Virus record (IMG/VR): IMGVR_UViG_3300029288_000100
Coordinates: 46,099 to 110,098 of that record
Length of the DNA: 64,000 nt
Strand: one strand, 5' to 3'
From: a virus
Taxonomy: Duplodnaviria; Caudoviricetes
In this document: positions 1-64,000 of the stretch, piece by piece
How positions within the stretch are numbered: the stretch's first letter is position 1
Layout of the letters: each line of letters begins with the position of its first letter
Translations under genes and position numbers: made by a program
The notes under the pieces: model-generated
Told to the model about the DNA's origin: nothing
The model's input: only the letters and a program-made list of their open reading frames with translations
The model's database searches: none

Positions 1-438
1 GTGAGCCTTCCAGCCTGATGTGACCCCAGCCGGCCACTCGGCCGAGCCCCAGGCAAAACCGTAGCTCCCGCACCCGCTCTTGGGGCTGCAGTCGGGTCCC
101 TTCGAGCCCATGGCGCACACTCCGGCCACCTTGCACGGCTCGGGACGCTGGACCACGCAGAAGCCGGGCCGGGGCTTGTCGAGGGCGCGGGCCGCCTGCT
201 CGTAGGTAACCAGCCCGGCGCGGGTGGCCTCGTGAGTGTAGAGCACCACCAGGAGATCAGCGAAGCGGATGACCTCGGGATCAGCGCTGCAGGCCTGGAC
301 AGTGTTCAGGGTGTACTTGGTCTGCTGCCAGGCCGGAGTCAGCCCGTGGCGCGCGGTGGTGGAGCAGCCCGCGACGAGCAGCGCCAGGATCAGGAGGCCG
401 GCGCGGTGGTTGTGCCACCCGGTTCCAAGGACCTCCAC
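1..438 (-). CDS. Cys-rich lipoprotein, 3'-truncated by the window edge (possible o-spanin/lysis-region lipoprotein)
   Basis: Hand translation from GTG at 438: VEVLGTGWHNHRAGLLILALLVAGCSTT (lipobox LVAGC); open to position 1; GGAGG RBS upstream. Confidence 0.6.
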   Translation of the reverse strand, partial: MEVLGTGWHNHRAGLLILALLVAGCSTTARHGLTPAWQQTKYTLNTVQACSADPEVIRFADLLVVLYTHEATRAGLVTYEQAARALDKPRPGFCVVQRPEPCKVAGVCAMGSKGPDCSPKSGCGSYGFAWGSAEWPAGVTSGWKAH

Positions 439-441
439 AGC

Positions 442-774
442 TCACCTCCTGCCGGCGATCCGGCGCATGTCTCGCTGCATCTCCTGCAGCGTCTGGTTGA
501 TGGACCGCAGATCAGCCTGCGTCTGCAGCACCGCCCGCTCGTGTTCGGCCCGCGGGGTGTAGCGGCGGGGCATGTCCTGGTGCGCGCGGTCCACGTCGCT
601 ATCGCAGTGCTGACGAATCGCGGCGCCCACCTCAGCCTTGACCCGCTCCTGCTGCTCGCCGGCGAACGCGAACACTGCGATCCCGAGAGAGACGATGAGC
701 CCGAGCAGGCCGAGTGTGGGCACGCTGGACTTGAGTTTCGCCGCGCTGAGCGGCCCTGACGGCTCCTTGGTCAT
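442..774 (-). CDS. Single-TM protein with coiled-coil tail (holin/spanin-like)
   Basis: MTKEPS..LGLLGLIVSLGIAVFAF TM segment then coiled coil; ATGA overlap with upstream ORF. Confidence 0.6.
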   Translation of the reverse strand: MTKEPSGPLSAAKLKSSVPTLGLLGLIVSLGIAVFAFAGEQQERVKAEVGAAIRQHCDSDVDRAHQDMPRRYTPRAEHERAVLQTQADLRSINQTLQEMQRDMRRIAGRR

Positions 775-1007
775 GATGGCACCTTCACCTTGAACTTGTG
801 ACAGACCCCCTGGAGCATCATCTCCATGCGGTCCAGTCGCAGGTTGACCTCGTCCACCTGCTGGTGCAGGCGCTTGACTACCTGGGCCAGGACACGGTGC
901 CCCTCGTCGAGCATGTCCTGGCGCTCGTCGAGTTCCTCGAGTGCAGTGTCTTTGGCGCCTCCCGGGAGAACTTTCAGCTCGGCGCTTTGCTGTTGCTTTC
1001 GGGTCAC
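771..1007 (-). CDS. Small coiled-coil phage protein
   Basis: Heptad-rich ORF coupled to both neighbours. Confidence 0.65.
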   Translation of the reverse strand: MTRKQQQSAELKVLPGGAKDTALEELDERQDMLDEGHRVLAQVVKRLHQQVDEVNLRLDRMEMMLQGVCHKFKVKVPS

Positions 1008-1010
1008 AGA

Positions 1011-2291
1011 TTACCCCCCTGCTCTGCAGGTGCTCGGTTGTGGTTGTCGCTTCCCCAGGTCTGCATAGATCTTCCGGCGCGTCGCCGGCCACCCCTGTTT
1101 GAGCAGCTGGCGCGCCACGGAGCGCACAGAGTCGGCCTGAGTTGATGAGAGTAGCCACGGCCGTTTGGTGCGATCGATCGCCACGCCACAGCGCACGAGG
1201 AGCCGGTCCACCGCGCCGCGTGCAACGCCCAGCTCCCGGGCTAGGTCAGACACCGCGATGCCGCCGGAGCGCCACAGGCCGAGCCGTCGTACACGCTGGG
1301 TGACCGCGTAATTGCTCTTGCCGAGCCGGACGGCGATGTCGCGCACCAGGTGCCCACTGGGGTAGAGCTGGCGCAGCTCCGCGTCCTGCTCCGCGGTCCA
1401 CCTGTTGCTCCTGGTCGGTTGCGGACGGGCGGGATCAGCGCGCGCCCATCTCCTCCGCTGCCCGCGTGTGAGTAAGCGGCGCAGGCGCGCGGCGATCGCA
1501 GTTGAGGGTCGGCCGAGTGGCGCAGCGAGTAGGCGTCCGCATTCCTCCGCGTCGGGTCGGCCTGCAGCTTCCCAGCGCTGTAGGAGCCGCGCCTCCTCCT
1601 CGGCCGTCCACCAGCGATGGATGGACCAGCTCGGGGGGATGGGCCCATCGCCCGATGGCCGCTGTGCGAGCACTCGGAGCGCCTGCTGTTCGATCTGTTG
1701 TACTCGCTGCCGGGTGATGCCCAGCCTTCTGCCAATCGCGTCGAAAGGCATCCCACAGCGCAGGTGGAGCCGTAGAACCTCCACCTGCCTCGGGGTGAGG
1801 GCAGCCAACATGCGCCGCACCCCCTTGTCGTCCTCGTCAGCGATGAGCGCGGTGAGCAACTCGCGTCCGTCGACGCCGACCATTCGCGCAACCAGCGCGC
1901 GATCATCCTCCTCGCCGGGTTGTGTAGTATCCAGGGACGTGGTTGAGGGTAGCGAAGCCGCCAGGTCGCGGTCGTGGGCACTCTTTTCGAGCACGTACTC
2001 AGGCACGCGGATCGTCCGACCGCAACGCTTGAGGTACCGGCCGATCATGGCGGTCACCCAGTACTTCGCGTAGGTGGTGAAGGTGTTTCCCCGTGCCGGG
2101 TCGAAGAGCTCGAGCGCGCGAATCAGACCCGTGCGACCCTCCTGGAGCAAGTCCTCCATCTCCATACCGAGGCGTCTGGCTCGAACCGCGTACCTTTTGG
2201 CCACGTGTCGAACGAAGGCATCGTGTCGCTCGAGCACGACGGAGAGTGCAACCGTTCCGGCGCGTAGCTCGGCGATGAGGTCGGCGCTCAC
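1011..2291 (-). CDS. Sigma-70 family sigma factor with C-terminal Myb/HTH-like extension
   Basis: Region 2 (EDLLQEGRTGLIRALELFDPARGNTFTTYAKYWV, RTIRVP), region 4 (LTPRQVEVLRL..IGRRLGITRQRVQQIEQQAL), then two WT.E repeats and an HTH. Confidence 0.88.
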   Translation of the reverse strand: MSADLIAELRAGTVALSVVLERHDAFVRHVAKRYAVRARRLGMEMEDLLQEGRTGLIRALELFDPARGNTFTTYAKYWVTAMIGRYLKRCGRTIRVPEYVLEKSAHDRDLAASLPSTTSLDTTQPGEEDDRALVARMVGVDGRELLTALIADEDDKGVRRMLAALTPRQVEVLRLHLRCGMPFDAIGRRLGITRQRVQQIEQQALRVLAQRPSGDGPIPPSWSIHRWWTAEEEARLLQRWEAAGRPDAEECGRLLAAPLGRPSTAIAARLRRLLTRGQRRRWARADPARPQPTRSNRWTAEQDAELRQLYPSGHLVRDIAVRLGKSNYAVTQRVRRLGLWRSGGIAVSDLARELGVARGAVDRLLVRCGVAIDRTKRPWLLSSTQADSVRSVARQLLKQGWPATRRKIYADLGKRQPQPSTCRAGG

Positions 2292-2354
2292 AGTCCGTTT
2301 CCAGTAGTTGACCGAGTGGTGAGATCACACCTCATGCGGTGCTCTCGGGTTCTG

Positions 2355-2786
2355 TCAGCTCTTGCTCTGTGGATTGGCCGGGAGGAGGTACTTTCCGAGG
2401 AGGCTCCAGAGCCCGGCGGCGCCGGCCCCCTGCACGAGCGCGGAAAGCAGAGCCTCGTGCCAGACCACCCCGGAGGCGAGCGATGTGAACAGCTGGGTCA
2501 GCAGCCCCAGCGCGACCGCGATCCACGGGATGGCTTGGGTGGGCAGCCTCCGCGCGAGGAGGGGGACGCGGTTGAGACCCCATGTTGCCAGCATCGTCAG
2601 GAACGCGATCCCGAGGAACCACTTCCCACCCTTGAAGGCGTCGACGACTCCATCGAGGAGTGCGCCGGCATCATCGGGGTTCACCTGGACCTCGACGGTG
2701 GTTGAGGTCGGGGTCTCTGCTGGGGCGGGCGTCGCCGCACACAGGCACATCAGGACGAACATCGCTGAGACGAGCTTCTTGATCAT
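2355..2786 (-). CDS. Multi-TM membrane protein, putative holin
   Basis: Signal peptide plus about 3 hydrophobic helices directly downstream of the tail fiber. Confidence 0.6.
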   Translation of the reverse strand: MIKKLVSAMFVLMCLCAATPAPAETPTSTTVEVQVNPDDAGALLDGVVDAFKGGKWFLGIAFLTMLATWGLNRVPLLARRLPTQAIPWIAVALGLLTQLFTSLASGVVWHEALLSALVQGAGAAGLWSLLGKYLLPANPQSKS

Positions 2787-2872
2787 GGGTCACCTCACAC
2801 ACCCAGTGGAGCGCGGTGTGAGCGGTGCCCGCCAAACAGAATGAACGAATTCCAGGTGGGAACAGCCGAGGA

Positions 2873-5263
2873 TCAGGACACGTTGTTGCCGCTGTTCCCG
2901 TGAACCGCCGTCTCGTCCCAGGTCGACCAGTAATCGAGGAGGAGACGGTGGTTCCCGGTTGCCGCGGTTAAGGTCTGCACCTGCGCCTCGAGACTCCAGC
3001 GGTTCGCGTCCGCAGCAAGGTTGATTGCATCCGGGATCGCGGTGGTGAGGTCGATCGAATCTGAGGCCAACTTCGTCCCGAGCCAGAATCCGACCTCCGT
3101 CGCCGTGATGAAGGCGAGGTAGAAGTTTCGGTAGTCGACGGCCCCGGCGACGCCGGTATTCACCTCGACCTCATTCGCGCCGTCCGTGCAGTAGAACCGC
3201 CAGTTCGGAGACGCCGCCGGGTCGCGCTGGAACCCGATCCTGATGTTCGTCCCCTCCACCACCAGCCCGAGGAACGCCCACTGGCTGTCGAGGCTCGCGA
3301 GCGCCGCGCGGAAAAAGGCGCGCGGGCGGTAGACCCCTGTCCGCAGCGAGACGGTGTCCGGACCGTTCAGGATCGCCTGGTCGAGGAGCCCGTCTCCAGA
3401 GATGAGCTCGACGATCCCACCAGCCCCGGCTACATCGGGGAGGATCCGGACGTTCCCCCCAGCACCGATGCTGGTCACTGTCGCTTTGAACTGCGGAGGT
3501 GCCTGTGTCGCCAGCTGCCAGTTCTCTGCGCGGTAGTGGAAGTCATCCTCATAGAAGTGCCCGCGCGCGATCCGCCCGTAGGCGTCGAAGACGACGGGCA
3601 CGAACCCGTTCGAGTCGACGACGCGCCCGACGATGCCACCCGGGATCAGCCCGTTAACGGAGGAGCCGTCGAGGTTCAAGCCGATCCCCAGGTCCTTCTC
3701 CGGGGAGACCCCGGCGTAGTCCGGCTGGAGGGTCAGCTCACGGAACTCCCCATGCCCCTTATTGTTGAACGCGCTCCCGCGCGTCACCGACCCCTTGACG
3801 CTCCCGTCGTCGTAGAACTCGGCGCTCGCCGCTGCGGCGTTCGGGAAGAACCGGTGTGCGGCTGTCCCGGCGCCCCCGACGTTGCCACCCGCGCTGCACG
3901 CCCCGCGGAGTCCCTCGCTTCTCGGTGCGGCGGCAGCAAAGCCCTCGCCCGCGCTCCACGACGCAGCGCGCAGGAAGCTCACTTCTCCCGACTCGCCAGC
4001 GGCGAACGCGGCGAGCGTGCCGTCCCGGTTCCGGAGCGTCACGGTGTCGGCGTCGTCGACCGCCCCGAGGAGGTAGAGTCCATCTGCGGAGACGGTTCCA
4101 TCGACCCGGGCGAGATCACACGCGGGTGACAGCCCCGCGGCGGTGAGGTCGAGTGCCCCGCCCCGAGTGAGGTCAAGCTTCCCATCTGCCAGGGTGTCGC
4201 AGTTCTCTCGGGCGAGCAGCACGTCACCGGCTTTCGACAACGCACGCAGACCCGCGAGAGTGACGCCATCCGTCTCGCGCGCAAGGATCTCCGCGGCGAT
4301 CCCGTGCGCCTCCGTCGACCCCAGCCGACTCACGCGGAGTGCGGCGCCGTCGACGTCGCCCGAGCTCGCGCCCTCAGAGGCGATCTCGACGGCCCCGGCG
4401 TCGACGAGGACTGTCCGCCCGCTCCCGCCCCCGAGGCTTCCATCGTAGGCGGTGTCGAGGGTCGGCGTCAGCCCCGAGGTCACATCCACCTGGTCCGCGC
4501 TGTTGAAGTTGGCCGGGCCGATCGCCCCGCCGGTACCCGTGAGGATGGTCAGGAAAGCGTATGCCGCTTCAGCGCGGAGATCAGTGTTGCGTCGCACCGT
4601 GAGCCCGGTCGCGGCGACCTGGTAGTCCGCGGGCGTCGTCGAGGCGGAGCCGCCCGGCTGCCCGAGGAGCCCGCTCGTGGTGATGATGTTGTGCCCATCC
4701 GACCAGGCCACAACCAGGTCCCGCTCGATCGCGACCGCCTCCACCCCATGCCGCGGAGCTCGAAGCCAGACGGTGACCCGGCGCCCGGCATGCGAGACAC
4801 CTGCCTCGAAGACGGAGTCCACATCGATCTCGAGCACACCTGCACCCTCGACGACAGAGGTGGGATCCGCGACGACTCCGATCCGGTCCTCCAGGAAGTT
4901 GTAGTGGTAGAGTCCCGTCCGGGGGTTCCGGACGACCTCATACGGGATCAGGCAGTGCTTGGCGGCGATGTAGTAGGCCACACCGAGGGCGTTCTCACAC
5001 GCGATCTGCTCGGCGTCCGCCGCGGTGGGGGACATCAGGTAACCGTCCCCATCGAGCATCTCCTTGGGGAGGTTGTCGACCTTGAAGGCGTTGGCGCCGT
5101 CCCCGTCGAACTCGGCGACCCCGAAGACGCCCCTGCGGCTACCCCAGACACGGTGCGCGATCGCGAGGAGCTGGTTGCTGAGATAGTCGAGGAGGCCCGT
5201 GCTGAAGGCCTCTTGCGGCAGGTGCCGCTTATCAGCCATGTCTGTTCGCTTGTCGCCCGTCAT
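2873..5263 (-). CDS. Putative tail fiber / receptor-binding protein
   Basis: Follows baseplate J and I-like genes; Gly/Ala-rich beta segments and a C-terminal lectin-like region; GGAGGTG RBS before ATG 5263. Confidence 0.7.
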   Translation of the reverse strand: MTGDKRTDMADKRHLPQEAFSTGLLDYLSNQLLAIAHRVWGSRRGVFGVAEFDGDGANAFKVDNLPKEMLDGDGYLMSPTAADAEQIACENALGVAYYIAAKHCLIPYEVVRNPRTGLYHYNFLEDRIGVVADPTSVVEGAGVLEIDVDSVFEAGVSHAGRRVTVWLRAPRHGVEAVAIERDLVVAWSDGHNIITTSGLLGQPGGSASTTPADYQVAATGLTVRRNTDLRAEAAYAFLTILTGTGGAIGPANFNSADQVDVTSGLTPTLDTAYDGSLGGGSGRTVLVDAGAVEIASEGASSGDVDGAALRVSRLGSTEAHGIAAEILARETDGVTLAGLRALSKAGDVLLARENCDTLADGKLDLTRGGALDLTAAGLSPACDLARVDGTVSADGLYLLGAVDDADTVTLRNRDGTLAAFAAGESGEVSFLRAASWSAGEGFAAAAPRSEGLRGACSAGGNVGGAGTAAHRFFPNAAAASAEFYDDGSVKGSVTRGSAFNNKGHGEFRELTLQPDYAGVSPEKDLGIGLNLDGSSVNGLIPGGIVGRVVDSNGFVPVVFDAYGRIARGHFYEDDFHYRAENWQLATQAPPQFKATVTSIGAGGNVRILPDVAGAGGIVELISGDGLLDQAILNGPDTVSLRTGVYRPRAFFRAALASLDSQWAFLGLVVEGTNIRIGFQRDPAASPNWRFYCTDGANEVEVNTGVAGAVDYRNFYLAFITATEVGFWLGTKLASDSIDLTTAIPDAINLAADANRWSLEAQVQTLTAATGNHRLLLDYWSTWDETAVHGNSGNNVS

Positions 5264-5276
5264 CAGATCACCTCCT

Positions 5277-8200
5277 TTAGCGCGGGACCTCGGGTCCCAC
5301 GCGCACGAAGTCCATGGGGTTGGGGTCGACCTGCACATAGCGGCAGGTCAGGGTCTGCCCCGCGGCGCACGCTAGCCCGACGTGTCCTGCAGCGGGTACC
5401 CCCGCGACGTCGGCTGCGAGCAGCTGGCGGCCGTCAAGCAGCGCCCTCGCTCGCGTGGACCCTGCAATCTGGATCACCTCGAGCGAGAGCACTGACTCCA
5501 CCTCCAGCCGCGGTGCTGGGAGGACGACGCTCACTTCGACTGTCCGCACGCCGGCCGCGACCTTCTCGAGGGAGAGCGTTGCCGCCGACGCACCCGAGGG
5601 CGTCAGGCGGGCGGCGAGGAGGTTGCTCTCGTCCTGCACGCGCCCGCGAACCTCCCACCAGTGGTTCAGGACCAGGCTCTCTGGGGTCAGGCGCGCAGAG
5701 ACAGCGACGTCCGCCCAGAGGTGGTCTCCAGGTTCGTCGCACTCCGCCGCGGCCGCGCCCGACATCGTCAGCGTGCCCGCTTCGCGGTCCTGCACCACCG
5801 TGCCGGAGACCGCAACCCAGGTCTCTGCCCTCCGCCAGGTCTCGATGAGCAGCGGGAAGCGCAGGTAGATTCGTTCGTTCACCCGGCGCATCACCCCGCA
5901 GATCTCAGCGACGAGCTCGCGGTCGAGCGTTCTGTCCGGGTCGGGAACAAGAACGTCGATCAAGTACTCGTCAGGGTCCAGCCCCACATGGTAGCTGCTC
6001 GGCAAGCCGGACGGTGCCGCGAGTCCGAAGTAATCGGTCAGACAGAAGTACTTCTCAGCGACGGCGTCCCAGTGGGCAAAGCTCTCTCGCGTCAGGCGCG
6101 CCTCCAGGGAGCGCACACGCACCGGGCGGTCTACACCCGGTGTCGTCCCGAGGAGGGAGGTCAGCTCAAAGCGGAGTCGGTCCGTCAGGACCTGTGCGAC
6201 TACGTCAGGTGGTGCGGAGACGCGCGAGACGGGTGCGCGAGGGAGCCACGCACTCGCCCCCGGCGTCACTGGCAAGCCGAGCTCGACCTCTCCCTCGATC
6301 CCACGCCACCGGAACCACGGCAGCACGAGCACCTGACGTCCGAGGAATGCGCGCAAGGTGCGTTGCAGTCCGGCGTCCGTGCCGCGGGTTCTCCAAGCAC
6401 GGACAGCCAGCTTAGCGAGCGCACGGAGTTTGTCGGCGGTCAGGCGGCCCACGATCTGACTCATCGCCGTGTCGAGGCCGAGCACTGGCACGAGGTGCCG
6501 GAGCGCCTGGTCTGGGGTGAGGTCGAGGTCCTGGAGCTCGAGCAACCGGGCCGCGTTGACGTAGATCTGCTCATACTCCGCCTGTGGACCGGTGAGCCAG
6601 CGTCGGAGGAGTCCTCCCCCATCTTCTGTCTGGTCAGCGTCACGGATGCTCTGGATGAGGTACGAGTAGATGTCCTTTTCCCATGTCCCGGGGGAGATGA
6701 ACTTGATGGTGCTCGCCGCGAGGACAGTGCCCGCGAGATCAGTGATACTCATGTGTCCTCCATCGGTGAGAACCCGGAACTGGAAGGTGTTCGAGAGGAC
6801 GTTCGGTGGTTCCGCGTTGTCTTCCGCGTAGCACTCGACGGTGATGTATTTCCCTTTCGGGTAGGCCGCGTCCGGCGTGACTATGTAGCGCTTTCCATTC
6901 GGGACGTCGAAGATGAGTACGGTAAACCCCGTCTGAGCTGCACCGTTCAGGACCGCGTAGGTGCCATTCAGGGCAAGGTCGACACTGCTCAGCTTCAGGC
7001 CGGAGTCCGGATCTTGGATGTCCACCACGACGGTTGGGCGCTGAGGGTTCCCGCTCGAGTCAATTACGGGGGAGATCACGGTCAGAACAGGAGCAGTCAA
7101 GTCGAGGGACGCCGGTGGAAGCTCCGCCAGCACCTGGAACGGAACCACCGAGGACAAGATGGGAGCGACTCCAGCGATACCGTTCCGCCACTGAACGGTC
7201 AGGGTACGTGCCCCCGCTGTCAGGGCCGCAGGGAAGGAGACAGTTCGATAGTCAAACTTCCCAGTGCCAGACGCACCCTCGACGAACCCGCGCACCTCAT
7301 CCTGGAGAACGATTTCTTCTGGAGTACCCTGGTCGACGAGCAGTCGAAAGACCGCCGAGGAGGAGTTGCGTGCCAATCCACAGACCAGCTTCAGGATGTG
7401 GTCACCACTGATGCTGAGGTTAAACGGTACACTTGTGAGCGAGGCGTGGATATCGTGGTAGGCCAGATCGGCAGGTCCCACCGGGACTGCTGGGTATGCC
7501 TGGATTATCTCCTGCGCATCAGGGGTCCGTCTGGCGATCAGCTGAACCCAGTTATAGCTGTCCATGACCACACTGGACGTCCCACCGTTCGACTTCCACT
7601 GGAGCGTAGCAGTGTGTGCGCCAGAGCTCAGGTTGGCGAACGCGAAGGAAGTCACATACGACATCGATGGTCCATGCCCGGACGACCACCAATAGCTGAA
7701 GCACTGGAAGAGATCGTCGTCCTCGATGACAGTCTCACCAGGGAGTCCGCGGTCGAGCACGATCCTGTACGTCCAGTAGGCACTTGATTCGATACTGACG
7801 TACCCGGAGGTCATCAGCTGAAGCTCGTAGCGGTCCCCACGTGTCACCGTGAATGGGACCTCAGTCAGTGCCGGGTCGATGTCCTCCCAGTCAACGGTAC
7901 CCAAGGACTGGGTGCCTGGAATCGCGTCCAGCATGGTGATTCGATCTGATAGGTAGCTCAGGAGCTGCCCGGTCACTGTGAAGGAGCTGGTCGTCCAGAC
8001 CGCGATCGTTTTCAGTGAACGATCCCACTGAAGCGTGCAGGTGTGCCCCCCCGCCGTCAGTGTAAGAGCGAATGAGACAGTCTTGTTGCATCGGTTGGTG
8101 CAGCCGAGGGGGACGTAGAACTGCGTCCGCCCGTCCCCTCCGAGGGTCTGTTCTCCGGGAAGTCCCCTGTCGACGATGATCTTGACGTTCCCCACCGCGG

Positions 8201-8372
8201 CTTGATAGGTGCTCCCGAGGGTGAGGGTGGCGAGGATGTCGTAGGTTCCTGCTACGGTCACTGTGAAGGGAACGTCGCTCAGGTTCCCGTCGATATCCTC
8301 CCATCCAGCCACCGCCTTGGTGTGGTTGGCTGCCGGCTGGGCGTTCAGGAGCGTTAGGTCCATACCGGACAC
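5277..8372 (-). CDS. Baseplate wedge gpI-like protein with N-terminal repeat/Ig-like extension
   Basis: C-terminal half has LDLTPDQALRHL and WRTRGTDAGL (gpI/tail_P2_I-like); N-terminal half has three ~140-aa repeats and an Ig-like domain. Confidence 0.75.
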   Translation of the reverse strand: MSGMDLTLLNAQPAANHTKAVAGWEDIDGNLSDVPFTVTVAGTYDILATLTLGSTYQAAVGNVKIIVDRGLPGEQTLGGDGRTQFYVPLGCTNRCNKTVSFALTLTAGGHTCTLQWDRSLKTIAVWTTSSFTVTGQLLSYLSDRITMLDAIPGTQSLGTVDWEDIDPALTEVPFTVTRGDRYELQLMTSGYVSIESSAYWTYRIVLDRGLPGETVIEDDDLFQCFSYWWSSGHGPSMSYVTSFAFANLSSGAHTATLQWKSNGGTSSVVMDSYNWVQLIARRTPDAQEIIQAYPAVPVGPADLAYHDIHASLTSVPFNLSISGDHILKLVCGLARNSSSAVFRLLVDQGTPEEIVLQDEVRGFVEGASGTGKFDYRTVSFPAALTAGARTLTVQWRNGIAGVAPILSSVVPFQVLAELPPASLDLTAPVLTVISPVIDSSGNPQRPTVVVDIQDPDSGLKLSSVDLALNGTYAVLNGAAQTGFTVLIFDVPNGKRYIVTPDAAYPKGKYITVECYAEDNAEPPNVLSNTFQFRVLTDGGHMSITDLAGTVLAASTIKFISPGTWEKDIYSYLIQSIRDADQTEDGGGLLRRWLTGPQAEYEQIYVNAARLLELQDLDLTPDQALRHLVPVLGLDTAMSQIVGRLTADKLRALAKLAVRAWRTRGTDAGLQRTLRAFLGRQVLVLPWFRWRGIEGEVELGLPVTPGASAWLPRAPVSRVSAPPDVVAQVLTDRLRFELTSLLGTTPGVDRPVRVRSLEARLTRESFAHWDAVAEKYFCLTDYFGLAAPSGLPSSYHVGLDPDEYLIDVLVPDPDRTLDRELVAEICGVMRRVNERIYLRFPLLIETWRRAETWVAVSGTVVQDREAGTLTMSGAAAAECDEPGDHLWADVAVSARLTPESLVLNHWWEVRGRVQDESNLLAARLTPSGASAATLSLEKVAAGVRTVEVSVVLPAPRLEVESVLSLEVIQIAGSTRARALLDGRQLLAADVAGVPAAGHVGLACAAGQTLTCRYVQVDPNPMDFVRVGPEVPR

Positions 8373-8442
8373 TTTCGCGTCGGTGGGGTGATGATAACTG
8401 GAGCGGCGCCGGCGGCGTGGGCAAGCTCACAGTGGGTGATGC

Positions 8443-8673
8443 TCATGCTCCCTCCACTCTGAGTCGATAGGTGTGCCACTCCTGCTGGCGCGTCGTCGTC
8501 ACGAGGACCGTATCGGCGGTGAGCCGTCGCACCCGCACCGCCCGCAGGTCGTCTGAGAAGACGTAGCGACTGGGGTCGCAGAGGTCCTGGTTGAGAAGCA
8601 TCGCGGTGGAAAAGGTCACTCGCACAGTGTGCTCGTCGAGTGACTCGGCGACTAGCACTGTCGGTTCAGTCAT
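8443..8673 (-). CDS. Small Ig-like domain protein
   Basis: TVRVTFS..DPSRYVF..V.VTT..Q..YRLRV pattern typical of Big_5-like beta sandwiches. Confidence 0.6.
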   Translation of the reverse strand: MTEPTVLVAESLDEHTVRVTFSTAMLLNQDLCDPSRYVFSDDLRAVRVRRLTADTVLVTTTRQQEWHTYRLRVEGA

Positions 8674-8715
8674 TGAGTGCAGATCTCCATAAGCATCCCA
8701 CCCTGCAAACTGCTC

Positions 8716-11199
8716 CTAGCTCGGTGCACGGAGCTGCACGACGAGCGCGCTTGCGTCGAGGAACGGCAGCTCCTCCTCGGTCAGGTCGAGATCCACAGTC
8801 GGTGAGAGCACGTCGACGTCGAAGACGTTCCCCGGGGATAACCCGAACACCTCAGCAGCGATCCGGGAGAGTGCTACGCGCCCCCCGAAGCGCCACACCC
8901 ACGCAGTCCCCGTGCTCGTGCGCGCTGTGGGCGACAGGAACGTCGCGAGTGCCTGCCGAACCGCGGCCTCGGTGAGCGCGGAAGTGCACTCGATCGAGAC
9001 GGTGGGGGTCAGCACGCGGGGTGTGAAATTGACGACAGTCACCTCTACGTTGGTCGCGCCGACGCCCGCCTCCCCGGTGTCTGGGTCCCCGTTGAAGTAG
9101 CGCTCGAGCTCGTCCTTCAGCTCCGCGGAGATCCCGACGCCGCGCGTCCCGACCACAATCAGCTTGATCGTCTTCGGTCCGAAGCCCTCCTCCACCGCCT
9201 TCGCGCGAACCACGGGTCGCGTGCCCGCCGAGGAGCGCCACGCAATCGCGAGCGCTTCGTAGTCCTCCGGGGCGCAGGCCCTCCGCTGCGCCCGCAGGAG
9301 TGCGGGGGCGAGCTCCTTGGCGCGCGTGAGCGCCTGCTCACTGGCTCCGTCAGCCTCGCGCCACCCAGACGCTGCGCGCGGGTTGGTCACGGACTTCACG
9401 AGGGCGGGGCCGTCGGAGTTCACGACGACTGTTCCTGCGCCGACGTTTCCGTCTTGGTTCGCGTCGACCCGATACGTGAAGCGGAGGTTGTCGATCCCGA
9501 GCGGGGGGACCCTCCCCCGTGTTCCGTCGCCGAACCGTACCGTCAGGTTGCCCTCAGCGTCCTGCCGGACCTCGAAGACTCGGTCACGCGGGCCCGCGGC
9601 CGCGAGCAGCTCTCCGCTCTGGGTCAGGTTTTCCCACTCCACATCCCCTCCGCCCTCGTCCACGTAGACCCGCACGCTGTCGCGCAGCCCCGGGGCTGTG
9701 GCGAGAGGGAACTCCTGCGCCGGCAGCCCGGACGATGACGCTGGTGGTTCAGCAGTCACGCTCCGCCCCTGGGTCCCCTCGAGGAGCACGAACTGCCGTC
9801 CACCGTCGATCTTCAGGCGGTCGATCACTGGGCCCGTTGCCACTGGCAGGAGCGCCGTGACCCGGAAGCGGACGAACCACCCCTCCACGCCGCCGATCGC
9901 GACCTTGGACCAGTTGCGGCGGAGGTTCTGTGGCACGGGCTCCAGCGGGTCCCCGTCCGGTGTCAGCGTGTTGAAGGAGACGTCGCCGTCGACAGTGAGG
10001 TTGCTCGTTCCGTCGACCTGACCCGGGATCACGTTCCAGTCGCACCCGACCGCGTAGTCCTCCGGGCGGGTCGAGGGAGACCCGCTCTGCCCGAGGTAGG
10101 TCGCCGAGTCGACGACGTTCTTGCCGCCTGACCAGGTGCTCTCACGGAGCTCACAGGTGCCGGTCGGCAGGTGCGTGACCCTCACCAGCGCGCCCCGCAC
10201 GTCGACGGAACCGAGGAGCGTCGTCAGCTCGAACCGGAGCGAGCCGCCGCTGTCCGTCACCGCGTCAGGCGCTTCGTCAGAGCGCTCAGGGTCGAAGTAC
10301 TCCCAGACGCCGGTCACGCCGACTGCTGGGGTCTCGAGCTCCACGCGGAGCCTCTCGAACAGGATGTGCGCCGAGCCAACGTAGAGCTTGTCCCCCACGT
10401 GCGGCGCGCTCCATGGCGTCCAGCTCGGGGCGCCGTCTGCGTTCACCTCGGTCGCGCCGTTCGCGGTCCGCGCGCGGATGCGCCACGAGAGCCCGGCCTC
10501 CGCGACGAATAGCGGAGCTTCGCCCCCCATGACTCCGGTCAGGCGCACCCGGGATACCGGCCCGGCCTGGACGATTTCCGCAATCGAGAAGACGTCGGCG
10601 TTCCCGAGGTCCGAGTCGAGCAGGTCGAGGAGCTTGCCCACGTCCGCGGTCGCCGCCGCCATCGTCACGGACTGGAGCAGCGTCGGGTCATCCGCCAGTG
10701 TCGCGCCGTCAACCCCGCTCCGATCAAGCTCCTCGCCGAACGCCGCGTCCACGACGTTCGCTGGGCCCACGTACCTCTCGTCGAGGACCTCGAAGGGGAC
10801 CGCGTCAGACTCCTCCGTCCGGCGTGTCTCAAACAGCGTGGCCGCGGGGAGGAGCTGGACCGAGGTGGTCGGGACCTGTGCGAGCTCGAGCAGCAGGGAG
10901 ACCGTCGCGGGCGAGTAGTCAGCGAGGTCCAGGTCCACGTGTCGGAGGATGGCGCGCACTGACTCCGGTAGCTTCGCCGTCTCCCAGAGGTTCTCGCACG
11001 CGGCGAGGTCAGTTAGCGCGTTGCAGTAGTGCCCGACGAGCGCGAAGGTTCGTTCGAGCTGGATGAACGGCTCCTCGGCCTCCTCGGCGGTGATCTCCGG
11101 TGCCGCTGTTCGGTTGTAGCTCCGAATCCGGCGCAGCAGGTCCGCATAGTAGAAGCCTGAGAAGTCATATGAGGGGACCACGATCTTGCTGGCGCTCAT
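8716..11199 (-). CDS. Baseplate assembly protein J-like (long form)
   Basis: SSGLPAQEF, VRFGDGTRGRVPP, GNVGAG, VTNPRAASGW, RACAPEDYE motifs. Confidence 0.9.
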   Translation of the reverse strand: MSASKIVVPSYDFSGFYYADLLRRIRSYNRTAAPEITAEEAEEPFIQLERTFALVGHYCNALTDLAACENLWETAKLPESVRAILRHVDLDLADYSPATVSLLLELAQVPTTSVQLLPAATLFETRRTEESDAVPFEVLDERYVGPANVVDAAFGEELDRSGVDGATLADDPTLLQSVTMAAATADVGKLLDLLDSDLGNADVFSIAEIVQAGPVSRVRLTGVMGGEAPLFVAEAGLSWRIRARTANGATEVNADGAPSWTPWSAPHVGDKLYVGSAHILFERLRVELETPAVGVTGVWEYFDPERSDEAPDAVTDSGGSLRFELTTLLGSVDVRGALVRVTHLPTGTCELRESTWSGGKNVVDSATYLGQSGSPSTRPEDYAVGCDWNVIPGQVDGTSNLTVDGDVSFNTLTPDGDPLEPVPQNLRRNWSKVAIGGVEGWFVRFRVTALLPVATGPVIDRLKIDGGRQFVLLEGTQGRSVTAEPPASSSGLPAQEFPLATAPGLRDSVRVYVDEGGGDVEWENLTQSGELLAAAGPRDRVFEVRQDAEGNLTVRFGDGTRGRVPPLGIDNLRFTYRVDANQDGNVGAGTVVVNSDGPALVKSVTNPRAASGWREADGASEQALTRAKELAPALLRAQRRACAPEDYEALAIAWRSSAGTRPVVRAKAVEEGFGPKTIKLIVVGTRGVGISAELKDELERYFNGDPDTGEAGVGATNVEVTVVNFTPRVLTPTVSIECTSALTEAAVRQALATFLSPTARTSTGTAWVWRFGGRVALSRIAAEVFGLSPGNVFDVDVLSPTVDLDLTEEELPFLDASALVVQLRAPS

Positions 11200-11262
11200 C
11201 GTTCCCTGTCTCCGTTCGAGGACGTGTCGAGTCTATCCGCGACGACGAGTTGCGCCGCGCGC

Positions 11263-11655
11263 TCACACCCCCCGGGGTGTCCGCAGGTCGCTGCGGACCT
11301 CGTCAGCTTTGTCGGCGTCCAGGTCGACGTAGGCGACGCGCGCGACGAGCTCCTCCCGCGCGCCGGAGATACGCAGCCCGCCGTCGGGCGCCAGCTTGGC
11401 GATCCCGTGCTCGCGGATCCGGGCGAAGAACCGCGTCACGCTGCGCCGCCCGAGCGCCAGGGCCTGGACTTCGTCGGCGAACACGACGCGTTCGTCGATG
11501 CCCAGGTCCTTCCCGTCACCGGGCTGGAACGGGTTGCGCGAGGTGTTGGGCGTCAGCCCGACCTGGATCACCTGCCGGGTGTACTCACTGCCCTGGAGGA
11601 GCTTCGCCCCGCCCCTCCCCGTGACTGTCACCGGGATGTTCATGCCTCGCGCCAT
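11263..11655 (-). CDS. gp25/gpW-like baseplate wedge protein
   Basis: Position before J; RGMNIPV..GG, NPFQP..GI pattern. Confidence 0.7.
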   Translation of the reverse strand: MARGMNIPVTVTGRGGAKLLQGSEYTRQVIQVGLTPNTSRNPFQPGDGKDLGIDERVVFADEVQALALGRRSVTRFFARIREHGIAKLAPDGGLRISGAREELVARVAYVDLDADKADEVRSDLRTPRGV

Positions 11656-11664
11656 GCGTTCACC

Positions 11665-12348
11665 TCACTCCGTATTGACCTTCGTGGATAGCCAGGTGTC
11701 TTTCGCCGCCAGGAGCGCGTTGACCGCCGCGAGGTACGTCCCTGCCGCCGTCTCCTGCGTCTGCCACGCCTCCTTCAGGAGCTTGAACGCCGGGGCGAGC
11801 GGGGCGAGGACCCCGGTGGCGGCCAGCTCGAGCGCCCCGAACTGGAGCTTGTTCGCGGTGCTGTTCATGAGGATCGCCTGCACCCAGATCGCCTCCGCCT
11901 GGAGGTACTTCACGAGCTCCGCGTTGAACGTGTCTCCGCGGAGGACCGGGTGCGAGGCGTCCTCCTCTCCGAGCCGGACCTTCCCGGAGATCAGGGCGAG
12001 GAGCTGGAGCGTCCGGTCCAGCAGGAGGACGTTCTCCCCGAGCTTCAGGGCCCCCCGGTGGGCGGGGTTGGAGGCGCACTCAGACGGAATGGGGTTCTTC
12101 GCGTTGAAGAGGAAGCCCAGGACCCGCGCCGCGACCTCCTCAACCGCGCGCTCCTCGACCTCGAGTGCGCAGGTCGCGCCAGAGGGGGAGGGAAAGTACA
12201 ACCCATCCCCTCCGCCGGCGAACGGGGTGAGGACCTGCACCTGCTCGGGCAGGTCCGCCTCAAGCAGGGTGTCCGCCCGTACGGAGCGCTCACCCACCTT
12301 GCCCGCCTCACTCGAGGTCAGCCTCCCGATGTGGACCTCCCGCCTCAC
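11665..12348 (-). CDS. Baseplate spike (gpV-like)
   Basis: PFAGGGDGLYFPSPSG OB-fold motif and HPVLRGD; follows gpD. Confidence 0.75.
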   Translation of the reverse strand: MRREVHIGRLTSSEAGKVGERSVRADTLLEADLPEQVQVLTPFAGGGDGLYFPSPSGATCALEVEERAVEEVAARVLGFLFNAKNPIPSECASNPAHRGALKLGENVLLLDRTLQLLALISGKVRLGEEDASHPVLRGDTFNAELVKYLQAEAIWVQAILMNSTANKLQFGALELAATGVLAPLAPAFKLLKEAWQTQETAAGTYLAAVNALLAAKDTWLSTKVNTE

Positions 12349-13538
12349 GCCTCTGCCTCCTCAAGGGTGGTCCCGGTCAGGTTCACCAGGGACCCGACGA
12401 CCGACCCGAGGACCACCTTTCGCACCTTGAAGCGTAGGGCGTAGCCGCGGGTGACGTCATGCTCCACCTCGGTGAACTGCCAGTTGCCAGACAGCCGGGG
12501 TCCGATCCCGGCGATCTCATGCACGTGCCCCTGTCGAACGTCCGGGGTGCCGAGGGCCTCGCCATCGCCCCAGGCGAACTCACGTTCGTGCTGCGCGAAC
12601 CAGGCCGCGGCGAAGCGCTTGGCGGCCCCCGGCGAGGCGAACGGCCGCGGCGCCATCACGACCTCGCGCTGCCCGAAGACCGTGAGCGCAACGGTCGGAC
12701 CGTTCTTGACGGGTTCGCGCAGCTTGTCCCGCCCGACGGCCGCCGCGAACCGCGTCTTCTCCGCGGTCTTCTTGTGGACCTCGGTGGAGACACGGTAGGT
12801 CTTCCCGGTCTTCGGGTCAGTGTAGGCGAGCTCCACCTTGGTCGCCTGTGAGGGGAAGTCGAAGCGCGGGGAGAAAGAGAACAGCGTGGCGTCCGGTCCC
12901 CCGTAGGTGAAGCATCGCTTCGTGGGCTGGTCCTCGACGTCTGGTGGACCGAAGTATCCGAGCGGGGCGCCCAGCTCCAGGTTGTGGCGCACCGACACCA
13001 CCCAGCCGTGCAGCTGCGCGAGCTGCTTGAGGAAGTCCCACCGCGTCTGGCCCCGCTTCTTCACGCGGGTGACGACGTCCTTGGTGTGGACGATGAAGGG
13101 CATGATGCCCTCCTCGCGGAAGAGCTTCGCGGCGATCTCCGAGTCGCGGAGCTGCCGGAATACCCGGCCGCGGTCACGCTTCTTGACGTCGGGGTCCATG
13201 AGGATGCGAGCTGCCCCGAACGCCTCTACAGTCATCGTCGGCATGCCCGACCGCGGGAAGTTGGGGTTCGGCGCGACAATGGTCCCGCGGTCCATGAAGG
13301 TGAGCGGCCTCCCGGCGTAGCCCAGCCAGAGGTCTACCTTGTTGCCCTCGGCGAATACCCGTTCGTCGAGGAAGCGAAAGCGCTCGTTCAGAACCGTGAG
13401 GATGATGCGGCTGGGGTCATCCTCGGCCTCACGGAAGCGGACGCCGCCGATGAACTTGGTCACGTCCCCACGGAGCTTGGTCCCTTCGACGGACACGAGG
13501 TAGCGCGGGGCGAGGAACTGGCCGAGCTCGGCGCTCAC
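12345..13538 (-). CDS. Late control gene D / baseplate hub
   Basis: EGNKVDLWLGY, DSEIAAKL, TRWDFLKQLA, GIGPRLSGNWQFTEVEH. Confidence 0.9.
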   Translation of the reverse strand: MSAELGQFLAPRYLVSVEGTKLRGDVTKFIGGVRFREAEDDPSRIILTVLNERFRFLDERVFAEGNKVDLWLGYAGRPLTFMDRGTIVAPNPNFPRSGMPTMTVEAFGAARILMDPDVKKRDRGRVFRQLRDSEIAAKLFREEGIMPFIVHTKDVVTRVKKRGQTRWDFLKQLAQLHGWVVSVRHNLELGAPLGYFGPPDVEDQPTKRCFTYGGPDATLFSFSPRFDFPSQATKVELAYTDPKTGKTYRVSTEVHKKTAEKTRFAAAVGRDKLREPVKNGPTVALTVFGQREVVMAPRPFASPGAAKRFAAAWFAQHEREFAWGDGEALGTPDVRQGHVHEIAGIGPRLSGNWQFTEVEHDVTRGYALRFKVRKVVLGSVVGSLVNLTGTTLEEAEA

Positions 13539-14338
13539 ATGCCCTCCTCGCCGGGCAACTCGACAGAGAAGCGGTCCCCACCGCGCTCCTCGATGATCTC
13601 GCGCCGCCGCTGCTCGGCCGCTTCGTACCCCGGTCCGGTCCGAAAGGCGTGGAACCTCGGCTGCATCGGCTGCCGGCGAAGGAAGTCCTCCGGGATCACG
13701 TGCACGCCGTCCCCCCTGCGCAGGTCGGCGAGCGGCATCGACGGGTCGCCGCGTGGGTTGAGCTGCCGGAGCAGGACCCCAAGCTGTGCGTCCCCGTACT
13801 CATCGAGGGCGATCGACTCGTAGGTGTCGCCACGCTTCGCCCGGCGGACCCGGGTGTGGTGCTCGGGAACACTTGGGTCAGTGGCCTCCCAGCTCACCTC
13901 CTCATAGCGGATCAGCGTGATCGTGAGCGAGACCCCGCGCAGCGACCCGTCCGGCCGGATCTCGTCGTAGCTCACGCCCCCAATGCTTTTCACCAGGCAG
14001 TCCATGGTGAGCGTCGCGGAGGCGCCCCAGGCGAAGGCGCAGACCGGCGGGCGCTCGAGCTCCGTGCTGCAACGCACCAGGTTCTCGAGGGCGACGAGGC
14101 GGTCCTCGACCGAGAAGTCCTCGGCGTCCTGCGCCCACAGGCGCACGCGGAAGGAGACTTCCTCGGCCTCCCCGCGGAGCCACTGGACCACCGGGTGGTC
14201 GCGCCCGACGCTCCCCTCGACGGCGAGCTCCGCGGATACCCCGCGGGACACGTCCTCGGGGGCGAACTGCCCGACCACGTCCACCTTGTGGTCGAGGTCC
14301 ATGAGGATCCAGAGCAGCGGGTTCGTGTTGACCGCCAT
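13535..14338 (-). CDS. Tube initiator with LysM domain (gpU/X-like)
   Basis: RPPVCAFAWG, PDGS.R; C-terminal GDTYESIALDEYGD LysM motif. Confidence 0.85.
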   Translation of the reverse strand: MAVNTNPLLWILMDLDHKVDVVGQFAPEDVSRGVSAELAVEGSVGRDHPVVQWLRGEAEEVSFRVRLWAQDAEDFSVEDRLVALENLVRCSTELERPPVCAFAWGASATLTMDCLVKSIGGVSYDEIRPDGSLRGVSLTITLIRYEEVSWEATDPSVPEHHTRVRRAKRGDTYESIALDEYGDAQLGVLLRQLNPRGDPSMPLADLRRGDGVHVIPEDFLRRQPMQPRFHAFRTGPGYEAAEQRRREIIEERGGDRFSVELPGEEGM

Positions 14339-14339
14339 C

Positions 14340-16997
14340 TCAGTCCACCCCCGGGAGGAAGCCGCGACGCAGGCGCGTGCGCTGTTGCGGTGAGAGGTTC
14401 GCCCCGTTTCGCGTCATCTCGTCGAGCTGGTGCTGCCCGACGACCTCCGCGATCACCCGCCCGTCGAGGTGGATTTGGTTCACCAGCGTGATGGCTTGGC
14501 TCGAGCCGCTACCCCCACCGCCGCGCGGGGTCGCGCTCGAGATCACATCCGGAACGAACCCACCTCGGGTTTGCGTCGTCAGGGCGTGTGCGAGCTCTTT
14601 GCGGGAGAGCACTACATCGCCGGCGCTCACCCCGAGGTAGCCGCTGGTCAGCACCATGGCGTCGCGCGCGACGCGCGGTGCCCGCTCCGAGACGCTCCCG
14701 CCCGTCTTGGACGCCGCGTGAGCGGCAACTTTCTGCATCATCGCGAAGAAGAGGTCCTTCGTGGCTATTTCGGCGGTGTGCATGGGGTTGAGCTTCGCCG
14801 AGTCACTCGTGAGCGCGCCGAGGTCTTTGGTTGGGCCGGTGAGCCGCGACATGTTGTATGCCTTCGTGGCCTCACCTGGCGTCAGCCCGAGCGATCCGAC
14901 GAACGCCTTGATCCGGGTGTTCGCTTCCTCCTGCGTCTTGGAGACCTTGGCGAACTCGGGCCCCACGTCCGCGAGCACCGCACGGAGCTTCTCAGAGGCG
15001 ACGTAGGACTCCGACCGCCCCGTGAAGCCCCCGCCCTTCTCCGCTGCGCTGACCGCGCCGAGATGGGTGGACACAGGCGCGGCGAAGCCCTTGCCACCTA
15101 GCGTCTGCTCGAGCGTGGTGCTGACGTCACCGCTCTTGAAGTAGCGGACCAGCTCGACGAGCTCACGCATCTTCTCGACCAGGAACCCGATGACCTTGAG
15201 CAGATCACCCAGCGCCCCCCCGACTGTCTTCCCGAACTCCTTCCACGCCTCGCTCGTGCTCTGGACGTTGAACATCTCCTTGAAGAGGAGCCCGAGCTCG
15301 TTCTTAAGCCCCATGAGGCTCATCTTCAGTGCCTGCCAGGCGCCTGACTCTTGGATGCCTTGCCAGACTCCCGCGAAGACGCTGCGGAAGTCGACGAACA
15401 GCGAGGTGAGGAGCAGCACCGCGCCGATCGGCCCCCCGAGGAGGAATGGCAGGCGGAGGAGGGCTACGCCCAGCCCGAGGATCGTTTTCCCGAGTCCGAG
15501 GAAGACACCCACCCCGCTCTTCGCGAGCGTGACGAAGAGTCCGAACCCGGCGACGAGCGGCCCCGTCACCGCCACCAGCGCGGCCGCCGCGATACCGACC
15601 TTGGCTAGGGTGCGCTGCGTGCTGGGCGGTAGGGCGCGGAACCACTCAGCCAGGCGTCCGAACCCGCGTCCCACGGCCTCGATGATCTCGCGGATCCCAT
15701 CGAATGCGGACTTGAGCCCGCGGGCCACGTTCAGCATCGCCGGTGACAGCGTCTTCACCTGCGCCTGGAGTTCCTTGGGCATCTTGGAGATGTCGGCACC
15801 CTTGACCACCATGAGCGCGAGCGCGAGGTCCCCCATGACGCCGCTCAGCCCCTTCACGCCCCCGCGTAGCGCTGGCGCCGCCAGCTCGAACAGCTCAATG
15901 TTGACTCCCTCGAGCGCGGACCTGAGGATCTCTGCCTGCCCCTTGAGGCTGTTGAGCTGTAGGTCTGCCATCACCTTCGCGACGTTCGCGGTTGACCCGG
16001 CGAGCTCCTTCTGGGTGTTGCGGAACTCCTTCATCTCCTCGTCGGTCAGGTTGAAGGCCTGCCCGAGGGCGGTTGCCCGCACGCCGAAGATCTTGGCAGC
16101 TGTCTCAACCCGCTTGATCGGGTCCGGGATCTTGCGGATACGGTCCGCCATGAGGAGCATCGCCTCATTCAGCGGGCGGACCTTCCCAGTGCTGTCCTTG
16201 AGCACCTGGTTGATCCCCTCACGGCCCCCGAAGACTGAGAGCACCTCCTTGGTCGGCTTCGCGAGGCGCGTGAGCCCCGCGCGGAGCGCTGTTCCCGCGA
16301 GAGAACCCTTGATGCCGATGTTCGAGAGCACGCCCAGGGCGAGCGCTGTCTCCTTGAGGCTGTAGGTGAACTGCGCGGCTGCGGGCCCGCCGTACTTGAG
16401 CCCCTCCTGCAGGTCCTTCATGGAGGTCGCAGTGCGCGCCGAGACCAGCGCCAAGGTGCCGGCGACCTCGCCCGCCTCCTTCGCCGGGATCTTGAACATG
16501 CGCACGTTGGCCGCGACAATCTCCGCCGCGTCGGCGAGCTTGATCCCCTCCGCCGCGGCTGCCGCCAGCACACCGGGTGTGGCCGCCATCACGTCCTTGG
16601 TGGAGAAGCCGGCGCGGGCCAGCTCCTCCATCGCGTTTGCGGCCTGGGTCGCGGAGAACACCGTGGTGGCGCCGAGGACCTTCGCGAGCGTCCGCATCTC
16701 GGCGGTGGTCTTCCCGGTGACGTCAAGCGAGACGGCTCTCACCCGCTGGAACGCCGCCTCAAAGTTGGCCCCGTCTTTCACCATCAGGGTGAACGCGGCC
16801 GCGACCGGGATGGAGGCCAGGGCGATCCGCTGCAGGTGGCCGCTCATCTGGCGGACGGTCTTTCCGAGACCGGCAAAGCGCGCGCGGAGATCAGCGGCCC
16901 GGGCTCCAACTCGCGTCATCGCAGGTGATGCCTTGTCGACGAACGACAGGATCGCCGCGAGGCCGAACTTGCGCAGCGCGGAACCCGAGCCCGCCAC
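14340..16997 (-). CDS. Tail tape measure protein (TP901 family)
   Basis: LGATTVFSATQAANAMEELARAGF, GIKGSLAGTALR motifs; central hydrophobic segment. Confidence 0.95.
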   Translation of the reverse strand: MAGSGSALRKFGLAAILSFVDKASPAMTRVGARAADLRARFAGLGKTVRQMSGHLQRIALASIPVAAAFTLMVKDGANFEAAFQRVRAVSLDVTGKTTAEMRTLAKVLGATTVFSATQAANAMEELARAGFSTKDVMAATPGVLAAAAAEGIKLADAAEIVAANVRMFKIPAKEAGEVAGTLALVSARTATSMKDLQEGLKYGGPAAAQFTYSLKETALALGVLSNIGIKGSLAGTALRAGLTRLAKPTKEVLSVFGGREGINQVLKDSTGKVRPLNEAMLLMADRIRKIPDPIKRVETAAKIFGVRATALGQAFNLTDEEMKEFRNTQKELAGSTANVAKVMADLQLNSLKGQAEILRSALEGVNIELFELAAPALRGGVKGLSGVMGDLALALMVVKGADISKMPKELQAQVKTLSPAMLNVARGLKSAFDGIREIIEAVGRGFGRLAEWFRALPPSTQRTLAKVGIAAAALVAVTGPLVAGFGLFVTLAKSGVGVFLGLGKTILGLGVALLRLPFLLGGPIGAVLLLTSLFVDFRSVFAGVWQGIQESGAWQALKMSLMGLKNELGLLFKEMFNVQSTSEAWKEFGKTVGGALGDLLKVIGFLVEKMRELVELVRYFKSGDVSTTLEQTLGGKGFAAPVSTHLGAVSAAEKGGGFTGRSESYVASEKLRAVLADVGPEFAKVSKTQEEANTRIKAFVGSLGLTPGEATKAYNMSRLTGPTKDLGALTSDSAKLNPMHTAEIATKDLFFAMMQKVAAHAASKTGGSVSERAPRVARDAMVLTSGYLGVSAGDVVLSRKELAHALTTQTRGGFVPDVISSATPRGGGGSGSSQAITLVNQIHLDGRVIAEVVGQHQLDEMTRNGANLSPQQRTRLRRGFLPGVD

Positions 16998-17000
16998 GTT

Positions 17001-17195
17001 CTACCTCCGCCTCGGCTTCACGCGCGCGCGGTCCTTCGCCATCTTCACGAGCCGCTGGAGGGTCCACTCCCGCTTGAGCGGCGTCATCATGCGCACGTCA
17101 GCGCCGCGGTATGCGCCCTCGCTCCCTACGAGGATCGCGAACTCCTCCTCCCAGAGCTGCGCGGCCGCGGTCACGGGGAGGAAGGTCCGAAAAAA
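17001..17195 (-). CDS. -1 frameshift extension (GT form) of the tail assembly chaperone
   Basis: Open -1 frame after slippery T TTT TTC (plus strand 17189-17195), ending 3 nt before the tape measure start. Confidence 0.7.
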   Translation of the reverse strand, partial: FFRTFLPVTAAAQLWEEEFAILVGSEGAYRGADVRMMTPLKREWTLQRLVKMAKDRARVKPRRR

Positions 17196-18076
17196 GCCGA
17201 GTAGCTCCAGTCCAGGGGTCGCGTGAACCGGTGGCCGCGCGGGCAGGCGACCTCGAGCTCCATCACTGCCCCCCCGTTGCACTGGTCGATCTCGGCGATG
17301 AGTTGGTTGACCTCGCGCGGGGCCATCGTACGCAGGTGCTCGGAGGTCAGGTAGACCGGCCCCTCCGGCGCGCCCTCGATCGCGACCACCCCGTGCTGCA
17401 GCGTTGCGAGCTTGAACTTGGCCGGGTTCGCGAGCAGGGCCGGGTCACCCGACTCCATGAGCGCCCAACGGAGCGGCCCGACCGTGACGACCTTGCGCCG
17501 CTCCTTCGCGTACTCGACGCCCTCCTCGAGCGTCACCCGGCGCTCCTCGGGTTTCTCGAACGCTTTCACTCGGAGCGTCCGCAGGTCCCCCGCAAACCCC
17601 TTCACCGTCGCGCGGCAGTCCGGGTGACCGCACTTGAGCTCGCCGAGCCGCAGCGCGTGCCCGAGGGCGCCGATACGGATCCAGATGTAGAGGTACAGCA
17701 CGTCGGAGAAGAACATGCTGTGCACCAGGAGCCGGCGTTCGCTCCGCTTCATCTTGGTGAGGTCGAGAGAGCCCAGGCTCTTCACCCCGGCGCAGACGAC
17801 CTCCGAGATGTAGACGCCCATCGGCATCTCGGGGTTGCTCTCCGCGAGGTGCCCGAGGCTCTCCTCCAGCTCCCAGTCCCACCGCGCGAGCTCGAACTCG
17901 CGGTGGACGATCCCCTTCTGGTCCCGGAACCCGAGGGGTAGGACGCGCCCGACCTGCGCGAGCGTCGGCAGGTCATCCTCGGGGATCTCCCCGTCGAGCT
18001 CGGCGAACTGCTCCGGGATGGGCCCGAGCGACGGGTGGACCAGGTTCTCTCTCTGCTTGTGAACTTGCTCTTGCAT
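17171..18076 (-). CDS. Tail assembly chaperone / baseplate hub assembly protein with Cys/His motifs
   Basis: Between tube and tape measure; CGHPDC and CPRGH motifs; ends SAFFGPSSP. Confidence 0.8.
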   Translation of the reverse strand: MQEQVHKQRENLVHPSLGPIPEQFAELDGEIPEDDLPTLAQVGRVLPLGFRDQKGIVHREFELARWDWELEESLGHLAESNPEMPMGVYISEVVCAGVKSLGSLDLTKMKRSERRLLVHSMFFSDVLYLYIWIRIGALGHALRLGELKCGHPDCRATVKGFAGDLRTLRVKAFEKPEERRVTLEEGVEYAKERRKVVTVGPLRWALMESGDPALLANPAKFKLATLQHGVVAIEGAPEGPVYLTSEHLRTMAPREVNQLIAEIDQCNGGAVMELEVACPRGHRFTRPLDWSYSAFFGPSSP

Positions 18077-18138
18077 CTCCGGTCCTCCAAGTGGGCTGGC
18101 GAAGTCGCCGGCCGTTGTGAGGCGGAAGATGGGGGTCC

Positions 18139-18570
18139 TCACAGGACGAGGATACGGTCGCCCTTGAACCCCCACTCCGTGACGTCCATCTCCCCGTCGT
18201 TCTCCCACTCGAGGTCGGCGCTCTTCGGCTTGAAGGGGAACGTCCCCATCAGCGTGTACGTGCGCGTCTGCAGCCCCGAGAGCGAGTGCTTGACCAGGGT
18301 GACGGGCTTCTTGTAGGTGGGCACCCCGAGCTGGGCCTCCGTGAACCACGCTTCGAGGAACGCGTCCTCGACCGTGTGGTGCTTGGGGTGCTTCGCGGTG
18401 AACTCGAACGGCTTCATCTTCCCGCCGCTCGCCACCGTGCCGTCCGGCAGGTCGACGGTGGTCAGCTCGCGCTCGAGCCCGTCCACCGCGACGAGCGAGA
18501 GGGCCACCCCGGCCACGAGGAACTCGTAGTTGTTGACCGGGATGTGGTCGGGCAGCAGAACCTGGATCAT
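18139..18570 (-). CDS. Tail tube protein
   Basis: 143 aa T4 gp19-like pattern (FLEAWF, YKKPVTL, TYTLMGTFP) downstream of the sheath. Confidence 0.85.
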   Translation of the reverse strand: MIQVLLPDHIPVNNYEFLVAGVALSLVAVDGLERELTTVDLPDGTVASGGKMKPFEFTAKHPKHHTVEDAFLEAWFTEAQLGVPTYKKPVTLVKHSLSGLQTRTYTLMGTFPFKPKSADLEWENDGEMDVTEWGFKGDRILVL

Positions 18571-18581
18571 CGGAACACCTC

Positions 18582-19952
18582 CTAGGTCAGCACGCAGGAG
18601 AGCTGCTGGCTGCGGACACCGTTCGATTGGGCCGCGATCGCGACCACCTCACCCGCCGCACCCACGGCCGGCGACGTCACGATGATCGTGTCGTCCGCCC
18701 ACTTCGCGGTGGAGGCGTCTCCGGGCTCGTTCGCCGGGAGTGCCTCGAGGCCGCCGATCAGCACCCGGTTCAGGGAGTAATCGCCGAGTCCGCCTGTCAT
18801 TGGCGTTGCGGCCACCGCCGCCGTGAAGTTCCCAGCCCCGACCAGGTTCGCACGAACATGCCCGTCCGTCTGAGCTCCGTCGGCGTTGATCGCGGTGGCA
18901 ACGGCAGCACACGTGCTCCCACCCGCGGCCAGCGTGATGACGAGTGCCTTGGTGACCGGGTCGTAGGTCACCCCGAGGGCACCAGCGCCAGCGATCACTT
19001 CCACCGTGATCCCGCTCTTGCCCGGCTTCAAGGCGAAGAGGTCGAGCTCGACGGCTGCCTCTGTGATCCGCAGCGTGTCGAAGGTCTGCCCCTGGAGAAG
19101 GTTCGTCCCCTTCAGGGTCACATCGCCGCCGGCCGCGAGGAGCGCCGCGGTGTCGAAGTGCACGAGCTCCGGAGCCGTCGCCGCCCGCGCTGCCGGGTTG
19201 ATCAGTGGCAGCGGAAGGCTGGCGAGCCCGTACGACTTGAGCGTTACCGCGAGCTGGTCCTCCGCGTGCCGTGGGGTCGCTTGGCTCGAGAGGTCCGGCA
19301 CGGTCACGGAGACCGCGGTGTCAGTCCAGGTCGCCGCCGGGGCGATTCCGGTCGCATGGAGCGGAAGCGCCTCGACCCCGGAAACGAGCGCCTGGTTCCC
19401 AGCGTAGCTGCCGACGCCGCCCGTCATCTCGCGCGAGCTCTGCGCGAGGGTGAAGTTCCCACCGGCTGCGCTGACCGCGCGGATGTGCCCCTTGGTCTGG
19501 GCGCCTGCCGCGTTGATCGCGGTGGCGATCGCGTTGTCAGCACTTCCACCCGCGGCGAGCGTGATCGTCAGCACCTTGGTGGTCGAGTTGTAGGCGATCG
19601 CCAGGGCGCCCACTCCGAGTAGCATGACGACGGTGATCCCGGAGTCACCCGGCTTGAGCGGGTGCAGGTCGAGCTGCGCCGTCCCCTCGGTGAGGCGGAG
19701 CGTGTCGAACGTCTGCCCCTGGAGCAGGTTCCGCCCGCGCAGGACGAGCGTGCCCCCGGAAATGGCGAGCGGGTCGCCGTCCGCCCAGTCGAGCTCCGGG
19801 TATCCGCTTCGGGCCTCGAGCGCGATGAACTCTGCCGAGACCAAGGCCAGGTACGCGTTGACCGCCTTGACGAACTTGTCACCCTCGCCCGCTCCCCCGA
19901 GCTGCCCGTCGAAATACCCATCCGGGAGCGGCGTGAAAGTCAGCCTTGCCAT
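18582..19952 (-). CDS. Virion structural protein with tandem ~200-aa duplication
   Basis: Two copies of NLLQGQTFDTLR..LKPG.SGITV..TLAAGGS..AINA.GAQT.GH. Confidence 0.8.
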   Translation of the reverse strand: MARLTFTPLPDGYFDGQLGGAGEGDKFVKAVNAYLALVSAEFIALEARSGYPELDWADGDPLAISGGTLVLRGRNLLQGQTFDTLRLTEGTAQLDLHPLKPGDSGITVVMLLGVGALAIAYNSTTKVLTITLAAGGSADNAIATAINAAGAQTKGHIRAVSAAGGNFTLAQSSREMTGGVGSYAGNQALVSGVEALPLHATGIAPAATWTDTAVSVTVPDLSSQATPRHAEDQLAVTLKSYGLASLPLPLINPAARAATAPELVHFDTAALLAAGGDVTLKGTNLLQGQTFDTLRITEAAVELDLFALKPGKSGITVEVIAGAGALGVTYDPVTKALVITLAAGGSTCAAVATAINADGAQTDGHVRANLVGAGNFTAAVAATPMTGGLGDYSLNRVLIGGLEALPANEPGDASTAKWADDTIIVTSPAVGAAGEVVAIAAQSNGVRSQQLSCVLT

Positions 19953-20028
19953 CTGGTGCCTCCTTCATTGAGGGGTCGCATGTGCGGCTCCTCGGCTCCC
20001 GGTTCACGGGGAGTGTTGCGCGGCGTCC

Positions 20029-20337
20029 CTACTCGTGCGCCGCGTAGTAGTAGGTGTCGCCCAGGTTGTTGACCGACGCGTCGGTGCCCAGGGAGAAGCC
20101 CTTCTCCTGGAGCGTGATCCCCTGGACCACGACGAGCGTCCGGACGCCGTTCGCCGCGGTCTTGAAGAAAGACGCCGCGGGCATTCCCTCCAGGTGCTCC
20201 GCCTTGTCGATCGCGGTGGTGGACCGGTAGATCTCCAGCTTGCGCGGCTTGAACCCGACCTTGTCACCGATGATGCTGAGCGCGGCGCCCGTCCCGGTGT
20301 AGGCGCCGGTCACGACCCTCGAAGTTCCGCTTGCCAT
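20029..20337 (-). CDS. Small virion protein
   Basis: GAYTGTG..GFKP..GFSLG..VNN.G.TYYYAA pattern seen in phage tail accessory proteins. Confidence 0.75.
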   Translation of the reverse strand: MASGTSRVVTGAYTGTGAALSIIGDKVGFKPRKLEIYRSTTAIDKAEHLEGMPAASFFKTAANGVRTLVVVQGITLQEKGFSLGTDASVNNLGDTYYYAAHE

Positions 20338-20389
20338 CGTCTTCTGTCCTTTCAGCCGCCACTTCGCGCGACGGCAGTTGGTTTGCTCG

Positions 20390-23300
20390 CTACACGACCG
20401 CGTCGAAGATGCCCGCTTTGCCCACCACCACCCGGAGGCGCTCCGTCGTGTCGGCGAGGCGCAGCGTCAGCTCCGCGTTCTTGTCCCCGGCCGCCCGCGT
20501 GGCGTCCGTGTTGTTCTCGCTGTCGATCTTCAGGTTGACCGCCGCCTTGGGGTCGTCCCCGTTCGCGACGAACTTGTCGCCGCGGAGTGCGCCCTTCTTC
20601 CACTCGGGGTAGAGGAAGGTGAGAAACGCGGTCTTCGCCCGCTCGTCACTCGACTTGTCGTTGATCGCGAACACGATCCAGTCGAAGTTCTCCCGGAAGA
20701 GGTTCTCGTAGTGGCTCATCAGACAGCGCTGGTGGTACCACTGCCACGCGCTCGTCGGGGACAGCGTGCGGTCCCCCCAGAGAATGACGGTCCCCTGGCG
20801 GAACTTGATCACGTTGATGCCCTGCGGGTTGAGCTGCTCCTCATTGAGGACGGTCGCGGTCTCCGCGTTGCCCGTCGTCAGCTCGAGGACGTCCGGCAGC
20901 GTGACATCGATGCCGGCCGGCGCCTTGTGGTAGCCGTCGTATTGGCGCGCCACAAGGGCCTCGCGCCCGAGCACCATTCCGACGAGCGGGACGAGCTTGG
21001 TCGAGGACTTCGTCGCGCCGGGCGTGGTCTCCGGGTCGGTCACGTACCCCCACGACGGGAAGTGCGTGCAGCCGTACTCGGAGCGCCCGATCGTGGTGTT
21101 GATGTAGTCGATCGCGGCCGCCTCGGTGAGGATGTTCGACGGGAACTCGACCTTGTAGCCGAAGTTCCACGCTGCCGAAGCCTCGAGTGCCGCCTTCGTC
21201 ACCGCGGTCGAGCACAGGCCGGGCGTCGCCACCTTCACGAAGCCCTTGTTCTTGCCGAAGATGCGCGTGAGCGCCGACAGGTTCGCGTCGAAGGCGGCCA
21301 GATAATCCGCGTCCGAGACGGGCGAGGAGTCACACCCACCGCCGAACTCCTGCGGGTAGGCGAGCATGAAGGGCGCGCCGGCCGCGATCGTCCCGCCGTC
21401 AGTGAGGTCGAGCCCCGTCCGCACAGTCACGGAGCTGCGCGTGTTCGAGGCGACGACGAAGGAGAGGTTCGGCTTCGCGACCGCCGAGGGCCAGAGGTGC
21501 CACCCCTTCGCCTCGTCCGGCTCGAGGGCGAGGATCTGGAGGACAACGGTGTCCCCCTCTGCGAGCACCGTCCCGCCGTTCGTCACGGTGACCACCCCGA
21601 TCTCCGGGCCGAGGTCGCACGCCGACCCTGTGAAGGCGGCCTTGTTCACCGTGAGCGGACCGAGGGTCGTGGTCCACACGATCGCCGTCGCGCCCGCCTG
21701 GACGGTCCCGGTGAGGACCTGGGTCCGCACGCTCGCCCCGCGTGTGAACGTGACGCTCGGGTTCGCGCTCGTCTGCGAGTTCACCGTCACGTCGGGGTCC
21801 GGGAGCGTGAGCGTGAGAGAGGTGAGAACCTTGCTCAGCCCGTAGAGGTTCGCCGGCCGCACCGCCGCGATCGTCTTGTCCCCGGCGTAGAGGTCCTCGG
21901 CGGTGACCTCCGCGTTCGACGGGTCCTTGTTGATGATGGTCACCCAGTAGTTGGGCTTGGTCGGGTCCGTCGACAGGTTGAGCCACTTGTTCACCTCGTC
22001 GCCGTCGACGTAGAGGTGAAGCCCGAACTCCGTGGTCGGGTGTTCCTGGCCGTTCACCACGCGGATGGCGAGGCTCTTCTCGCGCGCGAGCCAGTCCAGG
22101 TTGTCGCGGGAGAGCAGGTAGCGGTTCGCGGGGGTCCCGATCCCGGCGGTCCAGTCCGCGAGGAGATCCTGGTCCGCGGCGACCGAGATCACGCCCGCTG
22201 CCGTGTTCCCGACGATCCTGTAGGTCTTCGTCGAGACCTTCTTCAGCTCGAGCGTGCCGCCGGCCCACTCGTTCTCGACCATCGCGTCGCCGGTGTCGAG
22301 GGTCGTCACCGTGAGGTCGCCCGCGCCGGTGATCTCGTCGAGGTGCGTCTTGCGCTGCCCACCCCACTTCCCGCCGTTCTTCGCGATGAGCCTGCCCAGC
22401 ACCTTGCGACCCGAGGCGAGCGCACCGGTCCCGTCGGACCCCTGGTGCTCCACGTTGTCGAGCCCGAGCTCGTCGTCGAGCGTCGAGGCCGCGATCACCT
22501 GGATGTAGCTGCTCGCGCCGGCGAGGTTGCTCTCGATGCGGAGGGCGCCCCCGACCGAAGTCACCGCGACGCCGCTCGAGTTGGTCCAGGCTGCCTCGAG
22601 GATGGTCTCGAGCTCGCCCGCGGTCACCTCGTTGACGTCCGCCACGTTGCTCGCGGTCGTGGCGGTCTCCACGATCGGGAACTGGAGCGCCACGTTGGCG
22701 GTTCCTCCCGTGACCTCGATGTACGAGTCCGTGCCCTTGGTGTCAGAAGTGATGGTGACGCGTGCACCGACCGCGGTGACGGAGACCTGGGCACCGAGGA
22801 TCTTCGCTGCGATGACAGCCGCGACTTCCTCTGCCGTCGCCGCTCCGATGTCGACGAACTCCCCGGTGAGGAACGTGATCGTCTGGACGGCCCCGCGGTC
22901 GATCTTCACGGTCAGGGTCTGCTCGTTGGCGAGCGCGAAGGTCTCGTCAGCCCCGTTCTGGAGGGTCGCCGCGATCGCGGCGATGGTGGCCGTCTGGTTG
23001 CCCGCCCGGTCCACGCTGCCGACAAGTGTTCCACCGTGCTCGAGCGCCCAGGGTCCCGCGACGCCGCCGAGCACCGCAGCCTTCACTGCGGAGGCCGCGC
23101 CGAGCGGCGTGGTCCCCTGGCGGGTGAAGAGCTGCAGCGCCGACTTGACCTCGTCGCCGCCCGTCACCCGCAGGGTGATGAGCTCCCCCGCGCCGCGCCC
23201 GAGCTTGAAGAAGTCAAGAGCCGCGCCGGGCGCGAAGCTCGTCGCGAGGCGGCCGCCGTTCCGGCGCCTGAAGTCCTTCTCACCAGAGAGGAAGCTCGCA

Positions 23301-23437
23301 CGATCGGTGAGACCCCGCTCGAACTCGCCGACCATCACGGTCACGCCGTAGGGGGCCGGCTGGATGCCCGCCTGAGCTTCCTTCTCCTCCACCGACACGC
23401 CCGCGCCGAGCACGGGTCCGAAGCGACGAACGGCCAT
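20390..23437 (-). CDS. Tail sheath protein (with inserted domains)
   Basis: GAGVSVEEK N-terminus; YHKAPAG, LNPQGINVI, ILWGDRTL, WIVFAIND C-terminal sheath motifs. Confidence 0.95.
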   Translation of the reverse strand: MAVRRFGPVLGAGVSVEEKEAQAGIQPAPYGVTVMVGEFERGLTDRASFLSGEKDFRRRNGGRLATSFAPGAALDFFKLGRGAGELITLRVTGGDEVKSALQLFTRQGTTPLGAASAVKAAVLGGVAGPWALEHGGTLVGSVDRAGNQTATIAAIAATLQNGADETFALANEQTLTVKIDRGAVQTITFLTGEFVDIGAATAEEVAAVIAAKILGAQVSVTAVGARVTITSDTKGTDSYIEVTGGTANVALQFPIVETATTASNVADVNEVTAGELETILEAAWTNSSGVAVTSVGGALRIESNLAGASSYIQVIAASTLDDELGLDNVEHQGSDGTGALASGRKVLGRLIAKNGGKWGGQRKTHLDEITGAGDLTVTTLDTGDAMVENEWAGGTLELKKVSTKTYRIVGNTAAGVISVAADQDLLADWTAGIGTPANRYLLSRDNLDWLAREKSLAIRVVNGQEHPTTEFGLHLYVDGDEVNKWLNLSTDPTKPNYWVTIINKDPSNAEVTAEDLYAGDKTIAAVRPANLYGLSKVLTSLTLTLPDPDVTVNSQTSANPSVTFTRGASVRTQVLTGTVQAGATAIVWTTTLGPLTVNKAAFTGSACDLGPEIGVVTVTNGGTVLAEGDTVVLQILALEPDEAKGWHLWPSAVAKPNLSFVVASNTRSSVTVRTGLDLTDGGTIAAGAPFMLAYPQEFGGGCDSSPVSDADYLAAFDANLSALTRIFGKNKGFVKVATPGLCSTAVTKAALEASAAWNFGYKVEFPSNILTEAAAIDYINTTIGRSEYGCTHFPSWGYVTDPETTPGATKSSTKLVPLVGMVLGREALVARQYDGYHKAPAGIDVTLPDVLELTTGNAETATVLNEEQLNPQGINVIKFRQGTVILWGDRTLSPTSAWQWYHQRCLMSHYENLFRENFDWIVFAINDKSSDERAKTAFLTFLYPEWKKGALRGDKFVANGDDPKAAVNLKIDSENNTDATRAAGDKNAELTLRLADTTERLRVVVGKAGIFDAVV

Positions 23438-23450
23438 GGTGCGACTCCTC

Positions 23451-24794
23451 CTAGTTCACCTGGAAGGTCTCCGGCGGTGAGGCGGGGACCGGCGCACCGG
23501 CGGCGGTCGCGCGCACCTCGCCCTCGGCGGGGACGTGTTTGAAGGCCGGGCAGAACGCGGCGACCACCGGCGCATCGAACGCCGGTCGCAGGTGCATCGC
23601 CACGTCCTCGATCGCGAAGGTCATCAGGTGTACGCGCACGTCAGGCGCGTTCGACGCGCTCTCGATCGCGCGGAATTCGTCGAGGATGCGCAGGCGGTAC
23701 CGGCGGTCGGTGGCGCGGCTCCGCAGGAAGGGACCCACCTCACCGGCCGGCCCGATCAGGAAGAACCGGAGCAGCGCCTCCTGCAGGCGCTGCTGGCCGC
23801 GGGTACGGTCCGTACGCACCTCGAGCTGGATGCGGAAGTTCATCCGCAAGGGCGCTGGCAGCACGGTCCCCACCTCGGTGTCACGGCGGACGACCGAGGC
23901 ACGGGCTCCAGCAGGCGCCTGGGTTGACCCGGGTGTCTCCACCTGCGTCAACACCACCTGCGGTAGGCGGCCGACCTCCTCGAAGTCCTGCTGCGTGCCC
24001 CACGCGACAGTCGACCGCGCAAGCATCCGCAGAAGAGGCACGTGCCCCTCCGGGATCGGCGCAGAGAGCGCGAGGAGCTTCGTGGCCGGGTCGTAGCTCG
24101 TGAGCAGGTTGACCAGGTGACTCGGGTCCGCAGTGTCGTCGAATGCCGCGTCCGCCCCGACCAGCTCGAGCGCCGCCTCGTCGGTGTACACCGAGAGGTC
24201 GATTTCCTCGGCCTCCTCGGTCAGGGGCGGGAGCGCGAGCTCCTCGACGTAGTCCAGGCCCTCGCGGAGCGAGCCGAGCAGGGAGTCGACCAGCAAATCC
24301 TCCTGCCAGTCGACCGGACCGCGCCAGAGTACCGCCGCGCCCAGGACCTCCGGCGTCACGTTGCCGTCCGTCGTCCGGAGGTTGAAGGTCAGAGCGAAAG
24401 CCCGCGAGGTGGCTACGTCCAGACTGGCGAGGTGCTGGTTGACCTCCGCCTCGGTGTTCCAGTCCCCGGGTCCGGCTTCCGACCACGCCGCGCCATCCCA
24501 GAAGAGGTCGCGGCTCCCGTTCCACACGCGCAGCCCAACCGAGGTTCCATCAGGAGTCGTCGCGTCGAGCTGCAGCGCGAGGAGCTGGCGGACGGCCCCA
24601 GGGCGGTGGGTATGGCTGCGGACCCAGATGTCTGGGTCCGTCGGGTACTGGTTGTTCGCCTGGACCTTGAGCTTCACGCAGTGGTCAGGCGTCAGCCGGA
24701 CCAGGTTGAGGTTCGAGAAGACGCTGGACGCCCGCGGGTCGAACCCTTGCCCGGGCGTCCAGCTAACCTCCGTGATGAGCCTTACTTCTTGCAT
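23451..24794 (-). CDS. Neck/tail terminator-like structural protein
   Basis: Long GC3-biased ORF directly upstream of the sheath. Confidence 0.65.
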   Translation of the reverse strand: MQEVRLITEVSWTPGQGFDPRASSVFSNLNLVRLTPDHCVKLKVQANNQYPTDPDIWVRSHTHRPGAVRQLLALQLDATTPDGTSVGLRVWNGSRDLFWDGAAWSEAGPGDWNTEAEVNQHLASLDVATSRAFALTFNLRTTDGNVTPEVLGAAVLWRGPVDWQEDLLVDSLLGSLREGLDYVEELALPPLTEEAEEIDLSVYTDEAALELVGADAAFDDTADPSHLVNLLTSYDPATKLLALSAPIPEGHVPLLRMLARSTVAWGTQQDFEEVGRLPQVVLTQVETPGSTQAPAGARASVVRRDTEVGTVLPAPLRMNFRIQLEVRTDRTRGQQRLQEALLRFFLIGPAGEVGPFLRSRATDRRYRLRILDEFRAIESASNAPDVRVHLMTFAIEDVAMHLRPAFDAPVVAAFCPAFKHVPAEGEVRATAAGAPVPASPPETFQVN

Positions 24795-24850
24795 CGTCCC
24801 GGTCAGGTTCGCGCGGGCCGGGAGGTGCGAGCCAAACGGAATGAGCGACT

Positions 24851-25435
24851 CTACTTTCGGAATGCGGTCACCACACCCTCACCAAGCTCCGCCGCGATTG
24901 CCGCCGCGGACTGCTCCAGTGGGACCCGGATGAACGGCCGGCCGCGCACGCGCCAAGTCTGCTCTGCCTGGCCGCTCGGGATCTGCTTGGCAGCCTTGTT
25001 GCCCTGCCGGCGCCGGAGCTCGGCAAAGACCGCCGCCCGTACCGCTGGTGTGACCTTGACGACGAACCCCTCGTGCAGCGCGATCCCGATGTTCACGAGG
25101 CCCCGCGCTCGCCCTCCACCGCGCCTGACTCGGGCGCCTGTCCGCATGAGTCCGCAGGCGCCCACGATCCTGTTTTTGGTGACCTCGACCGCCGTAGTGA
25201 TAGCCGCGATAAGGTCTCCATGGTCTTTGAGCGGTTTCGAGCTGCCCTTAATGAGCACGGTCAAGGCTGCATTGGGGAACCCGTGAGTTTCGCTCTTGAT
25301 GTACTCGATCGATGCCTTGCGGACCGCGAGCACCGCCCGGCGCATCCGGGCGCGCATCTCGTCCTGGAGGTTTTTCTGCGTGCCGCCGCGGAGCCAGCCG
25401 ACGAGCTCCTTGAAGCCGCGCAGCTCGAGGCTCAT
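24851..25435 (-). CDS. Neck / tail completion protein (gpG/HK97 gp10-like)
   Basis: KGSSKPLKDHGDL, ALHEG, RPFI motifs. Confidence 0.75.
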   Translation of the reverse strand: MSLELRGFKELVGWLRGGTQKNLQDEMRARMRRAVLAVRKASIEYIKSETHGFPNAALTVLIKGSSKPLKDHGDLIAAITTAVEVTKNRIVGACGLMRTGARVRRGGGRARGLVNIGIALHEGFVVKVTPAVRAAVFAELRRRQGNKAAKQIPSGQAEQTWRVRGRPFIRVPLEQSAAAIAAELGEGVVTAFRK

Positions 25436-25884
25436 GGCGCACGATCCGTGAAGCGGACCTCCAGGAGCGTCGCTCCACCATCTTCCGGGTAGAACGCAAC
25501 GTCGCGGAAGTAGCTGACGTAGAGGTTGACCGCCGTGCGCCCGATTCGCACGATGCGGTCTCCCCGCGCGATGCCGGGGGAGATCGTGCCGTCCAGGTTC
25601 TCGGTCGCGACGCCAGCGGCGAGGAGATCCGCGTAACGCACGAGGAAGTAGCCCTGCGACTCCTCCTCTACGCCGCCCGGGCGCACCTCAGGCCGGCCGC
25701 GGAAGCTGTCCGCCGTGTTCCAGTTCACCTGTGCCTCGAGGACGGTCACGTCGCCGAGTCCGGGCCCCTGCCCGGTCTTCCAGAGCTGCCGCACCGGTTC
25801 GCGCGCGAGCGGGTCAGACTTTGTCGCGGATCGCACCGCGCGCTGCAGGTGCACGGGCACCGGGTGGAGCAGGGTCGGCGTCAA
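25432..25884 (-). CDS. Head closure protein-like
   Basis: Position after the adaptor; RGDRIVRIG beta-barrel pattern. Confidence 0.65.
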   Translation of the reverse strand: MTPTLLHPVPVHLQRAVRSATKSDPLAREPVRQLWKTGQGPGLGDVTVLEAQVNWNTADSFRGRPEVRPGGVEEESQGYFLVRYADLLAAGVATENLDGTISPGIARGDRIVRIGRTAVNLYVSYFRDVAFYPEDGGATLLEVRFTDRAP

Positions 25885-26078
25885 GGCGCGCCCCCAGTGA
25901 GGAGCTCCTCCAGCCGGTCGAGGCGCTTGACGGCACGCACCAGGGCCTCTTCGATCACGTGGCCGCGCTCTGCGAGGTCCCCGCGCGCCGCAGAGATCAG
26001 CTCCAGTTCCCGCCGGAGGACGTCAGTCTCCCGTCGCACCGCTGCCAGTCGCTCGGCGTCCGGGACTCGCGCTGTCAT
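25881..26078 (-). CDS. Small coiled-coil protein
   Basis: 4-nt overlaps with both neighbours. Confidence 0.55.
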   Translation of the reverse strand: MTARVPDAERLAAVRRETDVLRRELELISAARGDLAERGHVIEEALVRAVKRLDRLEELLTGGAP

Positions 26079-27043
26079 TGCCGGAGCAGTGACCTCGGCG
26101 CCCGGACGATCAGGGGCGCCTTGTACATGGCGAGGATCTGGTCCACCTCGACGTCACCGGTGGCGGTCAGTACGCGGCCACCGGCGGTCGGGTCTGCGTA
26201 CTTGCGGCGGTGCCGGTCAGTCTCCTCCTCGATTACCGGGCCTGTCGCCCCACCCCCGCTCACCATCGGCCGGACCGAACGGCAAACCAGCCTCACCACT
26301 GCCCGGCGGATGAGCGGCGGCACGCCCCCGAAGACCCCTGACTCCTGGAACCCGAACACGCCGTCGATCGCCACGTTCCGCTCCCCGGCGGTGAACCGTG
26401 GTGGGCCGTCGAGAGGGCCTGTCCCGGAGAAGATGTTCGGGCTCGTCGAGATGAACTTGATCCGTGGGTTTCGCCGGTGGTCCGCTTCAGCGCCGCCCCG
26501 TCCGGTGTACGCAGTGAAGAGGTCGCTGGAGACCGCGACGCTGTCGATCCGGAGCTCAGTCAGGTAGATGATTGGTACCGGGAGCTGGAGCAACCACGAC
26601 CCACTCCCGTCGAGCTCCCAGGTCATTTCCCGGGGGAGGAACCACTGCCGGGTGCGCGCCTCCACGAAGGCCTGCATGGCGTCGATGAGCGCATTGATCC
26701 GCGCGTCGCTCGCGGAGGACGGGACGCCTTCCGCCCGCACATCGTCGACTGAAGCGTACCGACTCATCGCGTCGCCGCGGACAGGTTCGCTGGGCTCGCC
26801 CTCCGCGAGTGTCACCGAGTCGAGGAGCGCCCAGCGGTAGTAGGCGCTCAGTTCCCCCGCAGCATCGACGAAGGTGTAGAGGAGCTGCCCGGAGAGCAGG
26901 GTCAGGCGTGTCCCCGCGGTGGTGACTTCTGCGTAGGCCCCTCCAGCGGTCGCCGCCCGGTAGACCTTCACGCGGTCGTAGCCGGCGGCGAGGGCTTCGC
27001 TGACTCCGAGCACGTTGACCCGAACGGTGATTGCAGTCGCCAT
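26075..27043 (-). CDS. Head-tail adaptor with N-terminal FN3-like domain
   Basis: YASVDDVR, VEARTRQWF, LDGSG, VPPLIRRA motifs; N-terminal VYRA..Y..FVD..YYR. Confidence 0.8.
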   Translation of the reverse strand: MATAITVRVNVLGVSEALAAGYDRVKVYRAATAGGAYAEVTTAGTRLTLLSGQLLYTFVDAAGELSAYYRWALLDSVTLAEGEPSEPVRGDAMSRYASVDDVRAEGVPSSASDARINALIDAMQAFVEARTRQWFLPREMTWELDGSGSWLLQLPVPIIYLTELRIDSVAVSSDLFTAYTGRGGAEADHRRNPRIKFISTSPNIFSGTGPLDGPPRFTAGERNVAIDGVFGFQESGVFGGVPPLIRRAVVRLVCRSVRPMVSGGGATGPVIEEETDRHRRKYADPTAGGRVLTATGDVEVDQILAMYKAPLIVRAPRSLLRQ

Positions 27044-27091
27044 CCCCCAGACGGTAGGCGCGAAACCATCCCATGATCCGAGCAGAATGAG

Positions 27092-27442
27092 TTACGGGCG
27101 GTATCGGAGCTTGCCGCGGCGGTCCAAGTCCACCCGGAACCGCCCGGCCCGGCCGTTGAGGTGCATGCTGAGCGTGACCAGCACATCATCCAGCCAGGCC
27201 CGCACCCGCTCCGCTACCGGCTCTCCGGCCCCGTTGCGGACCACCTCCGCGTCAAAGGCTTCGACGCGGAACCGCCGCGGGAGGGGGAGGTCGGCACGGT
27301 GGGGACCCTCCGCCAGGGCCAGTCCGCGCACAGTGTGGGGGAAGTCTGGCGCAGCGGCGATCGAGCGCCATGTCTGGGCGCCGTCCTCGGTGCGGAGGTC
27401 GACGGGGAGCACAGACCCGTCCTGTCGGCTGACGTAGAGCAC
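27092..27442 (-). CDS. Hypothetical phage protein
   Basis: Fits the gene chain, GC3 bias. Confidence 0.6.
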   Translation of the reverse strand: MLYVSRQDGSVLPVDLRTEDGAQTWRSIAAAPDFPHTVRGLALAEGPHRADLPLPRRFRVEAFDAEVVRNGAGEPVAERVRAWLDDVLVTLSMHLNGRAGRFRVDLDRRGKLRYRP

Positions 27443-27446
27443 CGAC

Positions 27447-27776
27447 TCAGGACTCGTCCGGCTTGCGTTCCTTGAGCGCCACGAGCTGCCGGGCGTGCGG
27501 GAGGTGTCCGAAGCCGAACCGGGTGGCGCGGCGGTTGACCTCCGCCTCGCTCATCCCGCGCCGGTCGATCCGCTGACTCTCCACGTACGGCTGCACGAAC
27601 AGCCGGCGGAAGAGGGCGGGCTCGTGCGCCCGGAGGTGCTCGAGCTCGGCCGCCGAGATCGCCCGGGGCACGTCGGGGAAGAGTCGGATCGCGCCGAAGC
27701 ACGACCGCTCGACGCCCTCGGGGATCTCCACGGAGGCCGCCGGCTGATCACGAAGCGTGACGATCACCTTCTTCAT
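27447..27776 (-). CDS. Hypothetical phage protein
   Basis: GGAGGTG RBS, ATGA overlap. Confidence 0.7.
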   Translation of the reverse strand: MKKVIVTLRDQPAASVEIPEGVERSCFGAIRLFPDVPRAISAAELEHLRAHEPALFRRLFVQPYVESQRIDRRGMSEAEVNRRATRFGFGHLPHARQLVALKERKPDES

Positions 27777-28138
27777 GCGGCACCTCCGATCAGCTTCACC
27801 TGGAAGCGGCTGCTCCCGCGGGCGAAGGTGACGAGCTCGGGGTCGCTCGTCACCACCGGCTGCCCGGCGACGAACGTGCGCCCCTTGCGCGCCCCGTAGG
27901 TGGCCCCCTCCACGAGGGTGATCTCGTAGATCAGGACCCGCGGAGTCACCGGCTTCTCCGGCTCTGGTTCGGCCAGCTCGCGCACCCGCGGCTGGGGCTT
28001 GGGTTCCTCCCTCAGGGCTTCCTCCTCTGGAGCTTCCTCGGGAGCGGACTTCAGCTCCTTGGTCACCTCTGTCGGTGGGAGCGCCCGCTTCGGTCCCCCG
28101 ACATCCGGGGGCGACGCTCTCTGTTGCCTCTTCTTCAT
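27773..28138 (-). CDS. Hypothetical phage protein after the capsid gene
   Basis: GGAGGTG RBS; Pro/Glu-rich N-terminus. Confidence 0.7.
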   Translation of the reverse strand: MKKRQQRASPPDVGGPKRALPPTEVTKELKSAPEEAPEEEALREEPKPQPRVRELAEPEPEKPVTPRVLIYEITLVEGATYGARKGRTFVAGQPVVTSDPELVTFARGSSRFQVKLIGGAA

Positions 28139-28154
28139 GGCGTCACCTCCCCCG

Positions 28155-29357
28155 TCAGTCGAGGCCGATGTTGATGCCCTTGACCGTCGCCGTGATCTCC
28201 TCGACCTGCACCCCGGGCTTGGTGGTTATCGCGAACTGGTTCACCCCCTTGAAGATCTCACGCCCAGTCTCGATCCGCACCTCCCGCGACAGGACGAAGA
28301 TGAGGTTCGACATCTCGGTCAGCGCGATCTGCGAGAGCGAGTTGTAGGTCACCTTCACCGTTGCGCCAGCGTTGAGGGCCCCACCGCCGATCGTGGTGAT
28401 GGTCCCGAGGATGCGGTTCACGTTGTAGTCGACGCCCTCGACGTAGGGGGTCGTCGGGATCTTGCCGAGGGTCGACGGGCAGAGGATGACCGTCGCGCCG
28501 ATCGGCTTGTAGCGGAGCGCCATGGTGGCCGGTGCGGCGCCGAAGACCAGGTGCTCGGTGACGAGCGGCTCGGAGTCGAGCATCGGCACCGGGACCATGG
28601 GGATCCCGAAGACCGGGATCTTCGCGTCGCCGGTCACCGCGGCGTCACCGCCGGGCGTCGCGCGGGCGCCGAACTTCTCGCGCCAGGTCTGCTCGAGGTC
28701 CATCGAGACGAGCCAGCGCAGGTTCCGGCGCGTGCGGCGGAACTTGATGGGAAGCCTCTTCAGCATCTTGCTGAAGATCTGGAGGGAGACGTTCGCGCCC
28801 TCGGCGTCATAGACGTTCCCCGCGTCGAGCAGGCGCAGCCAGCCGTTGAACCTGGCCAGCAGGCTGTCCTGGATGACCTGGGTGGTGCTCCCACCATCGT
28901 AGAAGAAGTTCTCGAGGCGGGCGGGCCCGAGCAGATCGCCGTTGATGGCGAGCTCCTCGGTGTCGTTCGCCGCATGGGTGGCCATCATTCGGATGACGTG
29001 GTCCTCGACGTCCTCACCCTCGATGTTGCTCTCCCCGAACTCGTCGGAGATCTCGAAGGGGGTCATCAGGGTCACGGTGTTGAGCACCACCTGCGACGTG
29101 TTGACGCCGGCGCGGAAGCCCGGGTCGCGCGCCTCCTCCTTCGGGACGGTCACGCGGCGCCCGACACCGATCTTGTCGACGTTCTTCGACTGACCGTCGA
29201 TCTTGACCATGCGGACGGAACCTTTGAGCTCCGTCACGTCGATCTCGTAGTCCAGGAACTGGTTCGACTGCTCGGCGTTGAGCAGCCCGCCGCCTGCGAG
29301 CTGGGACGCGGTGGCGATCGCCTTCTGGTAGTACTGCAGCAGCTCCTCGTTGGTCAT
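28155..29357 (-). CDS. Major capsid protein (PBSX XkdG-like HK97 fold)
   Basis: GGLLNAEQSNQF, ESNIEG, ANDTEELAINGD, FNGWL motifs; AGGAGG RBS. Confidence 0.93.
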   Translation of the reverse strand: MTNEELLQYYQKAIATASQLAGGGLLNAEQSNQFLDYEIDVTELKGSVRMVKIDGQSKNVDKIGVGRRVTVPKEEARDPGFRAGVNTSQVVLNTVTLMTPFEISDEFGESNIEGEDVEDHVIRMMATHAANDTEELAINGDLLGPARLENFFYDGGSTTQVIQDSLLARFNGWLRLLDAGNVYDAEGANVSLQIFSKMLKRLPIKFRRTRRNLRWLVSMDLEQTWREKFGARATPGGDAAVTGDAKIPVFGIPMVPVPMLDSEPLVTEHLVFGAAPATMALRYKPIGATVILCPSTLGKIPTTPYVEGVDYNVNRILGTITTIGGGALNAGATVKVTYNSLSQIALTEMSNLIFVLSREVRIETGREIFKGVNQFAITTKPGVQVEEITATVKGINIGLD

Positions 29358-29442
29358 GACTCTTTCCTCCTGCTGATCGCTCGCCTCCCGGAGAGCGGTT
29401 CGTGGCGCGGCGGTTCGGCCGCTGGTTCCTCCGTCGGCGCGC

Positions 29443-30957
29443 CTAGGAGGTCTTGCCCTTGTCCTTGCCGTACCGCAGCCCGACCGCCGTCCCCGCCCAC
29501 TTGCTCACGGGCGCCGGGGGCGTCGTCGCCGAGGCGGTCTCGGGCGGCACCGACTGCCCCTGCGCCGCCGCGCGGGTGACCGCCGCCTGCTCGAGGGCCT
29601 TGTTCGCCTTCTCGAGCTCCTCCCTGGTCTTCACCAGCTCATCCCCCTGCGACTTCGTCGTCTCCTCCAGGGTCGCGAGCCGCTTGGACACCTCGTCGCC
29701 CGGCTTCACCGGCTCGGGCGCGGGCTGCGGCTGCGGCGGCTGCGCCGCTCCCCGCTCGACTGCCACGAGGATCCGCTCGACCTTGCCCTCGAGGTTGGTC
29801 AGGCGGTCCTCGGTGGTGATCGGCGGTGTGGCCGCGGGGGTGGGCGCCGGTGCCGGCGCGGGGGGGACCGACGCGGTGGTCTGCGCGGGCTGCGGCGGCG
29901 CGGCCCCCGGCTCCGGGTTCTGGGTGGTGCCTTCCTTCTTCGTGCTCATTCTCTCGTCTCCTTGCTGTGACGTTCCTTCCGGAACCGGTTTGCGCTTCGT
30001 GATGAACCAGACCTCCTCGTTCGCCGCGGCGTCGACGAGGCTCACCTCTTCGACGCGGAGCTGGACGAAGCGCTCCTTCGCCTCGTCGCCCTCCGCCTTC
30101 GCGATGTACTCGTCGAGCGCGCGCTTCTGCGCCTGAGTCCAGCCGCGGTCCGTGACGAGCACGCGGCGACCGCCGCGCATCTCGGTGAGGGGGACCTTCT
30201 TCGCGTACCCACCGATCGAGAGCCCGGTGATCTCCCCGCGACGGATCTTCCCGACCAGCTCCTCGTCGTCTGTGAAGAGCTGCTGGTACCAGGTGCCCTT
30301 GGTGATCAGCTTCGTCGCGCCGTCAGGGAGCGGAAACTCGATGTCCACCGGCGCGATTACGTTCTGGAGGATCTTCACCTTCTCGGTGATCGCCTGCGCG
30401 TGCATGAGCCCGATCGTCTGGAACTCGCGCATGAAGAGGTCGTTCGCCTGCTCGATCTCCTCGGCGGAGATGACCGTCCCCTCGGCGTCCGGCACCTCCG
30501 GCTTGGAGACGATCCCGTAGACGCGAACCTCCTTCTCCGGGTCCGAGGTATCTCCTTCCGCCGCCTTGGAGATGAAGATCTCACCCGACCAGTGGAGCGC
30601 GGTTTCCTCGGGCTGCGCTGGGGGAGCAGGTGGTGCAGCGTCTTCCCTCTGCACTTTGGCGATCAGGTCGCCCACCTCCGCGGTGATCGCACCGGTGAGC
30701 TCCACCTCGTGAAGACTCCCGGATGCGAACTCGCGGGCCCGGCGCACCTGGAGCGTGAAGTGGTCACGGAGCGAGACCGGCTCTACGCTCAGGTCGAAGC
30801 CGTGGTTGCGCGCCCAGGCCTTTGCCGCTGCCGCGGTCTTGAACACGTCGCGGCTCAGCTTGAGTCGCCGCACCTGCGTCGGTGACATCCCGAACTGGAG
30901 CAGCAGCGCCGCCCCGCGCGCGATCGACTCCGCCTTCTTTTTCGCGTCCATCGCCAT
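29443..30957 (-). CDS. Prohead protease (XkdF-like) with C-terminal scaffold
   Basis: VYGIV..P..PD.EG, GLMH, GEITGLSIGG, EEVSLVDAAAN; Pro-rich coiled-coil tail. Confidence 0.9.
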   Translation of the reverse strand: MAMDAKKKAESIARGAALLLQFGMSPTQVRRLKLSRDVFKTAAAAKAWARNHGFDLSVEPVSLRDHFTLQVRRAREFASGSLHEVELTGAITAEVGDLIAKVQREDAAPPAPPAQPEETALHWSGEIFISKAAEGDTSDPEKEVRVYGIVSKPEVPDAEGTVISAEEIEQANDLFMREFQTIGLMHAQAITEKVKILQNVIAPVDIEFPLPDGATKLITKGTWYQQLFTDDEELVGKIRRGEITGLSIGGYAKKVPLTEMRGGRRVLVTDRGWTQAQKRALDEYIAKAEGDEAKERFVQLRVEEVSLVDAAANEEVWFITKRKPVPEGTSQQGDERMSTKKEGTTQNPEPGAAPPQPAQTTASVPPAPAPAPTPAATPPITTEDRLTNLEGKVERILVAVERGAAQPPQPQPAPEPVKPGDEVSKRLATLEETTKSQGDELVKTREELEKANKALEQAAVTRAAAQGQSVPPETASATTPPAPVSKWAGTAVGLRYGKDKGKTS

Positions 30958-30961
30958 CTGT

Positions 30962-31987
30962 CTACTCCTCGACGATCACGGAGCGGCAGCGACCGTGCAG
31001 CGGTGGCACCGCCATTCCAGCCAGCTCCAGGTTTCGGTTCTGCTCAGCGCGCTCGCCGCTCCCGGCGACCCGCTGCAGCTCTTCCAGCGTTCGCCAGCCC
31101 GCGATCTGCTTGAACTCCTCCGGGTCGCGGGCGGCGAGTGCGCGCTCCTCGGCGGCGAGCGCCGCCTCGACGGTGAAGATTCGCCCGTCGAGGAAAAGGC
31201 AAATCTTTGTAGTCCTTTCGTCGTTCACCGCCTCGAAGCGATACCGCTCGATCCGGGCCTCGACGAACGCGTGGAGTGCCCCGGAGTTACTTGCACGTGA
31301 CCGGACCTCGCCGGCGACGAGCTCGAAGTAACTCCGGGGTGACCCGCGGTAGGTGTTGGGGACCTGCGCCGCTGGGAATTCGCCCTTCACCACACCGCGT
31401 AGGATCTGCCCGACATCATCTCGCCCGAGCCCTCCGGAGACCGCTTCGCGGGCTACAGTCGCCGAAATCACGCGACTGAGCTGCTGCGACCAGAAGCCCC
31501 CGATCCACCAGAGCTGCTGCCCGGACATCGCGTCGATCGCGCCGCGGTCAACGAGGGTGAGCGTGCCTGAGACCTTCCGCCCGGAGGGGGCGCCCGACGT
31601 TCGGAGACGCGCGCGCACTGCCCGGCGCCCAAGGAGCAGCAGCGCCGCAGCAGCGCCAGCGACCAGCGCGAGGAACCGCTCGCCGGGATCCGGGAGCCGC
31701 TCCCCTACCTTGCGCAGCGCGGTGTCCACCTGCTCGGGAGCGACGTCTGTCTCCGGCAGGTCGTCCAGGACCTCATCCGCGGCGGCAAGCACGTCCTCCA
31801 CGTAGCGGTCGTGCACCTCGCGCGCGAGCTTCCGCTCTGTCGCGGACGTCCGGGTCGGAGCCTTCACGATCTCCTCGCCGCCGGCCTCCCGGCCGACCGC
31901 ATCCGCGAGCGCGAGGAGCTCCTCGTCAGGGAGCGCCTTCAGCACCTCCGGTGTGCACGCTGCTGCGATGCGCTGCACGTCGATCAC
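30962..31987 (-). CDS. Minor head / head morphogenesis protein (Mu gpF / SPP1 gp7)
   Basis: AVNDERTTKICLFLDG and PPLHGRCRS. Confidence 0.92.
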   Translation of the reverse strand: MIDVQRIAAACTPEVLKALPDEELLALADAVGREAGGEEIVKAPTRTSATERKLAREVHDRYVEDVLAAADEVLDDLPETDVAPEQVDTALRKVGERLPDPGERFLALVAGAAAALLLLGRRAVRARLRTSGAPSGRKVSGTLTLVDRGAIDAMSGQQLWWIGGFWSQQLSRVISATVAREAVSGGLGRDDVGQILRGVVKGEFPAAQVPNTYRGSPRSYFELVAGEVRSRASNSGALHAFVEARIERYRFEAVNDERTTKICLFLDGRIFTVEAALAAEERALAARDPEEFKQIAGWRTLEELQRVAGSGERAEQNRNLELAGMAVPPLHGRCRSVIVEE

Positions 31988-33993
31988 GCCGCGTCCTCTC
32001 CCTCGTCCTGGTCCAACAGGAAGTCGCCCATGGCCTCCGGCACGAACCCACCGAACCGCCGCGCGACCTCTTCGCGGAGCATGCGCGCGAGCTCCTGGAC
32101 GGCGTCCCCACCGGCAGGTTCACTCGCACGATCCCTGGGTGTGCCTCCACCAACCTGCAGCCCGGCCCGACCTTGGGATGTCGGCTCCCCACCCCCCGGC
32201 GCTTCAGTCGAGCTGCCCTGCTTCATGATCTGGGCGAGGGTGAGCGAGAACGGCTGGTCAGGCGGGAGCAGATCCGCGTCCACCTCACCGAGGTCGCGGT
32301 TGACGACGAGCGCCATGAGCTGGCGTGCGATCCGCGGCGTCAGCCCGCCCGTCTTCTCCGCCATGTTGAGGAGCCGCACGAGCTCCGCGTTCTCTGTGAC
32401 GTTCGGCGAGAGCGAGCGGAAGGTGCTCCAGACGATCCCCAGGCGGAGCAGCACGTCGCATGTCCAGAAGCGGTCCACGCGCTGCCGCTCCGGCCCGAAG
32501 ACCTGTTCATCAGCGAGCTTGCGGGAGGCCTCGATCGTCTTGCCTGACCAATCCGAACTCCACCCTACGAATACGGGCGGAAATCGCCAGGCGCGGCGCA
32601 CGCGCTCGTCGTTGTTCTTCTGGTACTCGACGAAGAGCGCGTCCGTGTGCTGCTCGCGTGTGAGCGCCTTGATCTCGATGCGCATGCTGCCCGGGTCACG
32701 GACCGCTTCCTGGATCGGCTCCGCCTCGAGCAGGAGGAACTTGGAGTAGTTGTCGTCCCCCGCGATCGTCGACTCGACGAACTCCTGGATGCGCTCCGCG
32801 GACTCGTCGGTGAGCTGGCCGTTCGTGACCGTGATGGCCATCGACGGGATGTTGTTGTTCTTGAAGGTCGTGTAGTTGATCTCGTCCGCCGCACGGGAGC
32901 CGAAGATCGCGAAGAGGTGCCCGTTGTAGCGCGGCAGGCCGTAGGGGCTACGCGTGCAGTAGAGCCGGAGGTGCCGGACCGCGTTCGCAGCCAGGCGGAC
33001 CGGGAAGCCCACCAGCCCCTCGCGGATGACCACCCGGTCCCCGTCAAGTGTGAAGCGCGGCTCCGCTGCCTCGCTCTTCTCGAGCAGGCGGTCCCGTCGG
33101 ACCACCGAGCCGTCGCGGCAGTCGACAACCCGCGGGTCCCCGAGCTCCTTGAACCAGCGGGTACTGGTACCGACGATTTGGACGTAGGGGCGGAACCGCT
33201 TGAACCGCCGCTGCTCGCGGAGCTCGTAGTGCACATCCTCCACCACGCGGCGCTTCCGGACCTGGGCCAGAACCTCGCTGTCCGGCTCCGCGTCTACCTC
33301 CCGGAGCTGGGTAGTCTTCACGACGCGCGGCTCGAGGTACTCGGTCGGTTCTGCGTCGAGCTTCCCCAGCCGCATGGTCCAGGACGGCAGGTGGTTGAGG
33401 CCATCGAGCTCACCGGAGCCCGGCGTCTCGAGGAACTCCACGTAGGCGTTGCCGGTCGCCTCGAGATCGCGCCGGAGCCGGTCGCGCAGGTCCTCGAAGG
33501 CCCCCTCTGGTGTCGCGTTGTTGAAGAAGTTCTCGGCGACGTCTCGTTCCCGGGCGAGCGCCTTCAGCACCTCCCGCCGGGTGTCCTCGGAGAGCGCCAC
33601 GCGCGGCTCGAGCCGCCACCCGAATCCCTCGACGTTGACCGCCATCGCGTCGATACAAGGCCCGAGCTCGGTGCTGTTCTCCTGCTGCACCGCGAGGGTC
33701 AGCAGATCGTAGGGCGGCGGCACCGTCCGCCCCGCGCGCTCGAGCCCGAGGAACGGGTCCGCGGCGAGCTGCTGGCTCACCCCCGCGCTGGTGCCCTTCG
33801 TCCGGGTCGCCTCGAGCTCCGCGCGCCGCACGCGAGTGAGCCCGAGGACCGTGGCCACAAGCGCGTTGCGGTTGCGCTTGTGGACCTCGGCTACCCCCGG
33901 GTTGTCCGCGTACTTCGTGCGGATGTCCACCTCCGCGAGGGGGCGCTGGGCGCCCTCAGTCGACTTCGTGGGGGTGGTCTTGCGCGTGCTCAT
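31984..33993 (-). CDS. Portal protein (PBSX family)
   Basis: PPPYD, DLEATGNAYVE, SPYGLPRY, FKNNNIP, DALFVEY..RRAWRFPP. Confidence 0.93.
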   Translation of the reverse strand: MSTRKTTPTKSTEGAQRPLAEVDIRTKYADNPGVAEVHKRNRNALVATVLGLTRVRRAELEATRTKGTSAGVSQQLAADPFLGLERAGRTVPPPYDLLTLAVQQENSTELGPCIDAMAVNVEGFGWRLEPRVALSEDTRREVLKALARERDVAENFFNNATPEGAFEDLRDRLRRDLEATGNAYVEFLETPGSGELDGLNHLPSWTMRLGKLDAEPTEYLEPRVVKTTQLREVDAEPDSEVLAQVRKRRVVEDVHYELREQRRFKRFRPYVQIVGTSTRWFKELGDPRVVDCRDGSVVRRDRLLEKSEAAEPRFTLDGDRVVIREGLVGFPVRLAANAVRHLRLYCTRSPYGLPRYNGHLFAIFGSRAADEINYTTFKNNNIPSMAITVTNGQLTDESAERIQEFVESTIAGDDNYSKFLLLEAEPIQEAVRDPGSMRIEIKALTREQHTDALFVEYQKNNDERVRRAWRFPPVFVGWSSDWSGKTIEASRKLADEQVFGPERQRVDRFWTCDVLLRLGIVWSTFRSLSPNVTENAELVRLLNMAEKTGGLTPRIARQLMALVVNRDLGEVDADLLPPDQPFSLTLAQIMKQGSSTEAPGGGEPTSQGRAGLQVGGGTPRDRASEPAGGDAVQELARMLREEVARRFGGFVPEAMGDFLLDQDEGEDAA

Positions 33994-33996
33994 GGC

Positions 33997-34407
33997 CTAC
34001 CTGGTGCGCAGGCGAGGCGGCAGCACGTCGGCCCAGCGCGACTTGCTGACCCGGTCGAGGTCCAGGAACTGCCCGGGATCACTCTTGGCGAGCTTCTCGG
34101 CGCCCCCGCCCTCGCCCCCGCCCTCGCCGGCTATCGGCACGAACGCCACCCGCACCTCGACCGGCTCGGCGAAGGTGAACTCCCCCTTCGCGTCCCGCGT
34201 GAAGTCCGCCCGGAAAAGGCGCCCCGTGTTCATGTCCTGCACGATCACGTGGTCCTCGTAGATGCCCTGCAGCCACGCATCGAGCGACCCGTCCGCGAGC
34301 ACGATCCGGTTGGTCTGCACCGCCTGCTGCAGGGCGGAGACGAACTGCCAGAGCTCCTCGCCCTCCCGGAGCTGCATCTTGCGGACGTGCACGAAGTGCT
34401 TGCTCAT
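33997..34407 (-). CDS. Hypothetical phage protein
   Basis: MSKHFVHV start after AAGGAAG; lies between terminase and portal. Confidence 0.7.
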   Translation of the reverse strand: MSKHFVHVRKMQLREGEELWQFVSALQQAVQTNRIVLADGSLDAWLQGIYEDHVIVQDMNTGRLFRADFTRDAKGEFTFAEPVEVRVAFVPIAGEGGGEGGGAEKLAKSDPGQFLDLDRVSKSRWADVLPPRLRTR

Positions 34408-34421
34408 GACGTTTCTTCCTT

Positions 34422-35930
34422 TCACGCGGCGTGGAGCGCGTTGCGCCTGGCACCGAAGAGACCCACCTTGTTCTTTCGCTTGCGGCGCGCGCCGAAGACC
34501 GTGCCGAGCGCGACCGCGAGGTCGAGCGCGTCGAAGGCGTCGTCGAACTTCCCCCTCGGGAACGCGAGGAGCTGGTCCTCGAGCTTCTGGGCGCCCCTTC
34601 GGGGGTGCCAGATGCGGCCGTTCTCGTACCGGGCAGAGAGCTTCCACGCCCGGGTGACCTTGTCCTTCATCGTGGGGACTGGAACGCAGCGGTCCCCAAT
34701 GCGCTCACCGAGCGCCATGTAGACGGCGTACAAGCGTGACTTCTGGAACGCGTTCGACTCGATCCCGAAGCGGATGGGGTCCCACTCGTCGAAGATGAAC
34801 TTCGCCCGCGCGATCTGCTGGTCGTAGGGGATGTGCATGTGGAAGATCGCGAGGAGGTAGATGTCGAGCGCGTCATAGCCGCGGCGGTCGTCGATCCCGA
34901 TCACCGCGTCCGCGTACTCGTCGCCCTGCTCGCTCTCCCCGATCGCCAGATCACAGCCGGCCCAGACCTTGAGTTCCTTGGCCTTGACCAGGGCCTTCGG
35001 CGCCTCGTCGTAGTGCTGGAACATCTCGTCGCGGAAGATGCTCCCCTTCATGCGCTTGGTGCTCTGCTGGTACTGGGAGTCGAAGTTCGCGCTCCCCATC
35101 GACACGCGAAGCGCCCGGAGGTCCTCGGTGGGCGCCATCTCCTCGCAGACCGAGACGCCCTCTGGATCGATCTCACCGGTCTCCGGGTTGACGAGCGCCG
35201 GCACCTCGCAGATGTTGCCCTTGAACTTTGGGTCGTTCTCTTCGCAGTGGTGGAAAAGATCCTCGGGGTTGTAGCGCGTACCGACGAGATCGAGCTCGCC
35301 GGGTGTGTTGTCGTCCCGGACCATCATCAGCGCGGGCACGAGCGTCTTGTAGAAGAACGTCACCAACCGCTCACGCTCGCCCTCAGCGCGGGAGTTCTTC
35401 TCGTCGATGAGGTCGTCTGCTTTGACGTGGTCGAAGTGCTTGGAGGTCACGGCGCCGTCCGCGCCGGTCGCCATCCACGTCGGTTCCTTGAAGGAGCGCG
35501 TGCGCGTCTTGATGGTTGCTTCGCCTGTGCCCCACTTCGATCCCTTGAGGTCCCCGAAGAGCTCGAGGAAGCGCTCCACCTCGAACGCCCCTTGGACCTC
35601 AGTCAGGATGTCCTTTGCCTGGTCGCGAGTACGGGACCCGATGAGGATGCGAACGTTCGGCTGGACGAGCGGCAGGAGCACCGAGTCGGTGACCGTGAGG
35701 ATCGTCGACTTTCCAAAGCCGCGGGGGGCGAGGTACATCCGCCACGGGCCCGGCAGTGCGCGTTTCGCCTGGATGAGGAGCCAGTGGAAAGGAAGGATCT
35801 GGTAGCCGATCACCCGCGCGAGCACATCGAGGCGCCGATCCTCCAGGATCAGCTTGCGCTGGAGCGCCGCCTTCGCGTTGTAGAGGCGGTCCAGCTCGAG
35901 CTGCAGTTCCTGGGCGGACGGTGCGTGCAT
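34422..35930 (-). CDS. Terminase large subunit
   Basis: Walker A APRGFGKST, Walker B-like KADDL, GTRY, SQYQQ, GCDLA, DDAFDA nuclease motifs. Confidence 0.95.
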   Translation of the reverse strand: MHAPSAQELQLELDRLYNAKAALQRKLILEDRRLDVLARVIGYQILPFHWLLIQAKRALPGPWRMYLAPRGFGKSTILTVTDSVLLPLVQPNVRILIGSRTRDQAKDILTEVQGAFEVERFLELFGDLKGSKWGTGEATIKTRTRSFKEPTWMATGADGAVTSKHFDHVKADDLIDEKNSRAEGERERLVTFFYKTLVPALMMVRDDNTPGELDLVGTRYNPEDLFHHCEENDPKFKGNICEVPALVNPETGEIDPEGVSVCEEMAPTEDLRALRVSMGSANFDSQYQQSTKRMKGSIFRDEMFQHYDEAPKALVKAKELKVWAGCDLAIGESEQGDEYADAVIGIDDRRGYDALDIYLLAIFHMHIPYDQQIARAKFIFDEWDPIRFGIESNAFQKSRLYAVYMALGERIGDRCVPVPTMKDKVTRAWKLSARYENGRIWHPRRGAQKLEDQLLAFPRGKFDDAFDALDLAVALGTVFGARRKRKNKVGLFGARRNALHAA

Positions 35931-36015
35931 CTGCGTTCACACCAGCACGGGTGCGAGCGCGATCCCAAACAGGATGAGCGGGGGACTGGGTGGTGAAGAT
36001 CCTGGAACTTCAGCG

Positions 36016-36702
36016 TTATGGCGTCCGCCGGAGTTCAGGCAGGGCCCGGCGGATGCTGCTCGCGGAGATTGCAGCGGACACGCTCGCGGACCCGCGTACA
36101 ACGATCCCAACCAGTCGCCCACGGCGGTCGACAAGCGGCGCCCCGCTCCAGCCGGGCTCGAGCGGGTGCCCGATGAGCGTCACCGAGTGGTCCGGGGTAT
36201 ACGAGACGACGGACGCGACTGCGGCACCGAACGTGTCTTGCGGCGCACCGACCAGGAGCACTGGCTCACCGTAGGCGGCGTCATCTGAGGCGAGCGGTAA
36301 CCAGTCGGGTGTTCCACTCCCCTCATCAAGCCGCAGGAGTGCCAGGTCACGTGTCACATCCTCGCGCAGGGGACCCTGGGCAGATGCCATCCCGGAGAGC
36401 GACTTGACCACACGTGCCCAGTGCCTCGAACCGTTGTGCAGCTCGATGGTCAGTCCACCACCACCCTTCAGCGCGTGCCCCACCGTGAGTATCTCCCGGC
36501 TCGAGATGAACACCCCACAGCCGACCGCCCCACCTGGAACCCATCGAGCTGGACCTTCACGGAGGGCCACCGTGGCCCTCCGGGCGATTTCGGCCATCTC
36601 CTGTGTCACCGGTGCCCGGTGACACGCCGGCAGCAACCACGCGATCGTGAGGATCAGTGTCAGTTGGGTGCGCATCAGACCAGGTCCTCTCATGCCCGAC
36701 AC
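36016..36702 (-). CDS. Trypsin-like serine protease, probable lipoprotein
   Basis: Triad motifs LTVGH, DLALL, PGWSGAP; lipobox LLPAC. Confidence 0.85.
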   Translation of the reverse strand: MSGMRGPGLMRTQLTLILTIAWLLPACHRAPVTQEMAEIARRATVALREGPARWVPGGAVGCGVFISSREILTVGHALKGGGGLTIELHNGSRHWARVVKSLSGMASAQGPLREDVTRDLALLRLDEGSGTPDWLPLASDDAAYGEPVLLVGAPQDTFGAAVASVVSYTPDHSVTLIGHPLEPGWSGAPLVDRRGRLVGIVVRGSASVSAAISASSIRRALPELRRTP

Positions 36703-36703
36703 A

Positions 36704-36997
36704 TCAGCGGCGACAGACCCCAGATTCAGGGCACGGCGACACCCCGTTGACCTGCACGCCGACGTAGAAGGTCCTGTTGAGCGGGTTCGGGATCCGCGAG
36801 ATCAGCACCGTGTCGAACCCGGTCGGCCACGGTCTCCGGTACTGCGCGGCCGCAGTCTCGAGCCACCGGTCAAGGTCGATCGCCCGCGGGGCCAGAGATC
36901 CGGTGAGAAGGGGTCGCATTTCTGTGTGCTGATGGACGGCGAGCAGCAAACCCCCCACGATCAGCAACCAGACGATCACTCCGAAGATCCTCTTCAT
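36704..36997 (-). CDS. Small membrane-anchored protein
   Basis: MKRIFGVIVWLLIVGGLLLA; AGGAGG RBS. Confidence 0.65.
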   Translation of the reverse strand: MKRIFGVIVWLLIVGGLLLAVHQHTEMRPLLTGSLAPRAIDLDRWLETAAAQYRRPWPTGFDTVLISRIPNPLNRTFYVGVQVNGVSPCPESGVCRR

Positions 36998-37016
36998 GCG
37001 GTCCTCCTGCCGAACT

Positions 37017-37421
37017 TCATTGCGCGTCCTCACACCGGACCACCTCCGCGGAGCGCCGGCACCGCAGCTCCACCGATCGCCCGACCTCGCCAACGAAGGC
37101 GGTCCAGGTGTCTTCCCCCGGGCGCCGCTCCAGCTCGACGGTGAGCACCCCGGCCCTGTTGGAGCGGATCTGCAGCCGCGGTGACCGCTTCGTTGGCTCC
37201 GTCACGAGGCGCAGGCGTAGTGGTTGCGCGCTCCGGAAGTCCGTCTCGGAGGTGCGACGACGCAGCTCGAAGCCGCCCACGGACTGCGTGACCCCCAGGG
37301 TTCCGGGCTCGTCGCGGATCAGGCGGTAGCTGAAGTCGAGGGTGAGCGTCACCCGGTTCGGTCCGGGCTCTGCCGGACACCCGATCGCGAGCAGTGCGGT
37401 CACCACCACCAGGTACCGCAC
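37017..37421 (-). CDS. Putative lipoprotein
   Basis: VRYLVVVTALLAIGC lipobox. Confidence 0.65.
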   Translation of the reverse strand: MRYLVVVTALLAIGCPAEPGPNRVTLTLDFSYRLIRDEPGTLGVTQSVGGFELRRRTSETDFRSAQPLRLRLVTEPTKRSPRLQIRSNRAGVLTVELERRPGEDTWTAFVGEVGRSVELRCRRSAEVVRCEDAQ

Positions 37422-37423
37422 GG

Positions 37424-39103
37424 TCAGTTCCCGTCCGGGGTCGGGTATACGTGGTTGAGCACGCAGCACCAGTTGCCAGTGCAGTAGGGCGTCCCGTTGA
37501 CCCCAGCCTCTCGGTTGTAGGGGACAGGCGGCACCGGGGAACCCGGCGTCCGCACGCGACAAAGGTAGTCGTACTTGCGGTAGCGCGACGCGAGGTGTGC
37601 GTCGTACGAGTATCCACCATCAACCCCCGCCAGTGGTGGCCATGGCTTCTGCGCCTCAGACAGCACAACCGTCAGGTGATCTGCACCACAACCGGGATCA
37701 CGGACCCCGGTGAAGTTGAGCGCCAGCATGATGTCGCCGCGTGCTTGGCTCTTGTAGGCCTGATCAGAGAGTAGATTCGCAGTGCTGCACCACCCCGCTG
37801 GAGCTGAGACGGTGATTGAGCGCGTCACTGGCAGCGCCCCCACAATCACGGCTGTCAGGTGATCGAATCTCTCTGTTGTCTGTACTGGAGTGGTGCCGCT
37901 TAGCGTCACGCCGTCCACCGTGGTGGCAACGAACATCACCTTCGCGGTCGTCGCCGCATCAGCCACCACAGAGAGCCGCTGGCCGTTGATCAGATTGCCG
38001 CGGTTGTCGGTATAGGTGCGGATCCCCCTGGTTAGCGCGGCCGCTGCTAGTGTCGTGACGATCTGCCCTCCTGTCGTGCTGGAGATCGTGATCGTCCCGG
38101 TAGGTGTCCAGTTCGCTGCTGCACCAGCGAACGTGCTCCAGTTGACCCAACCAACCACCGGAGTTGTACCGTTCGACGCGTTCGTGGTGATCGTTTCCAC
38201 TCGCGGGAACCCGAGCGTGTCGAACCCGTAGATTACGACACCTTTCGCCTTGTCGTTCGCGACCGCACTCGAGCTTGCGACCGTGAGCGTGCTACCGCTC
38301 GTCGGCTGGTTGGTCACATCGGAGTCCAGTCCGGCGAAGCTCGGGCTGGTCCAGGCCGACAGGTGCATCCACCCGCGGTTGTTCGACACGAATTGACAGC
38401 AGCGCGGCTGGTACACCGCTCCACTGTCAGATCGACCCGGACACCCTGCTTCGGTGCTGCACCCCGCGTCTGGTATGAACTCCAGTGATCCGCAGCCACG
38501 TTTACATCCAATCGGGTCGTTCCACTGGGCATGATTCGCGTCGACGATTCCACCACCGTCTGCCGGAATGTACGGGCCCCGTGAACAGCGCGGAACCACC
38601 CCGAGCGCGACGCACCCAGCGTCCGTGCAGAGCGTCCCCGCGTCGTTACCAGTCTCCCAGGGCGACGGGTCACTCCAGGTTGGCGCCGACTCCGCGAGAC
38701 CAAGCCAGTGAACACTGTCCACGACGCGCGTCCCGTTCGTCCCGCGGAAGATCAGTTTGTGCCAACCCAACCCCAGTGGGACGTCGATCGACCACCGGCC
38801 CGCCTGTGTCAGCGTTGTGGAGGCGACCAGGTTCGCGAAGTCCCCGTCATACACTTGGAGCAGGGTGTTCGCCGCGCTGACGTGCCCGACGAGTTTCACG
38901 ACCCAGATCCTTGCTCCGCTCTCAGTCGAGGCGTCGGTCGGACGCTTGGCGATCCCAAGGTCACTCAGCATCGAGAGACACTGCCCTCTGTTGACGTTCG
39001 GCGTGAGCCGGGAGACAGGCTCGATGAAGATCACACCCAGCACGATCGCGGCAGTCGTTACCGCGCCGACCGCCACGCCGAAAATGATCCGCTTGGTTGA
39101 CAT
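37424..39103 (-). CDS. Membrane-anchored Cys-rich secreted protein with DAG motifs
   Basis: N-terminal TM, repeated DAG/DGG motifs, Cys clusters, Thr-rich beta domain; lower GC3 than neighbours. Confidence 0.75.
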   Translation of the reverse strand: MSTKRIIFGVAVGAVTTAAIVLGVIFIEPVSRLTPNVNRGQCLSMLSDLGIAKRPTDASTESGARIWVVKLVGHVSAANTLLQVYDGDFANLVASTTLTQAGRWSIDVPLGLGWHKLIFRGTNGTRVVDSVHWLGLAESAPTWSDPSPWETGNDAGTLCTDAGCVALGVVPRCSRGPYIPADGGGIVDANHAQWNDPIGCKRGCGSLEFIPDAGCSTEAGCPGRSDSGAVYQPRCCQFVSNNRGWMHLSAWTSPSFAGLDSDVTNQPTSGSTLTVASSSAVANDKAKGVVIYGFDTLGFPRVETITTNASNGTTPVVGWVNWSTFAGAAANWTPTGTITISSTTGGQIVTTLAAAALTRGIRTYTDNRGNLINGQRLSVVADAATTAKVMFVATTVDGVTLSGTTPVQTTERFDHLTAVIVGALPVTRSITVSAPAGWCSTANLLSDQAYKSQARGDIMLALNFTGVRDPGCGADHLTVVLSEAQKPWPPLAGVDGGYSYDAHLASRYRKYDYLCRVRTPGSPVPPVPYNREAGVNGTPYCTGNWCCVLNHVYPTPDGN

Positions 39104-39106
39104 GGG

Positions 39107-40687
39107 CTACTCCTCGAGCGTCAGGGAGGCCGCGCCCCAGGTCAGCAGATTGGCCTGGTCCATCTGACTGTGGACGATCAGGTCCCCGAGGTGCGCGTTG
39201 TAATCCGCCCAGAGCTCGGCGACGAGGGTGGTCAGTGAGGCGAGGTCGGCGGCGTCCGCGGCAGCGACCTCGTGCACGGTGTCGTCCTGCATGTGAACGT
39301 CGGCAGTCCCGGGGTCTGCCGCGGCGACCGCGTTCACGTTGTCGGGCGCGCCATGGACCGCGGGGGGACCACCTTCGAGCACTCGGTGCGCCTCGTACTG
39401 CGCCTTGAGGTCGATGCAGAGTGCGGCGACCTCAAGGAGGTTGACGCAGATTGGCTCAGTGACGACGTCCGTTTCGTCGACCGCCCCGTGCACCCCGCCG
39501 TCCGTCAGGACGCGGTGCGCCTCGTACTTCTCGCGGATCTGGTTCGCGAGCGTCACCGCGGTCCCGATGTCCGCAGCGTCCGCCGCGTCCACCACGTTGA
39601 CGCCGTCGGCCGCCCCGTGCACCCCACCCTCGAGCACGCGGTGTGCGTTGTAGTCATCCTTCATCTCCGTGAGGAGGGCGCAGCACTCCTCGAGCAGCGA
39701 GTCCTCGAGCCGGTGGAGATTGAACTGCGTCTTGATGTCATTGGCGAGGTCCTGCGCGGTCGCCAGGTCCACTGCAGTCGCCGCGGTCACCGCGTTAGCG
39801 TTGTCCGGGTGCGCGTGTACGCCCGGGGTCAACACCCGGTGCATCTCGTACAACACCTTGAGTCGGTTCAGCAGATCGACCTGTGAAGGAAAGTCGTTGG
39901 CTGGATCGACCGCAGCGATGACCGAGACGAAGTCGTCTGAGGCCGCGGTCACAGGGAGCAAGCGGCGCGCGCCCGCCGGGAGGTAGGTCGACCCAGCGAC
40001 GCCCCGCTCGGCCGCGACGATCGCGTCCCCCTGCTTGAACCACAGCGCCCGGTCCGCGACCAGCTCCCAGAGCCCCTCGGCGAGCTGCACGGAACGAACC
40101 GCCATCGAGGCGACGCCCAGCACCTGCCCACCCGTCCCGAGCTTGACCCCCGCGAAGCGCCGCCCGAGCGCGAGCAGAGTGGCCTCAGTCGCGAAGTTCT
40201 CCGCGGAGAGGGAAGCCAGGCTGCCGACCATCGAGAGGAGGTAGGTGAGCACCTCGACGGTCCGGTCCGCGTCGTTCCCCTCATGCTTCGCGTCCCCCGC
40301 CACGAGGACGTCGACCGATGTTGGATTTCCCTCCACCGCGTGGACACGGAGGAGAACAACCCCATCTCCGACGACCAGCGCGAAGCTCCCGTTGTCCGCG
40401 AGCGGCGGCGTGATGTAGCCGGTCGGCACGTACCTCCGCTGCAGCGCGCCCGCGCCATCGCGGTAGCTCGCGAGCTTGAGCTGCTGGAGAGTGACGGTCG
40501 GCGCCGCCCCACCTGCGAGCCGCACGAACCCGGTGATCGTCCGCCAGCCGGAGCAGTTGAGCGCGAGAGCCGGGTCGAGGTCGGCTAGCACCGCGGTGTC
40601 GGGCACGACGGGTGCCCCGACCAGCCTGCGGTGGTAGCGGTACTCCGGTCTGGGGGCGAGAACGTTGTCGTGGCGAGTCGCTTCCAT
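39107..40687 (-). CDS. Probable virion protein with His-containing repeats
   Basis: Repeats of Y(E/N)AHRVL..GVHG..D..N.V.AADA; start MEATRHD at 40687. Confidence 0.75.
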   Translation of the reverse strand: MEATRHDNVLAPRPEYRYHRRLVGAPVVPDTAVLADLDPALALNCSGWRTITGFVRLAGGAAPTVTLQQLKLASYRDGAGALQRRYVPTGYITPPLADNGSFALVVGDGVVLLRVHAVEGNPTSVDVLVAGDAKHEGNDADRTVEVLTYLLSMVGSLASLSAENFATEATLLALGRRFAGVKLGTGGQVLGVASMAVRSVQLAEGLWELVADRALWFKQGDAIVAAERGVAGSTYLPAGARRLLPVTAASDDFVSVIAAVDPANDFPSQVDLLNRLKVLYEMHRVLTPGVHAHPDNANAVTAATAVDLATAQDLANDIKTQFNLHRLEDSLLEECCALLTEMKDDYNAHRVLEGGVHGAADGVNVVDAADAADIGTAVTLANQIREKYEAHRVLTDGGVHGAVDETDVVTEPICVNLLEVAALCIDLKAQYEAHRVLEGGPPAVHGAPDNVNAVAAADPGTADVHMQDDTVHEVAAADAADLASLTTLVAELWADYNAHLGDLIVHSQMDQANLLTWGAASLTLEE

Positions 40688-40771
40688 GGGTGGAACCTCC
40701 ACCCGCACGCTATCCGCGCCGATGGGACGTCGCCGAGCAGAATGAGCACGTCGCGCTGGATACAGGTGGAC

Positions 40772-41542
40772 ATGCCGAAGAAAGCCAAGGACCTGGACCT
40801 GAAGCTGAACGAGGGAGCGCGGGCCCGCGCCGAGCTGGTGGCGCGCGAAGGCCCCCAGGGGGTGGGGGAGGAGATGTCCCGCCAGAAACGGGACGTGGCG
40901 CAGTACCGCGCGGGCCTCGCCCTGCTCTGGGATGATGGGCGCATCCTCGCGGAGACCGGGTGGAGCGCCCAGAAGCTCTCCGCTATCCGAGAGCTGGTCA
41001 GCCAGCTCGACGAGCAGGTCGCAAAGGGGACGGACACCGCGCGTGTCTGGGCGGAGTACCGGGAGCAGCAGTTCCAGTGTGCGCGCGAGCTCGAGGACCT
41101 CGCCGCCATCTTCCGCGGGTCGAGCCAGTTCAACGCGCTCGTCGCCGCGGTGAAGGCGCGCTCGGACATCCTGACCGGGCTCCTCAAGGCCGGGCAGGAC
41201 CTGGGCGTCATCAACCGCGCGAGCAAGAAGATCGAGATCCGCGGCAAGGTGGACGTGAATCGCCTCTCGGTTGAAGAGCTCCGCGTGCACCTCCGGCTGG
41301 AGCTCCAGGAGCTGGAGTCGATGTTGAAGCTCCCGGACGAGCGCAAGCCCCACAAGTTGCTCTCGCGCAGCCCGGCAGACGCCGTCCTGAACCGCATCCT
41401 GAGCGGCGCGGGGAAGTCGCGGGTGATTGAGGCAGAGGCGGAAGCGGTGGGGGAGGTGGACTCGGAGCCTGACCGGGATAGTGAACCTGCCCCGCGGGAG
41501 CCGCGCGTGCGCCGGCTGGCGGAGGACGAGGACGAAAGTTAG
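40772..41542 (+). CDS. Helical phage protein, possible terminase small subunit
   Basis: Good GC3 bias, helical, KKIEIRGKVDV..LSVEEL tail resembles TerS; opposite strand to the module. Confidence 0.55.
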   Translation: MPKKAKDLDLKLNEGARARAELVAREGPQGVGEEMSRQKRDVAQYRAGLALLWDDGRILAETGWSAQKLSAIRELVSQLDEQVAKGTDTARVWAEYREQQFQCARELEDLAAIFRGSSQFNALVAAVKARSDILTGLLKAGQDLGVINRASKKIEIRGKVDVNRLSVEELRVHLRLELQELESMLKLPDERKPHKLLSRSPADAVLNRILSGAGKSRVIEAEAEAVGEVDSEPDRDSEPAPREPRVRRLAEDEDES

Positions 41543-41742
41543 CCGCCCTCGTCTGCGCCCGGGCCACGCTGCGGATTCCACTCGGCGAGGTCCTCTGCCT
41601 TCACCAGCCAAGACCGCCCGACCTGGAATGCTGGCAGCTTTCCGTCCTGCACCGCCTGGAAGACCGCGATCCGGGAACACCCCTTCAGCTCTGCGACCTC
41701 CGGGAGGGTGTAGAGCTCTTTCTTGATCCGCTTCTTGGGCAT
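41539..41742 (-). CDS. HTH_17 / excisionase-like DNA-binding protein
   Basis: LYTLPEVAELKGCSRIAVFQAVQDGKLPAFQVGRSWLVKAEDL. Confidence 0.85.
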   Translation of the reverse strand: MPKKRIKKELYTLPEVAELKGCSRIAVFQAVQDGKLPAFQVGRSWLVKAEDLAEWNPQRGPGADEGG

Positions 41743-41748
41743 GACCAT

Positions 41749-41777
41749 AGCTTAACCCCCGTCAAGGAATGACGCAA
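41749..41777 (-). promoter_or_regulatory. Sigma-70-like promoter (TTGCGT-N17-TAAGCT) with degenerate operator CTTAACCCCCGTCAAG; probably leaderless
   Basis: 17-nt spacing; ATG begins 6 nt after the -10 box. Confidence 0.65.
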
Positions 41778-42133
41778 CAGTTCACCGGCGGATCCAGCTC
41801 CAGGTCATCCTCCCGGGCTGTGATCCGCCGAACGCCGGGGACGCACCGGCTCGAGGTCGCCACGAGCTCGCCGGCCAGGACCACGCCGATCTGCGTCGAG
41901 GCCGCCTCCAGGTCCGCGAACCCGAGCCCGTTGTGGGTCATCGTGCAGGCGTTCGGGTGCGCGGGGTCAATCGCGAACCAGGGCCAGAGCGCTGTCGGGT
42001 GGCCGCAGTGACGCAGAACCCACCCGCTCGTGTGGCGCCACTCCGCCGCGCACTTCGACCACGGATGGGGGTCGACTCTGATCCAACCGAGGTGCGCCAT
42101 CCGCTTGTGGCTGATGGGTGGGCGGCGGGTCAC
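41762..42133 (-). CDS. Hypothetical phage protein
   Basis: GTGA overlap; WRHTSGWVLRHCGHPTALWPW. Confidence 0.6.
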   Translation of the reverse strand: MTRRPPISHKRMAHLGWIRVDPHPWSKCAAEWRHTSGWVLRHCGHPTALWPWFAIDPAHPNACTMTHNGLGFADLEAASTQIGVVLAGELVATSSRCVPGVRRITAREDDLELDPPVNCCVIP

Positions 42134-42348
42134 GGCCGCCCCACCAGCGCGAGCAGCACCCGGGCCTGAGCGCGGGTCAGCTTCATCCGGATGTCCACCG
42201 CCGCAGCAGGAACGATCGCAACATCGAGCGACAGGCTCCACTCAGGCCGGCTACGCCCCCTGGCTGAGCACCAGAGCCCCATGGCGGGGGCGATGTCCCA
42301 GCAGCGGATGCCGCAGTCGCGGTAGCTCGGGCGAAGGTGCTCGGTCAT
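42130..42348 (-). CDS. Hypothetical protein
   Basis: Coupled overlaps on both sides. Confidence 0.5.
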   Translation of the reverse strand: MTEHLRPSYRDCGIRCWDIAPAMGLWCSARGRSRPEWSLSLDVAIVPAAAVDIRMKLTRAQARVLLALVGRP

Positions 42349-42689
42349 CGCCGTGCCTCTGTGTCCCGGTCCAGGGAGGGCTCCGCGGCCGGCTTGGCCA
42401 GCACGGCGTCGCAGAGCATCATCGCGCGCTGGTAGTGCTGCACGTGCTCATCACTCGCGTGACTGCGCAGGATCCCGAAGGCGGCCACAAGCTGGTGGCG
42501 CGCGGCGGTAAGCGCCTCGGTCAGCCGCGCCAGCTCCTCCAGCACTGCTGACTCCCCGGCGCAAGCGGACTCGATGGCAGTAGCCATCTTGGCTCTACCG
42601 AGGTCGTACCCGTAGGCGTCGCGCCTGTCCGCCTCGGCTTCACATCGGGCGCGACAGTCGTTGCACTGATCCAGGTGTGTGCAGCGCAT
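42345..42689 (-). CDS. Hypothetical Cys-containing protein
   Basis: GGAGGTG RBS; coupled overlap. Confidence 0.55.
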   Translation of the reverse strand: MRCTHLDQCNDCRARCEAEADRRDAYGYDLGRAKMATAIESACAGESAVLEELARLTEALTAARHQLVAAFGILRSHASDEHVQHYQRAMMLCDAVLAKPAAEPSLDRDTEARR

Positions 42690-42952
42690 CAGACCACCTC
42701 CTCGTCAAGGAGCTCGGCCTCCGGGTCGAGCTCACCGTACTCCAGCCGGATGCGGAACGACTCCAGCTCCTCCCGCATCCGGTGAAGCACGTGCAACTGG
42801 AGTTGCAGCTCCTTCCAGAGATCCCCCTGTTCCGGCCCCCCGCGGCGCTTCGCATCGCTTTGGCGCCTCCGGAGGTCCGCGACCCACCACCACTGGCGCG
42901 GGATCTCGCGCTCCAGGTCGGCGATCTCCGCCTCCAGCTCCCGCTTCGTCAC
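42689..42952 (-). CDS. Hypothetical coiled-coil protein
   Basis: GTGA overlap with the DUF4942 stop. Confidence 0.55.
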   Translation of the reverse strand: MTKRELEAEIADLEREIPRQWWWVADLRRRQSDAKRRGGPEQGDLWKELQLQLHVLHRMREELESFRIRLEYGELDPEAELLDEEVV

Positions 42953-43782
42953 GCGCGCCCCCTGTCCTCCGCGGGAGGGAGGGCCCCTGGATGGTGCTTC
43001 GCCACGATCTCGTTCAGTCGGTCGACCAGGTCCGGCCGCAGAAAGGTCAGATGCCCATTGCTGTTCTTGAAGCACCGGATGGAGATCAGGTCCGCAATCG
43101 CCACCGGCTCAACCGGGAACCGGGTGTCGAAGGTGATCACCTCCCGGAGCGCGTTGTAGGCGCCCTGCCGGTGATCGGGCTCGGGCCTGCCGTCGAGGAC
43201 CGACATCACGCGGATCAGGTCGTCGAGCCCGTTGCAGCCCGCCAAGCTTGGCCCAGTGTGATACTTCTGCCCGCCGCTGCCCCAGACCTCCACGATGCGC
43301 CGCAGGACAATCCGCTTACCGAAGAGGCGCGGGTTGTTGGTCTTGTAGTCCCAGCTCAGGTGACGAAAGACCTCCACCACCCCGCGCTCGAACATCTCCC
43401 GCCGGGCGGCGAAGAGCTCCTTGAAGGTTTCCTCGATGTTCTCCTGGGTAAGCGCCGGCACCCGGCGCTCGTAGATGTCTTTGGTCCACTGCTCGCGCGC
43501 TTTGGCGTCCATGAAGGTCCTCAGGCCGCTCTTGTTCATGAGGAAGTCCCAGGCCGTCGCGTCCACCCGCTTGACCAGCGCCTCGACATCACCCGGGAGG
43601 TAGGCGTGCACCCGCTGGCACTGCAGACTTGGCACCGCGTCATCTGACCCGAAGGCCGCCTCGCTCAACTCGCCCACCTCGATGAGCAGTGTAGCGATCT
43701 GGCGTAGCCGCTCTGCAATCGCGTTGCGCTGCGCCAGCAGATTGCTGATGGAGACGGACGGCACCAAGTCGGTCGCGTGCAT
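42949..43782 (-). CDS. DUF4942 domain protein
   Basis: AWDFLMNKSGLRTFMDAKAREQW, MFERGVVEVFRHLSWDYKTN, CFKNSNGHLTF. Confidence 0.88.
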   Translation of the reverse strand: MHATDLVPSVSISNLLAQRNAIAERLRQIATLLIEVGELSEAAFGSDDAVPSLQCQRVHAYLPGDVEALVKRVDATAWDFLMNKSGLRTFMDAKAREQWTKDIYERRVPALTQENIEETFKELFAARREMFERGVVEVFRHLSWDYKTNNPRLFGKRIVLRRIVEVWGSGGQKYHTGPSLAGCNGLDDLIRVMSVLDGRPEPDHRQGAYNALREVITFDTRFPVEPVAIADLISIRCFKNSNGHLTFLRPDLVDRLNEIVAKHHPGALPPAEDRGRA

Positions 43783-43791
43783 GCGTTCACC

Positions 43792-44685
43792 TCATGCCTT
43801 CTTCAGCCCGCAGTCGAGGAGGTGCTGGGCCAGCTTCTCTCGTACCTCGAGGTTCTGGGTCAGCCACTGGCAGGCGGCGGCCCGACCCTGGCCGAGCTGC
43901 GTCTCGTTGAGCGCGTACCAGGAGCCGCTCTTCTTGATGACGCCCGCCTCGAGGCCGAGGTCCACTATCTCGGCCTCCCGGTGCACGCCCTTACCGTAGA
44001 CAATGTCGAACTCAGCCTCGCAGAAGGGCGGGGCGAGCTTGTTCTTGACCACCTTGACCAGTGTGCGGTTTCCGATCACCTGGTCTCCCTGCTTGATGGC
44101 GTCGATGCACCGGATGTCCATGCGCACCGAGGCGTAGAACTTGAGCGCAGTGCACACTGCAATCGAGCCGTATGTGACACCGATTTTCTGTCGCGTCTGG
44201 CGGATGAAGAGGATGCTCGTGCCCGTGCGGAAGGCAGCGCCGGTGAGCTTGCGCATCGCCTGGCTCATCAGCCGCGCCCGCAGCCCCATATGGGTGTCGC
44301 CCATGTCGCCCTCGAGCTCGGCCTTGGGCACCAGCGCCGCGACCGAGTCCACGACCACGATGTCGACCGCGTTCGACTTCACCAGCATATCGGTGATCTC
44401 GAGCGCCTGCTCGCCGTGGTCCGGCTGAGACAACAAGAGCTCCTCGACGCGGACGCCCAGCTTGTGGGCGTAGCCCACGTCGAGCGCGTGCTCGGCGTCG
44501 ATGAAGCCGCACACCCCGCCGCGCCGCTGCACCTCGGCGATGGCGTGGAGGGCCAGGGTGGTCTTGCCCGAGGACTCGGGGCCGTAGACCTCGATCAGCC
44601 GGCCGCGGGGGAGCCCCCCGGTGCCCAGCGCCAGGTCCAGGGTGAGCGACCCTGAGGGGAAGGTCTCTACTGCCGTCGCGTTCAT
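43792..44685 (-). CDS. recA: RecA homolog, N-terminally truncated with altered loop L2
   Basis: [50 protein letters not shown]. Confidence 0.93.
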
Positions 44686-44699
44686 GCGTTCACCTCGTC

Positions 44700-45365
44700 T
44701 CAAGGCAGAAGGTGCAGGGCGGCATCCCGGAGGTACCGCTCCTCCCCATCCACCGCCACGTGGTAGACCCAGGTCACCGCTCGGTGCGGGCACCCGGCCG
44801 CGAAGAGCGCGCGCTCTGCCACCCCGCGGAGCCAGTCCCTTTGAACCGAGCGCTCGACGTCCGCGCGCTCGATCCGCCCCCACTCGCCTGGCCGCCTCTC
44901 GAGGTCCGCGGTTGTGACGCAGCGGAAGCACTCTCCCACCCAGCACGTCTCCCAGCCGCCGCGCCCGAGCTTGTCCACCGTCCAGGTCGCCGCCGGCGGA
45001 GTCAACCCCTGCAGCGCGGTCCGGGCCACCTCCGCCAGTTCGCGAGCTCGTTCCTCTACGTGCGCCGCCATCAGGCGCTTGGTCTCTGCGCGCGCCTCGC
45101 GCTCCGCCGCCTTGACCGCCGGGAAGTCGACCCCTGGGAGAAGCCCCTCAGCGAGCAACTTGGGGCCGCAGCCAGACCCCACCGTCAGGGAGCCCCCACC
45201 CGGTCGCTCGAGCAGCGTCCAGACCACCGCGTGCCGCCTCCCGCACCGCACGCACTCAGGGAGCTCGCACGTGTCGACCGGTAGCCGCTTCCCGGAGTCC
45301 CAGTCAATCGGGCGGACGTCGTGGATCTTGAGCAGCTCGTAGGTCTTGCCAGCGTCGAGCGTCAT
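44700..45365 (-). CDS. Zn-finger-like phage protein
   Basis: [13 protein letters not shown] motif. Confidence 0.7.
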
Positions 45366-45628
45366 CAGCGCACATCCTCACGCCGGTTGCTGTGCAGAGT
45401 CACAAGGCGCTCTGCGGCCGCTTCCGGAGTCCGATAGATGATGCAACTGTTAGCAGGCTCGAAGCCGGCGTTGGGGTAGAGCTGGCAGCAAGGAACCAGC
45501 GGGCGCCAGCCACCCTCAGCCCTACGAACCGCACCGACGGTCTTTCCGGCAATGCTGACGCGACCGAAGTTCTGGCTGAGCATTTCAACCTTCATCTGAG
45601 CCTCCTTCGTCTGCGTCTTGTTGTTCAT
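45365..45628 (-). CDS. Small early phage protein
   Basis: Follows the promoter; internal AAGGAGG before the second Met. Confidence 0.6.
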   Translation of the reverse strand: MNNKTQTKEAQMKVEMLSQNFGRVSIAGKTVGAVRRAEGGWRPLVPCCQLYPNAGFEPANSCIIYRTPEAAAERLVTLHSNRREDVR

Positions 45629-45634
45629 GAATCT

Positions 45635-45663
45635 ATCTTAACCGTGGTTAAGCAAAAAGTCAA
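45635..45663 (-). promoter_or_regulatory. Promoter TTGACT-N17-TAAGAT with operator CTTAACCGTGGTTAAG (45637-45652)
   Basis: Near-consensus hexamers in an AT-rich gap; near-identical copy at 46675-46703. Confidence 0.85.
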
Positions 45664-45998
45664 TACCCCAAAAGGAACATCAGCTGCAAATCTCGCTGAG
45701 CGTCCTCTTTCCGCCACCGCTCGACGTCCGCATCGCTCGGGAGAACGACGGGAAGGTCCTCAGGTTCATAGATGGTGGGGTCGATCCCTTCCTCCTCGAG
45801 TCGCACTAGCCACCGCGCTGCCTCGAACGGGTCGTGAGCCAGGACCACAGGACCTCCCTGAAGGTCCAGAACACACCAGGTTGGAGTCTCCGGGGTGACC
45901 ACCGCAGGGGTGTACCGGCCAGCGGAGAACCTCTCCCCGAGGTAGCTCCCCCTGGTCACGAGCTGCACCAGGACTTGCTCGATATCGTCGGAGATCAT
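45660..45998 (-). CDS. Hypothetical phage protein
   Basis: ATGA overlap with the upstream ORF. Confidence 0.6.
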   Translation of the reverse strand: MISDDIEQVLVQLVTRGSYLGERFSAGRYTPAVVTPETPTWCVLDLQGGPVVLAHDPFEAARWLVRLEEEGIDPTIYEPEDLPVVLPSDADVERWRKEDAQRDLQLMFLLGY

Positions 45999-46390
45999 GC
46001 CGCCACCCGCCCGGCCTCGCGGAGCACCTTCTCGAGCTGCCAGTGGATCTCCACGTGCTTGTAGAAGTTGCACGAGAAGTAGTCCACCGACGAGTCCGAG
46101 TCGTCCCGCCGGTAGGCGTCGACCAGCCCCTCGAGCTGCTTGAGGAGCGCGCAGGTCTCGGGCGCCTTCGCGTGCGGGCACTCCGGGTCGCCGGCCAACA
46201 CCGGGAACCCAGCCGGGAGCGCGGTCACGTTGACGGACAGGGAGCACCCCATGGAGAACCTCGAGATCGTCACGCTCGCCTTGAGGCCGGCGGGGAGCTC
46301 GCCCGCCCGCACTGCCTCCCTGATATCCACGCGGAGCGCCTTGGCGATCTCCGCAACGTCCTGACCCTGGATGTACTTGGAACCGTTCAC
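45995..46390 (-). CDS. LPD29-like domain protein
   Basis: IAKALR..LP.GLKASVTISRFS.G.SL.V and DDSDSSVDYF..NFY pattern. Confidence 0.6.
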   Translation of the reverse strand: MNGSKYIQGQDVAEIAKALRVDIREAVRAGELPAGLKASVTISRFSMGCSLSVNVTALPAGFPVLAGDPECPHAKAPETCALLKQLEGLVDAYRRDDSDSSVDYFSCNFYKHVEIHWQLEKVLREAGRVAA

Positions 46391-46668
46391 TGGGCACCTC
46401 CCTGCACGATCGCGTAAGCGAGCTCGAAGCCGAGGTCGAACTGCTTGCTCTGCTTGATGAAGGCCGTGAACACCTTGGCGTGGCGGGGGAGGGCCCGACG
46501 CAGCTGCGCGTAGGTGACGATGTTGACGTACGCGAAGGCGTCGACGTCGATCCCCACCTCCGCCGCCCACTCCCGAGCAACCTGGGACAGAGCCTCGTAC
46601 CCGTTGCAAGCCGCGATCTTCTTCATCAGCTGCGTCATCTTCGGCTCCTCGGTTCGTGTCGTGTTCAT
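46387..46668 (-). CDS. Small early phage protein
   Basis: Directly follows the promoter; GAGGAG before the second Met. Confidence 0.65.
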   Translation of the reverse strand: MNTTRTEEPKMTQLMKKIAACNGYEALSQVAREWAAEVGIDVDAFAYVNIVTYAQLRRALPRHAKVFTAFIKQSKQFDLGFELAYAIVQGGAQ

Positions 46669-46674
46669 GTTCTT

Positions 46675-46703
46675 ATCTTAACCGCGGTTAAGCACAAAGT
46701 CAA
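46675..46703 (-). promoter_or_regulatory. Promoter TTGACT-N17-TAAGAT with perfect 16-bp palindrome CTTAACCGCGGTTAAG (46677-46692)
   Basis: Read directly from the sequence. Confidence 0.85.
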
Positions 46704-46742
46704 TCCCCCAGCGAACGATTTTCACCGCGGGCTCGATTATCG

Positions 46743-46771
46743 TTGCCTCCTATCTTAACCTGTGTTAAGCT
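46743..46771 (+). promoter_or_regulatory. Divergent promoter TTGCCT-N17-TAAGCT with operator CTTAACCTGTGTTAAG (46754-46769)
   Basis: Same operator in the same position relative to the -10 box. Confidence 0.75.
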
Positions 46772-46794
46772 GTATCTATCAAATGGAGGTCGCC

Positions 46795-47196
46795 ATGACC
46801 CAGCTCGAGACGCTCCGCACCGCCTACCTGATCGCCCTCGACGCCCTGATCGCCCGCTACCCCGGGCAGGAAGTGAATCGCCGAAGCCACCTGGCGTGGC
46901 TCGAGCGCGCGGAGCTCGGGACCGTGACCCGGCGCATCCGGACGAAGGGCGGCTACACGGACATCTCCCGCGGCGCGACGGTCCTCTTTGTCCCGGAGGA
47001 CCCGGAGCTCCTCGCCGCGGAGCGGGTGTCGCGTCCGGCAGGGTATGAGGTCTTCGCGCCGCGCGCGGATGGAAATCTGGGGATCACTCTCGTGGGTCAG
47101 GGGACTGTCCGCCCCATCTGCCGGACCTGCGGCGGGTCCGGGCTGGTCCACCCCCACCCGACGGCGCTCATCGCGGTGAGCTGCCCGGACTGCTAG
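46795..47196 (+). CDS. Phage protein with C-terminal Zn-ribbon
   Basis: GGAGGT RBS; CRTCGGSG..CPDC. Confidence 0.7.
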   Translation: MTQLETLRTAYLIALDALIARYPGQEVNRRSHLAWLERAELGTVTRRIRTKGGYTDISRGATVLFVPEDPELLAAERVSRPAGYEVFAPRADGNLGITLVGQGTVRPICRTCGGSGLVHPHPTALIAVSCPDC

Positions 47197-47244
47197 GAGA
47201 TTGACATCAGTGAGGGATGGAGTGGAGAGGAGATGGCGAGCGGA

Positions 47245-47712
47245 TCAGCGCTCGCGGTCTGGAGCGGCGGAAGCTGGGGTGGGCTCCTCAGTGGTCGTCT
47301 CACCCGGCACCCGCGCCTCTTCCCCGCGGCTCGAGGAGGCCCAGAACCTCTCAGCCGCGTCGACCAGTGCCACCCACCCACCGTGACCGAGCGCCCCCAG
47401 CCGACGCTGCAGATCTGCCCCATCCACCCCCCACTTGGTGTCCAGGCGGTTGAGGGAGATCGCGTCGGCGATCTCCAGAGCAGCCCAGTGTGCCGGGGTG
47501 TCGTGCATCCAGCAGCCGTTGAGCGCGTCCATCACGAGTCGCCACTCGTCGACCGAGAGCTGCGGCAGGTCGCGCCGACAAACCTCGGCGTAGCGACGCA
47601 GACAGCGCCGGATCACCTCGCTCCGGTCCGCGAAGTTGCTCTCTCGCTCCTCCAGGATCGTCCACTCGGGGTCAAGTAGACGGATGCTCGTCGGTTTGCG
47701 GTCGTTGGCCAT
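47245..47712 (-). CDS. Ribbon-helix-helix domain regulator
   Basis: N-terminal PTSIRL..RSEVIRRCLRRY RHH pattern plus a helical C-terminal domain. Confidence 0.7.
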   Translation of the reverse strand: MANDRKPTSIRLLDPEWTILEERESNFADRSEVIRRCLRRYAEVCRRDLPQLSVDEWRLVMDALNGCWMHDTPAHWAALEIADAISLNRLDTKWGVDGADLQRRLGALGHGGWVALVDAAERFWASSSRGEEARVPGETTTEEPTPASAAPDRER

Positions 47713-48020
47713 CAGCGCACCTCCCCGTTCTGGACGGCTCTCTCGACCCGCTCCCAGTAGGCCCGGTCCTCGGTCTCACCGACCACCTCCAACGCGGTAT
47801 GCTCCGCTGGGTCACTGTAGATCTTCGTGCCGTCCTGCCACCTGTAATTGGCAGCCTCTTTTTCGGTGAGGACGTCGCTCTGCCGGCGCGCGGACAGCGT
47901 GCCCTGGCTCTCGCCCAGCTCGGACAGGTGGGCGTCCAACCAGGCCTCGCCCTCGGAACGAGTGGCGACGTGGCGCCACGAGAACAGCGACGATCCTGGG
48001 AGTCCGAATCTGGCGATCAT
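47712..48020 (-). CDS. Hypothetical phage protein
   Basis: GGAGGTG RBS; TGATG coupling. Confidence 0.65.
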   Translation of the reverse strand: MIARFGLPGSSLFSWRHVATRSEGEAWLDAHLSELGESQGTLSARRQSDVLTEKEAANYRWQDGTKIYSDPAEHTALEVVGETEDRAYWERVERAVQNGEVR

Positions 48021-48343
48021 CAGCGCACCTCCACCGGGATCGACACCCACAGCTCAGCCTCGGGCGACCAGCCCCCACCGCGGCAGGGCCGGCCCAGGGT
48101 CATCTGGTAGTGCGCGGCAGTCTTATGGCCCCGTTCCACGGCGTAGCCGTCGCTGCGCGGCCCGCCGCAGACCTGCAGCCCCGTGGTGCGCTCGACTGAC
48201 CGGACCACCGCGTCAATCGGGCTCTCGCCGTCCTGGGCCACTGCGTAGGTGGCGAAGGCCAGCCCGCTCAGCTTGCGCCCCCACCTGGAAAAGTTGATCC
48301 GCTGTCGTCCCGTCATCTGACCCATGGTACCCTCCGTCATCAT
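48020..48343 (-). CDS. Hypothetical phage protein
   Basis: First gene after the AT-rich gap; GGAGG RBS before an internal Met. Confidence 0.65.
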   Translation of the reverse strand: MMTEGTMGQMTGRQRINFSRWGRKLSGLAFATYAVAQDGESPIDAVVRSVERTTGLQVCGGPRSDGYAVERGHKTAAHYQMTLGRPCRGGGWSPEAELWVSIPVEVR

Positions 48344-48349
48344 GCTATC

Positions 48350-48404
48350 AGTGTAGCACGGCCGTAGGACAGGGCAAGTATATTTGTATGACAGATGTAA
48401 TACC
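48350..48404 (-). promoter_or_regulatory. Putative promoter (TTGCCC-N16-TACACT) with phased GTAnnAC repeats
   Basis: GTAGCAC 48353, GTAGGAC 48364, GTATGAC 48386, GTAATAC 48397 (11-bp phase). Confidence 0.55.
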
Positions 48405-48420
48405 GGTGAGATTAAAGCGC

Positions 48421-49059
48421 TTACTCCCAGGCCTCAGAGAACTCCTGGTCCGCGAACGCCTCCGCGAGCCCTGACACCTGCTTCAACCGCAGCACCTCGT
48501 CCGGGTCCATCCCGAGCTCGCGCGCGATCCACACGTCGTCGTGGTTCCTCCGCGAGAGCTCCACCACGATCTCGCTCATCGCGGCCACCTGGTGCTGCCC
48601 GCGCGCCCGGTTGTGCCGGATGGTCGAAGCGATGCGGTCGCTCCGGTCCCCACGCTCGCGGTTGATGAGCGTGACCGGCAACCGGCCGTGCACCCGCTTG
48701 CGCACCACCCTGGAGTTCCGCCCGACGAGGTTGCGGTGGAACCCGTCCACCACCACGTGTTCGCCCGGGTCCTCCTCAAACGTGACGATCGGCTGTGTGT
48801 AGCCGTCTGAGACGATGCTGAGCTCGAGCAGCTTCATCTCGGGCGGGGCTACGCGGTTCGGGTTGTAGTCGTTGGCGGTCACCTGATCCGCGGGCACCCA
48901 GATTACGCAGTCCACAGGTTCAGTCGCGAACGGGCTGACCGCGTGCAGGGCGCGGCGCACCCCGTTCAACGCCTCGATCCTGGCATCGCCCTCGAGACGG
49001 GCGATCTCCGCGACCAGCTCCGCCGTCTTGCGCCTCACGGCAGCGTCGTCATGTTCCAT
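48421..49059 (-). CDS. ibrB: IbrB/YbdM-like ParB/Srx-domain protein
   Basis: EPVDCVIWVP, ANDYNPNRVAPPEMKLL, DGYTQPIV, VVDGFHR, ASTIRHNRARG, LGMDPDEVLRLKQ. Confidence 0.9.
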   Translation of the reverse strand: MEHDDAAVRRKTAELVAEIARLEGDARIEALNGVRRALHAVSPFATEPVDCVIWVPADQVTANDYNPNRVAPPEMKLLELSIVSDGYTQPIVTFEEDPGEHVVVDGFHRNLVGRNSRVVRKRVHGRLPVTLINRERGDRSDRIASTIRHNRARGQHQVAAMSEIVVELSRRNHDDVWIARELGMDPDEVLRLKQVSGLAEAFADQEFSEAWE

Positions 49060-50261
49060 TGCTCCCTCCGGCGCCGCATGAGCTCGAGGTACCGCTTGTA
49101 AGAGTCCGGGCTCTTGTGTGGCGCGAAGTGAAAGTCCTTGCACCAGTAGTCGTTGCGCAGAAGCATCTTGCACACTCGCCGCCACGTGGGAGCCGCGTGC
49201 GCCGCCTCGACCTTCCGGTCCGCCTCGTCGGGGATCTCGGTCACCCCACGGTGGTCAGCCCACCACTTGAGCCAGATCGCGATCTTGTTCTCGAAGTGCT
49301 CCCGCATCCGCGGCGGCATGCTCCCGAGGAGCTGCTGCGCGAACGACTTCCAGGTGTGTCCCTCCGGGCAGGACACCTTGATTCGCCCGAGGATGTTCCC
49401 TGCCTCGCGCGCGTACCGCGCCCCCTGGTTTGCGCCGTTCACCCGCGCGACGACGCGCGCCCACGTCTCCGGCTCGATGATGTGAAACAGCCACAGCCCC
49501 TTCCGCTGGTCGTCTCCGTAGGGCTGGCAGATCCGCTGTTGGTGGATCGATAGTCCGGCCTGGTGCATGCGATCGTAGAGCCGGTTGTACGGCCTCTTCT
49601 CCTGCCCGAAGTAGATCCAGATGTCCCGCGTTCGCCAGTCATAGATCGGGTAGGCGTTGAAGACGTTCGGCGTGATCCGCGTCGTCCACTGCAGCCCGTC
49701 CAGTGTCTCCTTCGACGTGCTCTTGACCGTGCGGTAGCGGTTCAGGCTCTCGTCTGCCCGGATGCCCACCAAACACGCGGTGCGCTCGCCCTGCGCGTAC
49801 CACTCGCCGAAGGCCGGGACGAACTCCTCGAACTCCATCCCACGTCGAAAGAACGGGAAGAACGCCTCATCCACCACGCTGCGCGGGTCCGGCTCCCGGA
49901 TCCAGTCTGCTCTGCGGTTCGGATCCCAGCACAGCCATTGCGGCTCAAACTGGCTGACCGCGTTCCGCAGCGACAGCGGCAGCGCGACCCAGAAGAGATC
50001 AACCAGGTCCCGGTAGAGGTCGCAGCACCGGCGGACGTGATCGATCGTCAGGCGGTACTGCCCCTCGAGGTCCACGATCAGGACGCCGAAGCGGCGGCCG
50101 CGCCGGCGCGCCTCATCCGCCGTCAGGTGCAGGAGCACCGACGAGTCCTTCCCACCCGAGAAGCTCACGTATATCCGCTCGAAATGGTCGAAGACCGTCG
50201 CCACCCGCCGACGCGCCGCGGTCAACACGTCGATACCCAGAGGCTTCTTGTTCCCAGTCAT
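49035..50261 (-). CDS. ibrA: IbrA/YbdN-like PAPS-reductase-family protein with DUF3440
   Basis: SFSGGKDS, GIRADESLNR, PIYDW, QRICQPYGDDQRKGL, WRRVCKMLLRNDYWC. Confidence 0.92.
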   Translation of the reverse strand: MTGNKKPLGIDVLTAARRRVATVFDHFERIYVSFSGGKDSSVLLHLTADEARRRGRRFGVLIVDLEGQYRLTIDHVRRCCDLYRDLVDLFWVALPLSLRNAVSQFEPQWLCWDPNRRADWIREPDPRSVVDEAFFPFFRRGMEFEEFVPAFGEWYAQGERTACLVGIRADESLNRYRTVKSTSKETLDGLQWTTRITPNVFNAYPIYDWRTRDIWIYFGQEKRPYNRLYDRMHQAGLSIHQQRICQPYGDDQRKGLWLFHIIEPETWARVVARVNGANQGARYAREAGNILGRIKVSCPEGHTWKSFAQQLLGSMPPRMREHFENKIAIWLKWWADHRGVTEIPDEADRKVEAAHAAPTWRRVCKMLLRNDYWCKDFHFAPHKSPDSYKRYLELMRRRREQWNMTTLP

Positions 50262-50656
50262 CGCCGCCACTCTAGGTGCGTGGTCCCGAGCTTGAAGGTC
50301 CGCCGCGGCGCGAACCCAAGCTTGAGAAATAGCCGACTGCGGAAGGCGAACACGTCCACCACGTCAGCCGCTCCACGCGCCACATCGAAGCGAACCCGCA
50401 CGAGCTCCTCCCCCAGCCCCCGACCGCGGAATTCGGGCAGGACGAAGCACCCCCCTAAGCGCGCACGGAGCGGCAACCTCCGCACGTAACCGCACGCGAC
50501 GACCCGCCGCTCGTCGAAGGCGGCGAACCACGTCACCTCCGGGTCGCTCGATGCAACGCTCTCCAGCGGCGGGAGGTCGCGCAGAGTCACCCCCTCCCGT
50601 CGCGCGGCTCGAGCGAGCGACCGAACCGCCCCAAAGCTGACTTCAGTCACGTGCAC
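50258..50656 (-). CDS. GNAT family acetyltransferase
   Basis: FVLPEFRGRGLG acetyl-CoA motif; LFLKLGF. Confidence 0.85.
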   Translation of the reverse strand: MHVTEVSFGAVRSLARAARREGVTLRDLPPLESVASSDPEVTWFAAFDERRVVACGYVRRLPLRARLGGCFVLPEFRGRGLGEELVRVRFDVARGAADVVDVFAFRSRLFLKLGFAPRRTFKLGTTHLEWRR

Positions 50657-51372
50657 CGCGGAACCTCGGGGTAGTAGCGCCGCTCCCACTGCCCACGTCC
50701 GCACCCGGTCCCGCGCTCGTCGCCGATTCCGTCGACGCGGATCCGCGCGCGGTCCCAGAACCCACCCTCGCTCATCGCGTAGGCCGGGTGCACCGGGAGG
50801 TCGTACTTGCGGAGGTAGGCGAAGACGAGCGCCGCGTCCCACCAGACGATCGGCGCGCATGAGCTCGGCGAACTGCACCCGAAGCGTCGGGCGCGCCGTC
50901 TACGGCGCCCGGACTCCCGCGCCCGCAGCCCGAGAATCCGCCGACCCAGCTCGTCGGCCTCGCGGAAGAACAGCCGACAGTCCTGCTCCCAGGTCAGGTC
51001 TCGCCACCCCACACCGGCTGGCAGGCATGTGTCCGTGACGACGATCTCCTGGTAGTCGACAGGAAACCTCCGCAGAAAAACATCCCGGACCGCGGGGCAG
51101 TCGGGGTTGTGCGAGGGGTCGTAGCGGACCCAAACGAAGGGCACCCGCAGACCCGCGCGCACCGCGAGGTGCGCGACGACGACGGAGTCCTTGCCCCAGC
51201 TCACCGCAACGAAGCACGTTCCGTCGAGCCCCGCGAAGCGTTGAAGCTCCGCGAGCGCCGCCTCCTCCCTCCGCGCAAGGTGTTCCGAACCGGCCAGCAC
51301 CTGATCAGTCTGCTCCAGGCGAGCCCAGACCTCAAGGTCGATCGCGGTGTGCCGTGGGCTCGGGATCAGCAC
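50647..51372 (-). CDS. CysH-like (PAPS reductase family) protein of the type IV-B locus
   Basis: VAVSWGKDS PP-loop, ILGLRARES, PIVWW..VFAYL..LPVHPAY; no C-terminal ECG(L/I)H catalytic motif. Confidence 0.88.
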   Translation of the reverse strand: MLIPSPRHTAIDLEVWARLEQTDQVLAGSEHLARREEAALAELQRFAGLDGTCFVAVSWGKDSVVVAHLAVRAGLRVPFVWVRYDPSHNPDCPAVRDVFLRRFPVDYQEIVVTDTCLPAGVGWRDLTWEQDCRLFFREADELGRRILGLRARESGRRRRRARRFGCSSPSSCAPIVWWDAALVFAYLRKYDLPVHPAYAMSEGGFWDRARIRVDGIGDERGTGCGRGQWERRYYPEVPRCT

Positions 51373-51623
51373 CGGTCGTGTCCCTTCAGCACCGTCAGGA
51401 TCTGTGGTGCCCCGCGGTCGTTCTCGGCCACCCGGAACCGCAGTCGACGCGGCCTCCGCCCGCGGTAGAGCCAGACGCCGGGCTCGAGCTCCTTCACCCG
51501 GCGCGCGGTCTCGGACTCGCGGATCAGCGCCGCCAGCGCCAGTTCGTAGGTGAGCTGTGGATCCACCCGCTCGACGTACCGCCGGACCGCGTGCGGCGTG
51601 ACGAACCAGCGCCCGGCGATCAC
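51366..51623 (-). CDS. Small protein with RelE/DUF4258-like RNase pattern
   Basis: VTPHAVRRYVER and C-terminal QILTVL; overlaps both neighbours. Confidence 0.6.
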   Translation of the reverse strand: MIAGRWFVTPHAVRRYVERVDPQLTYELALAALIRESETARRVKELEPGVWLYRGRRPRRLRFRVAENDRGAPQILTVLKGHDRC

Positions 51624-52261
51624 AGGAACGTCTCCGGAACAGCGCGCCAGTCGGACCCCTCCGCGCGCCAGTACGGGTGCATGATCCGGCAGAAACGGAG
51701 GTACAGCCAGTCGGGGGCCAAATCGCGCGGGAGCGGACGCGCCGGCGCCTCGTCACAGGTGAACACGGATCGGTCCTCCTCGATCTCGACCACCTCCCAT
51801 CTGGCGACCCACCCGTACCCCGACGCCCGCTTCGCCCCGAGCGCGAGCACGTGTCGAAGAAGCGCGCGAACCTCCGCGACGTCGCCAAATCCCCACCACG
51901 TCAACCGCATGCCCGCCGGCAGCGCAAGGCGCAGCGGAACCCAGAACGCCTTGTAGCGCCCGGACGTCGGGAGCTTCGCGGCGGAGGTCAGAAGCACCAG
52001 GTCACGCAGGTCGGGAAGCTTGCGCGTCCAGCGCCGGGCCTGGAACTCCTGCACGACGAGGTGCGCCTCCGAGGCGTGGTAGAAGCCCTGCAGGTGTAGC
52101 TGAAGCGGGATCGGGAGGTCCACCGCGTCGTGGTACTCAAGCTCCGGCGGTGGGAACCTGCGCAGCCCCGCAACCACCGCCGCGAGGAGCGCGTCAAGCG
52201 CAATCGGGTGGGTCGCGACCAACGCTTGCGCGAGCGTCGCCCTGACAACGAACGGAGTCAC
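51620..52261 (-). CDS. csf3: Type IV CRISPR Csf3 (Cas5-like RAMP)
   Basis: IALDALLA, PIPL..FYHAS, GRYKA, GDVAEVRALL, G-loop LGAKRASGYGWV..W. Confidence 0.85.
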   Translation of the reverse strand: MTPFVVRATLAQALVATHPIALDALLAAVVAGLRRFPPPELEYHDAVDLPIPLQLHLQGFYHASEAHLVVQEFQARRWTRKLPDLRDLVLLTSAAKLPTSGRYKAFWVPLRLALPAGMRLTWWGFGDVAEVRALLRHVLALGAKRASGYGWVARWEVVEIEEDRSVFTCDEAPARPLPRDLAPDWLYLRFCRIMHPYWRAEGSDWRAVPETFL

Positions 52262-53334
52262 CGGATCGCCGTCAGCCACGCGAGGAGGTCGGTGCGGTTC
52301 ATGACCACGTGGTCGAGGTACGGCCCCGCGAACTGCCGCGCTGTTGCCTCGATCCGAGCATCCTGATCCAGCGCGCGAAGCCCCTCGGCGAGGGAGCTCG
52401 TCTCCCCCGACGCATGGACTGCCCGCAACGCGACAGCGCCGTGCCCTGTCGCCCCCTTGGCCCCGAGCTGTCCACGCGCCCCAAGCGCGAGGAGGGCACA
52501 GACGAGGGCTGAATGTTCGAGCGGCGTCATCAGGACGCCGCCCACCTGCCAGAGCCAGCGCGCGCCGGCGCACACCGCCTCATAGGCGAAGATCATCTGG
52601 TTGCTGTCCGTGGCGCCCTCCTCCGAGGAGAGGCTCTGCTCCCACGCATCACGGTCCTCGGGGCGAAGCGCGTGCCGCGCAAGCAGTCCACGCCGAGCAT
52701 CATGGCGGGTCGCCTGCCGGCGCTCTCGGTACTCCTCGGCCGGCTGGAGGTCGCCGGCGAGCTCGGTCAGCGGAGGACAGAGCAGCCGCACCCGCCACGC
52801 GTTCTGCGCACAGAGCAGGATCGCGTACGCCACCTGGAGCTTGCCCGGGATGAGGAGCGACCCGAGCCCGCCCCCGAAGAGACCCAGGTAGGGGAAGAGC
52901 TCGAGCGCGCGGCGGTACCCGGCAACATCCAGCGTCTCCGCCTGCCGCCCGAGGGACCCACCCGAGAGCAGGAAGTGCTGGGCCGCCACCGGCAGGGAGC
53001 CGAGCTCAAGGTCCAGCGTCCGGAGCGTCAGGTGCGCCAAGGCCTCGCGGAGCGCGTGGCGGAGGGAGTTGCCCGTCAGGCAGGGCACGTCCTGCGGCAA
53101 ACCTTGCGGGTCATCCGGATCGACCACCCGCTCCGTCATGAGGAGCGCCTCATTCCCGACAGTCCCGGAGGAATGCACGATCGGGGTCAGGCTGGTGATC
53201 AGCACGTCGTAACGCACCGTCATCAGCTCGCCGTAGCGGGTCGGAGCCGCCACCGCGCCGGGCGACAGGTTCGCCAGCGTTTCGCAACCATTGGGATTCT
53301 CGGCTTCCACGTCGGCCACTCTCCTCCTCTTCAT
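52258..53334 (-). CDS. csf2: Type IV CRISPR Csf2 (Cas7-like RAMP); alternative start at 53223
   Basis: SLTPIVH, VPCLTGNSLRHALR, LLSGGSL, FPYLGLFGG..IPGKLQV, QMIFAYE, LGAKGATGHG. Confidence 0.9.
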   Translation of the reverse strand: MKRRRVADVEAENPNGCETLANLSPGAVAAPTRYGELMTVRYDVLITSLTPIVHSSGTVGNEALLMTERVVDPDDPQGLPQDVPCLTGNSLRHALREALAHLTLRTLDLELGSLPVAAQHFLLSGGSLGRQAETLDVAGYRRALELFPYLGLFGGGLGSLLIPGKLQVAYAILLCAQNAWRVRLLCPPLTELAGDLQPAEEYRERRQATRHDARRGLLARHALRPEDRDAWEQSLSSEEGATDSNQMIFAYEAVCAGARWLWQVGGVLMTPLEHSALVCALLALGARGQLGAKGATGHGAVALRAVHASGETSSLAEGLRALDQDARIEATARQFAGPYLDHVVMNRTDLLAWLTAIR

Positions 53335-53732
53335 GGAACGTCCCTCTCCTCGATCTGGCGGAAGGCGGACTTGACGGACTCCCACCGCACGCGCGCCAGC
53401 GCCGCCACGCCGCAGATCTCCTGCGGCAGGAGCTGGAGTGCCCGACGCTCGGATGTCTCCGGGTCGGGCGGCAGTGCGCGGACTGTCTTCCGCAGCGCAC
53501 CCCAAGCCGTCGTGACGGACGTCTTGGACGGCGCACCAGTCGTTGGGACCTGCAGCGCGCGCAGGACGAAGGTCAGCCAGCGCTCGAGTCGCGTGCTCTG
53601 GCGCGCCCCTGCCACCATAACGTTCGGGATCCGCTCCCACATCGTCCGGCGCTCCCCGGGGTAGGCGCGAACCAGGGCGACAGTCATCTCCGCCCATGTT
53701 GTGAGGAGTCGTTCCCGCTGTTCATCCGTCAA
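53331..53732 (-). CDS. Putative Cas11-like small subunit
   Basis: 133-aa all-helical ORF between csf1 and csf2, the Cas11 position in type IV-B loci. Confidence 0.6.
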   Translation of the reverse strand: MTDEQRERLLTTWAEMTVALVRAYPGERRTMWERIPNVMVAGARQSTRLERWLTFVLRALQVPTTGAPSKTSVTTAWGALRKTVRALPPDPETSERRALQLLPQEICGVAALARVRWESVKSAFRQIEERDVP

Positions 53733-54451
53733 GACTTCACCTCCAGGTGGAGGGCGAGCTCAAGCTCCGCCCGGCCGCGGATCACCCGGACCCGCTCCTC
53801 CAGGGGACGCCAGCGATCTAACCCGGCCTTGGCTATCCGCCGCGAATCGTACCGCCCAGTCAGGATCTCATCTTTGGTGAACCCGAGCGCGAGCAGCTCC
53901 CGGACGGGCGCCAGCGTCGTCCAGTGTGATCCATCCAGCGTCAGCGCGGCGAGCTCGGTCTCAAACACGACCAGAGCAGCCGTCTGCCTGACAACGTTCA
54001 CCGACGCGCGGGGGATCACGTGCTTGCGCCCCGAGGTCGGAACCGCCGCGAACCAAGAACTGCCCGACGGCAACTCGAGGCAGACGAGGAGCGCGGCGAG
54101 GACCTCGGCGACGTCCCGCTTCAGGAAGCGAAGCCAGGTCCACTCGGAGTCGACGCGCCGAGAGCAGACGTGCGCCTCCAGCCGCAGGCACTCCGGAGAA
54201 CCCGGTTTCCCGGACCGCACCCAGGCGCAGGGCTCGCAGACCACGGCGTTGGGTCCGCCCGGCCCGTGCCACAGATCCCAGTCGGTCGCAGAGGGCGGAA
54301 GCCAGTCTCGCCAAGGCGCGGAGCGCGGCGCCGGCAACCCGCAAATGTGGCAGGTGGGAACCGGGCCGCTGGAGGAGCTGAACCCGGGGAGCGCGGGGGA
54401 CCCGGCCAGACGGAATAGGACACGGACCGGGAAGAGGGATTTGTCCAGCAC
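53729..54451 (-). CDS. csf1: Type IV CRISPR Csf1 (Cas8-like)
   Basis: CHICG..VCEPC Zn finger, SGRKH motif, LGFTKDEI.TGRY. Confidence 0.8.
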   Translation of the reverse strand: MLDKSLFPVRVLFRLAGSPALPGFSSSSGPVPTCHICGLPAPRSAPWRDWLPPSATDWDLWHGPGGPNAVVCEPCAWVRSGKPGSPECLRLEAHVCSRRVDSEWTWLRFLKRDVAEVLAALLVCLELPSGSSWFAAVPTSGRKHVIPRASVNVVRQTAALVVFETELAALTLDGSHWTTLAPVRELLALGFTKDEILTGRYDSRRIAKAGLDRWRPLEERVRVIRGRAELELALHLEVKS

Positions 54452-54478
54452 GTGAGTAGGTATCCAGGACGAGTCACA

Positions 54479-55292
54479 CTAGCCTTTCGCAACTCTTAGA
54501 CTCTTGGGAATGTGCGCTGGCAAGCAATCCCAGAAGCTCAACCTGCCCTCTCGAGCCGATTGAAGGCTATCGTTTCGCAACCATTGCGCTCCAGGGACCT
54601 TTTTAGGGAAACCACCCCGCGGATCGGGGGCGGGTAAGGCACGGTCTGCGCACCCCCACCTACCTTGCCTACATGGCCGCACCCCCACCCCTCATGTACT
54701 ACATGGTAGGACATACACATGCCTCTGCTCGCCCCATCGCGGGCGAGTCCTCCCTGCCAGTGCGCGCCGCCCCCGGTCACCCAGGTCTGTGGAGTTCCAA
54801 GGCTTCGATGTCCGCTGTACACATGGGTTCCCTTGTGTACAGGGAAGGCTAGTGATTACTGAGGGATGACCCGGGAAGCGATGGACCCGGCAAGAGTGCG
54901 ACGCCCTCAGCACAGGGAGGTGGGCGGTCTACCTGGACGCCCAATATCATACATGTAGGACAACAAAGGTACTGCTATACCGAAATGCCCGGCGACCAAG
55001 GGGCGCGCAAGACACCCCGGGGAATAGAAGGGCAGTAAGAGCTGGCGGGAAGGAGCAGCAAGACGAAGGCAGGGGTCAGCTCAGGAATCCCAGGGAATTC
55101 AGCTTGCAGTGTGCCCTCTAACGTTTCGCAACCATTAGAGTTACAAGAACCCGAGCTTACGTCCCTGGCGGCATGCGACTGCGAGGAGATCCCATAGAGG
55201 ATATCTTCACATCGCGCCACTCGATCGATTCTCTCTTCGGGGGGCAAGCCCCCCGAACCCCCCGCCTTGCGCCAGCAATTACGAAAGGCTAG
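54479..55292. repeat. Non-coding leader with four copies of a 21-bp quasi-palindrome (fifth copy at 53274-53294) and several hairpins
   Basis: Copies at 54479-54499, 54567-54587, 55118-55138 and inverted at 55272-55292; core CGTTTCGCAACCATT exact in three places. Confidence 0.75.
55236..55257. terminator. Perfect 10-bp hairpin TTCGGGGGGC-AA-GCCCCCCGAA
   Basis: About 30 nt after the stop of the NDT-like gene; no U-tract, so terminator function is uncertain. Confidence 0.4.
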
Positions 55293-55822
55293 CGGAAGGG
55301 GTGGAGAAGCGCGAGCGGGAGCCTCCGAGAGTAGCCGCATGCAACCATCAGATTCACCTCAAGCTGTGTGCGGATCCCCTCGAGCGCCTCCCGCGTCACC
55401 GGGGCGACGTTCGTCTCCAGGGAGCGAAGCTGGGAGACAGCCTCCAAGACCCGGGCATGGAGATCGTCGTCCGTACTGGGCTGACGCTCTGTCTGGAGCC
55501 ACTCGGCGAGAGCAGCCAGTGTGGAGAACCTCGGGATCCCCAGGCGCCCAGCTTCCTCATACTCTCCTCGGGCGCCCCGGCTCTCCGTCCACCTCTCCAC
55601 GAGGAACACGGCATCGCACCGGCGCAGGAGCTCGAGCGTCGCGGCGTACCAGAAGTCCTCGTCCTGGATCCCGCTCAGGTGCTCCGTGCTCTTGTGCGGA
55701 CAGAGGGGGACAGCACCGAGCCTCGTCACCTCCGCGGAGGCTTCCTCCGCCCGCAGGACGTTCCGGTGTCGCTCCCAGTCGCTCCCGGCGGAGAACGGAC
55801 CCGCGATGTAGATGACCTTCAT
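55289..55822 (-). CDS. DUF4406/DUF1937-like (nucleoside deoxyribosyltransferase fold) protein
   Basis: VIYIAGPF, PLCPH, LLRRCDAV..W.ESRGARGE..A.RLGIP. Confidence 0.85.
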   Translation of the reverse strand: MKVIYIAGPFSAGSDWERHRNVLRAEEASAEVTRLGAVPLCPHKSTEHLSGIQDEDFWYAATLELLRRCDAVFLVERWTESRGARGEYEEAGRLGIPRFSTLAALAEWLQTERQPSTDDDLHARVLEAVSQLRSLETNVAPVTREALEGIRTQLEVNLMVACGYSRRLPLALLHPFR

Positions 55823-56181
55823 GTCGGTTCCTCCTTCACCAGAAGCCGGATACGCGGTCCGCCGGCACCGGGGAACATCTTCCTCGCCACATCGATCCGG
55901 TTACACGCGGCGCACAAGCCCTGTGGCTCGAAGTGCGGCGCATCGCAGTGGACGCAGACCCGCAGGTGCTCGCCGGCGGCTACCCGACGAATCGCCTCCG
56001 CGGCGCGGGCGACCGCGATGTCCAGCGTAGGGTCGTCAAACCATAAGACCTGATTCGGGAGCAGCCCGATGCCCACCTGGTACCGGAACTCGCCAAGGGA
56101 CGGAGCAAGGGTCCGGTGACAGCGCTCGATGCGGAAGAACTCCGGGTGCCTCAGGATCAACTCCAGGTCGTCCAGCATCAC
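55819..56181 (-). CDS. Hypothetical Zn-finger protein
   Basis: CVHC..CAAC; GGAGG RBS. Confidence 0.6.
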   Translation of the reverse strand: MMLDDLELILRHPEFFRIERCHRTLAPSLGEFRYQVGIGLLPNQVLWFDDPTLDIAVARAAEAIRRVAAGEHLRVCVHCDAPHFEPQGLCAACNRIDVARKMFPGAGGPRIRLLVKEEPT

Positions 56182-56402
56182 GACGTCTTCCTCCCGCTCG
56201 CTCGGTCTCGCCACCCCCACAGCGGGCAGTGCCGCGCCTCGCACCGCTCGATCCGCTCCTCCGGCGTGCCTGTCCAATCTGGGCCAGGGTGCAGCGGGCC
56301 CATGCACTCGAGGCAGCACAGGCGCATCGCGGCCAGCGGGTCCTCTGCGGAGCGGGCGGCCAACTCGGGGTAGGCGTCGGCGATGGTCCAACCTGTCACC
56401 AT
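56178..56402 (-). CDS. Small Cys-rich phage protein
   Basis: AMRLCCLECMG..IERC....CPLW motif common in phages. Confidence 0.65.
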   Translation of the reverse strand: MVTGWTIADAYPELAARSAEDPLAAMRLCCLECMGPLHPGPDWTGTPEERIERCEARHCPLWGWRDRASGRKTS

Positions 56403-56410
56403 CCGCTTCC

Positions 56411-56605
56411 CTATCTTTGGTATGCATCCCATTCTGCGAGCGCCTCGGCGGGGACCACATGGGGGCGCATCCTGATCGGTCGCCTCAACTCCCTCCGCTC
56501 GGTGACCTGCCGGTCCAACTCCAGTTCGCGCCGCTTCTCCTCCTCGACGCACTCTCGTTCGAGCTGGGCCATGTAGGACACCCAGGGATTGCAGATGAAG
56601 ATCAC
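56411..56605 (-). CDS. Hypothetical protein
   Basis: GTGA overlap; charged helix. Confidence 0.4.
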   Translation of the reverse strand: MIFICNPWVSYMAQLERECVEEEKRRELELDRQVTERRELRRPIRMRPHVVPAEALAEWDAYQR

Positions 56606-56925
56606 ATCCTCCTCCCAGTCGACGCGCTCAGCTTCTTGCGGGCGGGCCGGTGCGCCTTGTTCCACGCGCCCATCGCCTGAGAGACCGCAGCTTGCGGTGA
56701 CCGCGCCGTGCCTGTGCATCCCTCGACAACGGCCACCCAGCCGCGCTGACCATCCGCGTCGCCGTAGATTGTGTGCAGCGCGAGAGCCAGACGGCGCCTT
56801 GTTGCGCGATCCAGCAGCACGTCGAGACTGCCACGCGGATCGAGAGGGCGCGTGGCAGCAGTCCTGCGCGGGCGGAACAGCTCGCGGGCAGCTGCGTCGG
56901 CGATGACGGGGCCGGGGGCAGTCAT
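56602..56925 (-). CDS. Hypothetical protein
   Basis: ATGA overlap; A..AWN ending reminiscent of Lar-like proteins. Confidence 0.5.
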   Translation of the reverse strand: MTAPGPVIADAAARELFRPRRTAATRPLDPRGSLDVLLDRATRRRLALALHTIYGDADGQRGWVAVVEGCTGTARSPQAAVSQAMGAWNKAHRPARKKLSASTGRRM

Positions 56926-57779
56926 TGATCACCGGGAAGGTCCGGGCTGCGCTTGCCCTCCTCGATCAGATCGGGGCTCCCGACGTAGTGGCCGACCCAA
57001 CCTGTCTCGACGTAGGTGTGGGCGCAGCACTTCAGGCACACGAGGTAGCAACGCCCGTGCGTCAGGTCTGGCTGGCGGACCAGCACTCGGCCGCGGTCAT
57101 CAAGTAGCTGCGTCTCAAACACCATCGAGACCGGCTGCCACCTGTGCTTGCAGCGACGAGTGATGGCCGCCCACTCGGTGCCCTGCCTGTCCGCGCTCGG
57201 GCCGAACTTCGCTCGCTGCTCGGCCAGTGACGGCAGGCGACTGCGCTTCGCCATCACATCCTCCTCGAAGTCGGCGCGCTCGGTTGGGCCGCGTGGCTGC
57301 CCCCACTGCCGTCCGCATCCCTCACATGGGTGCGTGACGTGACTCATGCAACCCGGGTGTGAACACGGCTCCCCTGGGCGATACTGGGCCGGGCCGCGAT
57401 CCGGGTGCTCCACGTGGCACTCACACTCGCCATCACCCCAACGCTGCCGAGCGAGACAGTGGGACGTGTGATCCTCCTCGTTCGGCTGGGCCGGGCCGCG
57501 GGCGAGCGCAAGGATCATCTTTAGCGCCCGCACCGCATCGCGGTTGGTCCTGGCGCTGCGCTGTGACCATGGCCGGTCCTCAAGCACAGCGATCATCTCT
57601 TGCGGCGACAGGCCGCCGCAGCAGGCCAGCGTCTCGAGGTCTTGGTCGTGGTTCCGCAGCGCCTGCGGCTCGTGCGGAGCGAGCAGGGCCCACGGCACCG
57701 CGCGAGGGCATTCCATCTGCTCCGACTCACGTCGCGTGCGAGTGTCGAACAGCACCGGAAATGTTCTGTCGCAGCTCAT
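56922..57779 (-). CDS. Multi-module Cys/His-rich phage protein
   Basis: PHEPQALRNHDQDLETLA..GGLS..E domain, PCSHPGCMSHVTHPCEGCGR, CKHRW..CLKC. Confidence 0.65.
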   Translation of the reverse strand: MSCDRTFPVLFDTRTRRESEQMECPRAVPWALLAPHEPQALRNHDQDLETLACCGGLSPQEMIAVLEDRPWSQRSARTNRDAVRALKMILALARGPAQPNEEDHTSHCLARQRWGDGECECHVEHPDRGPAQYRPGEPCSHPGCMSHVTHPCEGCGRQWGQPRGPTERADFEEDVMAKRSRLPSLAEQRAKFGPSADRQGTEWAAITRRCKHRWQPVSMVFETQLLDDRGRVLVRQPDLTHGRCYLVCLKCCAHTYVETGWVGHYVGSPDLIEEGKRSPDLPGDQ

Positions 57780-57823
57780 CGTTTCGCCTTCCCAGGTGAG
57801 ATACCCAGCGCTTCGGCGGCGAC

Positions 57824-58405
57824 TCAGGTGGCCCGCTCGAATGCTCTGCTACCGTAGCCGCCGTCCCGCATAGCCTGCAGGATACGCTTCCACGAGATGG
57901 TCTTGCGCCACTCCGGGACACACACGACGAAGGGCATCGATACGGGACCCGCAAGCCTCCCACCAAACGCCTCGCGGATCTTGATCGAGGCGGACCCATC
58001 ATCATTGAAATCGAGGCCGCCGAAGCGATACGCCCACTCGCCACCTCGCCGGAACGCGAGCAACACGCGCTCGTAGAACTGGCGCTCCTTACCTGCCAAC
58101 AGCGCGTAGCGGTCGATTCCGCGGATGACGTAGAACCGTTCGTTGCTGACCCGGCACGTACGCTTGCCGCCGAGCTCGCGGATCACGCAGTCACTCTCGT
58201 CGTTGACCTGGACGACAAAACCGATCAGCCAGTCATGGAGGGAGAACCTGCCACTAGACACGCACGAGACAAGCGCTCCGGGGACCAGGTCCTCCTTCTT
58301 CCAGCTCACCCAGGCGCCAAGCCTCTTCTCGTCAGGGATCTCCTTGTAGTCAGGGAATGCCAGCGAGTTGGCAATCGTCAGGAGCATGCGTTCCTTGTCT
58401 GTCAT
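57824..58405 (-). CDS. Hypothetical phage protein
   Basis: ATGA overlap, GGGGAG RBS. Confidence 0.7.
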   Translation of the reverse strand: MTDKERMLLTIANSLAFPDYKEIPDEKRLGAWVSWKKEDLVPGALVSCVSSGRFSLHDWLIGFVVQVNDESDCVIRELGGKRTCRVSNERFYVIRGIDRYALLAGKERQFYERVLLAFRRGGEWAYRFGGLDFNDDGSASIKIREAFGGRLAGPVSMPFVVCVPEWRKTISWKRILQAMRDGGYGSRAFERAT

Positions 58406-58737
58406 GCGACTCCCCGCTTCCCCTGAGGTCGCCACTCGCGGCGGACACGGCTGAACAGGCTGGGCCTCCGGATGCGCGCCGGGGAGGTGCTCCGCTCGAC
58501 CGGGGAGCTCGAGCGCTGTGAGGGCCTGGTCAGGCACCTGGGGACGCGAGTCGGCAGGGTGCCAAGCCAACCCCACGCCACAGGACCCCAGCGCAACGGG
58601 GCCACATCAGTGATCTCGGCTGATACCTCCCAAGCGTCACTCAAGGTCGGGAGCGAGAACCCAGCCATCAGCCGCTTGAACTCCTGCAGTGAAAGGTCGA
58701 ACGCAGTGTGGGCTCTTAGGATCACGTCGGTGTTCAC
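58402..58737 (-). CDS. Hypothetical protein
   Basis: Coupled overlaps. Confidence 0.5.
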   Translation of the reverse strand: MNTDVILRAHTAFDLSLQEFKRLMAGFSLPTLSDAWEVSAEITDVAPLRWGPVAWGWLGTLPTRVPRCLTRPSQRSSSPVERSTSPARIRRPSLFSRVRREWRPQGKRGVA

Positions 58738-59198
58738 GCCTCACCTCTTCCCAGCAGCCGGCGCCAGATGCGCGCGACCCGAGGCCACCACCTCGTGCTC
58801 CCGGCGTTGTAGAGTGCCCAGGGTGACCTCCGGCAGGCGCGCAGGTGGGGACGCTTGTCGCTCAGGCAGCGGCGCTCAGAGCGCGCGAGCAGTGAGGCGG
58901 AGCGGTCCAGGTTCACCGAGAGTAGGAGCAGCCGGCGCACCCGCTCCTGTTCGCACATCGGGACATGCACCTGCCCGGCGCCAGTATCACAGCCGAGTCT
59001 GTTCTTCCCGGTCCAGCGCACCACCAGGTTCCGCCTCCCGCCGCTCTCAGCGAGAACGACAGCGAGGAGCAGCCCCAGCGGCAGGTGGTGCCGCTCCTCC
59101 GCGGCGCGCGCAACGGCGACAAGCTCCCGAACCTCGCGCTCGGGAACGAGGCGCTCCGGCGCCGCCAGGAAGGACAGGACGAGCAGAGTCTCGGTCAT
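58734..59198 (-). CDS. Lytic transglycosylase (SLT domain)
   Basis: LLLAVVLAESGG catalytic Glu, GAGQV, YNAG motifs; N-terminal hydrophobic stretch. Confidence 0.8.
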   Translation of the reverse strand: MTETLLVLSFLAAPERLVPEREVRELVAVARAAEERHHLPLGLLLAVVLAESGGRRNLVVRWTGKNRLGCDTGAGQVHVPMCEQERVRRLLLLSVNLDRSASLLARSERRCLSDKRPHLRACRRSPWALYNAGSTRWWPRVARIWRRLLGRGEA

Positions 59199-59719
59199 AT
59201 GGACTCGGACAACGGCGGGTACAGAATGTCGTGCTTGGCGCGCACGCCACGCGCCTCACGGTCCGCCGCGGCGGCCGCCTGCTGCGCGAGCTCGACCCGG
59301 CGCGCCTCGATGCGGCGGGTGAGGCGTTGATGCTCGTTGAACTTGCGTCGGCTCTGACCGTCATGCGCCTTCCGCAGGCGCTCACGCCACTCCACACGGT
59401 ACTGGGCGATGACCTGTTCGATCACCGGGATTCCCTCGTCGTCCGCGAGCCATGCGGCCTCGGACCCGATGACCCGGTCAAGCTGCGCCTGCAGCTCTGC
59501 GATCTGCTCGCGGATCTCCTGCGCCTCCGCCGCCATATCCTCGGCGCAGGCCAGGTTCATCGCGCGGTGCTCCTCGGCGACAGCGAGCGCCGCCCGGTGC
59601 TCCGCGAGCTCAACGTCCCGCGTCGCGCGCAGCCCGCGGATCTCCTCCAGCTTGCCCGCGAGCCAGCCAGCGAGCTTGGCCTGCTTCTCCTCGAGCCGCT
59701 TCAGTCCGATGTTGGGCAT
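59195..59719 (-). CDS. Coiled-coil protein
   Basis: Long A/E/R-rich helix. Confidence 0.7.
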   Translation of the reverse strand: MPNIGLKRLEEKQAKLAGWLAGKLEEIRGLRATRDVELAEHRAALAVAEEHRAMNLACAEDMAAEAQEIREQIAELQAQLDRVIGSEAAWLADDEGIPVIEQVIAQYRVEWRERLRKAHDGQSRRKFNEHQRLTRRIEARRVELAQQAAAAADREARGVRAKHDILYPPLSESI

Positions 59720-59733
59720 GATTCAAGTCCCGC

Positions 59734-60192
59734 TCATCGACCCGCAGGCAGCAGCGTGAGCGGGAGGTCGTCCACGGTCGGCGAGCGGTAGTCCCGCGCC
59801 GGCGACGACGCCGGGGAAGTGCCCTTGCCCTGCAGCGCCGCGAGGAACGCGCGCAAGTCCTGCCACGCAGCCTCCGCCGGGGCCAGCAGCTTCACGAGGT
59901 CGAAACCGCTCCGCTGGCCCTCGGCCAAGATGATCCCATCCAGGGCGAGCTGCAGACCCGCGACCACCGCCGCCCGGATCTTGAGGTAGGTCTGACGCGC
60001 GCTCGCCGCCCGCTCGGGCGACATGAAGCCGGCCACGATCTCGAACAGCCCGTCCGCGCCAACGAGCGCGAGCTGCGCCCCCTGCACCGTGGTGTGCGCG
60101 ACCGCGAAGCCATCCGGGAGATTCTGCGGACCGAACGTCTTGCACGAGGACAGGAGCGTGAGGGTGGTGAGCAACAGGATCAGCTTCTTCAT
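59734..60192 (-). CDS. Putative lipoprotein
   Basis: MKKLILLLTTLTLLSSC lipobox; GAGGAGG RBS. Confidence 0.75.
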   Translation of the reverse strand: MKKLILLLTTLTLLSSCKTFGPQNLPDGFAVAHTTVQGAQLALVGADGLFEIVAGFMSPERAASARQTYLKIRAAVVAGLQLALDGIILAEGQRSGFDLVKLLAPAEAAWQDLRAFLAALQGKGTSPASSPARDYRSPTVDDLPLTLLPAGR

Positions 60193-60262
60193 GGCGACAC
60201 AACCTCCTCTTGGGTGTCTCGGATATCCCGGATGAGCGAAGATAGATTTGCGGGGAAGGTCG

Positions 60263-61033
60263 CTAGTCCTGCCCCAGCACCCAGCGAAGCGCGGACTTGT
60301 AGTCGTCCGAGAAACCGGCTTCACTCAGCCGCGCCTTGATCTGCTTCTTGCCTGGCGTCTTGGACTGGCCCGTTGCCGCTGCCACTGCCTTCGTCGCCAC
60401 CCGCCGGCGCCCATCCTTCTGCGCATCGGCCAACAGCGCCTCCAGCTTGTCGTTCTGCTCACCCCTCGGAAGGTTGGACAGCTTTGCCGCATCGGTCGAC
60501 GTGAGCTGCCCACGCTCGACAGCCTTGCGGACCGCCGGCGCGCACTGCAGCAGCTTCATCCACTGAGAGATGGTTTGCTTGGTCACCCCGAAGGCGATAG
60601 CTGCCTCTCCCTCTTTGCGCCCCATGGCGAGGTAGCGAGAGCACTTCTCCGCGCGGCCGAGCGGCGTGTCGTCCTGGCGGTTCTCGTTCGTCGAGATGAC
60701 CACGCCGAAGAGATCCGCGTCGGTACCGCGCCGGACAACCGCCGTGACGCGCACCGGCTCCTTGCCCTGCTCGCGCAGCCTGCGGTTGGCCTCGCGGGCG
60801 CACTTCACGCGCTGGCGACCGTCGACAACCACGGGCTGGTTCGCCTGCTTGGCGATAATGACGGGCTCGATCACGCCCTGGAACATGATGCTCAGGACCA
60901 TGGGCTCATCAAGCGGCAAGAGCACGCGCGGGTCATAGAGCGGATCATCAGGGTTCTCGATCAGAATCAGATCGGCAGGATCGAACGTCCATGCGTTGGT
61001 GCGGCTGTCAAATGCGGTCTTGGTGTCTTTCAT
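60263..61033 (-). CDS. ParB-like protein (ParB N domain plus HTH)
   Basis: GVIEPV, VVDGRQRV, NENRQD, AIAFGVTKQTISQW. Confidence 0.88.
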   Translation of the reverse strand: MKDTKTAFDSRTNAWTFDPADLILIENPDDPLYDPRVLLPLDEPMVLSIMFQGVIEPVIIAKQANQPVVVDGRQRVKCAREANRRLREQGKEPVRVTAVVRRGTDADLFGVVISTNENRQDDTPLGRAEKCSRYLAMGRKEGEAAIAFGVTKQTISQWMKLLQCAPAVRKAVERGQLTSTDAAKLSNLPRGEQNDKLEALLADAQKDGRRRVATKAVAAATGQSKTPGKKQIKARLSEAGFSDDYKSALRWVLGQD

Positions 61034-61782
61034 CTATCACCTCAGTTCGGCTATCCCGGATGAACGGAGCCCCAGCGGCCTTCTCCCAGACGTACTCCCG
61101 GCTCGAGCCCCGGGTAGTCCGCGCCTCCCGAAGCAGCCGGAACGGCAGCCAGCGGCAGTTCGGCCCGCCGCACGCGATCACCTGCGCAGCGCGCGAGCAA
61201 CACCAGGCGCCGAGGTCCTCGTGATCAACGTGCCGGAACCGACGGTAATGGTCGCCCTCTGGCCCCTCGTAGGGCGGGTCCACAAACATCGAGATGTCCG
61301 GACCATCAGGCGCCTCGTGGAAGTCCGCGCACCGCACACGCCACCCACGCAGTGCCAGGAGCTGGGACGCGATCCGCAGGCGAACAGCTTCGCCCCAGAA
61401 GCTCCCAGGCCAGCACCCTGTCCGAGCCCAAGCAGACGCGCTTCGCGCCGGGGAGCTCCGCGCCCGCGAGAGCCAAAAGCCGACGAGGTTGCGCGCCTCC
61501 AGCGGAACGAAGGAGGGAAGGTCCTCAACTGACCCGACGTCAATCGGCAGGCGCAGCACCTCGGAGGCGCGCACGTGCAGGAGGTAGTCCCAGACGCCCG
61601 CGACAACTGGATTGCGGTCAAGCAGGAGGACGGGGCGACCCCCCCCCCTGCCGGAGGGCGAAGCCAGCACTCCCCGCGAACGGCTCCACGAGCAGGCGTC
61701 CGGTGGGCTCAGGGTACGCACCCGCGATCCGCCACTTCGACCCGCGGTACGGGAAGAACGGACGAAGAACACGCTCACACAT
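61008..61782 (-). pseudogene. DNA adenine methyltransferase (Dam-like) frameshifted at a G10 tract
   Basis: FPYRGSK and EPFAGSAG in one frame, FVDPPY in another; the switch occurs at C10 (plus strand 61639-61648). Confidence 0.85.
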
Positions 61783-61787
61783 GTGCT

Positions 61788-62189
61788 CTAGAGCCAGCCG
61801 GGTTCCAACTCGAGGTGAAACTCGAGGCAGGGTTCCCCACGGCGCTCCATGATGCGACCTGTCCAAACTGGCGCCGCCGGATCACGCTCCACTTCACGCC
61901 CGGCGTCAAAGTGAAGGAGCCTCCCATCCGACAGGCGCACTTCCGCGCCCCAGAATGCGGCGTCGACCGGGTCCTCGAGCGACGCGGAGAACTTCAGCTC
62001 CCACCCGGCATCCGCGGAGCGCAGCCCGGGGCAGACAACGCGCGGGGGCGGCGCGCAGTCCCGGGTGTAGAGGGAAACCTGGTCCCTCACGTGGAGCGGA
62101 ACGTGGAACTCCAGTGTCCCGAAGCGCTCACGCGGCGGTTCACCACCGCATCCGAGGAGCAGGAGGGAAACCAGCAGAGTGAAACGCAC
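61788..62189 (-). CDS. Putative lipoprotein
   Basis: MRFTLLVSLLLLGC lipobox. Confidence 0.7.
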   Translation of the reverse strand: MRFTLLVSLLLLGCGGEPPRERFGTLEFHVPLHVRDQVSLYTRDCAPPPRVVCPGLRSADAGWELKFSASLEDPVDAAFWGAEVRLSDGRLLHFDAGREVERDPAAPVWTGRIMERRGEPCLEFHLELEPGWL

Positions 62190-62190
62190 G

Positions 62191-62406
62191 TCACACCATT
62201 CCCTTCTGTGTCGCCAACCAGACGGAGCAGACGAGCTTGCCGGGGTCCCCGCGCAGCAGCCCGCACCCGACGTACACCTCGCTGTCGTCGTCGATCTGCG
62301 AGTTCGGGATCCAGTGCTCAGTCCCGTCCAAGTCGACCAAGACCGCCTGGTCGGTCTCCGTCAGGTAGGTGACCTCGAACTCCTCAACCTCTCGATTTCG
62401 CGGCAT
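62191..62406 (-). CDS. Small conserved phage protein
   Basis: ETDQAVLV..EHWIPNSQI..WLA.QKG motif. Confidence 0.75.
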   Translation of the reverse strand: MPRNREVEEFEVTYLTETDQAVLVDLDGTEHWIPNSQIDDDSEVYVGCGLLRGDPGKLVCSVWLATQKGMV

Positions 62407-62447
62407 GCTGGTCAGTATCCATGCCGAGTCAGTTCAAGGATCAGGCG

Positions 62448-62741
62448 TCATGCGGCGATCCCCCGGTCCGCGTCTCGGACCCGCCGGCGCCCGGCCCGTG
62501 TGATGTGCCAGGTAACGTAGCGCCCGACGAAGGGACGCCCCTCCCGGACGCGGAGTCCACGGTGGGCGCGGCTCTCGACCAACCCCTCCCGGAGGAGAAC
62601 GCGGAGGTCGGAGTTCGCCATGCAGACGTCGTCCCGGATGAACCGCCGAACGTCATCCGTCAGGGCCCCATCCCCATCCTCCGGGAGCCCGGCGAGGTAG
62701 CGGAGGACCGCGAGGCGCCGGGTGCGGATCCGCTCCGTCAT
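62448..62741 (-). CDS. Small winged-helix-like protein
   Basis: LRVLLREGLVE..WHITRAGR; ATGA overlap with ligA. Confidence 0.6.
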   Translation of the reverse strand: MTERIRTRRLAVLRYLAGLPEDGDGALTDDVRRFIRDDVCMANSDLRVLLREGLVESRAHRGLRVREGRPFVGRYVTWHITRAGRRRVRDADRGIAA

Positions 62742-64000
62742 CCCACACCACCTGCCGCGAGGAGCTTCAGGAACTCGTGCTCACTGATGATGCGCAGCGC
62801 CGCGCCCTCGGCGACGAGCTTCTCCGCCTTGACATGCTTGCTGCTCTTGCGCGGCTCGGCGCCCGCGCCCACCACCAGGTAGGTGAGCTCGCGAGTGACG
62901 CCACTCGGCGCCTGTCCGCCCCGCTCCAGCACCCGCTTCTGCGCGGTCTTGCGATCGAACGCGAGCAGCGTCCCGGTGAAGACGAAGCTCTTACCGGCGA
63001 GGGGCCCACCGGTCAGTGCGGCCGCGCCCTGTTCCAGGGTCACCTCACGCAAGAGCTCGTCGATGAGCGGCGCGCGATCAGCCAGCCCGGCCACCACGCT
63101 CCGAGCGATCTCCGACCCGATGGTGGGGATCTCAGCGATCTCCACAGCCATGAGCTTCCGCACCCGCGCGAGGTCGCCGTACCGCTCCTCGAGCAGTTCC
63201 GCCACGTGGCGTCCCAGCTCATCAATCCCCAGGGCGCGCAGGAAGACAGAGATCCGCAGCGAGCGGTGTTCCCCCGTCTCCTCGACCAGGCGGGCAGCCA
63301 GCTTGGGTCCCACGCGCTCGAGCCGCTCCAGCTGTTCGGTGCTGACGCGGTAGAGGTCGACCGGGCTGCGCAATAGCTGCTCATCGTAGGCCTGGGAGAG
63401 CAGCTTCTCGCCGAACCCCAGGATGCCCACCACAGAGCAGTAGTGGGCGATGGCGCCGATGGTAGCCGCGCGACAGACCTCCGGACGCGCGCAGTAGAGG
63501 AAGTCGCGCTCCCGCCGAACAGGTCCGCCGCAGGAGGGGCAGACCTCGGGCAGCGCGATGGGCGGCTCACCGCTCTCCGGCGCCGGCTCCACCACCCGCT
63601 CCACCTTGGGGATCACCCCGCCGCGACGGGTGACCAGCAGCTTCGCGCCGGGCGGCCGGCCAAGGAGCCCCAGCTTGTCGACGAACCCGGCATGATGCAG
63701 GGAGGCGCGGCTCACCTGCGCCCCGCTCAGGGTCACCGGATCGAGGAGCGCCACCGGGGTGATGGCCCCCGAGCGCGCCACGCTCCATTCCACCCCGCGA
63801 AGCGTGCTCACGCCGGACTCGCCCTGGAACTTGTAGGCGATGGCGTAGCGCGGATGGTGCGCGGTGGAGCCAAGCCGCTCCTGCTCCGAGACCTGGTTGG
63901 CCTTGAACACCACCCCGTCGATCTCGAAGTCGATCTCACCCCGACAGGCGGCGATATCCTCGTAGATGTCGCGCAGCCGGCTCCCCTCGCGCGGCCCCAC
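62738..64000 (-). CDS. ligA: NAD-dependent DNA ligase, 3' part (5' end outside the window)
   Basis: EIDGVVFK, PRYAIAYKF, RSGAITPV, RASLH, CPSC Zn finger, HhH repeats, BRCT (GKSFVFTG). Confidence 0.95.
   Translation of the reverse strand: MGPREGSRLRDIYEDIAACRGEIDFEIDGVVFKANQVSEQERLGSTAHHPRYAIAYKFQGESGVSTLRGVEWSVARSGAITPVALLDPVTLSGAQVSRASLHHAGFVDKLGLLGRPPGAKLLVTRRGGVIPKVERVVEPAPESGEPPIALPEVCPSCGGPVRRERDFLYCARPEVCRAATIGAIAHYCSVVGILGFGEKLLSQAYDEQLLRSPVDLYRVSTEQLERLERVGPKLAARLVEETGEHRSLRISVFLRALGIDELGRHVAELLEERYGDLARVRKLMAVEIAEIPTIGSEIARSVVAGLADRAPLIDELLREVTLEQGAAALTGGPLAGKSFVFTGTLLAFDRKTAQKRVLERGGQAPSGVTRELTYLVVGAGAEPRKSSKHVKAEKLVAEGAALRIISEHEFLKLLAAGGVG

Follow-up and report, generated by a model that had tools for sequence, protein, structure and literature searches.

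A Phage-Borne RecA without Its Polymerization Arm and with a Rewritten L2 Loop: A Possible Inhibitor of Host RecA Built from a Captured Host Gene

An uncultured 110-kb phage encodes a RecA protein reduced to its core and C-terminal domain, which lacks the N-terminal polymerization arm and in which the distal half of the DNA-binding loop L2 is rewritten. The gene, recA′ (43792..44685, minus strand; an open frame of 297 aa), lies in a 64,000-nt stretch of this genome (positions 46,099–110,098 of IMG/VR record IMGVR_UViG_3300029288_000100), the window to which all coordinates refer. Our best reading, to which we give roughly even chances, is that the product serves as an acceptor-only decoy, unable to bind DNA, by which host RecA is trapped or poisoned; the fuller proposition, that it is a virus-encoded natural inhibitor built from a stolen host recA and switching off host recombination and SOS, is advanced tentatively, at a little under even chances.

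Architecture of the recA′ Product

The recA′ product matches the bacterial RecA model TIGR02012 at 447 bits (cut-off 325.3) over profile positions 31–319 of 321, and the Pfam models PF00154 and PF21096 at 373 and 64 bits, respectively. In alignment it spans only residues ~36–331 of E. coli RecA, i.e. the RecA core and the C-terminal domain: the N-terminal polymerization arm (helix A and strand β0, residues ~1–33) is absent, as is the acidic C-terminal tail. A first-pass annotation had placed the start about 30 residues into RecA, in agreement with the profile match from position 31 and with the 34 residues that are missing by alignment. RecA chains from the PDB align from their own residues ~36–38 onward, the sole gap being three residues in L2. 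The first four residues of the product (MNAT) derive from duplicated phage sequence, and no separate N-terminal arm is encoded elsewhere in the whole 110-kb genome, for which reason a split gene or an intein was rejected.

Alignments to PDB RecA structures and to relatives show that Walker A (GPESSGKT, E. coli residues 66–73; 44560..44583, minus strand) is intact and that Walker B (VVVDS), Glu96, Gln194, Lys248, and Lys250 are kept, which bears out the earlier report of undamaged Walker motifs in an open frame. The ATP site as a whole, L1, strand β3, the trans-acting Lys248 and Lys250, and the C-terminal domain are likewise intact, and the proximal L2 residues Gln194, Arg196, Lys198, Ile199, Gly200, Tyr203, and Gly204 are retained. 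An AlphaFold2 model of the protein has a mean pLDDT of 85.6, with secondary-structure elements ordered as in RecA; pLDDT is <50 for L2 residues 166–174, and block-of-ten means are 52–70 across L1 and L2.

The L2 Loop and DNA-Contact Positions

In the distal half of L2 the clade sequence NLTTTGG is replaced by IAVC, so that the loop is three residues shorter. The phage-specific changes comprise N193R, N206I, L207A, T208V, and T209C, together with loss of Thr210-Gly211-Gly212; the conserved T-T-T-G-G end of L2 (columns 208–210 and 211–212, 99%–100% conserved in 119 relatives) is missing from the phage copy. Compared codon by codon, codons 175–178 (44152–44163, minus strand) read I-A-V-C where the relatives have N-L-T-T, 9 nt (T210-G211-G212) are missing ahead of codon 179, and codon 179 itself (T213) is the clade consensus. 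Within the patch formed by codons 165–179 (44149..44193, minus strand), 7 of 15 codons end in A or T, versus 26 of 298 gene-wide. The rewritten codons contain a 6-bp inverted repeat, a weak feature by itself, as such repeats occur at 2.4 per kb across the genome. Diversity-generating-retroelement (DGR)-like targeting of L2 was considered and rejected, the genome holding no second copy of the patch. The description of L2 as rewritten needs narrowing: the distal change and the loss of the PETTTGG end stand, but the T-R-Q and V-T-Y-G-S stretches belong to the donor-clade consensus and are ancestral.

We take Arg227 and Arg243 to be positions of the secondary DNA site (site II), whose basic set is presumably Arg226, Arg227, Arg243, and Lys245. 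Arg226 and Lys245 are present; in the alignment with relatives the phage copy has lost the other two, through R227C (codon 193; 44107..44109, minus strand) and R243L (codon 209; 44059..44061, minus strand). These correspond to the strings DIRC and TLVKVVKNK, both of which are present as the first-pass annotation had it. R243L, however, is shared with the bacterial relative P0004 and does not keep its standing as a phage-specific change. G229D lies two codons downstream of R227C, N193R (codon 162, AAC to CGC; 44200..44202, minus strand) replaces a residue invariant in the 119 relatives, and R/K256C (codon 222; 44020..44022, minus strand) occurs in none of them. Ten changes are unique against these relatives (Q167R, N193R, N206I, L207A, T209C, R227C, G229D, R256C, P313L, and R326C), six of which lie in L2 (193, 206, 207, and 209) or at or beside site II (227 and 229); Q167R adjoins L1. 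Five of the seven deviations at conserved columns sit in L2, and the sixth is R227C. Judged from the alignment, positions predicted to contact DNA, or to lie beside such contacts (N193R, R227C, G229D, and R243L), are altered while the core is kept.

Origin of recA′ and the Insertion Scar

The nearest proteins are full-length RecAs (344–363 aa; 78%–80% identity) whose genes lie in bacterial, Myxococcota-like chromosomal comM-recA neighborhoods. In a maximum-likelihood tree the phage copy groups with P0002, P0003, and P0011 (SH-aLRT 86), on an end branch of 0.40 compared with a median of 0.14, about three to four times longer than its sisters. With relatives of this kind closest to it, recA′ is, by its sequence affinities, a captured host gene from a Myxococcota-like donor of the comM-recA clade; in a GTDB genome scan for the donor the best hit among the matches listed had 65% identity. 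Over the core and C-terminal domain the phage copy is 76%–80% identical to the comM-linked RecAs (P0002–P0010) and shares their clade-specific residues, including the proximal L2 sequence. It differs from them in having neither the 34-residue arm nor the 15- to 60-residue tail, in the replaced and shortened distal L2, in N193R, R227C, G229D, R243L, and R256C, and in lying in a phage operon rather than downstream of comM.

A 22-bp direct repeat flanks the gene, its two copies 903 nt apart and identical at 21 of 22 bases. The upstream copy (44675..44696; GAGGTGAACGCATGAACGCGAC in minus-strand reading) contains the ribosome binding site (RBS), ATG, and codons 2–4 of recA′, and the downstream copy (43772..43793) the RBS, ATG, and first codons of the following DUF4942 gene. 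The Shine-Dalgarno sequence GAGGTG lies 5 nt before the recA′ ATG (44685), the upstream gene ends 14 nt earlier, and the recA′ stop codon TGA overlaps the GAGGTG of the downstream repeat copy. Since the start region of the next phage gene (RBS, ATG, and initial codons) is thus present twice, the truncation is dated to the capture. The label of captured gene, given earlier as one of two options, therefore holds on two grounds, the chromosomal bacterial relatives and the flanking duplication of phage sequence. No example of the pre-insertion site emerged from the two viral contigs that carry homologs of the upstream gene, orf221, as neither has an adjacent DUF4942 gene.

It is extremely unlikely that recA′ is an assembly chimera, with a bacterial recA fragment misjoined into a phage contig. 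In favor of a misjoin, the record is metagenome-derived, and the contigs of an independent Logan assembly break inside the conserved recA core, where the recA genes of other organisms share k-mers. Both phage junctions, however, lie inside Logan contigs of 53 kb and 19.7 kb, with 0 mismatches and at equal depth (17–19x), and a Logan contig of phage depth spans the L2 patch with no mismatch. The flanking repeat contains exact runs of only 7 and 14 nt, which we judge too short to mislead an assembler; moreover, the fusion is in frame and such an L2 is found in no bacterial recA. Logan runs X2–X4 yielded only the recA cores of other organisms.

Operon and Phage Context

A sigma-70-like promoter (TTGACT-17-TAAGAT; 45635..45663, minus strand) heads the operon of small ORF, orf221, recA′, and DUF4942 gene, its spacer and −10 box being spanned by a palindromic operator (CTTAACCGTGGTTAAG; 45637–45652, minus strand); no terminator-like site was found between 41500 and 47500. 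The gene upstream of recA′, orf221 (44700..45365, minus strand), encodes a Cys-rich protein with no family match, homologs of which (44%–50% identity) occur in two other viral contigs, neither with a true recA. The downstream gene (42949..43782, minus strand), whose start region is the one duplicated, encodes the methyltransferase-associated DUF4942 domain. Elsewhere the phage has its own UvsX-like recombinase gene, which is conserved in a relative without a true recA and which aligns with the recA′ product over 72 residues at 28% identity (tblastn). The DNA here is 67% GC, and the antisense frame of recA′ is also open (292 aa); GC3-based gene calling was too noisy to be usable at such GC content.

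Conservation and Loss on the Phage Branch

The phage branch has a dS of ~0.32–0.35, a dN of ~0.10–0.11, and an ω of ~0.31 (bootstrap 0.19–0.51), compared with ω values of 0.09–0.15 on sister branches, by a crude method (NG86 with three-taxon subtraction, leaving out P0003 and P0008) in which dS is poorly estimated at GC3 >90% and the long branch takes in evolution within an unsampled donor as well as evolution within the phage. Outside L2 the lineage shows 51 departures from the clade consensus, of which 2 lie among the 114 columns with at least 95% conservation; a uniform spread of changes would put 21.1 there (binomial p ~1e-9). The number of deviations at conserved columns outside L2 is within the range of working bacterial RecAs. 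Three of the four conserved-column events lie in DNA-binding sites (rough p ~0.03, assuming DNA-binding positions to make up about one fifth of such columns). Four cysteines were gained, three by Arg to Cys changes (of the CGC to TGC type) and one by T209C. Decay of the whole gene, the other option raised by the first-pass annotation, is disfavored by the branch ω and by the near-avoidance of conserved columns outside L2.

No sibling copy with the same L2 or N terminus was found in a set of 5.8 billion proteins, in IMG/VR, or in JGI metagenomes, and degenerate patterns for the rewritten L2 and the new N terminus found nothing in metagenome or viral collections. INPHARED yielded no sibling either, its best match being at 64% and all its matches ordinary RecAs, and relatives in IMG/VR reach at most 54%. 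There was no near DNA match for positions 40000–48000, and a terminase search found no close phage relative. As the copy is a singleton, whatever selection may be read from its sequence is read from one lineage.

Relation to Known Systems

The closest parallels in design are laboratory truncations of RecA (Δ33RecA, Mikawa, 1995; the Δ1–29/30 constructs made for crystals and npRecA, PMC6237804 and PMC10085707; Horii, 1992), whose cut points are near-identical to those of the phage copy (~36 and ~331). Δ33RecA formed multimers only at high concentration (PMC6237804); such truncations are poor polymerizers, and in recA+ cells the expression of N- and C-truncated RecAs disturbs the wild-type protein (Horii, 1992, as cited in PMC6472873). 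By its start at residue ~36 the phage copy has the core without arm that marks the dominant-negative class (Δ33RecA; Horii, 1992), but it is natural, phage-borne, known from its sequence, and apparently disabled in L2 and site II as well. Among ordinary phage RecA/UvsX recombinases (phrog_97, which the recA′ product matches at 253 bits; the RecA-like proteins of a mycobacteriophage cluster; IMG/VR loci L003–L007), L003–L007 retain, in contrast, an N-terminal segment as well as an L2 that ends in (T/P/S)GG. The full recombinase architecture with its DNA-binding loops is not present in the phage RecA, the arm and the distal L2 being absent.

Damping of RecA and SOS by mobile elements is known, through small unrelated proteins of which PsiB, Hex, and AriS are examples. 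To our knowledge, none of the proteins PsiB, RecX, DinI, Hex, AriS, the ICEBs1 factors, and GIL01 gp7 is derived from RecA. Searches of Pfam, NCBIfam, and PHROGs with the recA′ product returned only RecA-superfamily/P-loop ATPase models and no homology to PsiB, RecX, DinI, Hex, or AriS. The likeness to PsiB, RecX, DinI, phage 434 Hex, Listeria AriS, the ICEBs1 factors, and GIL01 gp7 lies in the proposed outcome, damping of host RecA/SOS (PMC3564112, PMC9043618, PMC11841131, PMC4551915, PMC5766188), whereas the mechanism proposed for the phage protein is mimicry of a filament subunit. Rad51 paralogs, RadB, ImuA, and the BRC-repeat control of Rad51 offer another parallel, as RecA-fold proteins or interface mimics that act on a recombinase filament through the polymerization interface and not through DNA; the Rad51 paralogs, RadB, and ImuA are, however, old and diverged, whereas the phage copy is recent and ~80% identical to a working RecA, and the ImuA model matches it at 43 bits against a cut-off of 150.

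Proposed Mechanism and Alternatives

In the RecA filament each protomer (n) rests its arm on the core of its 5′ neighbor, protomer n−1 (PMC10085707), through helix A and β0 packing on β3 (residues 114–118) (PMC6237804). L2 residues 193–212, contributed by three consecutive protomers, make up a large share of the surface on which LexA docks (bioRxiv 10.1101/2023.10.30.564768). Because the arm of n lies on n−1, an armless subunit is expected to accept an arm at the 5′ end of a filament or from a free monomer, and not to dock normally at the 3′ end. Of the filament-capping inhibitor put forward in the first-pass annotation, the inhibitor part fits the one available lineage better than decay does, but the geometry of capping needs adjusting (PMC10085707).

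In our reconstruction, a donor recA fragment was inserted into the operator-controlled phage operon and was thereby fused in frame to a duplicated RBS and start codon of the next gene. The product would neither nucleate on ssDNA nor donate an arm, yet could still accept the arm and the ATP interface of host RecA. It would then act in one or more of three ways: by titrating the arms of free host RecA monomers, which would keep these from joining the growing 3′ end; by capping the 5′ end of the filament; or by entering filaments as a subunit that lacks L2 and site II, so that DNA contact, LexA docking, and strand exchange are broken. As long as the operon is expressed, host recombination and SOS would on balance be inhibited in a dominant-negative manner, to the presumed benefit of the phage, which meanwhile would rely on its own UvsX-like recombinase.

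The decoy reading has to be weighed against the possibility, unlikely in our estimate though a serious one, that recA′ is a passenger or dying gene. In that case illegitimate recombination brought in a piece of host recA that was truncated by accident, was then disabled in L2 by a single complex mutation, and has no function in the phage, too little time having elapsed for stops or frameshifts to build up. The gene is a singleton that is absent from the relatives found, and related phages manage without it; the 21 of 22 identity of the flanking repeat is compatible with recent insertion, and ω is three times that of the sister branches. The L2 rewrite resembles one local patch, with A/T-ending codons (synonymous ones included) and the 6-bp repeat, such as one mutational event or recent accident could leave; three of the four Cys gains are of the Arg to Cys type that GC-rich DNA typically acquires in the absence of selection, and open frames come cheaply at 67% GC. 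Against this, the lineage-specific changes outside the DNA-binding sites keep clear of conserved columns to the same degree as those of working RecAs; by our own estimate a neutral excess of dN would have given roughly 15 or more conserved-column hits rather than the two seen. Over ~290 aligned codons no frameshift occurs, and the single indel is in frame. The ends are trimmed exactly at domain borders, behind a functional-looking RBS and ATG. Apart from the patch there are independent radical changes at DNA contacts, N193R (two base changes), R227C, G229D, and Q167R, which imply appreciable time since DNA binding stopped mattering, with the rest of the protein intact.

Two readings that leave the protein a constructive role appear less probable still. 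As a positive accessory factor, which we regard as improbable, it would, after the manner of the eukaryotic and archaeal Rad51 paralogs whose recombinase activity is gone, bind a filament end and stabilize or remodel host RecA or UvsX-like filaments, promoting recombination-dependent replication. The retained ATP site and subunit interfaces would suit this, as would the phage's own recombinase. An armless subunit would be placed at the 5′ end (geometry from PMC10085707). As RecA filaments disassemble from that end, stabilization is possible in principle. Its surfaces, however, are host-type, given ~80% identity to host RecA compared with 28% over 72 residues to the UvsX-like gene product; relatives with the UvsX-like gene do without recA′, no mediator-like partner is encoded near recA′, and truncated RecAs in the laboratory interfere rather than help (Horii, 1992, via PMC6472873). 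A still-working DNA-dependent ATPase or recombinase with an unusual L2 is very improbable: the protein keeps L1, its catalytic residues, and L2 in its proximal half, and homologous joints can be made by a non-filament RecA dimer (PMC6237804), but the arm is missing, Thr208–Thr210 and Gly211–Gly212 are lost, Asn193 is replaced, and two site-II arginines are gone.

Significance

Should recA′ prove a dead passenger, it would be a clean example of illegitimate capture, of little functional interest. If instead the decoy reading is true, the phage reached by gene capture the design of the laboratory RecA truncations, which would join two lines of work and add a case of moron capture that is dated and whose insertion scar can still be seen. 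It would also provide a ready-made, host-specific blocker of RecA and SOS, and show a host repair protein turned into its own antagonist.

Identity and origin of the truncated RecA

The recA′ open reading frame (43792–44685, minus strand, 297 amino acids) begins at an ATG at 44685 preceded, 5 nt upstream, by the Shine-Dalgarno sequence GAGGTG; the stop codon of orf221 (44700–45365) is 14 nt upstream of the gene. Its product scores 447 bits against TIGR02012 (cut-off 325.3), with the match limited to profile positions 31–319 of 321, also matches PF00154 and PF21096, and is a true RecA by family. Solved RecA chains align with it from residue ~36–38 to ~323, with a sole gap of three residues in the DNA-binding loop L2, which together with the start of the profile match agrees with the first-pass annotation that the protein starts about 30 residues into RecA. 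Taking the Walker A motif GPESSGKT to be E. coli residues 66–73, adding 31 to a phage residue number (34 beyond residue 179) gives the E. coli number, and the protein spans E. coli ~36–331. An AlphaFold2 model (mean pLDDT 85.6) has RecA-like secondary structure in order; confidence drops across the DNA-binding loop L1, and L2 residues 166–174 fall below 50 pLDDT. The L1 and L2 loops of RecA are themselves flexible. Two defining RecA features, the N-terminal polymerisation arm and a complete L2, are missing; we would not call the product a recombinase.

A 22-bp direct repeat (43772–43793 and 44675–44696, the copies differing at one of 22 bases and spaced by 903 nt) reads GAGGTGAACGCATG(C/A)ACGCGAC on the coding strand. 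It comprises the start region of the downstream DUF4942 gene (ribosome binding site, ATG and first codons), and its duplicate serves recA′ as ribosome binding site, ATG and codons 2–4; the TGA that ends recA′ overlaps the downstream copy's GAGGTG. Since the repeat duplicates the DUF4942 start region, the N-terminal MNAT of recA′ is phage-derived, with RecA sequence from about A35/V37. Both truncation points lie at domain borders, and the fusion of a duplicated start region to a RecA fragment indicates that the arm and the acidic tail were lost when the gene was captured. No arm-coding fragment was found elsewhere in the 110-kb genome.

The window makes up the right-hand 64 kb of a 110,098-bp IMG/VR record, which CheckV rates complete and whose gene content includes a terminase and further phage genes. 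Among 5.8 billion proteins, those nearest to recA′ are full-length RecAs (344–363 amino acids, 76–80% identity, all metagenomic), followed by RecAs of Deltaproteobacteria and Myxococcales metagenome-assembled genomes at ~74%. The neighbourhoods of their genes are those of bacterial chromosomes, with comM (Mg-chelatase family) repeatedly just 5′ of recA. The donor clade has recA immediately 3′ of this AAA+ gene, an order kept in four metagenomic contigs (L008, L091, L092 and L093). In a maximum-likelihood tree the phage RecA groups with the bacterial sequences P0002, P0003 and P0011 (SH-aLRT 86), on an end branch of 0.40, where P0002 and P0003 have 0.08–0.11 and the median is 0.14. Known phage RecAs share at most 64% identity with it, and its IMG/VR relatives, which retain an N-terminal segment and in which L2 still ends in (T/P/S)GG, at most 54%. 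Homologues of orf221 (44–50% identity) occur in two viral contigs, both of which lack a true recA; one of them encodes a homologue of the phage's UvsX-like gene. This gene (G000:C1:22520–23668 of the whole record, L002:1204–2352, outside the window; minus strand; phrog_97, 68 bits) encodes a 382-residue RecA-superfamily protein, conserved in a related 105-kb viral contig, that is probably the phage's own recombinase. recA′ is therefore a host-type recA captured in this particular lineage, by a phage already equipped with a recombinase.

Residues lost and retained

The first-pass annotation described L2 as rewritten, which holds for part of the loop: N193R (at a position where 119 relatives do not vary), N206I, L207A, T208V, T209C and deletion of T210-G211-G212 are phage-specific, while the remainder is ordinary in the donor clade. 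The last of these changes remove the conserved TTTGG end, part of the PETTTGG claimed as lost. Likewise, the reported change of DIRR to DIRC is present as R227C, at a DNA-site residue, and that of TRVKVVKNK to TLVKVVKNK as R243L, which is shared with P0004 and so is not unique to the phage. The phage copy further carries G229D, Q167R adjoining L1, R/K256C, P313L and R326C. Relative to its relatives it has gained four cysteines (T209C, R227C, R256C and R326C), three by Arg→Cys changes, as would fit a lapse of selection for positive charge.

All other marks of a working RecA subunit are retained, among them Walker A and Walker B, as previously claimed, E96, Q194, L1, R169, K216, F217, R222, K245, K248, K250, the β3 strand LLLSQ (E. 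coli 114–118), which accepts the arm of the neighbouring subunit, and the C-terminal domain.

Codon endings are unusual in the L2 region: 7 of the 15 codons 165–179 (44149–44193, minus strand) end in A/T, versus 26 of 298 gene-wide; three of the seven are synonymous changes at conserved amino acids beside rewritten residues. Within the rewritten L2 codons lies GCAGTG-TG-CACTGC, an inverted repeat of 6 bp. The region has the look of a single local patch of mutation or repair; no second (template) copy was found in the phage genome.

Authenticity, selection and decay

The stretch occurs in one landfill metagenome, and an assembly chimera is unlikely: in the independent Logan assembly the DUF4942 side and recA′ up to 44052 are joined on one 53-kb contig, orf221 and recA′ from 44559 are joined on another of 19.7 kb, and short contigs cover the L2 patch (44119–44329). 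All have 0 mismatches at 17–19x depth, so both phage junctions are spanned at equal depth, and contigs break only within the conserved recA core, where recA genes of other organisms share k-mers.

That recA′ is a passenger, a captured fragment without function for the phage, is the main rival explanation, which we consider less likely. The dN/dS comparison proposed in the first-pass annotation was made on a codon alignment with six bacterial relatives (NG86, three-taxon subtraction). The phage branch has dN 0.10–0.11, dS 0.32–0.35, a value unreliable at GC3 >90%, and ω ~0.31 (bootstrap 0.19–0.51 without L2), versus 0.09–0.15 on sister branches; constraint is thus relaxed ~threefold, as a passenger would lead one to expect, yet far from absent. 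The position of the changes counts for more than their rate. The phage RecA departs from the clade consensus 56 times, only 5 of them in columns with ≥95% conservation, and outside L2 the figure is 2 of 51, versus 21.1 expected if uniform (p ~1e-9) and, against the passenger explanation, ~15 if the excess dN were neutral after capture (estimated from difference and dN counts). The count outside L2 is within the range of working bacterial RecAs. Conserved columns are hit by five changes in L2, by R227C and by A91G, the last tolerated in two bacterial relatives; as events, three of four lie in DNA-binding sites (rough p ~0.03, assuming ~1/5 of conserved columns to be DNA-binding). The pattern is one of selective loss of DNA contact, with fold, ATP site and subunit interfaces preserved. 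A search for sibling copies among the 5.8 billion proteins, IMG/VR and metagenome/viral collections found none, so this argument concerns a single lineage, and the branch includes time in the unsampled donor.

A repressor-controlled operon

Upstream lies a sigma-70-like promoter, TTGACT-17-TAAGAT (45663–45635, minus strand), whose spacer and −10 box are overlaid by the perfect palindrome CTTAACCGTGGTTAAG; 46703–46675 has the identical promoter and operator design. The operator, CTTAAC-N4-GTTAAG, occurs at 45635–45663, 46675–46703, 46754–46769 and 41751–41766 (three perfect copies, one with a single mismatch; chance expectation 0), twice inside these promoters, which suggests a phage regulon under a putative repressor. 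After the promoter come a ~30-nt leader, AAGGAGG and an ATG, then a small ORF, orf221, recA′, DUF4942 and further small genes. Given the operator promoter, and with no terminator-like site found along this run of genes, recA′ is part of a repressor-controlled operon. A CI/LexA-like protein with HTH and S24 peptidase domains is encoded outside the window (G000:C1:33206–34018, L101:1015–1827; plus strand); its catalytic Ser (GNSME) and Lys are present, and because V-A-A-R occupies the usual Ala-Gly position it may not be cleavable through RecA*.

Elsewhere, in a co-directional minus-strand block (48421–53697), two genes encode PAPS-reductase folds (one of them with DUF3440), another encodes a GNAT acetyltransferase and one has a weak DevR/Csa2 (Cas7-like) match, and a trypsin-like serine peptidase gene (36016–36702, minus strand; PF13365, 63 bits) lies just upstream of that for the terminase large subunit (34422–35930).

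Proposed mode of action

In a RecA filament numbered 5′→3′ on ssDNA, the ATPase core of protomer n−1 carries the N-terminal extension of protomer n (PMC10085707), with helix A and β0 packed on β3 residues 114–118 (PMC6237804). An armless subunit with intact β3 and ATP faces would accept an arm and be unable to give one, which would allow three non-exclusive modes of action. It could hold the arm of free host RecA, barring that monomer from the 3′ growing end; it could cap the filament 5′ end; or it could be held by its neighbours within the filament as a subunit without L2 and the secondary DNA site, interrupting ssDNA contact, strand exchange and, because the L2 loops of three successive protomers largely build the LexA surface (bioRxiv 10.1101/2023.10.30.564768), LexA docking. 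By analogy, laboratory truncations support this mechanism: Δ33RecA is described as polymerising poorly (Mikawa 1995, as cited in PMC6237804), a non-polymerising monomer (arm removed, β3 mutated) neither binds ssDNA nor hydrolyses ATP (PMC6237804), and N- and C-truncated RecAs are described as interfering with recA+ function in vivo (Horii 1992, as cited in PMC6472873).

The literature searched yielded no description of a phage "RecA decoy". In its proposed action recA′ resembles the anti-RecA/anti-SOS factors of mobile elements, PsiB, 434 Hex, AriS, the ICEBs1 factors and GIL01 gp7, none of which, to our knowledge, derives from RecA. Our best explanation, to which we give an even chance, is that the recA′ protein acts as a decoy against host RecA, whose binding we infer from the retained subunit faces.

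Follow-up and report, generated by a model that had tools for sequence, protein, structure and literature searches.

Subtype IV-B is the one widespread CRISPR-Cas subtype without known function, and a phage operon in which its effector genes run without a gap into genes for four enzymes of predicted ATP-using and group-transfer types raises the question of what a Cas complex and such enzymes may be doing together. The statement of the initial annotation that type IV-B has no demonstrated function agrees with the literature (PMC8175902, PMC7038947, PMC12669027), where this function is given as not yet shown, and reviews locate the key to IV-B in its unexplained CysH-like partner (PMC8175902, PMC7038947). 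The locus described here ties IV-B to a second uncharacterised yet common phage pair, IbrA/IbrB. Its architecture, uniting csf genes with CasCysH, GNAT and ibrAB, had been put forward as uncharacterised, and no description of it was found in the literature searched.

Operon layout and carrier phage

The window (the whole stretch of 64,000 nt that was analysed) is part of an IMG/VR virus record (110,098 bp) to which CheckV assigns a completeness of 100% and which originates from a landfill metagenome; the stretch is present only in this source metagenome, and no RNA dataset is listed as containing it. The operon had been described as phage-borne, and its carrier is indeed a temperate contractile-tailed phage: terminase, portal, capsid, sheath, tape measure and baseplate genes lie inside the window, and a tyrosine integrase is encoded in the record.

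Nine ORFs of the minus strand span positions 48421-54451 in the order csf1, cas11, csf2, csf3, an 85-aa orphan, a CasCysH-type PP-loop enzyme, GNAT, IbrA and IbrB (Table 1). Each overlaps its neighbour, by 4, 4, 4, 4, 7, 4, 13 and 25 nt along the operon, the last value belonging to the ibrA/ibrB junction. The same nine gapless ORFs had been reported initially, and their coordinates hold with the exception of the cysH-like start, which is the GTG at 51372, since 51369 is CTG. Neither terminator-like nor promoter-like sites occur within the operon on the coding strand, and the nine genes form one translationally coupled accessory operon.

Table 1. Features of the operon and its leader, with the match on which each assignment rests.
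Feature	Position	Strand	Evidence
csf1, small Cas8-like large subunit, 240 aa, two CxxC pairs	53729..54451	-	PADLOC typeIV_Cas8 3.6e-15
cas11, small subunit, 133 aa	53331..53732	-	AF2 model match to 7jhy_h
csf2, Cas7 backbone, 358 aa	52258..53334	-	PADLOC typeIV_Cas7 3.7e-51
csf3, Cas5, 213 aa	51620..52261	-	PADLOC typeIV_Cas5 2.9e-32; TIGR03116 1.6e-12
85-aa orphan ORF	51366..51623	-	phrog_8252 E 0.0024, weak
CasCysH-type PP-loop enzyme, 241 aa, SWGKDS + GLRARES	50647..51372	-	PF01507 7.4e-8
GNAT acyltransferase, 130 aa, RGRGLG acyl-CoA motif	50258..50650	-	PF00583 8e-9; PF13508 1.7e-7
IbrA, 411 aa, PP-loop PAPS-reductase fold (SGGKDS) + DUF3440	49035..50270	-	PF01507 9.2e-15; PF11922 7.1e-33; phrog_2302 2.1e-81
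IbrB, 212 aa, ParB/Srx-type domain (DGFHR, RHNRARG), probable C-terminal HTH	48421..49059	-	phrog_2159 1.5e-70
Non-coding leader upstream of csf1, operator-like repeats	54452..54974	-	repeat search

Cas proteins and their enzymatic partners

As expected from the initial assignment of the csf ORFs to RAMP/Csf families, Csf1, Csf2 and Csf3 matched PADLOC type IV profiles, and Cas11 was recognised from its predicted model. Csf1, 34-44% identical to Csf1 of ten sister loci, has the character of the small Cas8-like subunit with a zinc ribbon, its CxxC...CxxC arrangement being kept in the true Csf1 rows of the alignment. Csf2 and Csf3 fall by PADLOC into the type IV Cas7 and Cas5 families, both scoring under the NCBIfam equivalog cut-offs (for Csf2, TIGR03115 at 5.8e-15 and 55 bits versus a 130-bit cut-off), and the top PDB sequence match of Csf2 is the 7jhy Csf2 (1.8e-16). 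Cas11 has no sequence-profile match and is 38-43% identical across the aligned sister loci; its AF2 model, a five-helix bundle (pLDDT 89.9), found its best structural match among 48,161 chains in 7jhy_h, the solved type IV-B Cas11 (Z 9.2 over 112 aligned residues, rmsd 3.1 A; runner-up chain at Z 5.6), and so the predicted fold identifies a IV-B cas11. Type IV-A systems are devoid of this small subunit.

The locus had been named array-less, and this proved true for the entire 110-kb record, where no repeat-spacer pattern was detected (exact 12-mer seeds, 45-100 nt spacing); by the same search no sister locus carries an array. The 31-nt pair at 54479/54567 was rejected as an array (71% alike, 88-nt spacing). 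The phage record has neither a PF10040 match for Cas6 nor Cas1, adaptation genes and DinG/RecD helicase are missing from the locus, the sole SF2 helicase of the phage is encoded about 50 kb away and SNF2 is not found in the phage. Judged from sequence and model together, the Cas part is well supported as a predicted complete array-less subtype IV-B effector made of Csf1, Cas11, Csf2 and Csf3.

The CysH-like protein belongs to a family with 439 homologues, the profile of which matches PAPS reductase 1sur (5.6e-7) and the PP-loop of which is invariant among 36 aligned members. Beside the PF01507 match of the window protein, the gene can be taken as a true CasCysH, because in 3/3 sampled homologues (48-52% identity) it lies directly downstream of csf3, always in csf1-cas11-csf2-csf3 loci. 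The motifs SxGKDS and GxRxxES are kept in both cysH types described below and in IbrA.

Between csf3 and this gene lies the 85-aa ORF, the initial reading of which as RNase-like found no support. It has no family match in Pfam/NCBIfam (E<=0.1) or PADLOC, its one weak match being to phrog_8252, a PHROG of unknown function (E 0.0024); its single-sequence AF2 model, of low confidence (pLDDT 61), gave no fold match by Foldseek or VIA; among the families so searched were the RelE/DUF4258-type small RNases. Its Atlas scores are below 0.9. A homologue is absent from every sister locus, and several of these place small HTH proteins in the same slot.

The remaining gene assignments of the initial annotation were upheld by profile and structure searches. 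GNAT combines the fold profile (PF00583, 36 bits versus a 20.7-bit cut-off) with the acyl-CoA motif R/Q-x-x-G-x-G/A, visible in the sequence. In IbrA, a member of a family with 349 representative clusters at E<=1e-30, the PAPS-reductase PP-loop domain is followed by DUF3440, and SGGKDS is intact. A GNAT-IbrA fusion was considered for the 535-aa IbrA relative P0139 and rejected, as its N-terminal extension matches neither GNAT nor another family. IbrB of the window has no Pfam match; it is assigned as the ParB/Srx-fold protein encoded beside IbrA through phrog_2159 and through homologues matching PF02195 ParB_N, and its family profile reaches the N-terminal domain of ParB/Spo0J/Noc chains at about 0.01 in the region of DGFHR, a motif invariant among aligned IbrB. 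IbrA and IbrB were named in E. coli as co-activators of prophage gene expression. Among cultured phages, IbrA is encoded in only 141 of 50,697 records, IbrAB standing there as a self-contained pair (Streptococcus phage CHPC1230 and Mycobacterium phage Nebkiss are two such carriers), and the window proteins are 33-58% (IbrA) and 52-67% (IbrB) identical to the pairs fetched from this collection. Relatives of IbrA found away from csf often have an SF2 helicase as the neighbour.

Relatives of the locus and exchange of its enzyme genes

All csf2 relatives come from metagenome assemblies and are uncultured; Csf2, used alone or as an alignment, gave no relative in IMG/VR or GTDB representative genomes, and tblastn gave no match in plasmid or cultured-phage collections. 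A linkage of GNAT and ibrAB unique to this genome would have spoken against the initial proposal, and such uniqueness was not found: csf, cysH and ibrAB recur together, at a Csf2 identity of 51-59%, in L002, in L012 and in the group L008/9/13/14, spread over three separate Csf2 clades and surrounded by flanks unrelated to those of the window. GNAT is also encoded in L002 and L012 and missing from the L008 group; its position in the window differs from that in L002, and the two GNATs are weakly similar (38% over 58 aa). The genes separating csf3 from cysH vary among loci, many sister loci add a Cas6-like protein, and HTH genes are found within their operons. In L004, L006, L010 and L015 the slot after csf3 is taken by a B12 radical SAM enzyme, which replaces cysH/ibrAB. 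This comparison shows that the partner slot of IV-B is modular, being filled by CasCysH alone, by CasCysH with IbrA-(GNAT)-IbrB or by a B12 radical SAM enzyme. All these types of enzyme serve elsewhere in nucleic-acid modification.

The history of the joining can be approached from the enzymes themselves. The IbrAs of L002, L012 and L008 make up a clade of their own; the cysH of these loci is of a different type, 26-29% identical to that of the window. The sequence grouping suggests that ibrAB joined csf in two separate events, or at least two, because the window IbrA clusters with csf-less phage IbrA, its nearest metagenomic relatives (59-60% identity) being csf-less pairs; monophyly of the csf-linked IbrAs is borderline and not formally rejected (p-AU 0.06). 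Since ibrAB is missing from 3/3 sampled CasCysH loci and from L007, IbrAB is not required for IV-B function. On the other side, the rarity of IbrA among cultured phage records makes its repeated adjacency to csf3 unlikely by chance, as an estimate.

These data bear directly on whether the operon is merely two independent cargo modules, IV-B with CasCysH and GNAT-IbrA-IbrB, each acting alone and sharing a transcript as a result of collecting in an accessory region. The existence of IbrAB alone in cultured phages and among the closest kin of the window IbrA, the commonness of CasCysH loci without ibrAB and the differences in gene order and intervening genes between loci are all consistent with such collecting, but the modules were probably united on two or more occasions and in different flanks, translational coupling ties the genes together, and the slot after csf3 repeatedly holds nucleic-acid-type enzymes instead of random cargo; we regard independent cargo as less likely than not, though only somewhat less probable than the reading favoured below. 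The comparative data favour instead a functional tie between Csf and the enzymes, because the flanks are unrelated, three Csf2 clades are involved, ibrAB seems to have been acquired on no fewer than two occasions and a B12 radical SAM enzyme can be swapped in.

Possible roles of the operon and comparison with known systems

Starting from the gene content, the coupling, the intact catalytic motifs and the recurrence and exchange of enzyme modules, we infer an RNA-platform role for Csf, physical contact between the parts, a substrate and a chemistry as follows. A IV-B effector with its CasCysH would have been joined with a second phage cassette, GNAT with IbrA and IbrB, the Csf (RAMP) complex possibly serving as the targeting or scaffold module. 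Csf proteins would assemble on a non-CRISPR RNA into a nucleic-acid-binding platform; the two PP-loop enzymes, CasCysH and IbrA, would spend ATP on the adenylation of a group in DNA, in RNA or in a nucleotide, the substrate being bound by this platform and by the DNA-binding ParB/Srx protein IbrB; GNAT would add an acyl-type group; and the resulting covalent mark may protect the nucleic acid of the phage against host defence or alter gene expression. This coupling of an RNA platform with mark-writing enzymes is the explanation that we favour, tentatively and with somewhat less than even confidence. It gains from the tight operon, the IV-B identity and the kept catalytic motifs, and it is weakened because IbrAB is self-standing in many csf-less phages, because the sampled CasCysH loci and L007 do without it, because GNAT is absent in the L008 group and shifts position while the stretch from csf3 to cysH differs in gene content among loci, and because of the borderline p-AU and of the RNA searches given below. 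Complex prediction for Csf3, IbrA and CasCysH, in which CasCysH was the partner scored, gave 0.25 versus a mark of 0.32 and speaks neither for nor against binding. The wider proposition, that Csf is a crRNA-independent platform recruiting swappable modifiers (CasCysH, IbrA/IbrB with GNAT, or B12 radical SAM) and that the operon writes, in several steps, a covalent mark on the DNA or RNA of the phage or of its host, seems to us doubtful. If true, the platform reading would add Cas-scaffolded modification, employed in counter-defence, as a new class of system; the modular slot in any case narrows the IV-B hypothesis to a testable form and offers a lead to the role of IV-B.

The surroundings of the operon carry operator-like repeats. 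The core AATGGTTGCGAAACG occurs exactly at 54571-54582, at 55122-55133 and in the 5' end of csf2 (53278-53289), and as a variant at 54483-54494, these four copies being the only ones on the minus strand in 110 kb at <=1 mismatch; on the plus strand the same limit gives one variant, GTTGCGGAAC, at window position 16017. The exact copies (54571, 55122, 53278) belong to a 21-bp quasi-palindrome. No Rfam family was found in 47500-56000, the leader folds no better than shuffled sequence (z -0.91), and Rfam and leader folding together yielded no RNA partner for Csf. Such operator-like repeats flanking the operon, along with the HTH genes inside sister-locus operons and with records labelling the pair 'co-activator of prophage gene expression', would suit a gene-expression switch, in which IbrA/IbrB co-activate prophage genes and Csf, in the manner of IV-A silencing, binds to transcripts or DNA and leaves them uncut; the 2025 classification gives transcription inhibition for IV-A and no nuclease for IV-B (PMC12669027). 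However, both PP-loop enzymes and GNAT retain catalytic motifs, which points to chemistry over plain binding, and neither guide RNA nor array is there to supply sequence specificity, so that a switch is improbable. Least probable is an anti-CRISPR sponge, in which Csf would sequester crRNAs of the host or further small guide RNAs for inactivation by the enzymes: the IV-B complex from JS623 bound a heterogeneous set of small RNAs (PMC7937560), a sponge of this kind has been suggested (PMC7038947; 10.1101/2023.08.02.551345) and the carrier is a phage, but PMC7038947 itself judges it unlikely because complex, and IbrB, a ParB/Srx protein with a probable HTH, is of a DNA type.

Known systems delimit the favoured reading from several sides. 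DndB/DndC phosphorothioation likewise pairs a ParB-like protein with a PAPS-reductase-like PP-loop enzyme, and partial DndC profile matches to IbrA are found; however, the DndC equivalog TIGR03183 reaches 29 bits versus a 290-bit cut-off, the phage lacks an Aminotran_5 match and with it a cysteine desulfurase, and DndD/E are not seen in the operon; Dnd/Ssp-type phosphorothioation is rejected on these grounds. The IbrA/IbrB pairs known from prophages in E. coli and from many phages share with the window pair the PAPS-reductase fold with DUF3440, the ParB/Srx domain and the adjacent, coupled genes, whereas the window pair sits in a Cas operon behind GNAT and a second PP-loop enzyme. A IV-B effector with a cysH-like gene on a viral genome is likewise known from Bathyarchaeia 'Fuxiviridae' and from a Methanoperedens virus, where there is a mini-array (Fuxivirus) or no added enzymes, and IbrA, IbrB and GNAT are unmentioned (PMC10848311; 10.1101/2023.08.02.551345). 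Closest is subtype IV-B itself, exemplified by the Mycobacterium sp. JS623 complex (PDB 7JHY), with which the locus shares the four core genes in identical order, Cas11, CasCysH downstream of csf3, location on a mobile element and the lack of array, Cas6, Cas1 and nuclease; in contrast to this reference, the window locus has a divergent Csf2 (under the 130-bit cut-off, with no tblastn match in the plasmid and phage collections), resides on a tailed phage and extends its operon by the orphan ORF, GNAT, IbrA and IbrB.

Layout of the operon and its carrier phage

As the initial annotation had held, nine ORFs follow one another without gaps on the minus strand at window positions 48421-54451, successive genes overlapping by 4, 4, 4, 4, 7, 4, 13 and 25 nt at their best-supported starts (GTG at 51372 was taken for the cysH-like gene because position 51369 is CTG). 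Since the genes overlap and no terminator-like or sigma-70-like site was found inside this block on the coding strand, a single translationally coupled operon appears to be the simplest reading. Csf1, Csf2 and Csf3 match type IV profiles (3.6e-15, 3.7e-51 and 2.9e-32, respectively), which bears out their assignment as type IV proteins, and the solved structure closest to Csf2 by sequence is Csf2 from the IV-B complex of Mycobacterium sp. JS623 (7jhy; 1.8e-16). Cas11 (133 aa), having no profile match, is conserved across the sister loci aligned, and the top structural match of its AF2 model (pLDDT 89.9) among 48,161 chains is the IV-B Cas11 chain 7jhy_h (Z 9.2, rmsd 3.1 Å over 112 residues; runner-up chain Z 5.6). 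For the 85-aa ORF the proposed RNase-like nature found no support: one weak match to a PHROG of unknown function was its only family match, no relative was detected across sister loci, and its low-confidence model gave no fold match.

The phage-borne and array-less character of the system was confirmed. The window encodes terminase, portal, protease, capsid, sheath, tape measure and baseplate proteins; in the 110,098-bp IMG/VR virus record of which it is part, rated complete and encoding a tyrosine integrase, no CRISPR array, Cas6, Cas1, SNF2 or cysteine desulfurase was found; the sole SF2 helicase of this record lies ~50 kb from the operon. No metagenome other than the landfill one from which the DNA derives was found to contain it. 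Occurrence of IV-B on phages and archaeal viruses was already known (PMC10848311). Two big neighbouring ORFs lacking PHROG or Pfam matches occupy the interval that separates the terminase and accessory regions. A DUF4942 gene is located 4.6 kb downstream of ibrB, and another immediately precedes an unrelated IV-B locus (L025), a recurrence that may be due to chance.

A quasi-palindromic motif is present in three copies with the exact core AATGGTTGCGAAACG and in one variant, all on the coding strand of the operon, one of them falling within the csf2 5′ end. At no more than one mismatch, the 110-kb record contains just one further copy, a variant on the plus strand, and the motif was not found in the sister loci. 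It looks like a candidate operator for a dimeric regulator.

Features of the window and of related loci (L002-L015, sister loci from metagenome assemblies)
Feature	Position	Strand	Remark
Motif copies	window 53278-53289, 54483-54494, 54571-54582, 55122-55133	minus	variant at 54483-54494
Inverted partial motif copy	window 55279-55292
Motif variant	window 16017	plus
CasCysH	window 50647-51372	minus
Big ORF	window 37424-39103	minus	559 aa
Big ORF	window 39107-41680	minus	857 aa
DUF4942 gene	window 42949-43782	minus	3e-49
DUF4942 gene	L025:1919-2908
B12-binding radical SAM	L004:5444-6925, L006:10400-11866, L010:9438-10853, L015:6694-8124		PF19864 + PF04055
Cas6-like protein	L002:14924-15829, L006:11863-12756, L007:5061-5960, L010:10931-11713, L012:7052-7939, L015:8134-8490		~300 aa
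RecD2-like helicase	L008:14443-16785		780 aa
Nucleotidyltransferase	L004:6932-7504		190 aa
Chromosomal IV-B locus	L024:3194-7738		Gemmata sp. SH-PL17
GNAT	L024:2253-2726	opposite to IV-B locus
SF2 helicase (ResIII/DEAD)	L018:1632-3590		Pseudomonas phage Amjad_SA
SF2 helicase (ResIII/DEAD)	L019:6562-7971		Microcystis phage Mwe-JY13

Variable genes after csf3 and two types of CysH

Csf2 has few close relatives (17 clusters with identities of 50-58%, all from metagenomes); searches of IMG/VR, GTDB representatives, plasmids and cultured phages gave none. Wherever the sequence of a relative extends far enough, it includes csf1-cas11-csf2-csf3, and the gene content after csf3 differs: cysH, ibrA, GNAT, ibrB, a 300-aa Cas6-like protein and HTH in L002 and L012; three small genes, cysH, ibrA, ibrB and, directly after the latter, a RecD2-like helicase in L008, L009, L013 and L014; HTH, cysH and the Cas6-like protein in L007; and, immediately behind csf3 and replacing cysH/ibrAB in the phage loci L004, L006, L010 and L015, a B12-binding radical SAM enzyme, in most cases with the Cas6-like protein next. 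In L004 the radical SAM gene is followed by a polymerase-beta-like nucleotidyltransferase (palm and thumb matches). The Cas6-like protein, the last gene in many sister operons, exceeds the Pfam Cas6 cut-off by its C-terminus (PF10040, 30 bits); no CRISPR array was found in the sister loci possessing it, and the phage of the window lacks this ~300-aa protein.

The cysH-like protein of the window matches PF01507 and has 439 homologues. It was assigned as Cas-associated CysH (CasCysH) because in all three homologues sampled (Gemmata sp. SH-PL17 chromosome, a JGI contig and a phage contig) csf3 of a csf1-cas11-csf2-csf3 locus lies directly upstream. One cysH type occurs in the window, L007 and L011 and the other, only 26-29% identical to the window protein, in L002, L012 and L008; SxGKDS and GxRxxES are kept in both types and in IbrA. 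The absence of the catalytic Cys that metabolic CysH has at its C-terminus is emphasised in reviews; C92 and C172 of CasCysH (motifs NPDC and TCAPIGWW) are conserved in at least 90% of 36 aligned homologues (A5). The Gemmata locus reads csf1-cas11-csf2-csf3-HTH-206aa-cysH, with a GNAT gene just upstream.

Linkage of ibrAB to csf-cysH operons

IbrA combines the PAPS-reductase fold with DUF3440, the GNAT exceeds Pfam cut-offs, and the match of IbrB is to phrog_2159, a ParB-like family of phages (1.5e-70); in its family profile the DGFHR region aligns, at about 0.01, with the N-terminal domains of ParB, Spo0J and Noc. IbrA is present in 141 cultured phage records, and in every csf-less phage context examined it forms a self-standing pair with IbrB. 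In two such phages, with an IbrA sharing 53-56% identity with that of the window, a small unknown gene separates ibrB from ibrA, and an SF2 helicase lies directly beside the cassette (Amjad_SA) or two small genes off it (Mwe-JY13). Given these stand-alone pairs, and since most CasCysH loci sampled are devoid of ibrAB, ibrAB is, judging by gene neighbourhood, an optional extra for IV-B, and IV-B an optional partner for ibrAB.

The GNAT-ibrAB linkage extends beyond this genome to the L002 and L012 loci; the window GNAT barely resembles that of L002, which lies on the opposite side of ibrA. Flanks of the window cassette have nothing in common with those in L002 or L008. On the Csf2 tree loci with cysH and ibrAB are distributed over three clades, the radical SAM loci being scattered, while on the IbrA tree L002, L012 and L008 compose a single clade and the window IbrA joins that of csf-less phages. 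Its nearest metagenomic relatives (59-60% identity) come from the early regions of phages, where they form simple pairs with IbrB. Unrelated flanks, three Csf2 clades, two cysH types, the IbrA grouping and unlike GNATs thus suggest that the linkage reflects more than descent; in the simplest history the ibrAB cassette was likely joined to a csf-cysH operon at least twice, although the AU test is borderline (p 0.06).

Possible mode of action

The favoured scheme, which in our judgement falls somewhat short of an even chance, is that a Csf ribonucleoprotein would serve as a platform with which exchangeable ATP-dependent adenylating enzymes would work, a DNA-binding ParB/Srx protein and an enzyme that transfers acyl groups joining in the marking of nucleic acid; we infer the chemistry, the substrate and the contacts between the parts. 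It is proposed because the slot after csf3 repeatedly holds kinds of enzyme that are known to take part in modifying nucleic acids, the catalytic motifs of these enzymes are intact and the joining is apparently recurrent. Rival explanations regard the system as independent cargo, an expression switch or a crRNA sponge. A Dnd system was rejected, the phage record lacking cysteine desulfurase.

The function of IV-B is given as unknown in the principal reviews on type IV and in the classification of 2025, and neither there nor in the full-text literature searched are IbrA, IbrB, GNAT or radical SAM described at IV-B loci. Among known systems, the RecD2-like helicase of the csf-cysH-ibrAB lineage represented by L008 recalls the RecD-associated type IV-D variant.

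Follow-up and report, generated by a model that had tools for sequence, protein, structure and literature searches.

Five 21-bp repeats at the front of a type IV-B-like csf operon in a phage: candidate operators found in a single lineage

What does a Csf complex bind when its own locus carries no CRISPR array? To our knowledge, type IV-B systems are array-less, and neither their RNA ligand nor their function is known. The solved type IV-B complex contains heterogeneous RNA of ~55-60 nt, and the sequence that Csf3 would recognise has been called unknown (PMC7937560). A repeat confined to the front of one IV-B-like operon therefore suggests itself as a candidate for this ligand, and a set of such repeats is present in the window analysed here, a stretch of 64,000 nucleotides that makes up the final part of a 110,098-bp phage record. 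The operon and its leader comprise the following features:

54452..55288, minus strand: non-coding csf operon leader of ~838 nt, between a nucleoside deoxyribosyltransferase-like gene and csf1
53729..54451, minus strand: csf1-like gene with a Zn-finger (CxxC...CxxC), named by its position; 46% identity to the gene in the same position of L071
53331..53732, minus strand: cas11-like small subunit gene, with an ATGA overlap with csf2
52258..53334, minus strand: csf2 (Cas7), TIGR03115, E 5.8e-15, under the curated cut-off
51620..52261, minus strand: csf3 (Cas5), TIGR03116, E 7.6e-12
51366..51623, minus strand: 85-aa gene (GC3 0.90) between csf3 and cysH, DUF4258-like by Atlas structure (TM 0.66)
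48421..51372, minus strand: the remaining operon, encoding a CysH-like PP-loop enzyme, a GNAT protein, an IbrA-like PAPS-reductase/DUF3440 protein and an IbrB-like ParB_N protein (the last at 48421-49185)

The gene order csf1-cas11-csf2-csf3, accompanied by a CysH-like gene but by no array anywhere in the 110 kb and by no adaptation genes, marks this operon as type IV-B-like, and the profile matches behind the assignment are those to Csf2, Csf3 and PAPS_reduct, with the Csf2 and Csf3 scores far under the NCBIfam cut-offs. A tblastn search of the 110-kb genome with the Cas6-family proteins of related loci, four of which contain Cas6-family genes above the Pfam cut-off, gave no match. Relatives of this Csf2 were found neither in genome contigs and viral contigs nor in plasmids and isolated phages (the last two searched with tblastn), and to judge from these comparisons, the phage csf cluster is a divergent clade seen only in metagenomes.

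The repeat itself was reported in the initial annotation as five 21-bp copies, all of which lie precisely at the coordinates given there; a half-site, c6, joins them:

53274..53294, plus strand: copy c1, subtype B, in csf2 codons 14-21 (+41..+61 relative to the csf2 ATG)
54479..54499, plus strand: copy c2, subtype A, starting with CTAGCCTT; its end is 27 nt upstream of the csf1 GTG
54567..54587, plus strand: copy c3, subtype B, 88 nt from c2
54845..54852, minus strand: half-site c6, CTAGCCTT, adjoining a 9-bp inverted repeat
55118..55138, plus strand: copy c4, subtype B, the best palindrome of the set, with 8-bp arms including the flanks
55272..55292, minus strand: copy c5, subtype A, inverted, with a TTTCGTAA core, overlapping the TAG stop of the upstream gene

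The four direct copies share the exact 9-mer TTTCGCAAC, and a search allowing 3 mismatches recovers all four where 100 dinucleotide shuffles lead one to expect 0. Two subtypes can be distinguished, CTAGCCTTTCG[C/T]AA in c2 and c5 and CYANCGTTTCGCAACCATT in c1, c3 and c4, a division that, like the half-site, goes beyond the initial annotation; the 8-mer CTAGCCTT occurs 3 times genome-wide, always within the leader (c2, c5 and the half-site). The start-to-start distances are 1205, 88 and 551 nt, followed by 154 nt to the inverted c5, and four of the five sites have the same sense relative to transcription. Copies c2 and c3 are identical at 17 of the 21 positions and their flanks share no similarity past the 21 bp; the overall pattern of conservation is that of a 9-bp invariant, asymmetric core with degenerate flanks. 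The left flank of c3 contains AAGGCTA, which is inverted TAGCCTT, and c1 falls within an N-terminal extension of Csf2 that is missing in the closest relatives.

As had been stated at the outset, the motif is not a genome-wide repeat: the 110-kb phage contains no further copies, the sites being confined to a 2-kb stretch, and in the whole 110,098-bp record the 9-mer and even the 7-mer TTCGCAA occur solely in the four direct copies, all on the plus strand. With a position weight matrix (PWM) built from these four strong copies, the inverted c5 scores 16.7 bits vs 9.9 for the next-best genomic site; random Markov genomes scored with the same PWM average 13.4 and reach at most 18.6, so that c5 owes its credibility mainly to lying 154 nt from c4. 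Nor is the motif a widespread repeat: a 20-nt pattern has 13 matches among 185,579 species genomes (596 Gb), close to the chance level and all single, and no locus in these genomes contains more than one copy of the motif, as a host CRISPR repeat would. A 15-mer pattern has at least 56 matches in viral contigs, again all single, and a two-copy pattern retrieved unrelated sequences from viral and metagenome contigs, with no high-GC locus with two or more good PWM matches among the matches listed. The many copies within or across genomes that characterize REP or MITE-like dispersed repeats were found neither in the phage nor among the matches listed, which are at the chance level in the viral and metagenome contigs as well.

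Conservation near other csf loci, to which the initial annotation had tied the fate of its proposal, does not hold: the motif is absent from all nine related phage csf loci, and none of these contains an analogous repeat. In the 6 loci in which the csf1 region was examined, csf1 starts within ~200 nt of the upstream gene, leaving no long leader, and the closest relative, L071 (58% identity in Csf2 and 46% in Csf1), has neither the leader nor the N-terminal extension of Csf2. The sites are real, unique to this locus and a lineage-specific addition that came together with the 838-nt leader, and their absence from the related csf loci, along with that of the leader from the six examined and of the extension from L071, suggests that they are a private regulatory add-on, outside the Csf machine.

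Two structured elements accompany the sites in the leader:

54815..54842, no strand assigned: inverted repeat CTGTACACA-N10-TGTGTACAG; significant structure is seen in the leader here and at one other spot
55236..55257, minus strand: GC-rich hairpin with a 9-bp stem and a 4-nt loop, directly after the upstream gene

The hairpin is likely the terminator of the upstream gene, despite the lack of a U tract. When the leader is folded in 100-nt windows, significant structure is seen only at the TGTACACA palindrome and at this terminator, the motif windows being unstructured; the leader as a whole has a better fold than its shuffles when the csf strand is taken (z -3.05, from 20 shuffles only), with z -1.1 for the other strand. 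Its GC content is 0.59 vs 0.68 for the genome. There are no ORFs with coding GC3 in the leader, blastx and tblastx searches of it for gene remnants, Cas6 included, returned only noise, and blastn yielded nothing in phages and a single 35-nt plasmid match (E 0.07), which is at the chance level. Rfam gave no match at the gathering threshold in the window, nor at E 5 in 53100-55500, and a tRNA scan of the window detected none.

What are the sites for? Among the options raised by the initial annotation, operators fit best, and we tentatively favor, at somewhat short of an even chance, the reading that the copies are operators or roadblock sites of a putative DNA-binding protein that controls the csf operon. 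The sites are short, recur with a conserved core, cluster near the 5' end of the operon and are rare elsewhere, and the invariant asymmetric core, the degenerate flanks and the loss of similarity beyond the 21 bp would suit recognition by a protein. Under this scenario, one sequence-specific DNA-binding protein, probably encoded by the phage, would use the copies as cis-acting DNA sites, with predicted recognition of the core TTTCGCAAC and of the weakly symmetric CTA..TAG ends. The positions fit control sites, with c2 27 nt before csf1 and c4 15 nt downstream of TAAGCT, a hexamer that is rare, lies on the csf strand and looks like the -10 used by the phage itself. Given that c5 and c4 flank the probable terminator of the upstream gene, that c3 and c2 sit just upstream of csf1 and that c1 lies inside the start of csf2, occupancy could repress or block RNA polymerase, possibly by looping between distant sites, and occupied sites would keep the accessory module silent until needed. 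The phage demonstrably employs short repeated operators elsewhere, which counts in favor of this reading: three TTGACT-N17/18-TAAGAT promoters are each overlapped by a CTTAAC-N4-GTTAAG palindrome.

Several observations speak against operators. No sigma-70-type promoter scoring at least 9/12 was detected in 53000-55700; four of the five sites share one orientation relative to transcription, which is not required of a symmetric operator; c1 sits 1.2 kb downstream, in the third gene; and only on the csf strand is the leader better folded than shuffles. Furthermore, searches of the neighboring small genes with Pfam, PHROGs, PDB sequences and the Atlas produced no candidate regulator, and no HTH protein is recognizable in the operon or within ~5 kb, the nearest being a ParB-HTH protein (60263-61033) just beyond that distance.

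Known systems provide partial precedents for operators of this kind. Multi-operator repression by looping or roadblock is known from lac, gal and lambda, where, as in this locus, several quasi-palindromic sites of ~20 bp and unequal quality surround the operon start (lac O1/O2/O3, gal OE/OI, lambda OL-OR); some of them are auxiliary sites located within coding sequence, and distances between sites can amount to hundreds of bp. In contrast to these systems, neither a repressor gene nor a promoter was found here, the core is asymmetric, and the orientation bias and the remote site in the third gene set the locus further apart. Stoperators, the ~30 sites of 13 bp that the mycobacteriophage L5 repressor gp71 binds across the genome, offer a possible second parallel: they are likewise asymmetric and orientation-biased, occur both in transcribed and in intergenic stretches of a high-GC phage genome and could act by stopping elongation, whereas the present sites are five, of 21 bp, within 2 kb at one accessory operon. 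If the copies are indeed an operator set, the phage holds a Csf/CysH/IbrAB module under dedicated control, and the 21-bp motif is a clean bait with which to identify the regulator and to learn under what conditions the module operates.

An alternative that we consider unlikely, although it comes next, is that the copies act at the RNA level, on the csf-strand transcript, with GUUGCGAAAC used by the Csf complex or a small RNase as a handle or as a point of nucleation or processing and giving rise either to defined RNAs, such as the 67-nt c3-c2 interval, or to autoregulated translation of csf1 and csf2. All four strong copies are in the csf mRNA sense, the pair 5-17 is U-G in three copies and pairs only in csf-strand RNA, c2 and c1 lie no more than 61 nt from the start codons of csf1 and csf2, and the fold of the whole leader on the csf strand points the same way, as do the DUF4258-like 85-aa gene between csf3 and cysH and the Cas6-family genes at four related loci. 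CreA/CreR-type RNAs are degenerate repeat-like RNAs next to cas operons. A viral type IV-B locus with a mini-array of two repeats has been described in Fuxiviridae (PMC10541130). As in these cases, short repeats directly precede an array-less cas-like operon in the present phage, and the 67-nt interval could give an RNA close in size to the ~55-60-nt RNAs of a type IV-B complex (PMC7937560). Unlike them, however, the repeats here are of 21 nt, with 17/21 identity, irregular spacing and no conserved hairpin; one copy is coding, the window contains no Cas6 homologue, and the related loci have no counterpart.

The RNA structure on which the initial annotation laid its emphasis is not well supported. 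The G7-C16 pair that would close the proposed GCGA loop of a GNRA tetraloop is lost in c2 and c5, and the stems of c1-c3 are neither conserved nor stable: relative to shuffles on the csf strand, the fold z is -3.65 for c4, -1.9 for c5, -0.8 for c3 and about +0.4 for c1 and c2, such that c4 alone folds clearly better than shuffles. The ends had been said to covary, yet no more than 70-77% of the pair cells contain a pair, and of 500 shuffles 165-191 score as high for covariation; in c1, the CCA..TGG ends consist of synonymous GC-rich csf2 codons, CCC (Pro) and CTG (Leu). With the closing pair lost in two copies, the fold clear in c4 alone, the covariation not significant and nine related loci free of the motif, the handle, tetraloop and guide supply are less likely than the operator option of the same annotation.

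That the copies are not a canonical CRISPR array, as already noted there, is borne out by the irregular spacing (88, 551 and 1205 nt), by the 21-nt unit vs the ~23-50 nt expected and by repeats that are not near-identical; no cognate Cas6/Csf5 was detected in the 110-kb genome, nor the same repeat in a host array among the 185,579 species genomes. The segments between the repeats have no above-chance match in phages, plasmids or the phage itself, where the longest self-matches are no better than those of random 67-mers. The notion that the motif supplies the missing guide RNAs of a type IV-B system is poorly supported, and that the evidence points rather in the other direction is itself useful knowledge. 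A more specific version, in which the phage's IV-B-like Csf complex recognizes the motif as an RNA element, via Csf3 or together with the DUF4258-like protein, and assembles on, or is cut from, its own leader transcript so as either to yield a defined non-CRISPR 'guide', such as the 67-nt c3-c2 unit, or to autoregulate csf1 and csf2, strikes us as improbable. If this version were true, an array-less type IV-B system would have its first specific RNA ligand, and an RNA reading, if right, would open the function of type IV-B to a direct test.

We likewise give little credence to the possibility that the copies belong to a replication origin as its iterons, or that one of the phage's two ParB-family proteins loads on them as parS-like sites. 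Similarly to plasmid and phage iterons, which are asymmetric direct repeats of 17-22 bp in non-coding DNA, accompanied by an additional copy in inverted orientation, the 21-bp copies are asymmetric and direct, with one inverted, in a long non-coding region that also contains a tandem 29-nt duplication, a palindrome and further short repeats; the surroundings are DNA-metabolism genes, and both the ParB-HTH protein (60263-61033) and the IbrB-like ParB_N protein (48421-49185) are encoded. Contrary to what iterons display, the spacing is irregular, with no helical phasing, an AT-rich unwinding element is lacking (over 100 nt, GC falls no lower than 0.51) and no initiator gene is recognizable within ~5 kb; moreover, the GC skew does not turn at the region, and c1 lies inside csf2, 1.2 kb away.

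Recombination sites, another option of the initial annotation, appear to be quite improbable, whether c2 and c5 delimit an invertible segment (an on/off switch) or a MITE-like 814-bp insert, or whether the identical 7-bp centers serve a tyrosine recombinase as crossover regions. Copies c2 and c5 form a 14-nt inverted pair (13/14) that bounds the leader, to which CTAGCCTT is restricted, and the leader is missing in the relatives, as expected of an insertion. Lambda-type core sites have a 7-7-7-type layout with an identical center and variable arms, and the sites can be read in this manner, with TTCGCAA as a center that four copies share exactly and arms that vary; tyrosine-recombinase cores, invertible promoters and the shufflon sfx sites resemble the present sites in this respect and in the inverted pair bounding a non-coding segment before an operon. 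Against this, arm symmetry is poor (2-5/7), the cores of c2 and c5 differ (TTCGCAA vs TTCGTAA), no target-site duplication flanks c2 and c5, and the inner c3 and c4 are direct copies, an arrangement that does not resemble transposon ends. No recombinase gene lies within ~5 kb on either side, none of the genes tested in 43.8-64 kb matched a recombinase family in Pfam or PHROG, and the sole integrase homologue is ~64 kb away, with the motif core not near it. The 52.5-56.5 kb region is present in one assembled contig in a single arrangement, without variants or joints, although this is the sole assembly, from one DNA run, and contigs drop rare forms, so that it says nothing on inversion.

Other candidate identities were rejected: a mini-ORF (ATG GTT GCG AAA CGN TAG, MVAKR*) in c3 and c4, given that c2 lacks a start codon and c4 a Shine-Dalgarno sequence; a mimic of an anticodon arm (loop UUGCGAA), whose stem survives in c4 only; a TANNNT -10 hexamer at positions 2-7, which has no -35 and would imply antisense promoters; a -35-like TTGCGA, with no -10 at the right distance; and LexA, DnaA or dif-like sites, to which there is no real match. 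Isolated occurrences elsewhere were judged to be due to chance, namely, the core 9-mers in IbrA loci, some of which fall in the conserved NDYWCK-coding stretch of ibrA, and the PWM matches inside a gene (L060), in an att-like region by an integrase (L061) and in AT-rich intergenic DNA (L067 and L068).

The phage record, rated complete by CheckV at 110,098 bp and with a landfill metagenome as its sole listed sequencing-run entry, is that of a phage of the myovirus type: it encodes tape measure, sheath, baseplate, portal and large terminase proteins, its GC content is about 68%, and nearly all its genes are on the minus strand. The window covers the final 64 kb of this record. The csf operon is a compact minus-strand string running from 54451 to 48421, csf1-like through IbrB-like, and is preceded by a deoxyribosyltransferase-like gene:

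55289-55822, minus strand, nucleoside 2-deoxyribosyltransferase-like gene, upstream of csf1
first in the string, minus strand, csf1-like Zn-finger gene
second, after csf1-like, minus strand, cas11-like gene
52258-53334, minus strand, csf2 (TIGR03115, E 5.8e-15)
after csf2, minus strand, csf3 (TIGR03116, E 7.6e-12)
51366-51623, minus strand, 85-aa gene (GC3 0.90) between csf3 and the CysH-like gene, overlapping both
after the 85-aa gene, minus strand, CysH-like PP-loop enzyme gene
after the CysH-like gene, minus strand, GNAT gene
after the GNAT gene, minus strand, IbrA-like PAPS-reductase/DUF3440 enzyme gene
48421-49185, minus strand, IbrB-like ParB_N protein gene, end of the string

Because the Csf2 and Csf3 profile scores fall far below the curated cut-offs, and tblastn (E 1e-5) with the Csf2 clade found no relative in 72,556 plasmids, 50,697 phage records and 185,579 species genomes, these genes are assigned to a divergent type IV-B-like clade whose known members all come from phage contigs of metagenomes. 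The Atlas model of the 85-aa protein resembles DUF4258 (TM 0.66), so that this gene may encode a small RNase-fold protein; in relatives, its position is occupied by HTH or Y4mA_C genes.

Between the deoxyribosyltransferase-like gene and csf1 lies an 838-nt leader with a GC content of 0.59 and no ORF of coding GC3. All five copies of a 21-bp motif reported in the initial annotation are present in and near this leader:

53274-53294, c1, inside the csf2 start
54479-54499, c2
54567-54587, c3
55118-55138, c4
55272-55292, c5, inverted

The repeat is genuine, well founded statistically and unique to this locality. An identical 9-mer, TTTCGCAAC, is found in each of the four direct copies; like the 7-mer TTCGCAA, it is absent elsewhere in the 110 kb on both strands. 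A PWM built from these copies scores them at 31.6-35.7 bits, c5 at 16.7 and the next genome site at 9.9; the best scores in random genomes average 13.4 and reach 18.6 bits, so that c5 is believable mainly because it lies only 154 nt from c4. Two subtypes are apparent, CTAGCCTTTCG[C/T]AA in c2 and c5, an inverted pair (13/14 matching) that delimits the leader, and CYANCGTTTCGCAACCATT in c1, c3 and c4. All 3 genome occurrences of CTAGCCTT are in the leader, namely, c2, c5 and a half-site at 54845-54852.

A Csf2 search of 5.8 billion proteins yielded 16 relatives (50-58% identity), all metagenomic, on contigs counted as nine distinct loci (L061 and L062 share the same Csf2, as do L063 and L064). 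Genes for integrase, terminase, portal, RNR or primase-helicase mark all nine as phage-like. None carries the motif (best PWM scores in same-family loci, 5-13 bits); a single 16-bit match, in AT-rich intergenic DNA distant from csf, was rejected. These loci also have no analogous repeat upstream of csf1 and no array within 8 kb of csf. In the 6 loci where the csf1 region was examined, csf1 directly follows the upstream gene or lies at most ~200 nt away. The closest relative, L071 (Csf2 58%, Csf1 46% identity), has no leader, and its Csf2 begins where c1 ends; the 16-codon csf2 extension carrying c1 is thus private to the present phage. The motif is likewise absent from 107 phage loci (1.09 Mb) with an IbrA or deoxyribosyltransferase-like gene. 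On these grounds, motif, leader and csf2 extension look like one lineage-specific package, none of the three being intrinsic to the Csf machine. A generic genome-wide or REP-like repeat was not borne out: the 110 kb contain no other copies, and a 20-nt pattern matches 13 times, always singly, across 596 Gb of prokaryote genome sequence, roughly as often as chance predicts. With the motif also missing from related loci, a dispersed REP-like or CRISPR-derived repeat was dropped.

Most likely the motif has a conventional cis-regulatory role in this unusual, phage-borne operon. More specifically, the copies could well be DNA sites for one sequence-specific protein controlling the csf operon, with protein, promoter and sign of control all putative; they would act as operators, roadblocks or loop anchors. 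Of the three options proposed initially, operators fit best, given the invariant asymmetric core with loose flanks, the RNA stem that is not maintained, the placement of sites at the terminator of the upstream gene, immediately ahead of csf1 and at the beginning of csf2, their lineage-specific gain, and the operator-type control evident elsewhere in the phage. That control involves three strong TTGACT-N17/18-TAAGAT promoters at 45.6-46.8 kb, overlapped by CTTAAC-N4-GTTAAG palindromes that are absent from the rest of the 110 kb:

45637-45652, palindrome CTTAAC-N4-GTTAAG
46677-46692, palindrome CTTAAC-N4-GTTAAG
46754-46769, palindrome CTTAAC-N4-GTTAAG

Two copies lie between the -35 (TTGACT) and the -10 (TAAGAT) of strong minus-strand promoters and the third overlaps a TAAGAT, which looks like a classical promoter/operator set belonging to a different transcription unit that lies downstream of the csf genes. 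The leader contains no promoter of the TTGACT/TAAGAT type; the one hint of a promoter there is TAAGCT, a rare hexamer, 15 nt upstream of c4.

An RNA-level signal of the csf-strand transcript, such as the guide RNA handles proposed initially, is unlikely. Every strong copy is in the mRNA sense, one U-G pair can form in that sense alone, and the c3-c2 interval (67 nt) is near the 55-60-nt RNAs bound by a IV-B complex, in which the ligand of Csf3 is unknown (PMC7937560); a mini-array is also known from a viral IV-B locus (PMC10541130). The consensus is indeed a quasi-palindrome (70-77% of pair cells paired vs 10-57% with the partner column slid), but the stem is not maintained across copies, and covariation does not exceed that of shuffles (observed score reached in 165-191/500). 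The ends once taken to covary trace to c1, where CC..CTGG replaces CT..TTAG; this corresponds to GC-rich synonymous choices for Pro (CCC) and Leu (CTG), which a gene of 68% GC would be expected to make. The neighbouring 4-18 pair is broken in c1. The suggested GNRA (GCGA) tetraloop fares no better, its closing G-C pair being lost in c2 and c5 and a clear folding gain over shuffles being found in c4 only (z -3.65 on the csf strand with 4-nt flanks; c5 -1.9, c3 -0.8, c1 and c2 +0.4). Across the leader, 100-nt windows show significant structure at two spots only, the CTGTACACA/TGTGTACAG palindrome and a GC-rich hairpin after the upstream gene; the z of -3.05 for the entire leader on the csf strand (20 shuffles) reflects long-range pairing, c5-c2 included.

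Iterons or parS-like sites, which would account for some features, are more doubtful still: the phage encodes two ParB-family proteins (60263-61033, with a ParB HTH, and the IbrB-like 48421-49185), but what defines such sites, an initiator together with an AT-rich element, is missing. Recombination sites or a MITE-like insert, although also matching some features, are the least probable; a recombinase and the occurrence of both orientations, which would define them, are missing, with no recombinase or initiator family detected within ~5 kb of the sites and the sole integrase homologue ~64 kb distant with no motif nearby.

Taken on the minus strand, both c3 and c4 give ATG GTT GCG AAA CGN TAG (MVAKR-stop), the variable base being a third codon position; this reading is probably coincidental. 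Within Csf2, c1 is translated as NGCET.

The leader holds further repeats. TAGCCTT occurs 6 times genome-wide, 4 of them in the leader; at 54815-54852, CTAGCCTT is followed by a 9-bp inverted repeat, CTGTACACA..TGTGTACAG. Ahead of csf1 in the related locus L070 (2930-2998), a canonical TTGACA-N17-TAGCCT promoter lies between two flanking CTGTACA copies. CTAGCCT and CTGTACA, common to both, could be a conserved csf promoter/operator element. In addition, CGCACCCCCACC is present twice, 29 nt apart, at 54649-54689, and GTCCTAC stands beside CATGTA at 54700-54712 and 54950-54961.

Four related csf operons include Cas6-family genes whose ~300-aa products match Pfam CRISPR_Cas6 at 26-30.5 bits, exceeding the gathering score, with no repeat array within 8 kb:

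L061 12924-13829, CRISPR_Cas6 match
L065 11489-12382, CRISPR_Cas6 match
L066 5061-5960, CRISPR_Cas6 match
L070 7486-8406, CRISPR_Cas6 match

The phage IV-B-like clade is therefore not uniformly Cas6-less; the present phage has no Cas6-family gene. In L067 (13389-15731) and L068 (12540-14882), a RecD2-like helicase gene (780 aa) follows the CysH/IbrA/ParB genes, a placement that recalls the type IV-D layout. Adjoining the csf locus of L061, five AATGGCCCAA copies (5939-6158) occupy a 256-nt gap behind a tyrosine integrase gene and are likely arm-type att sites.
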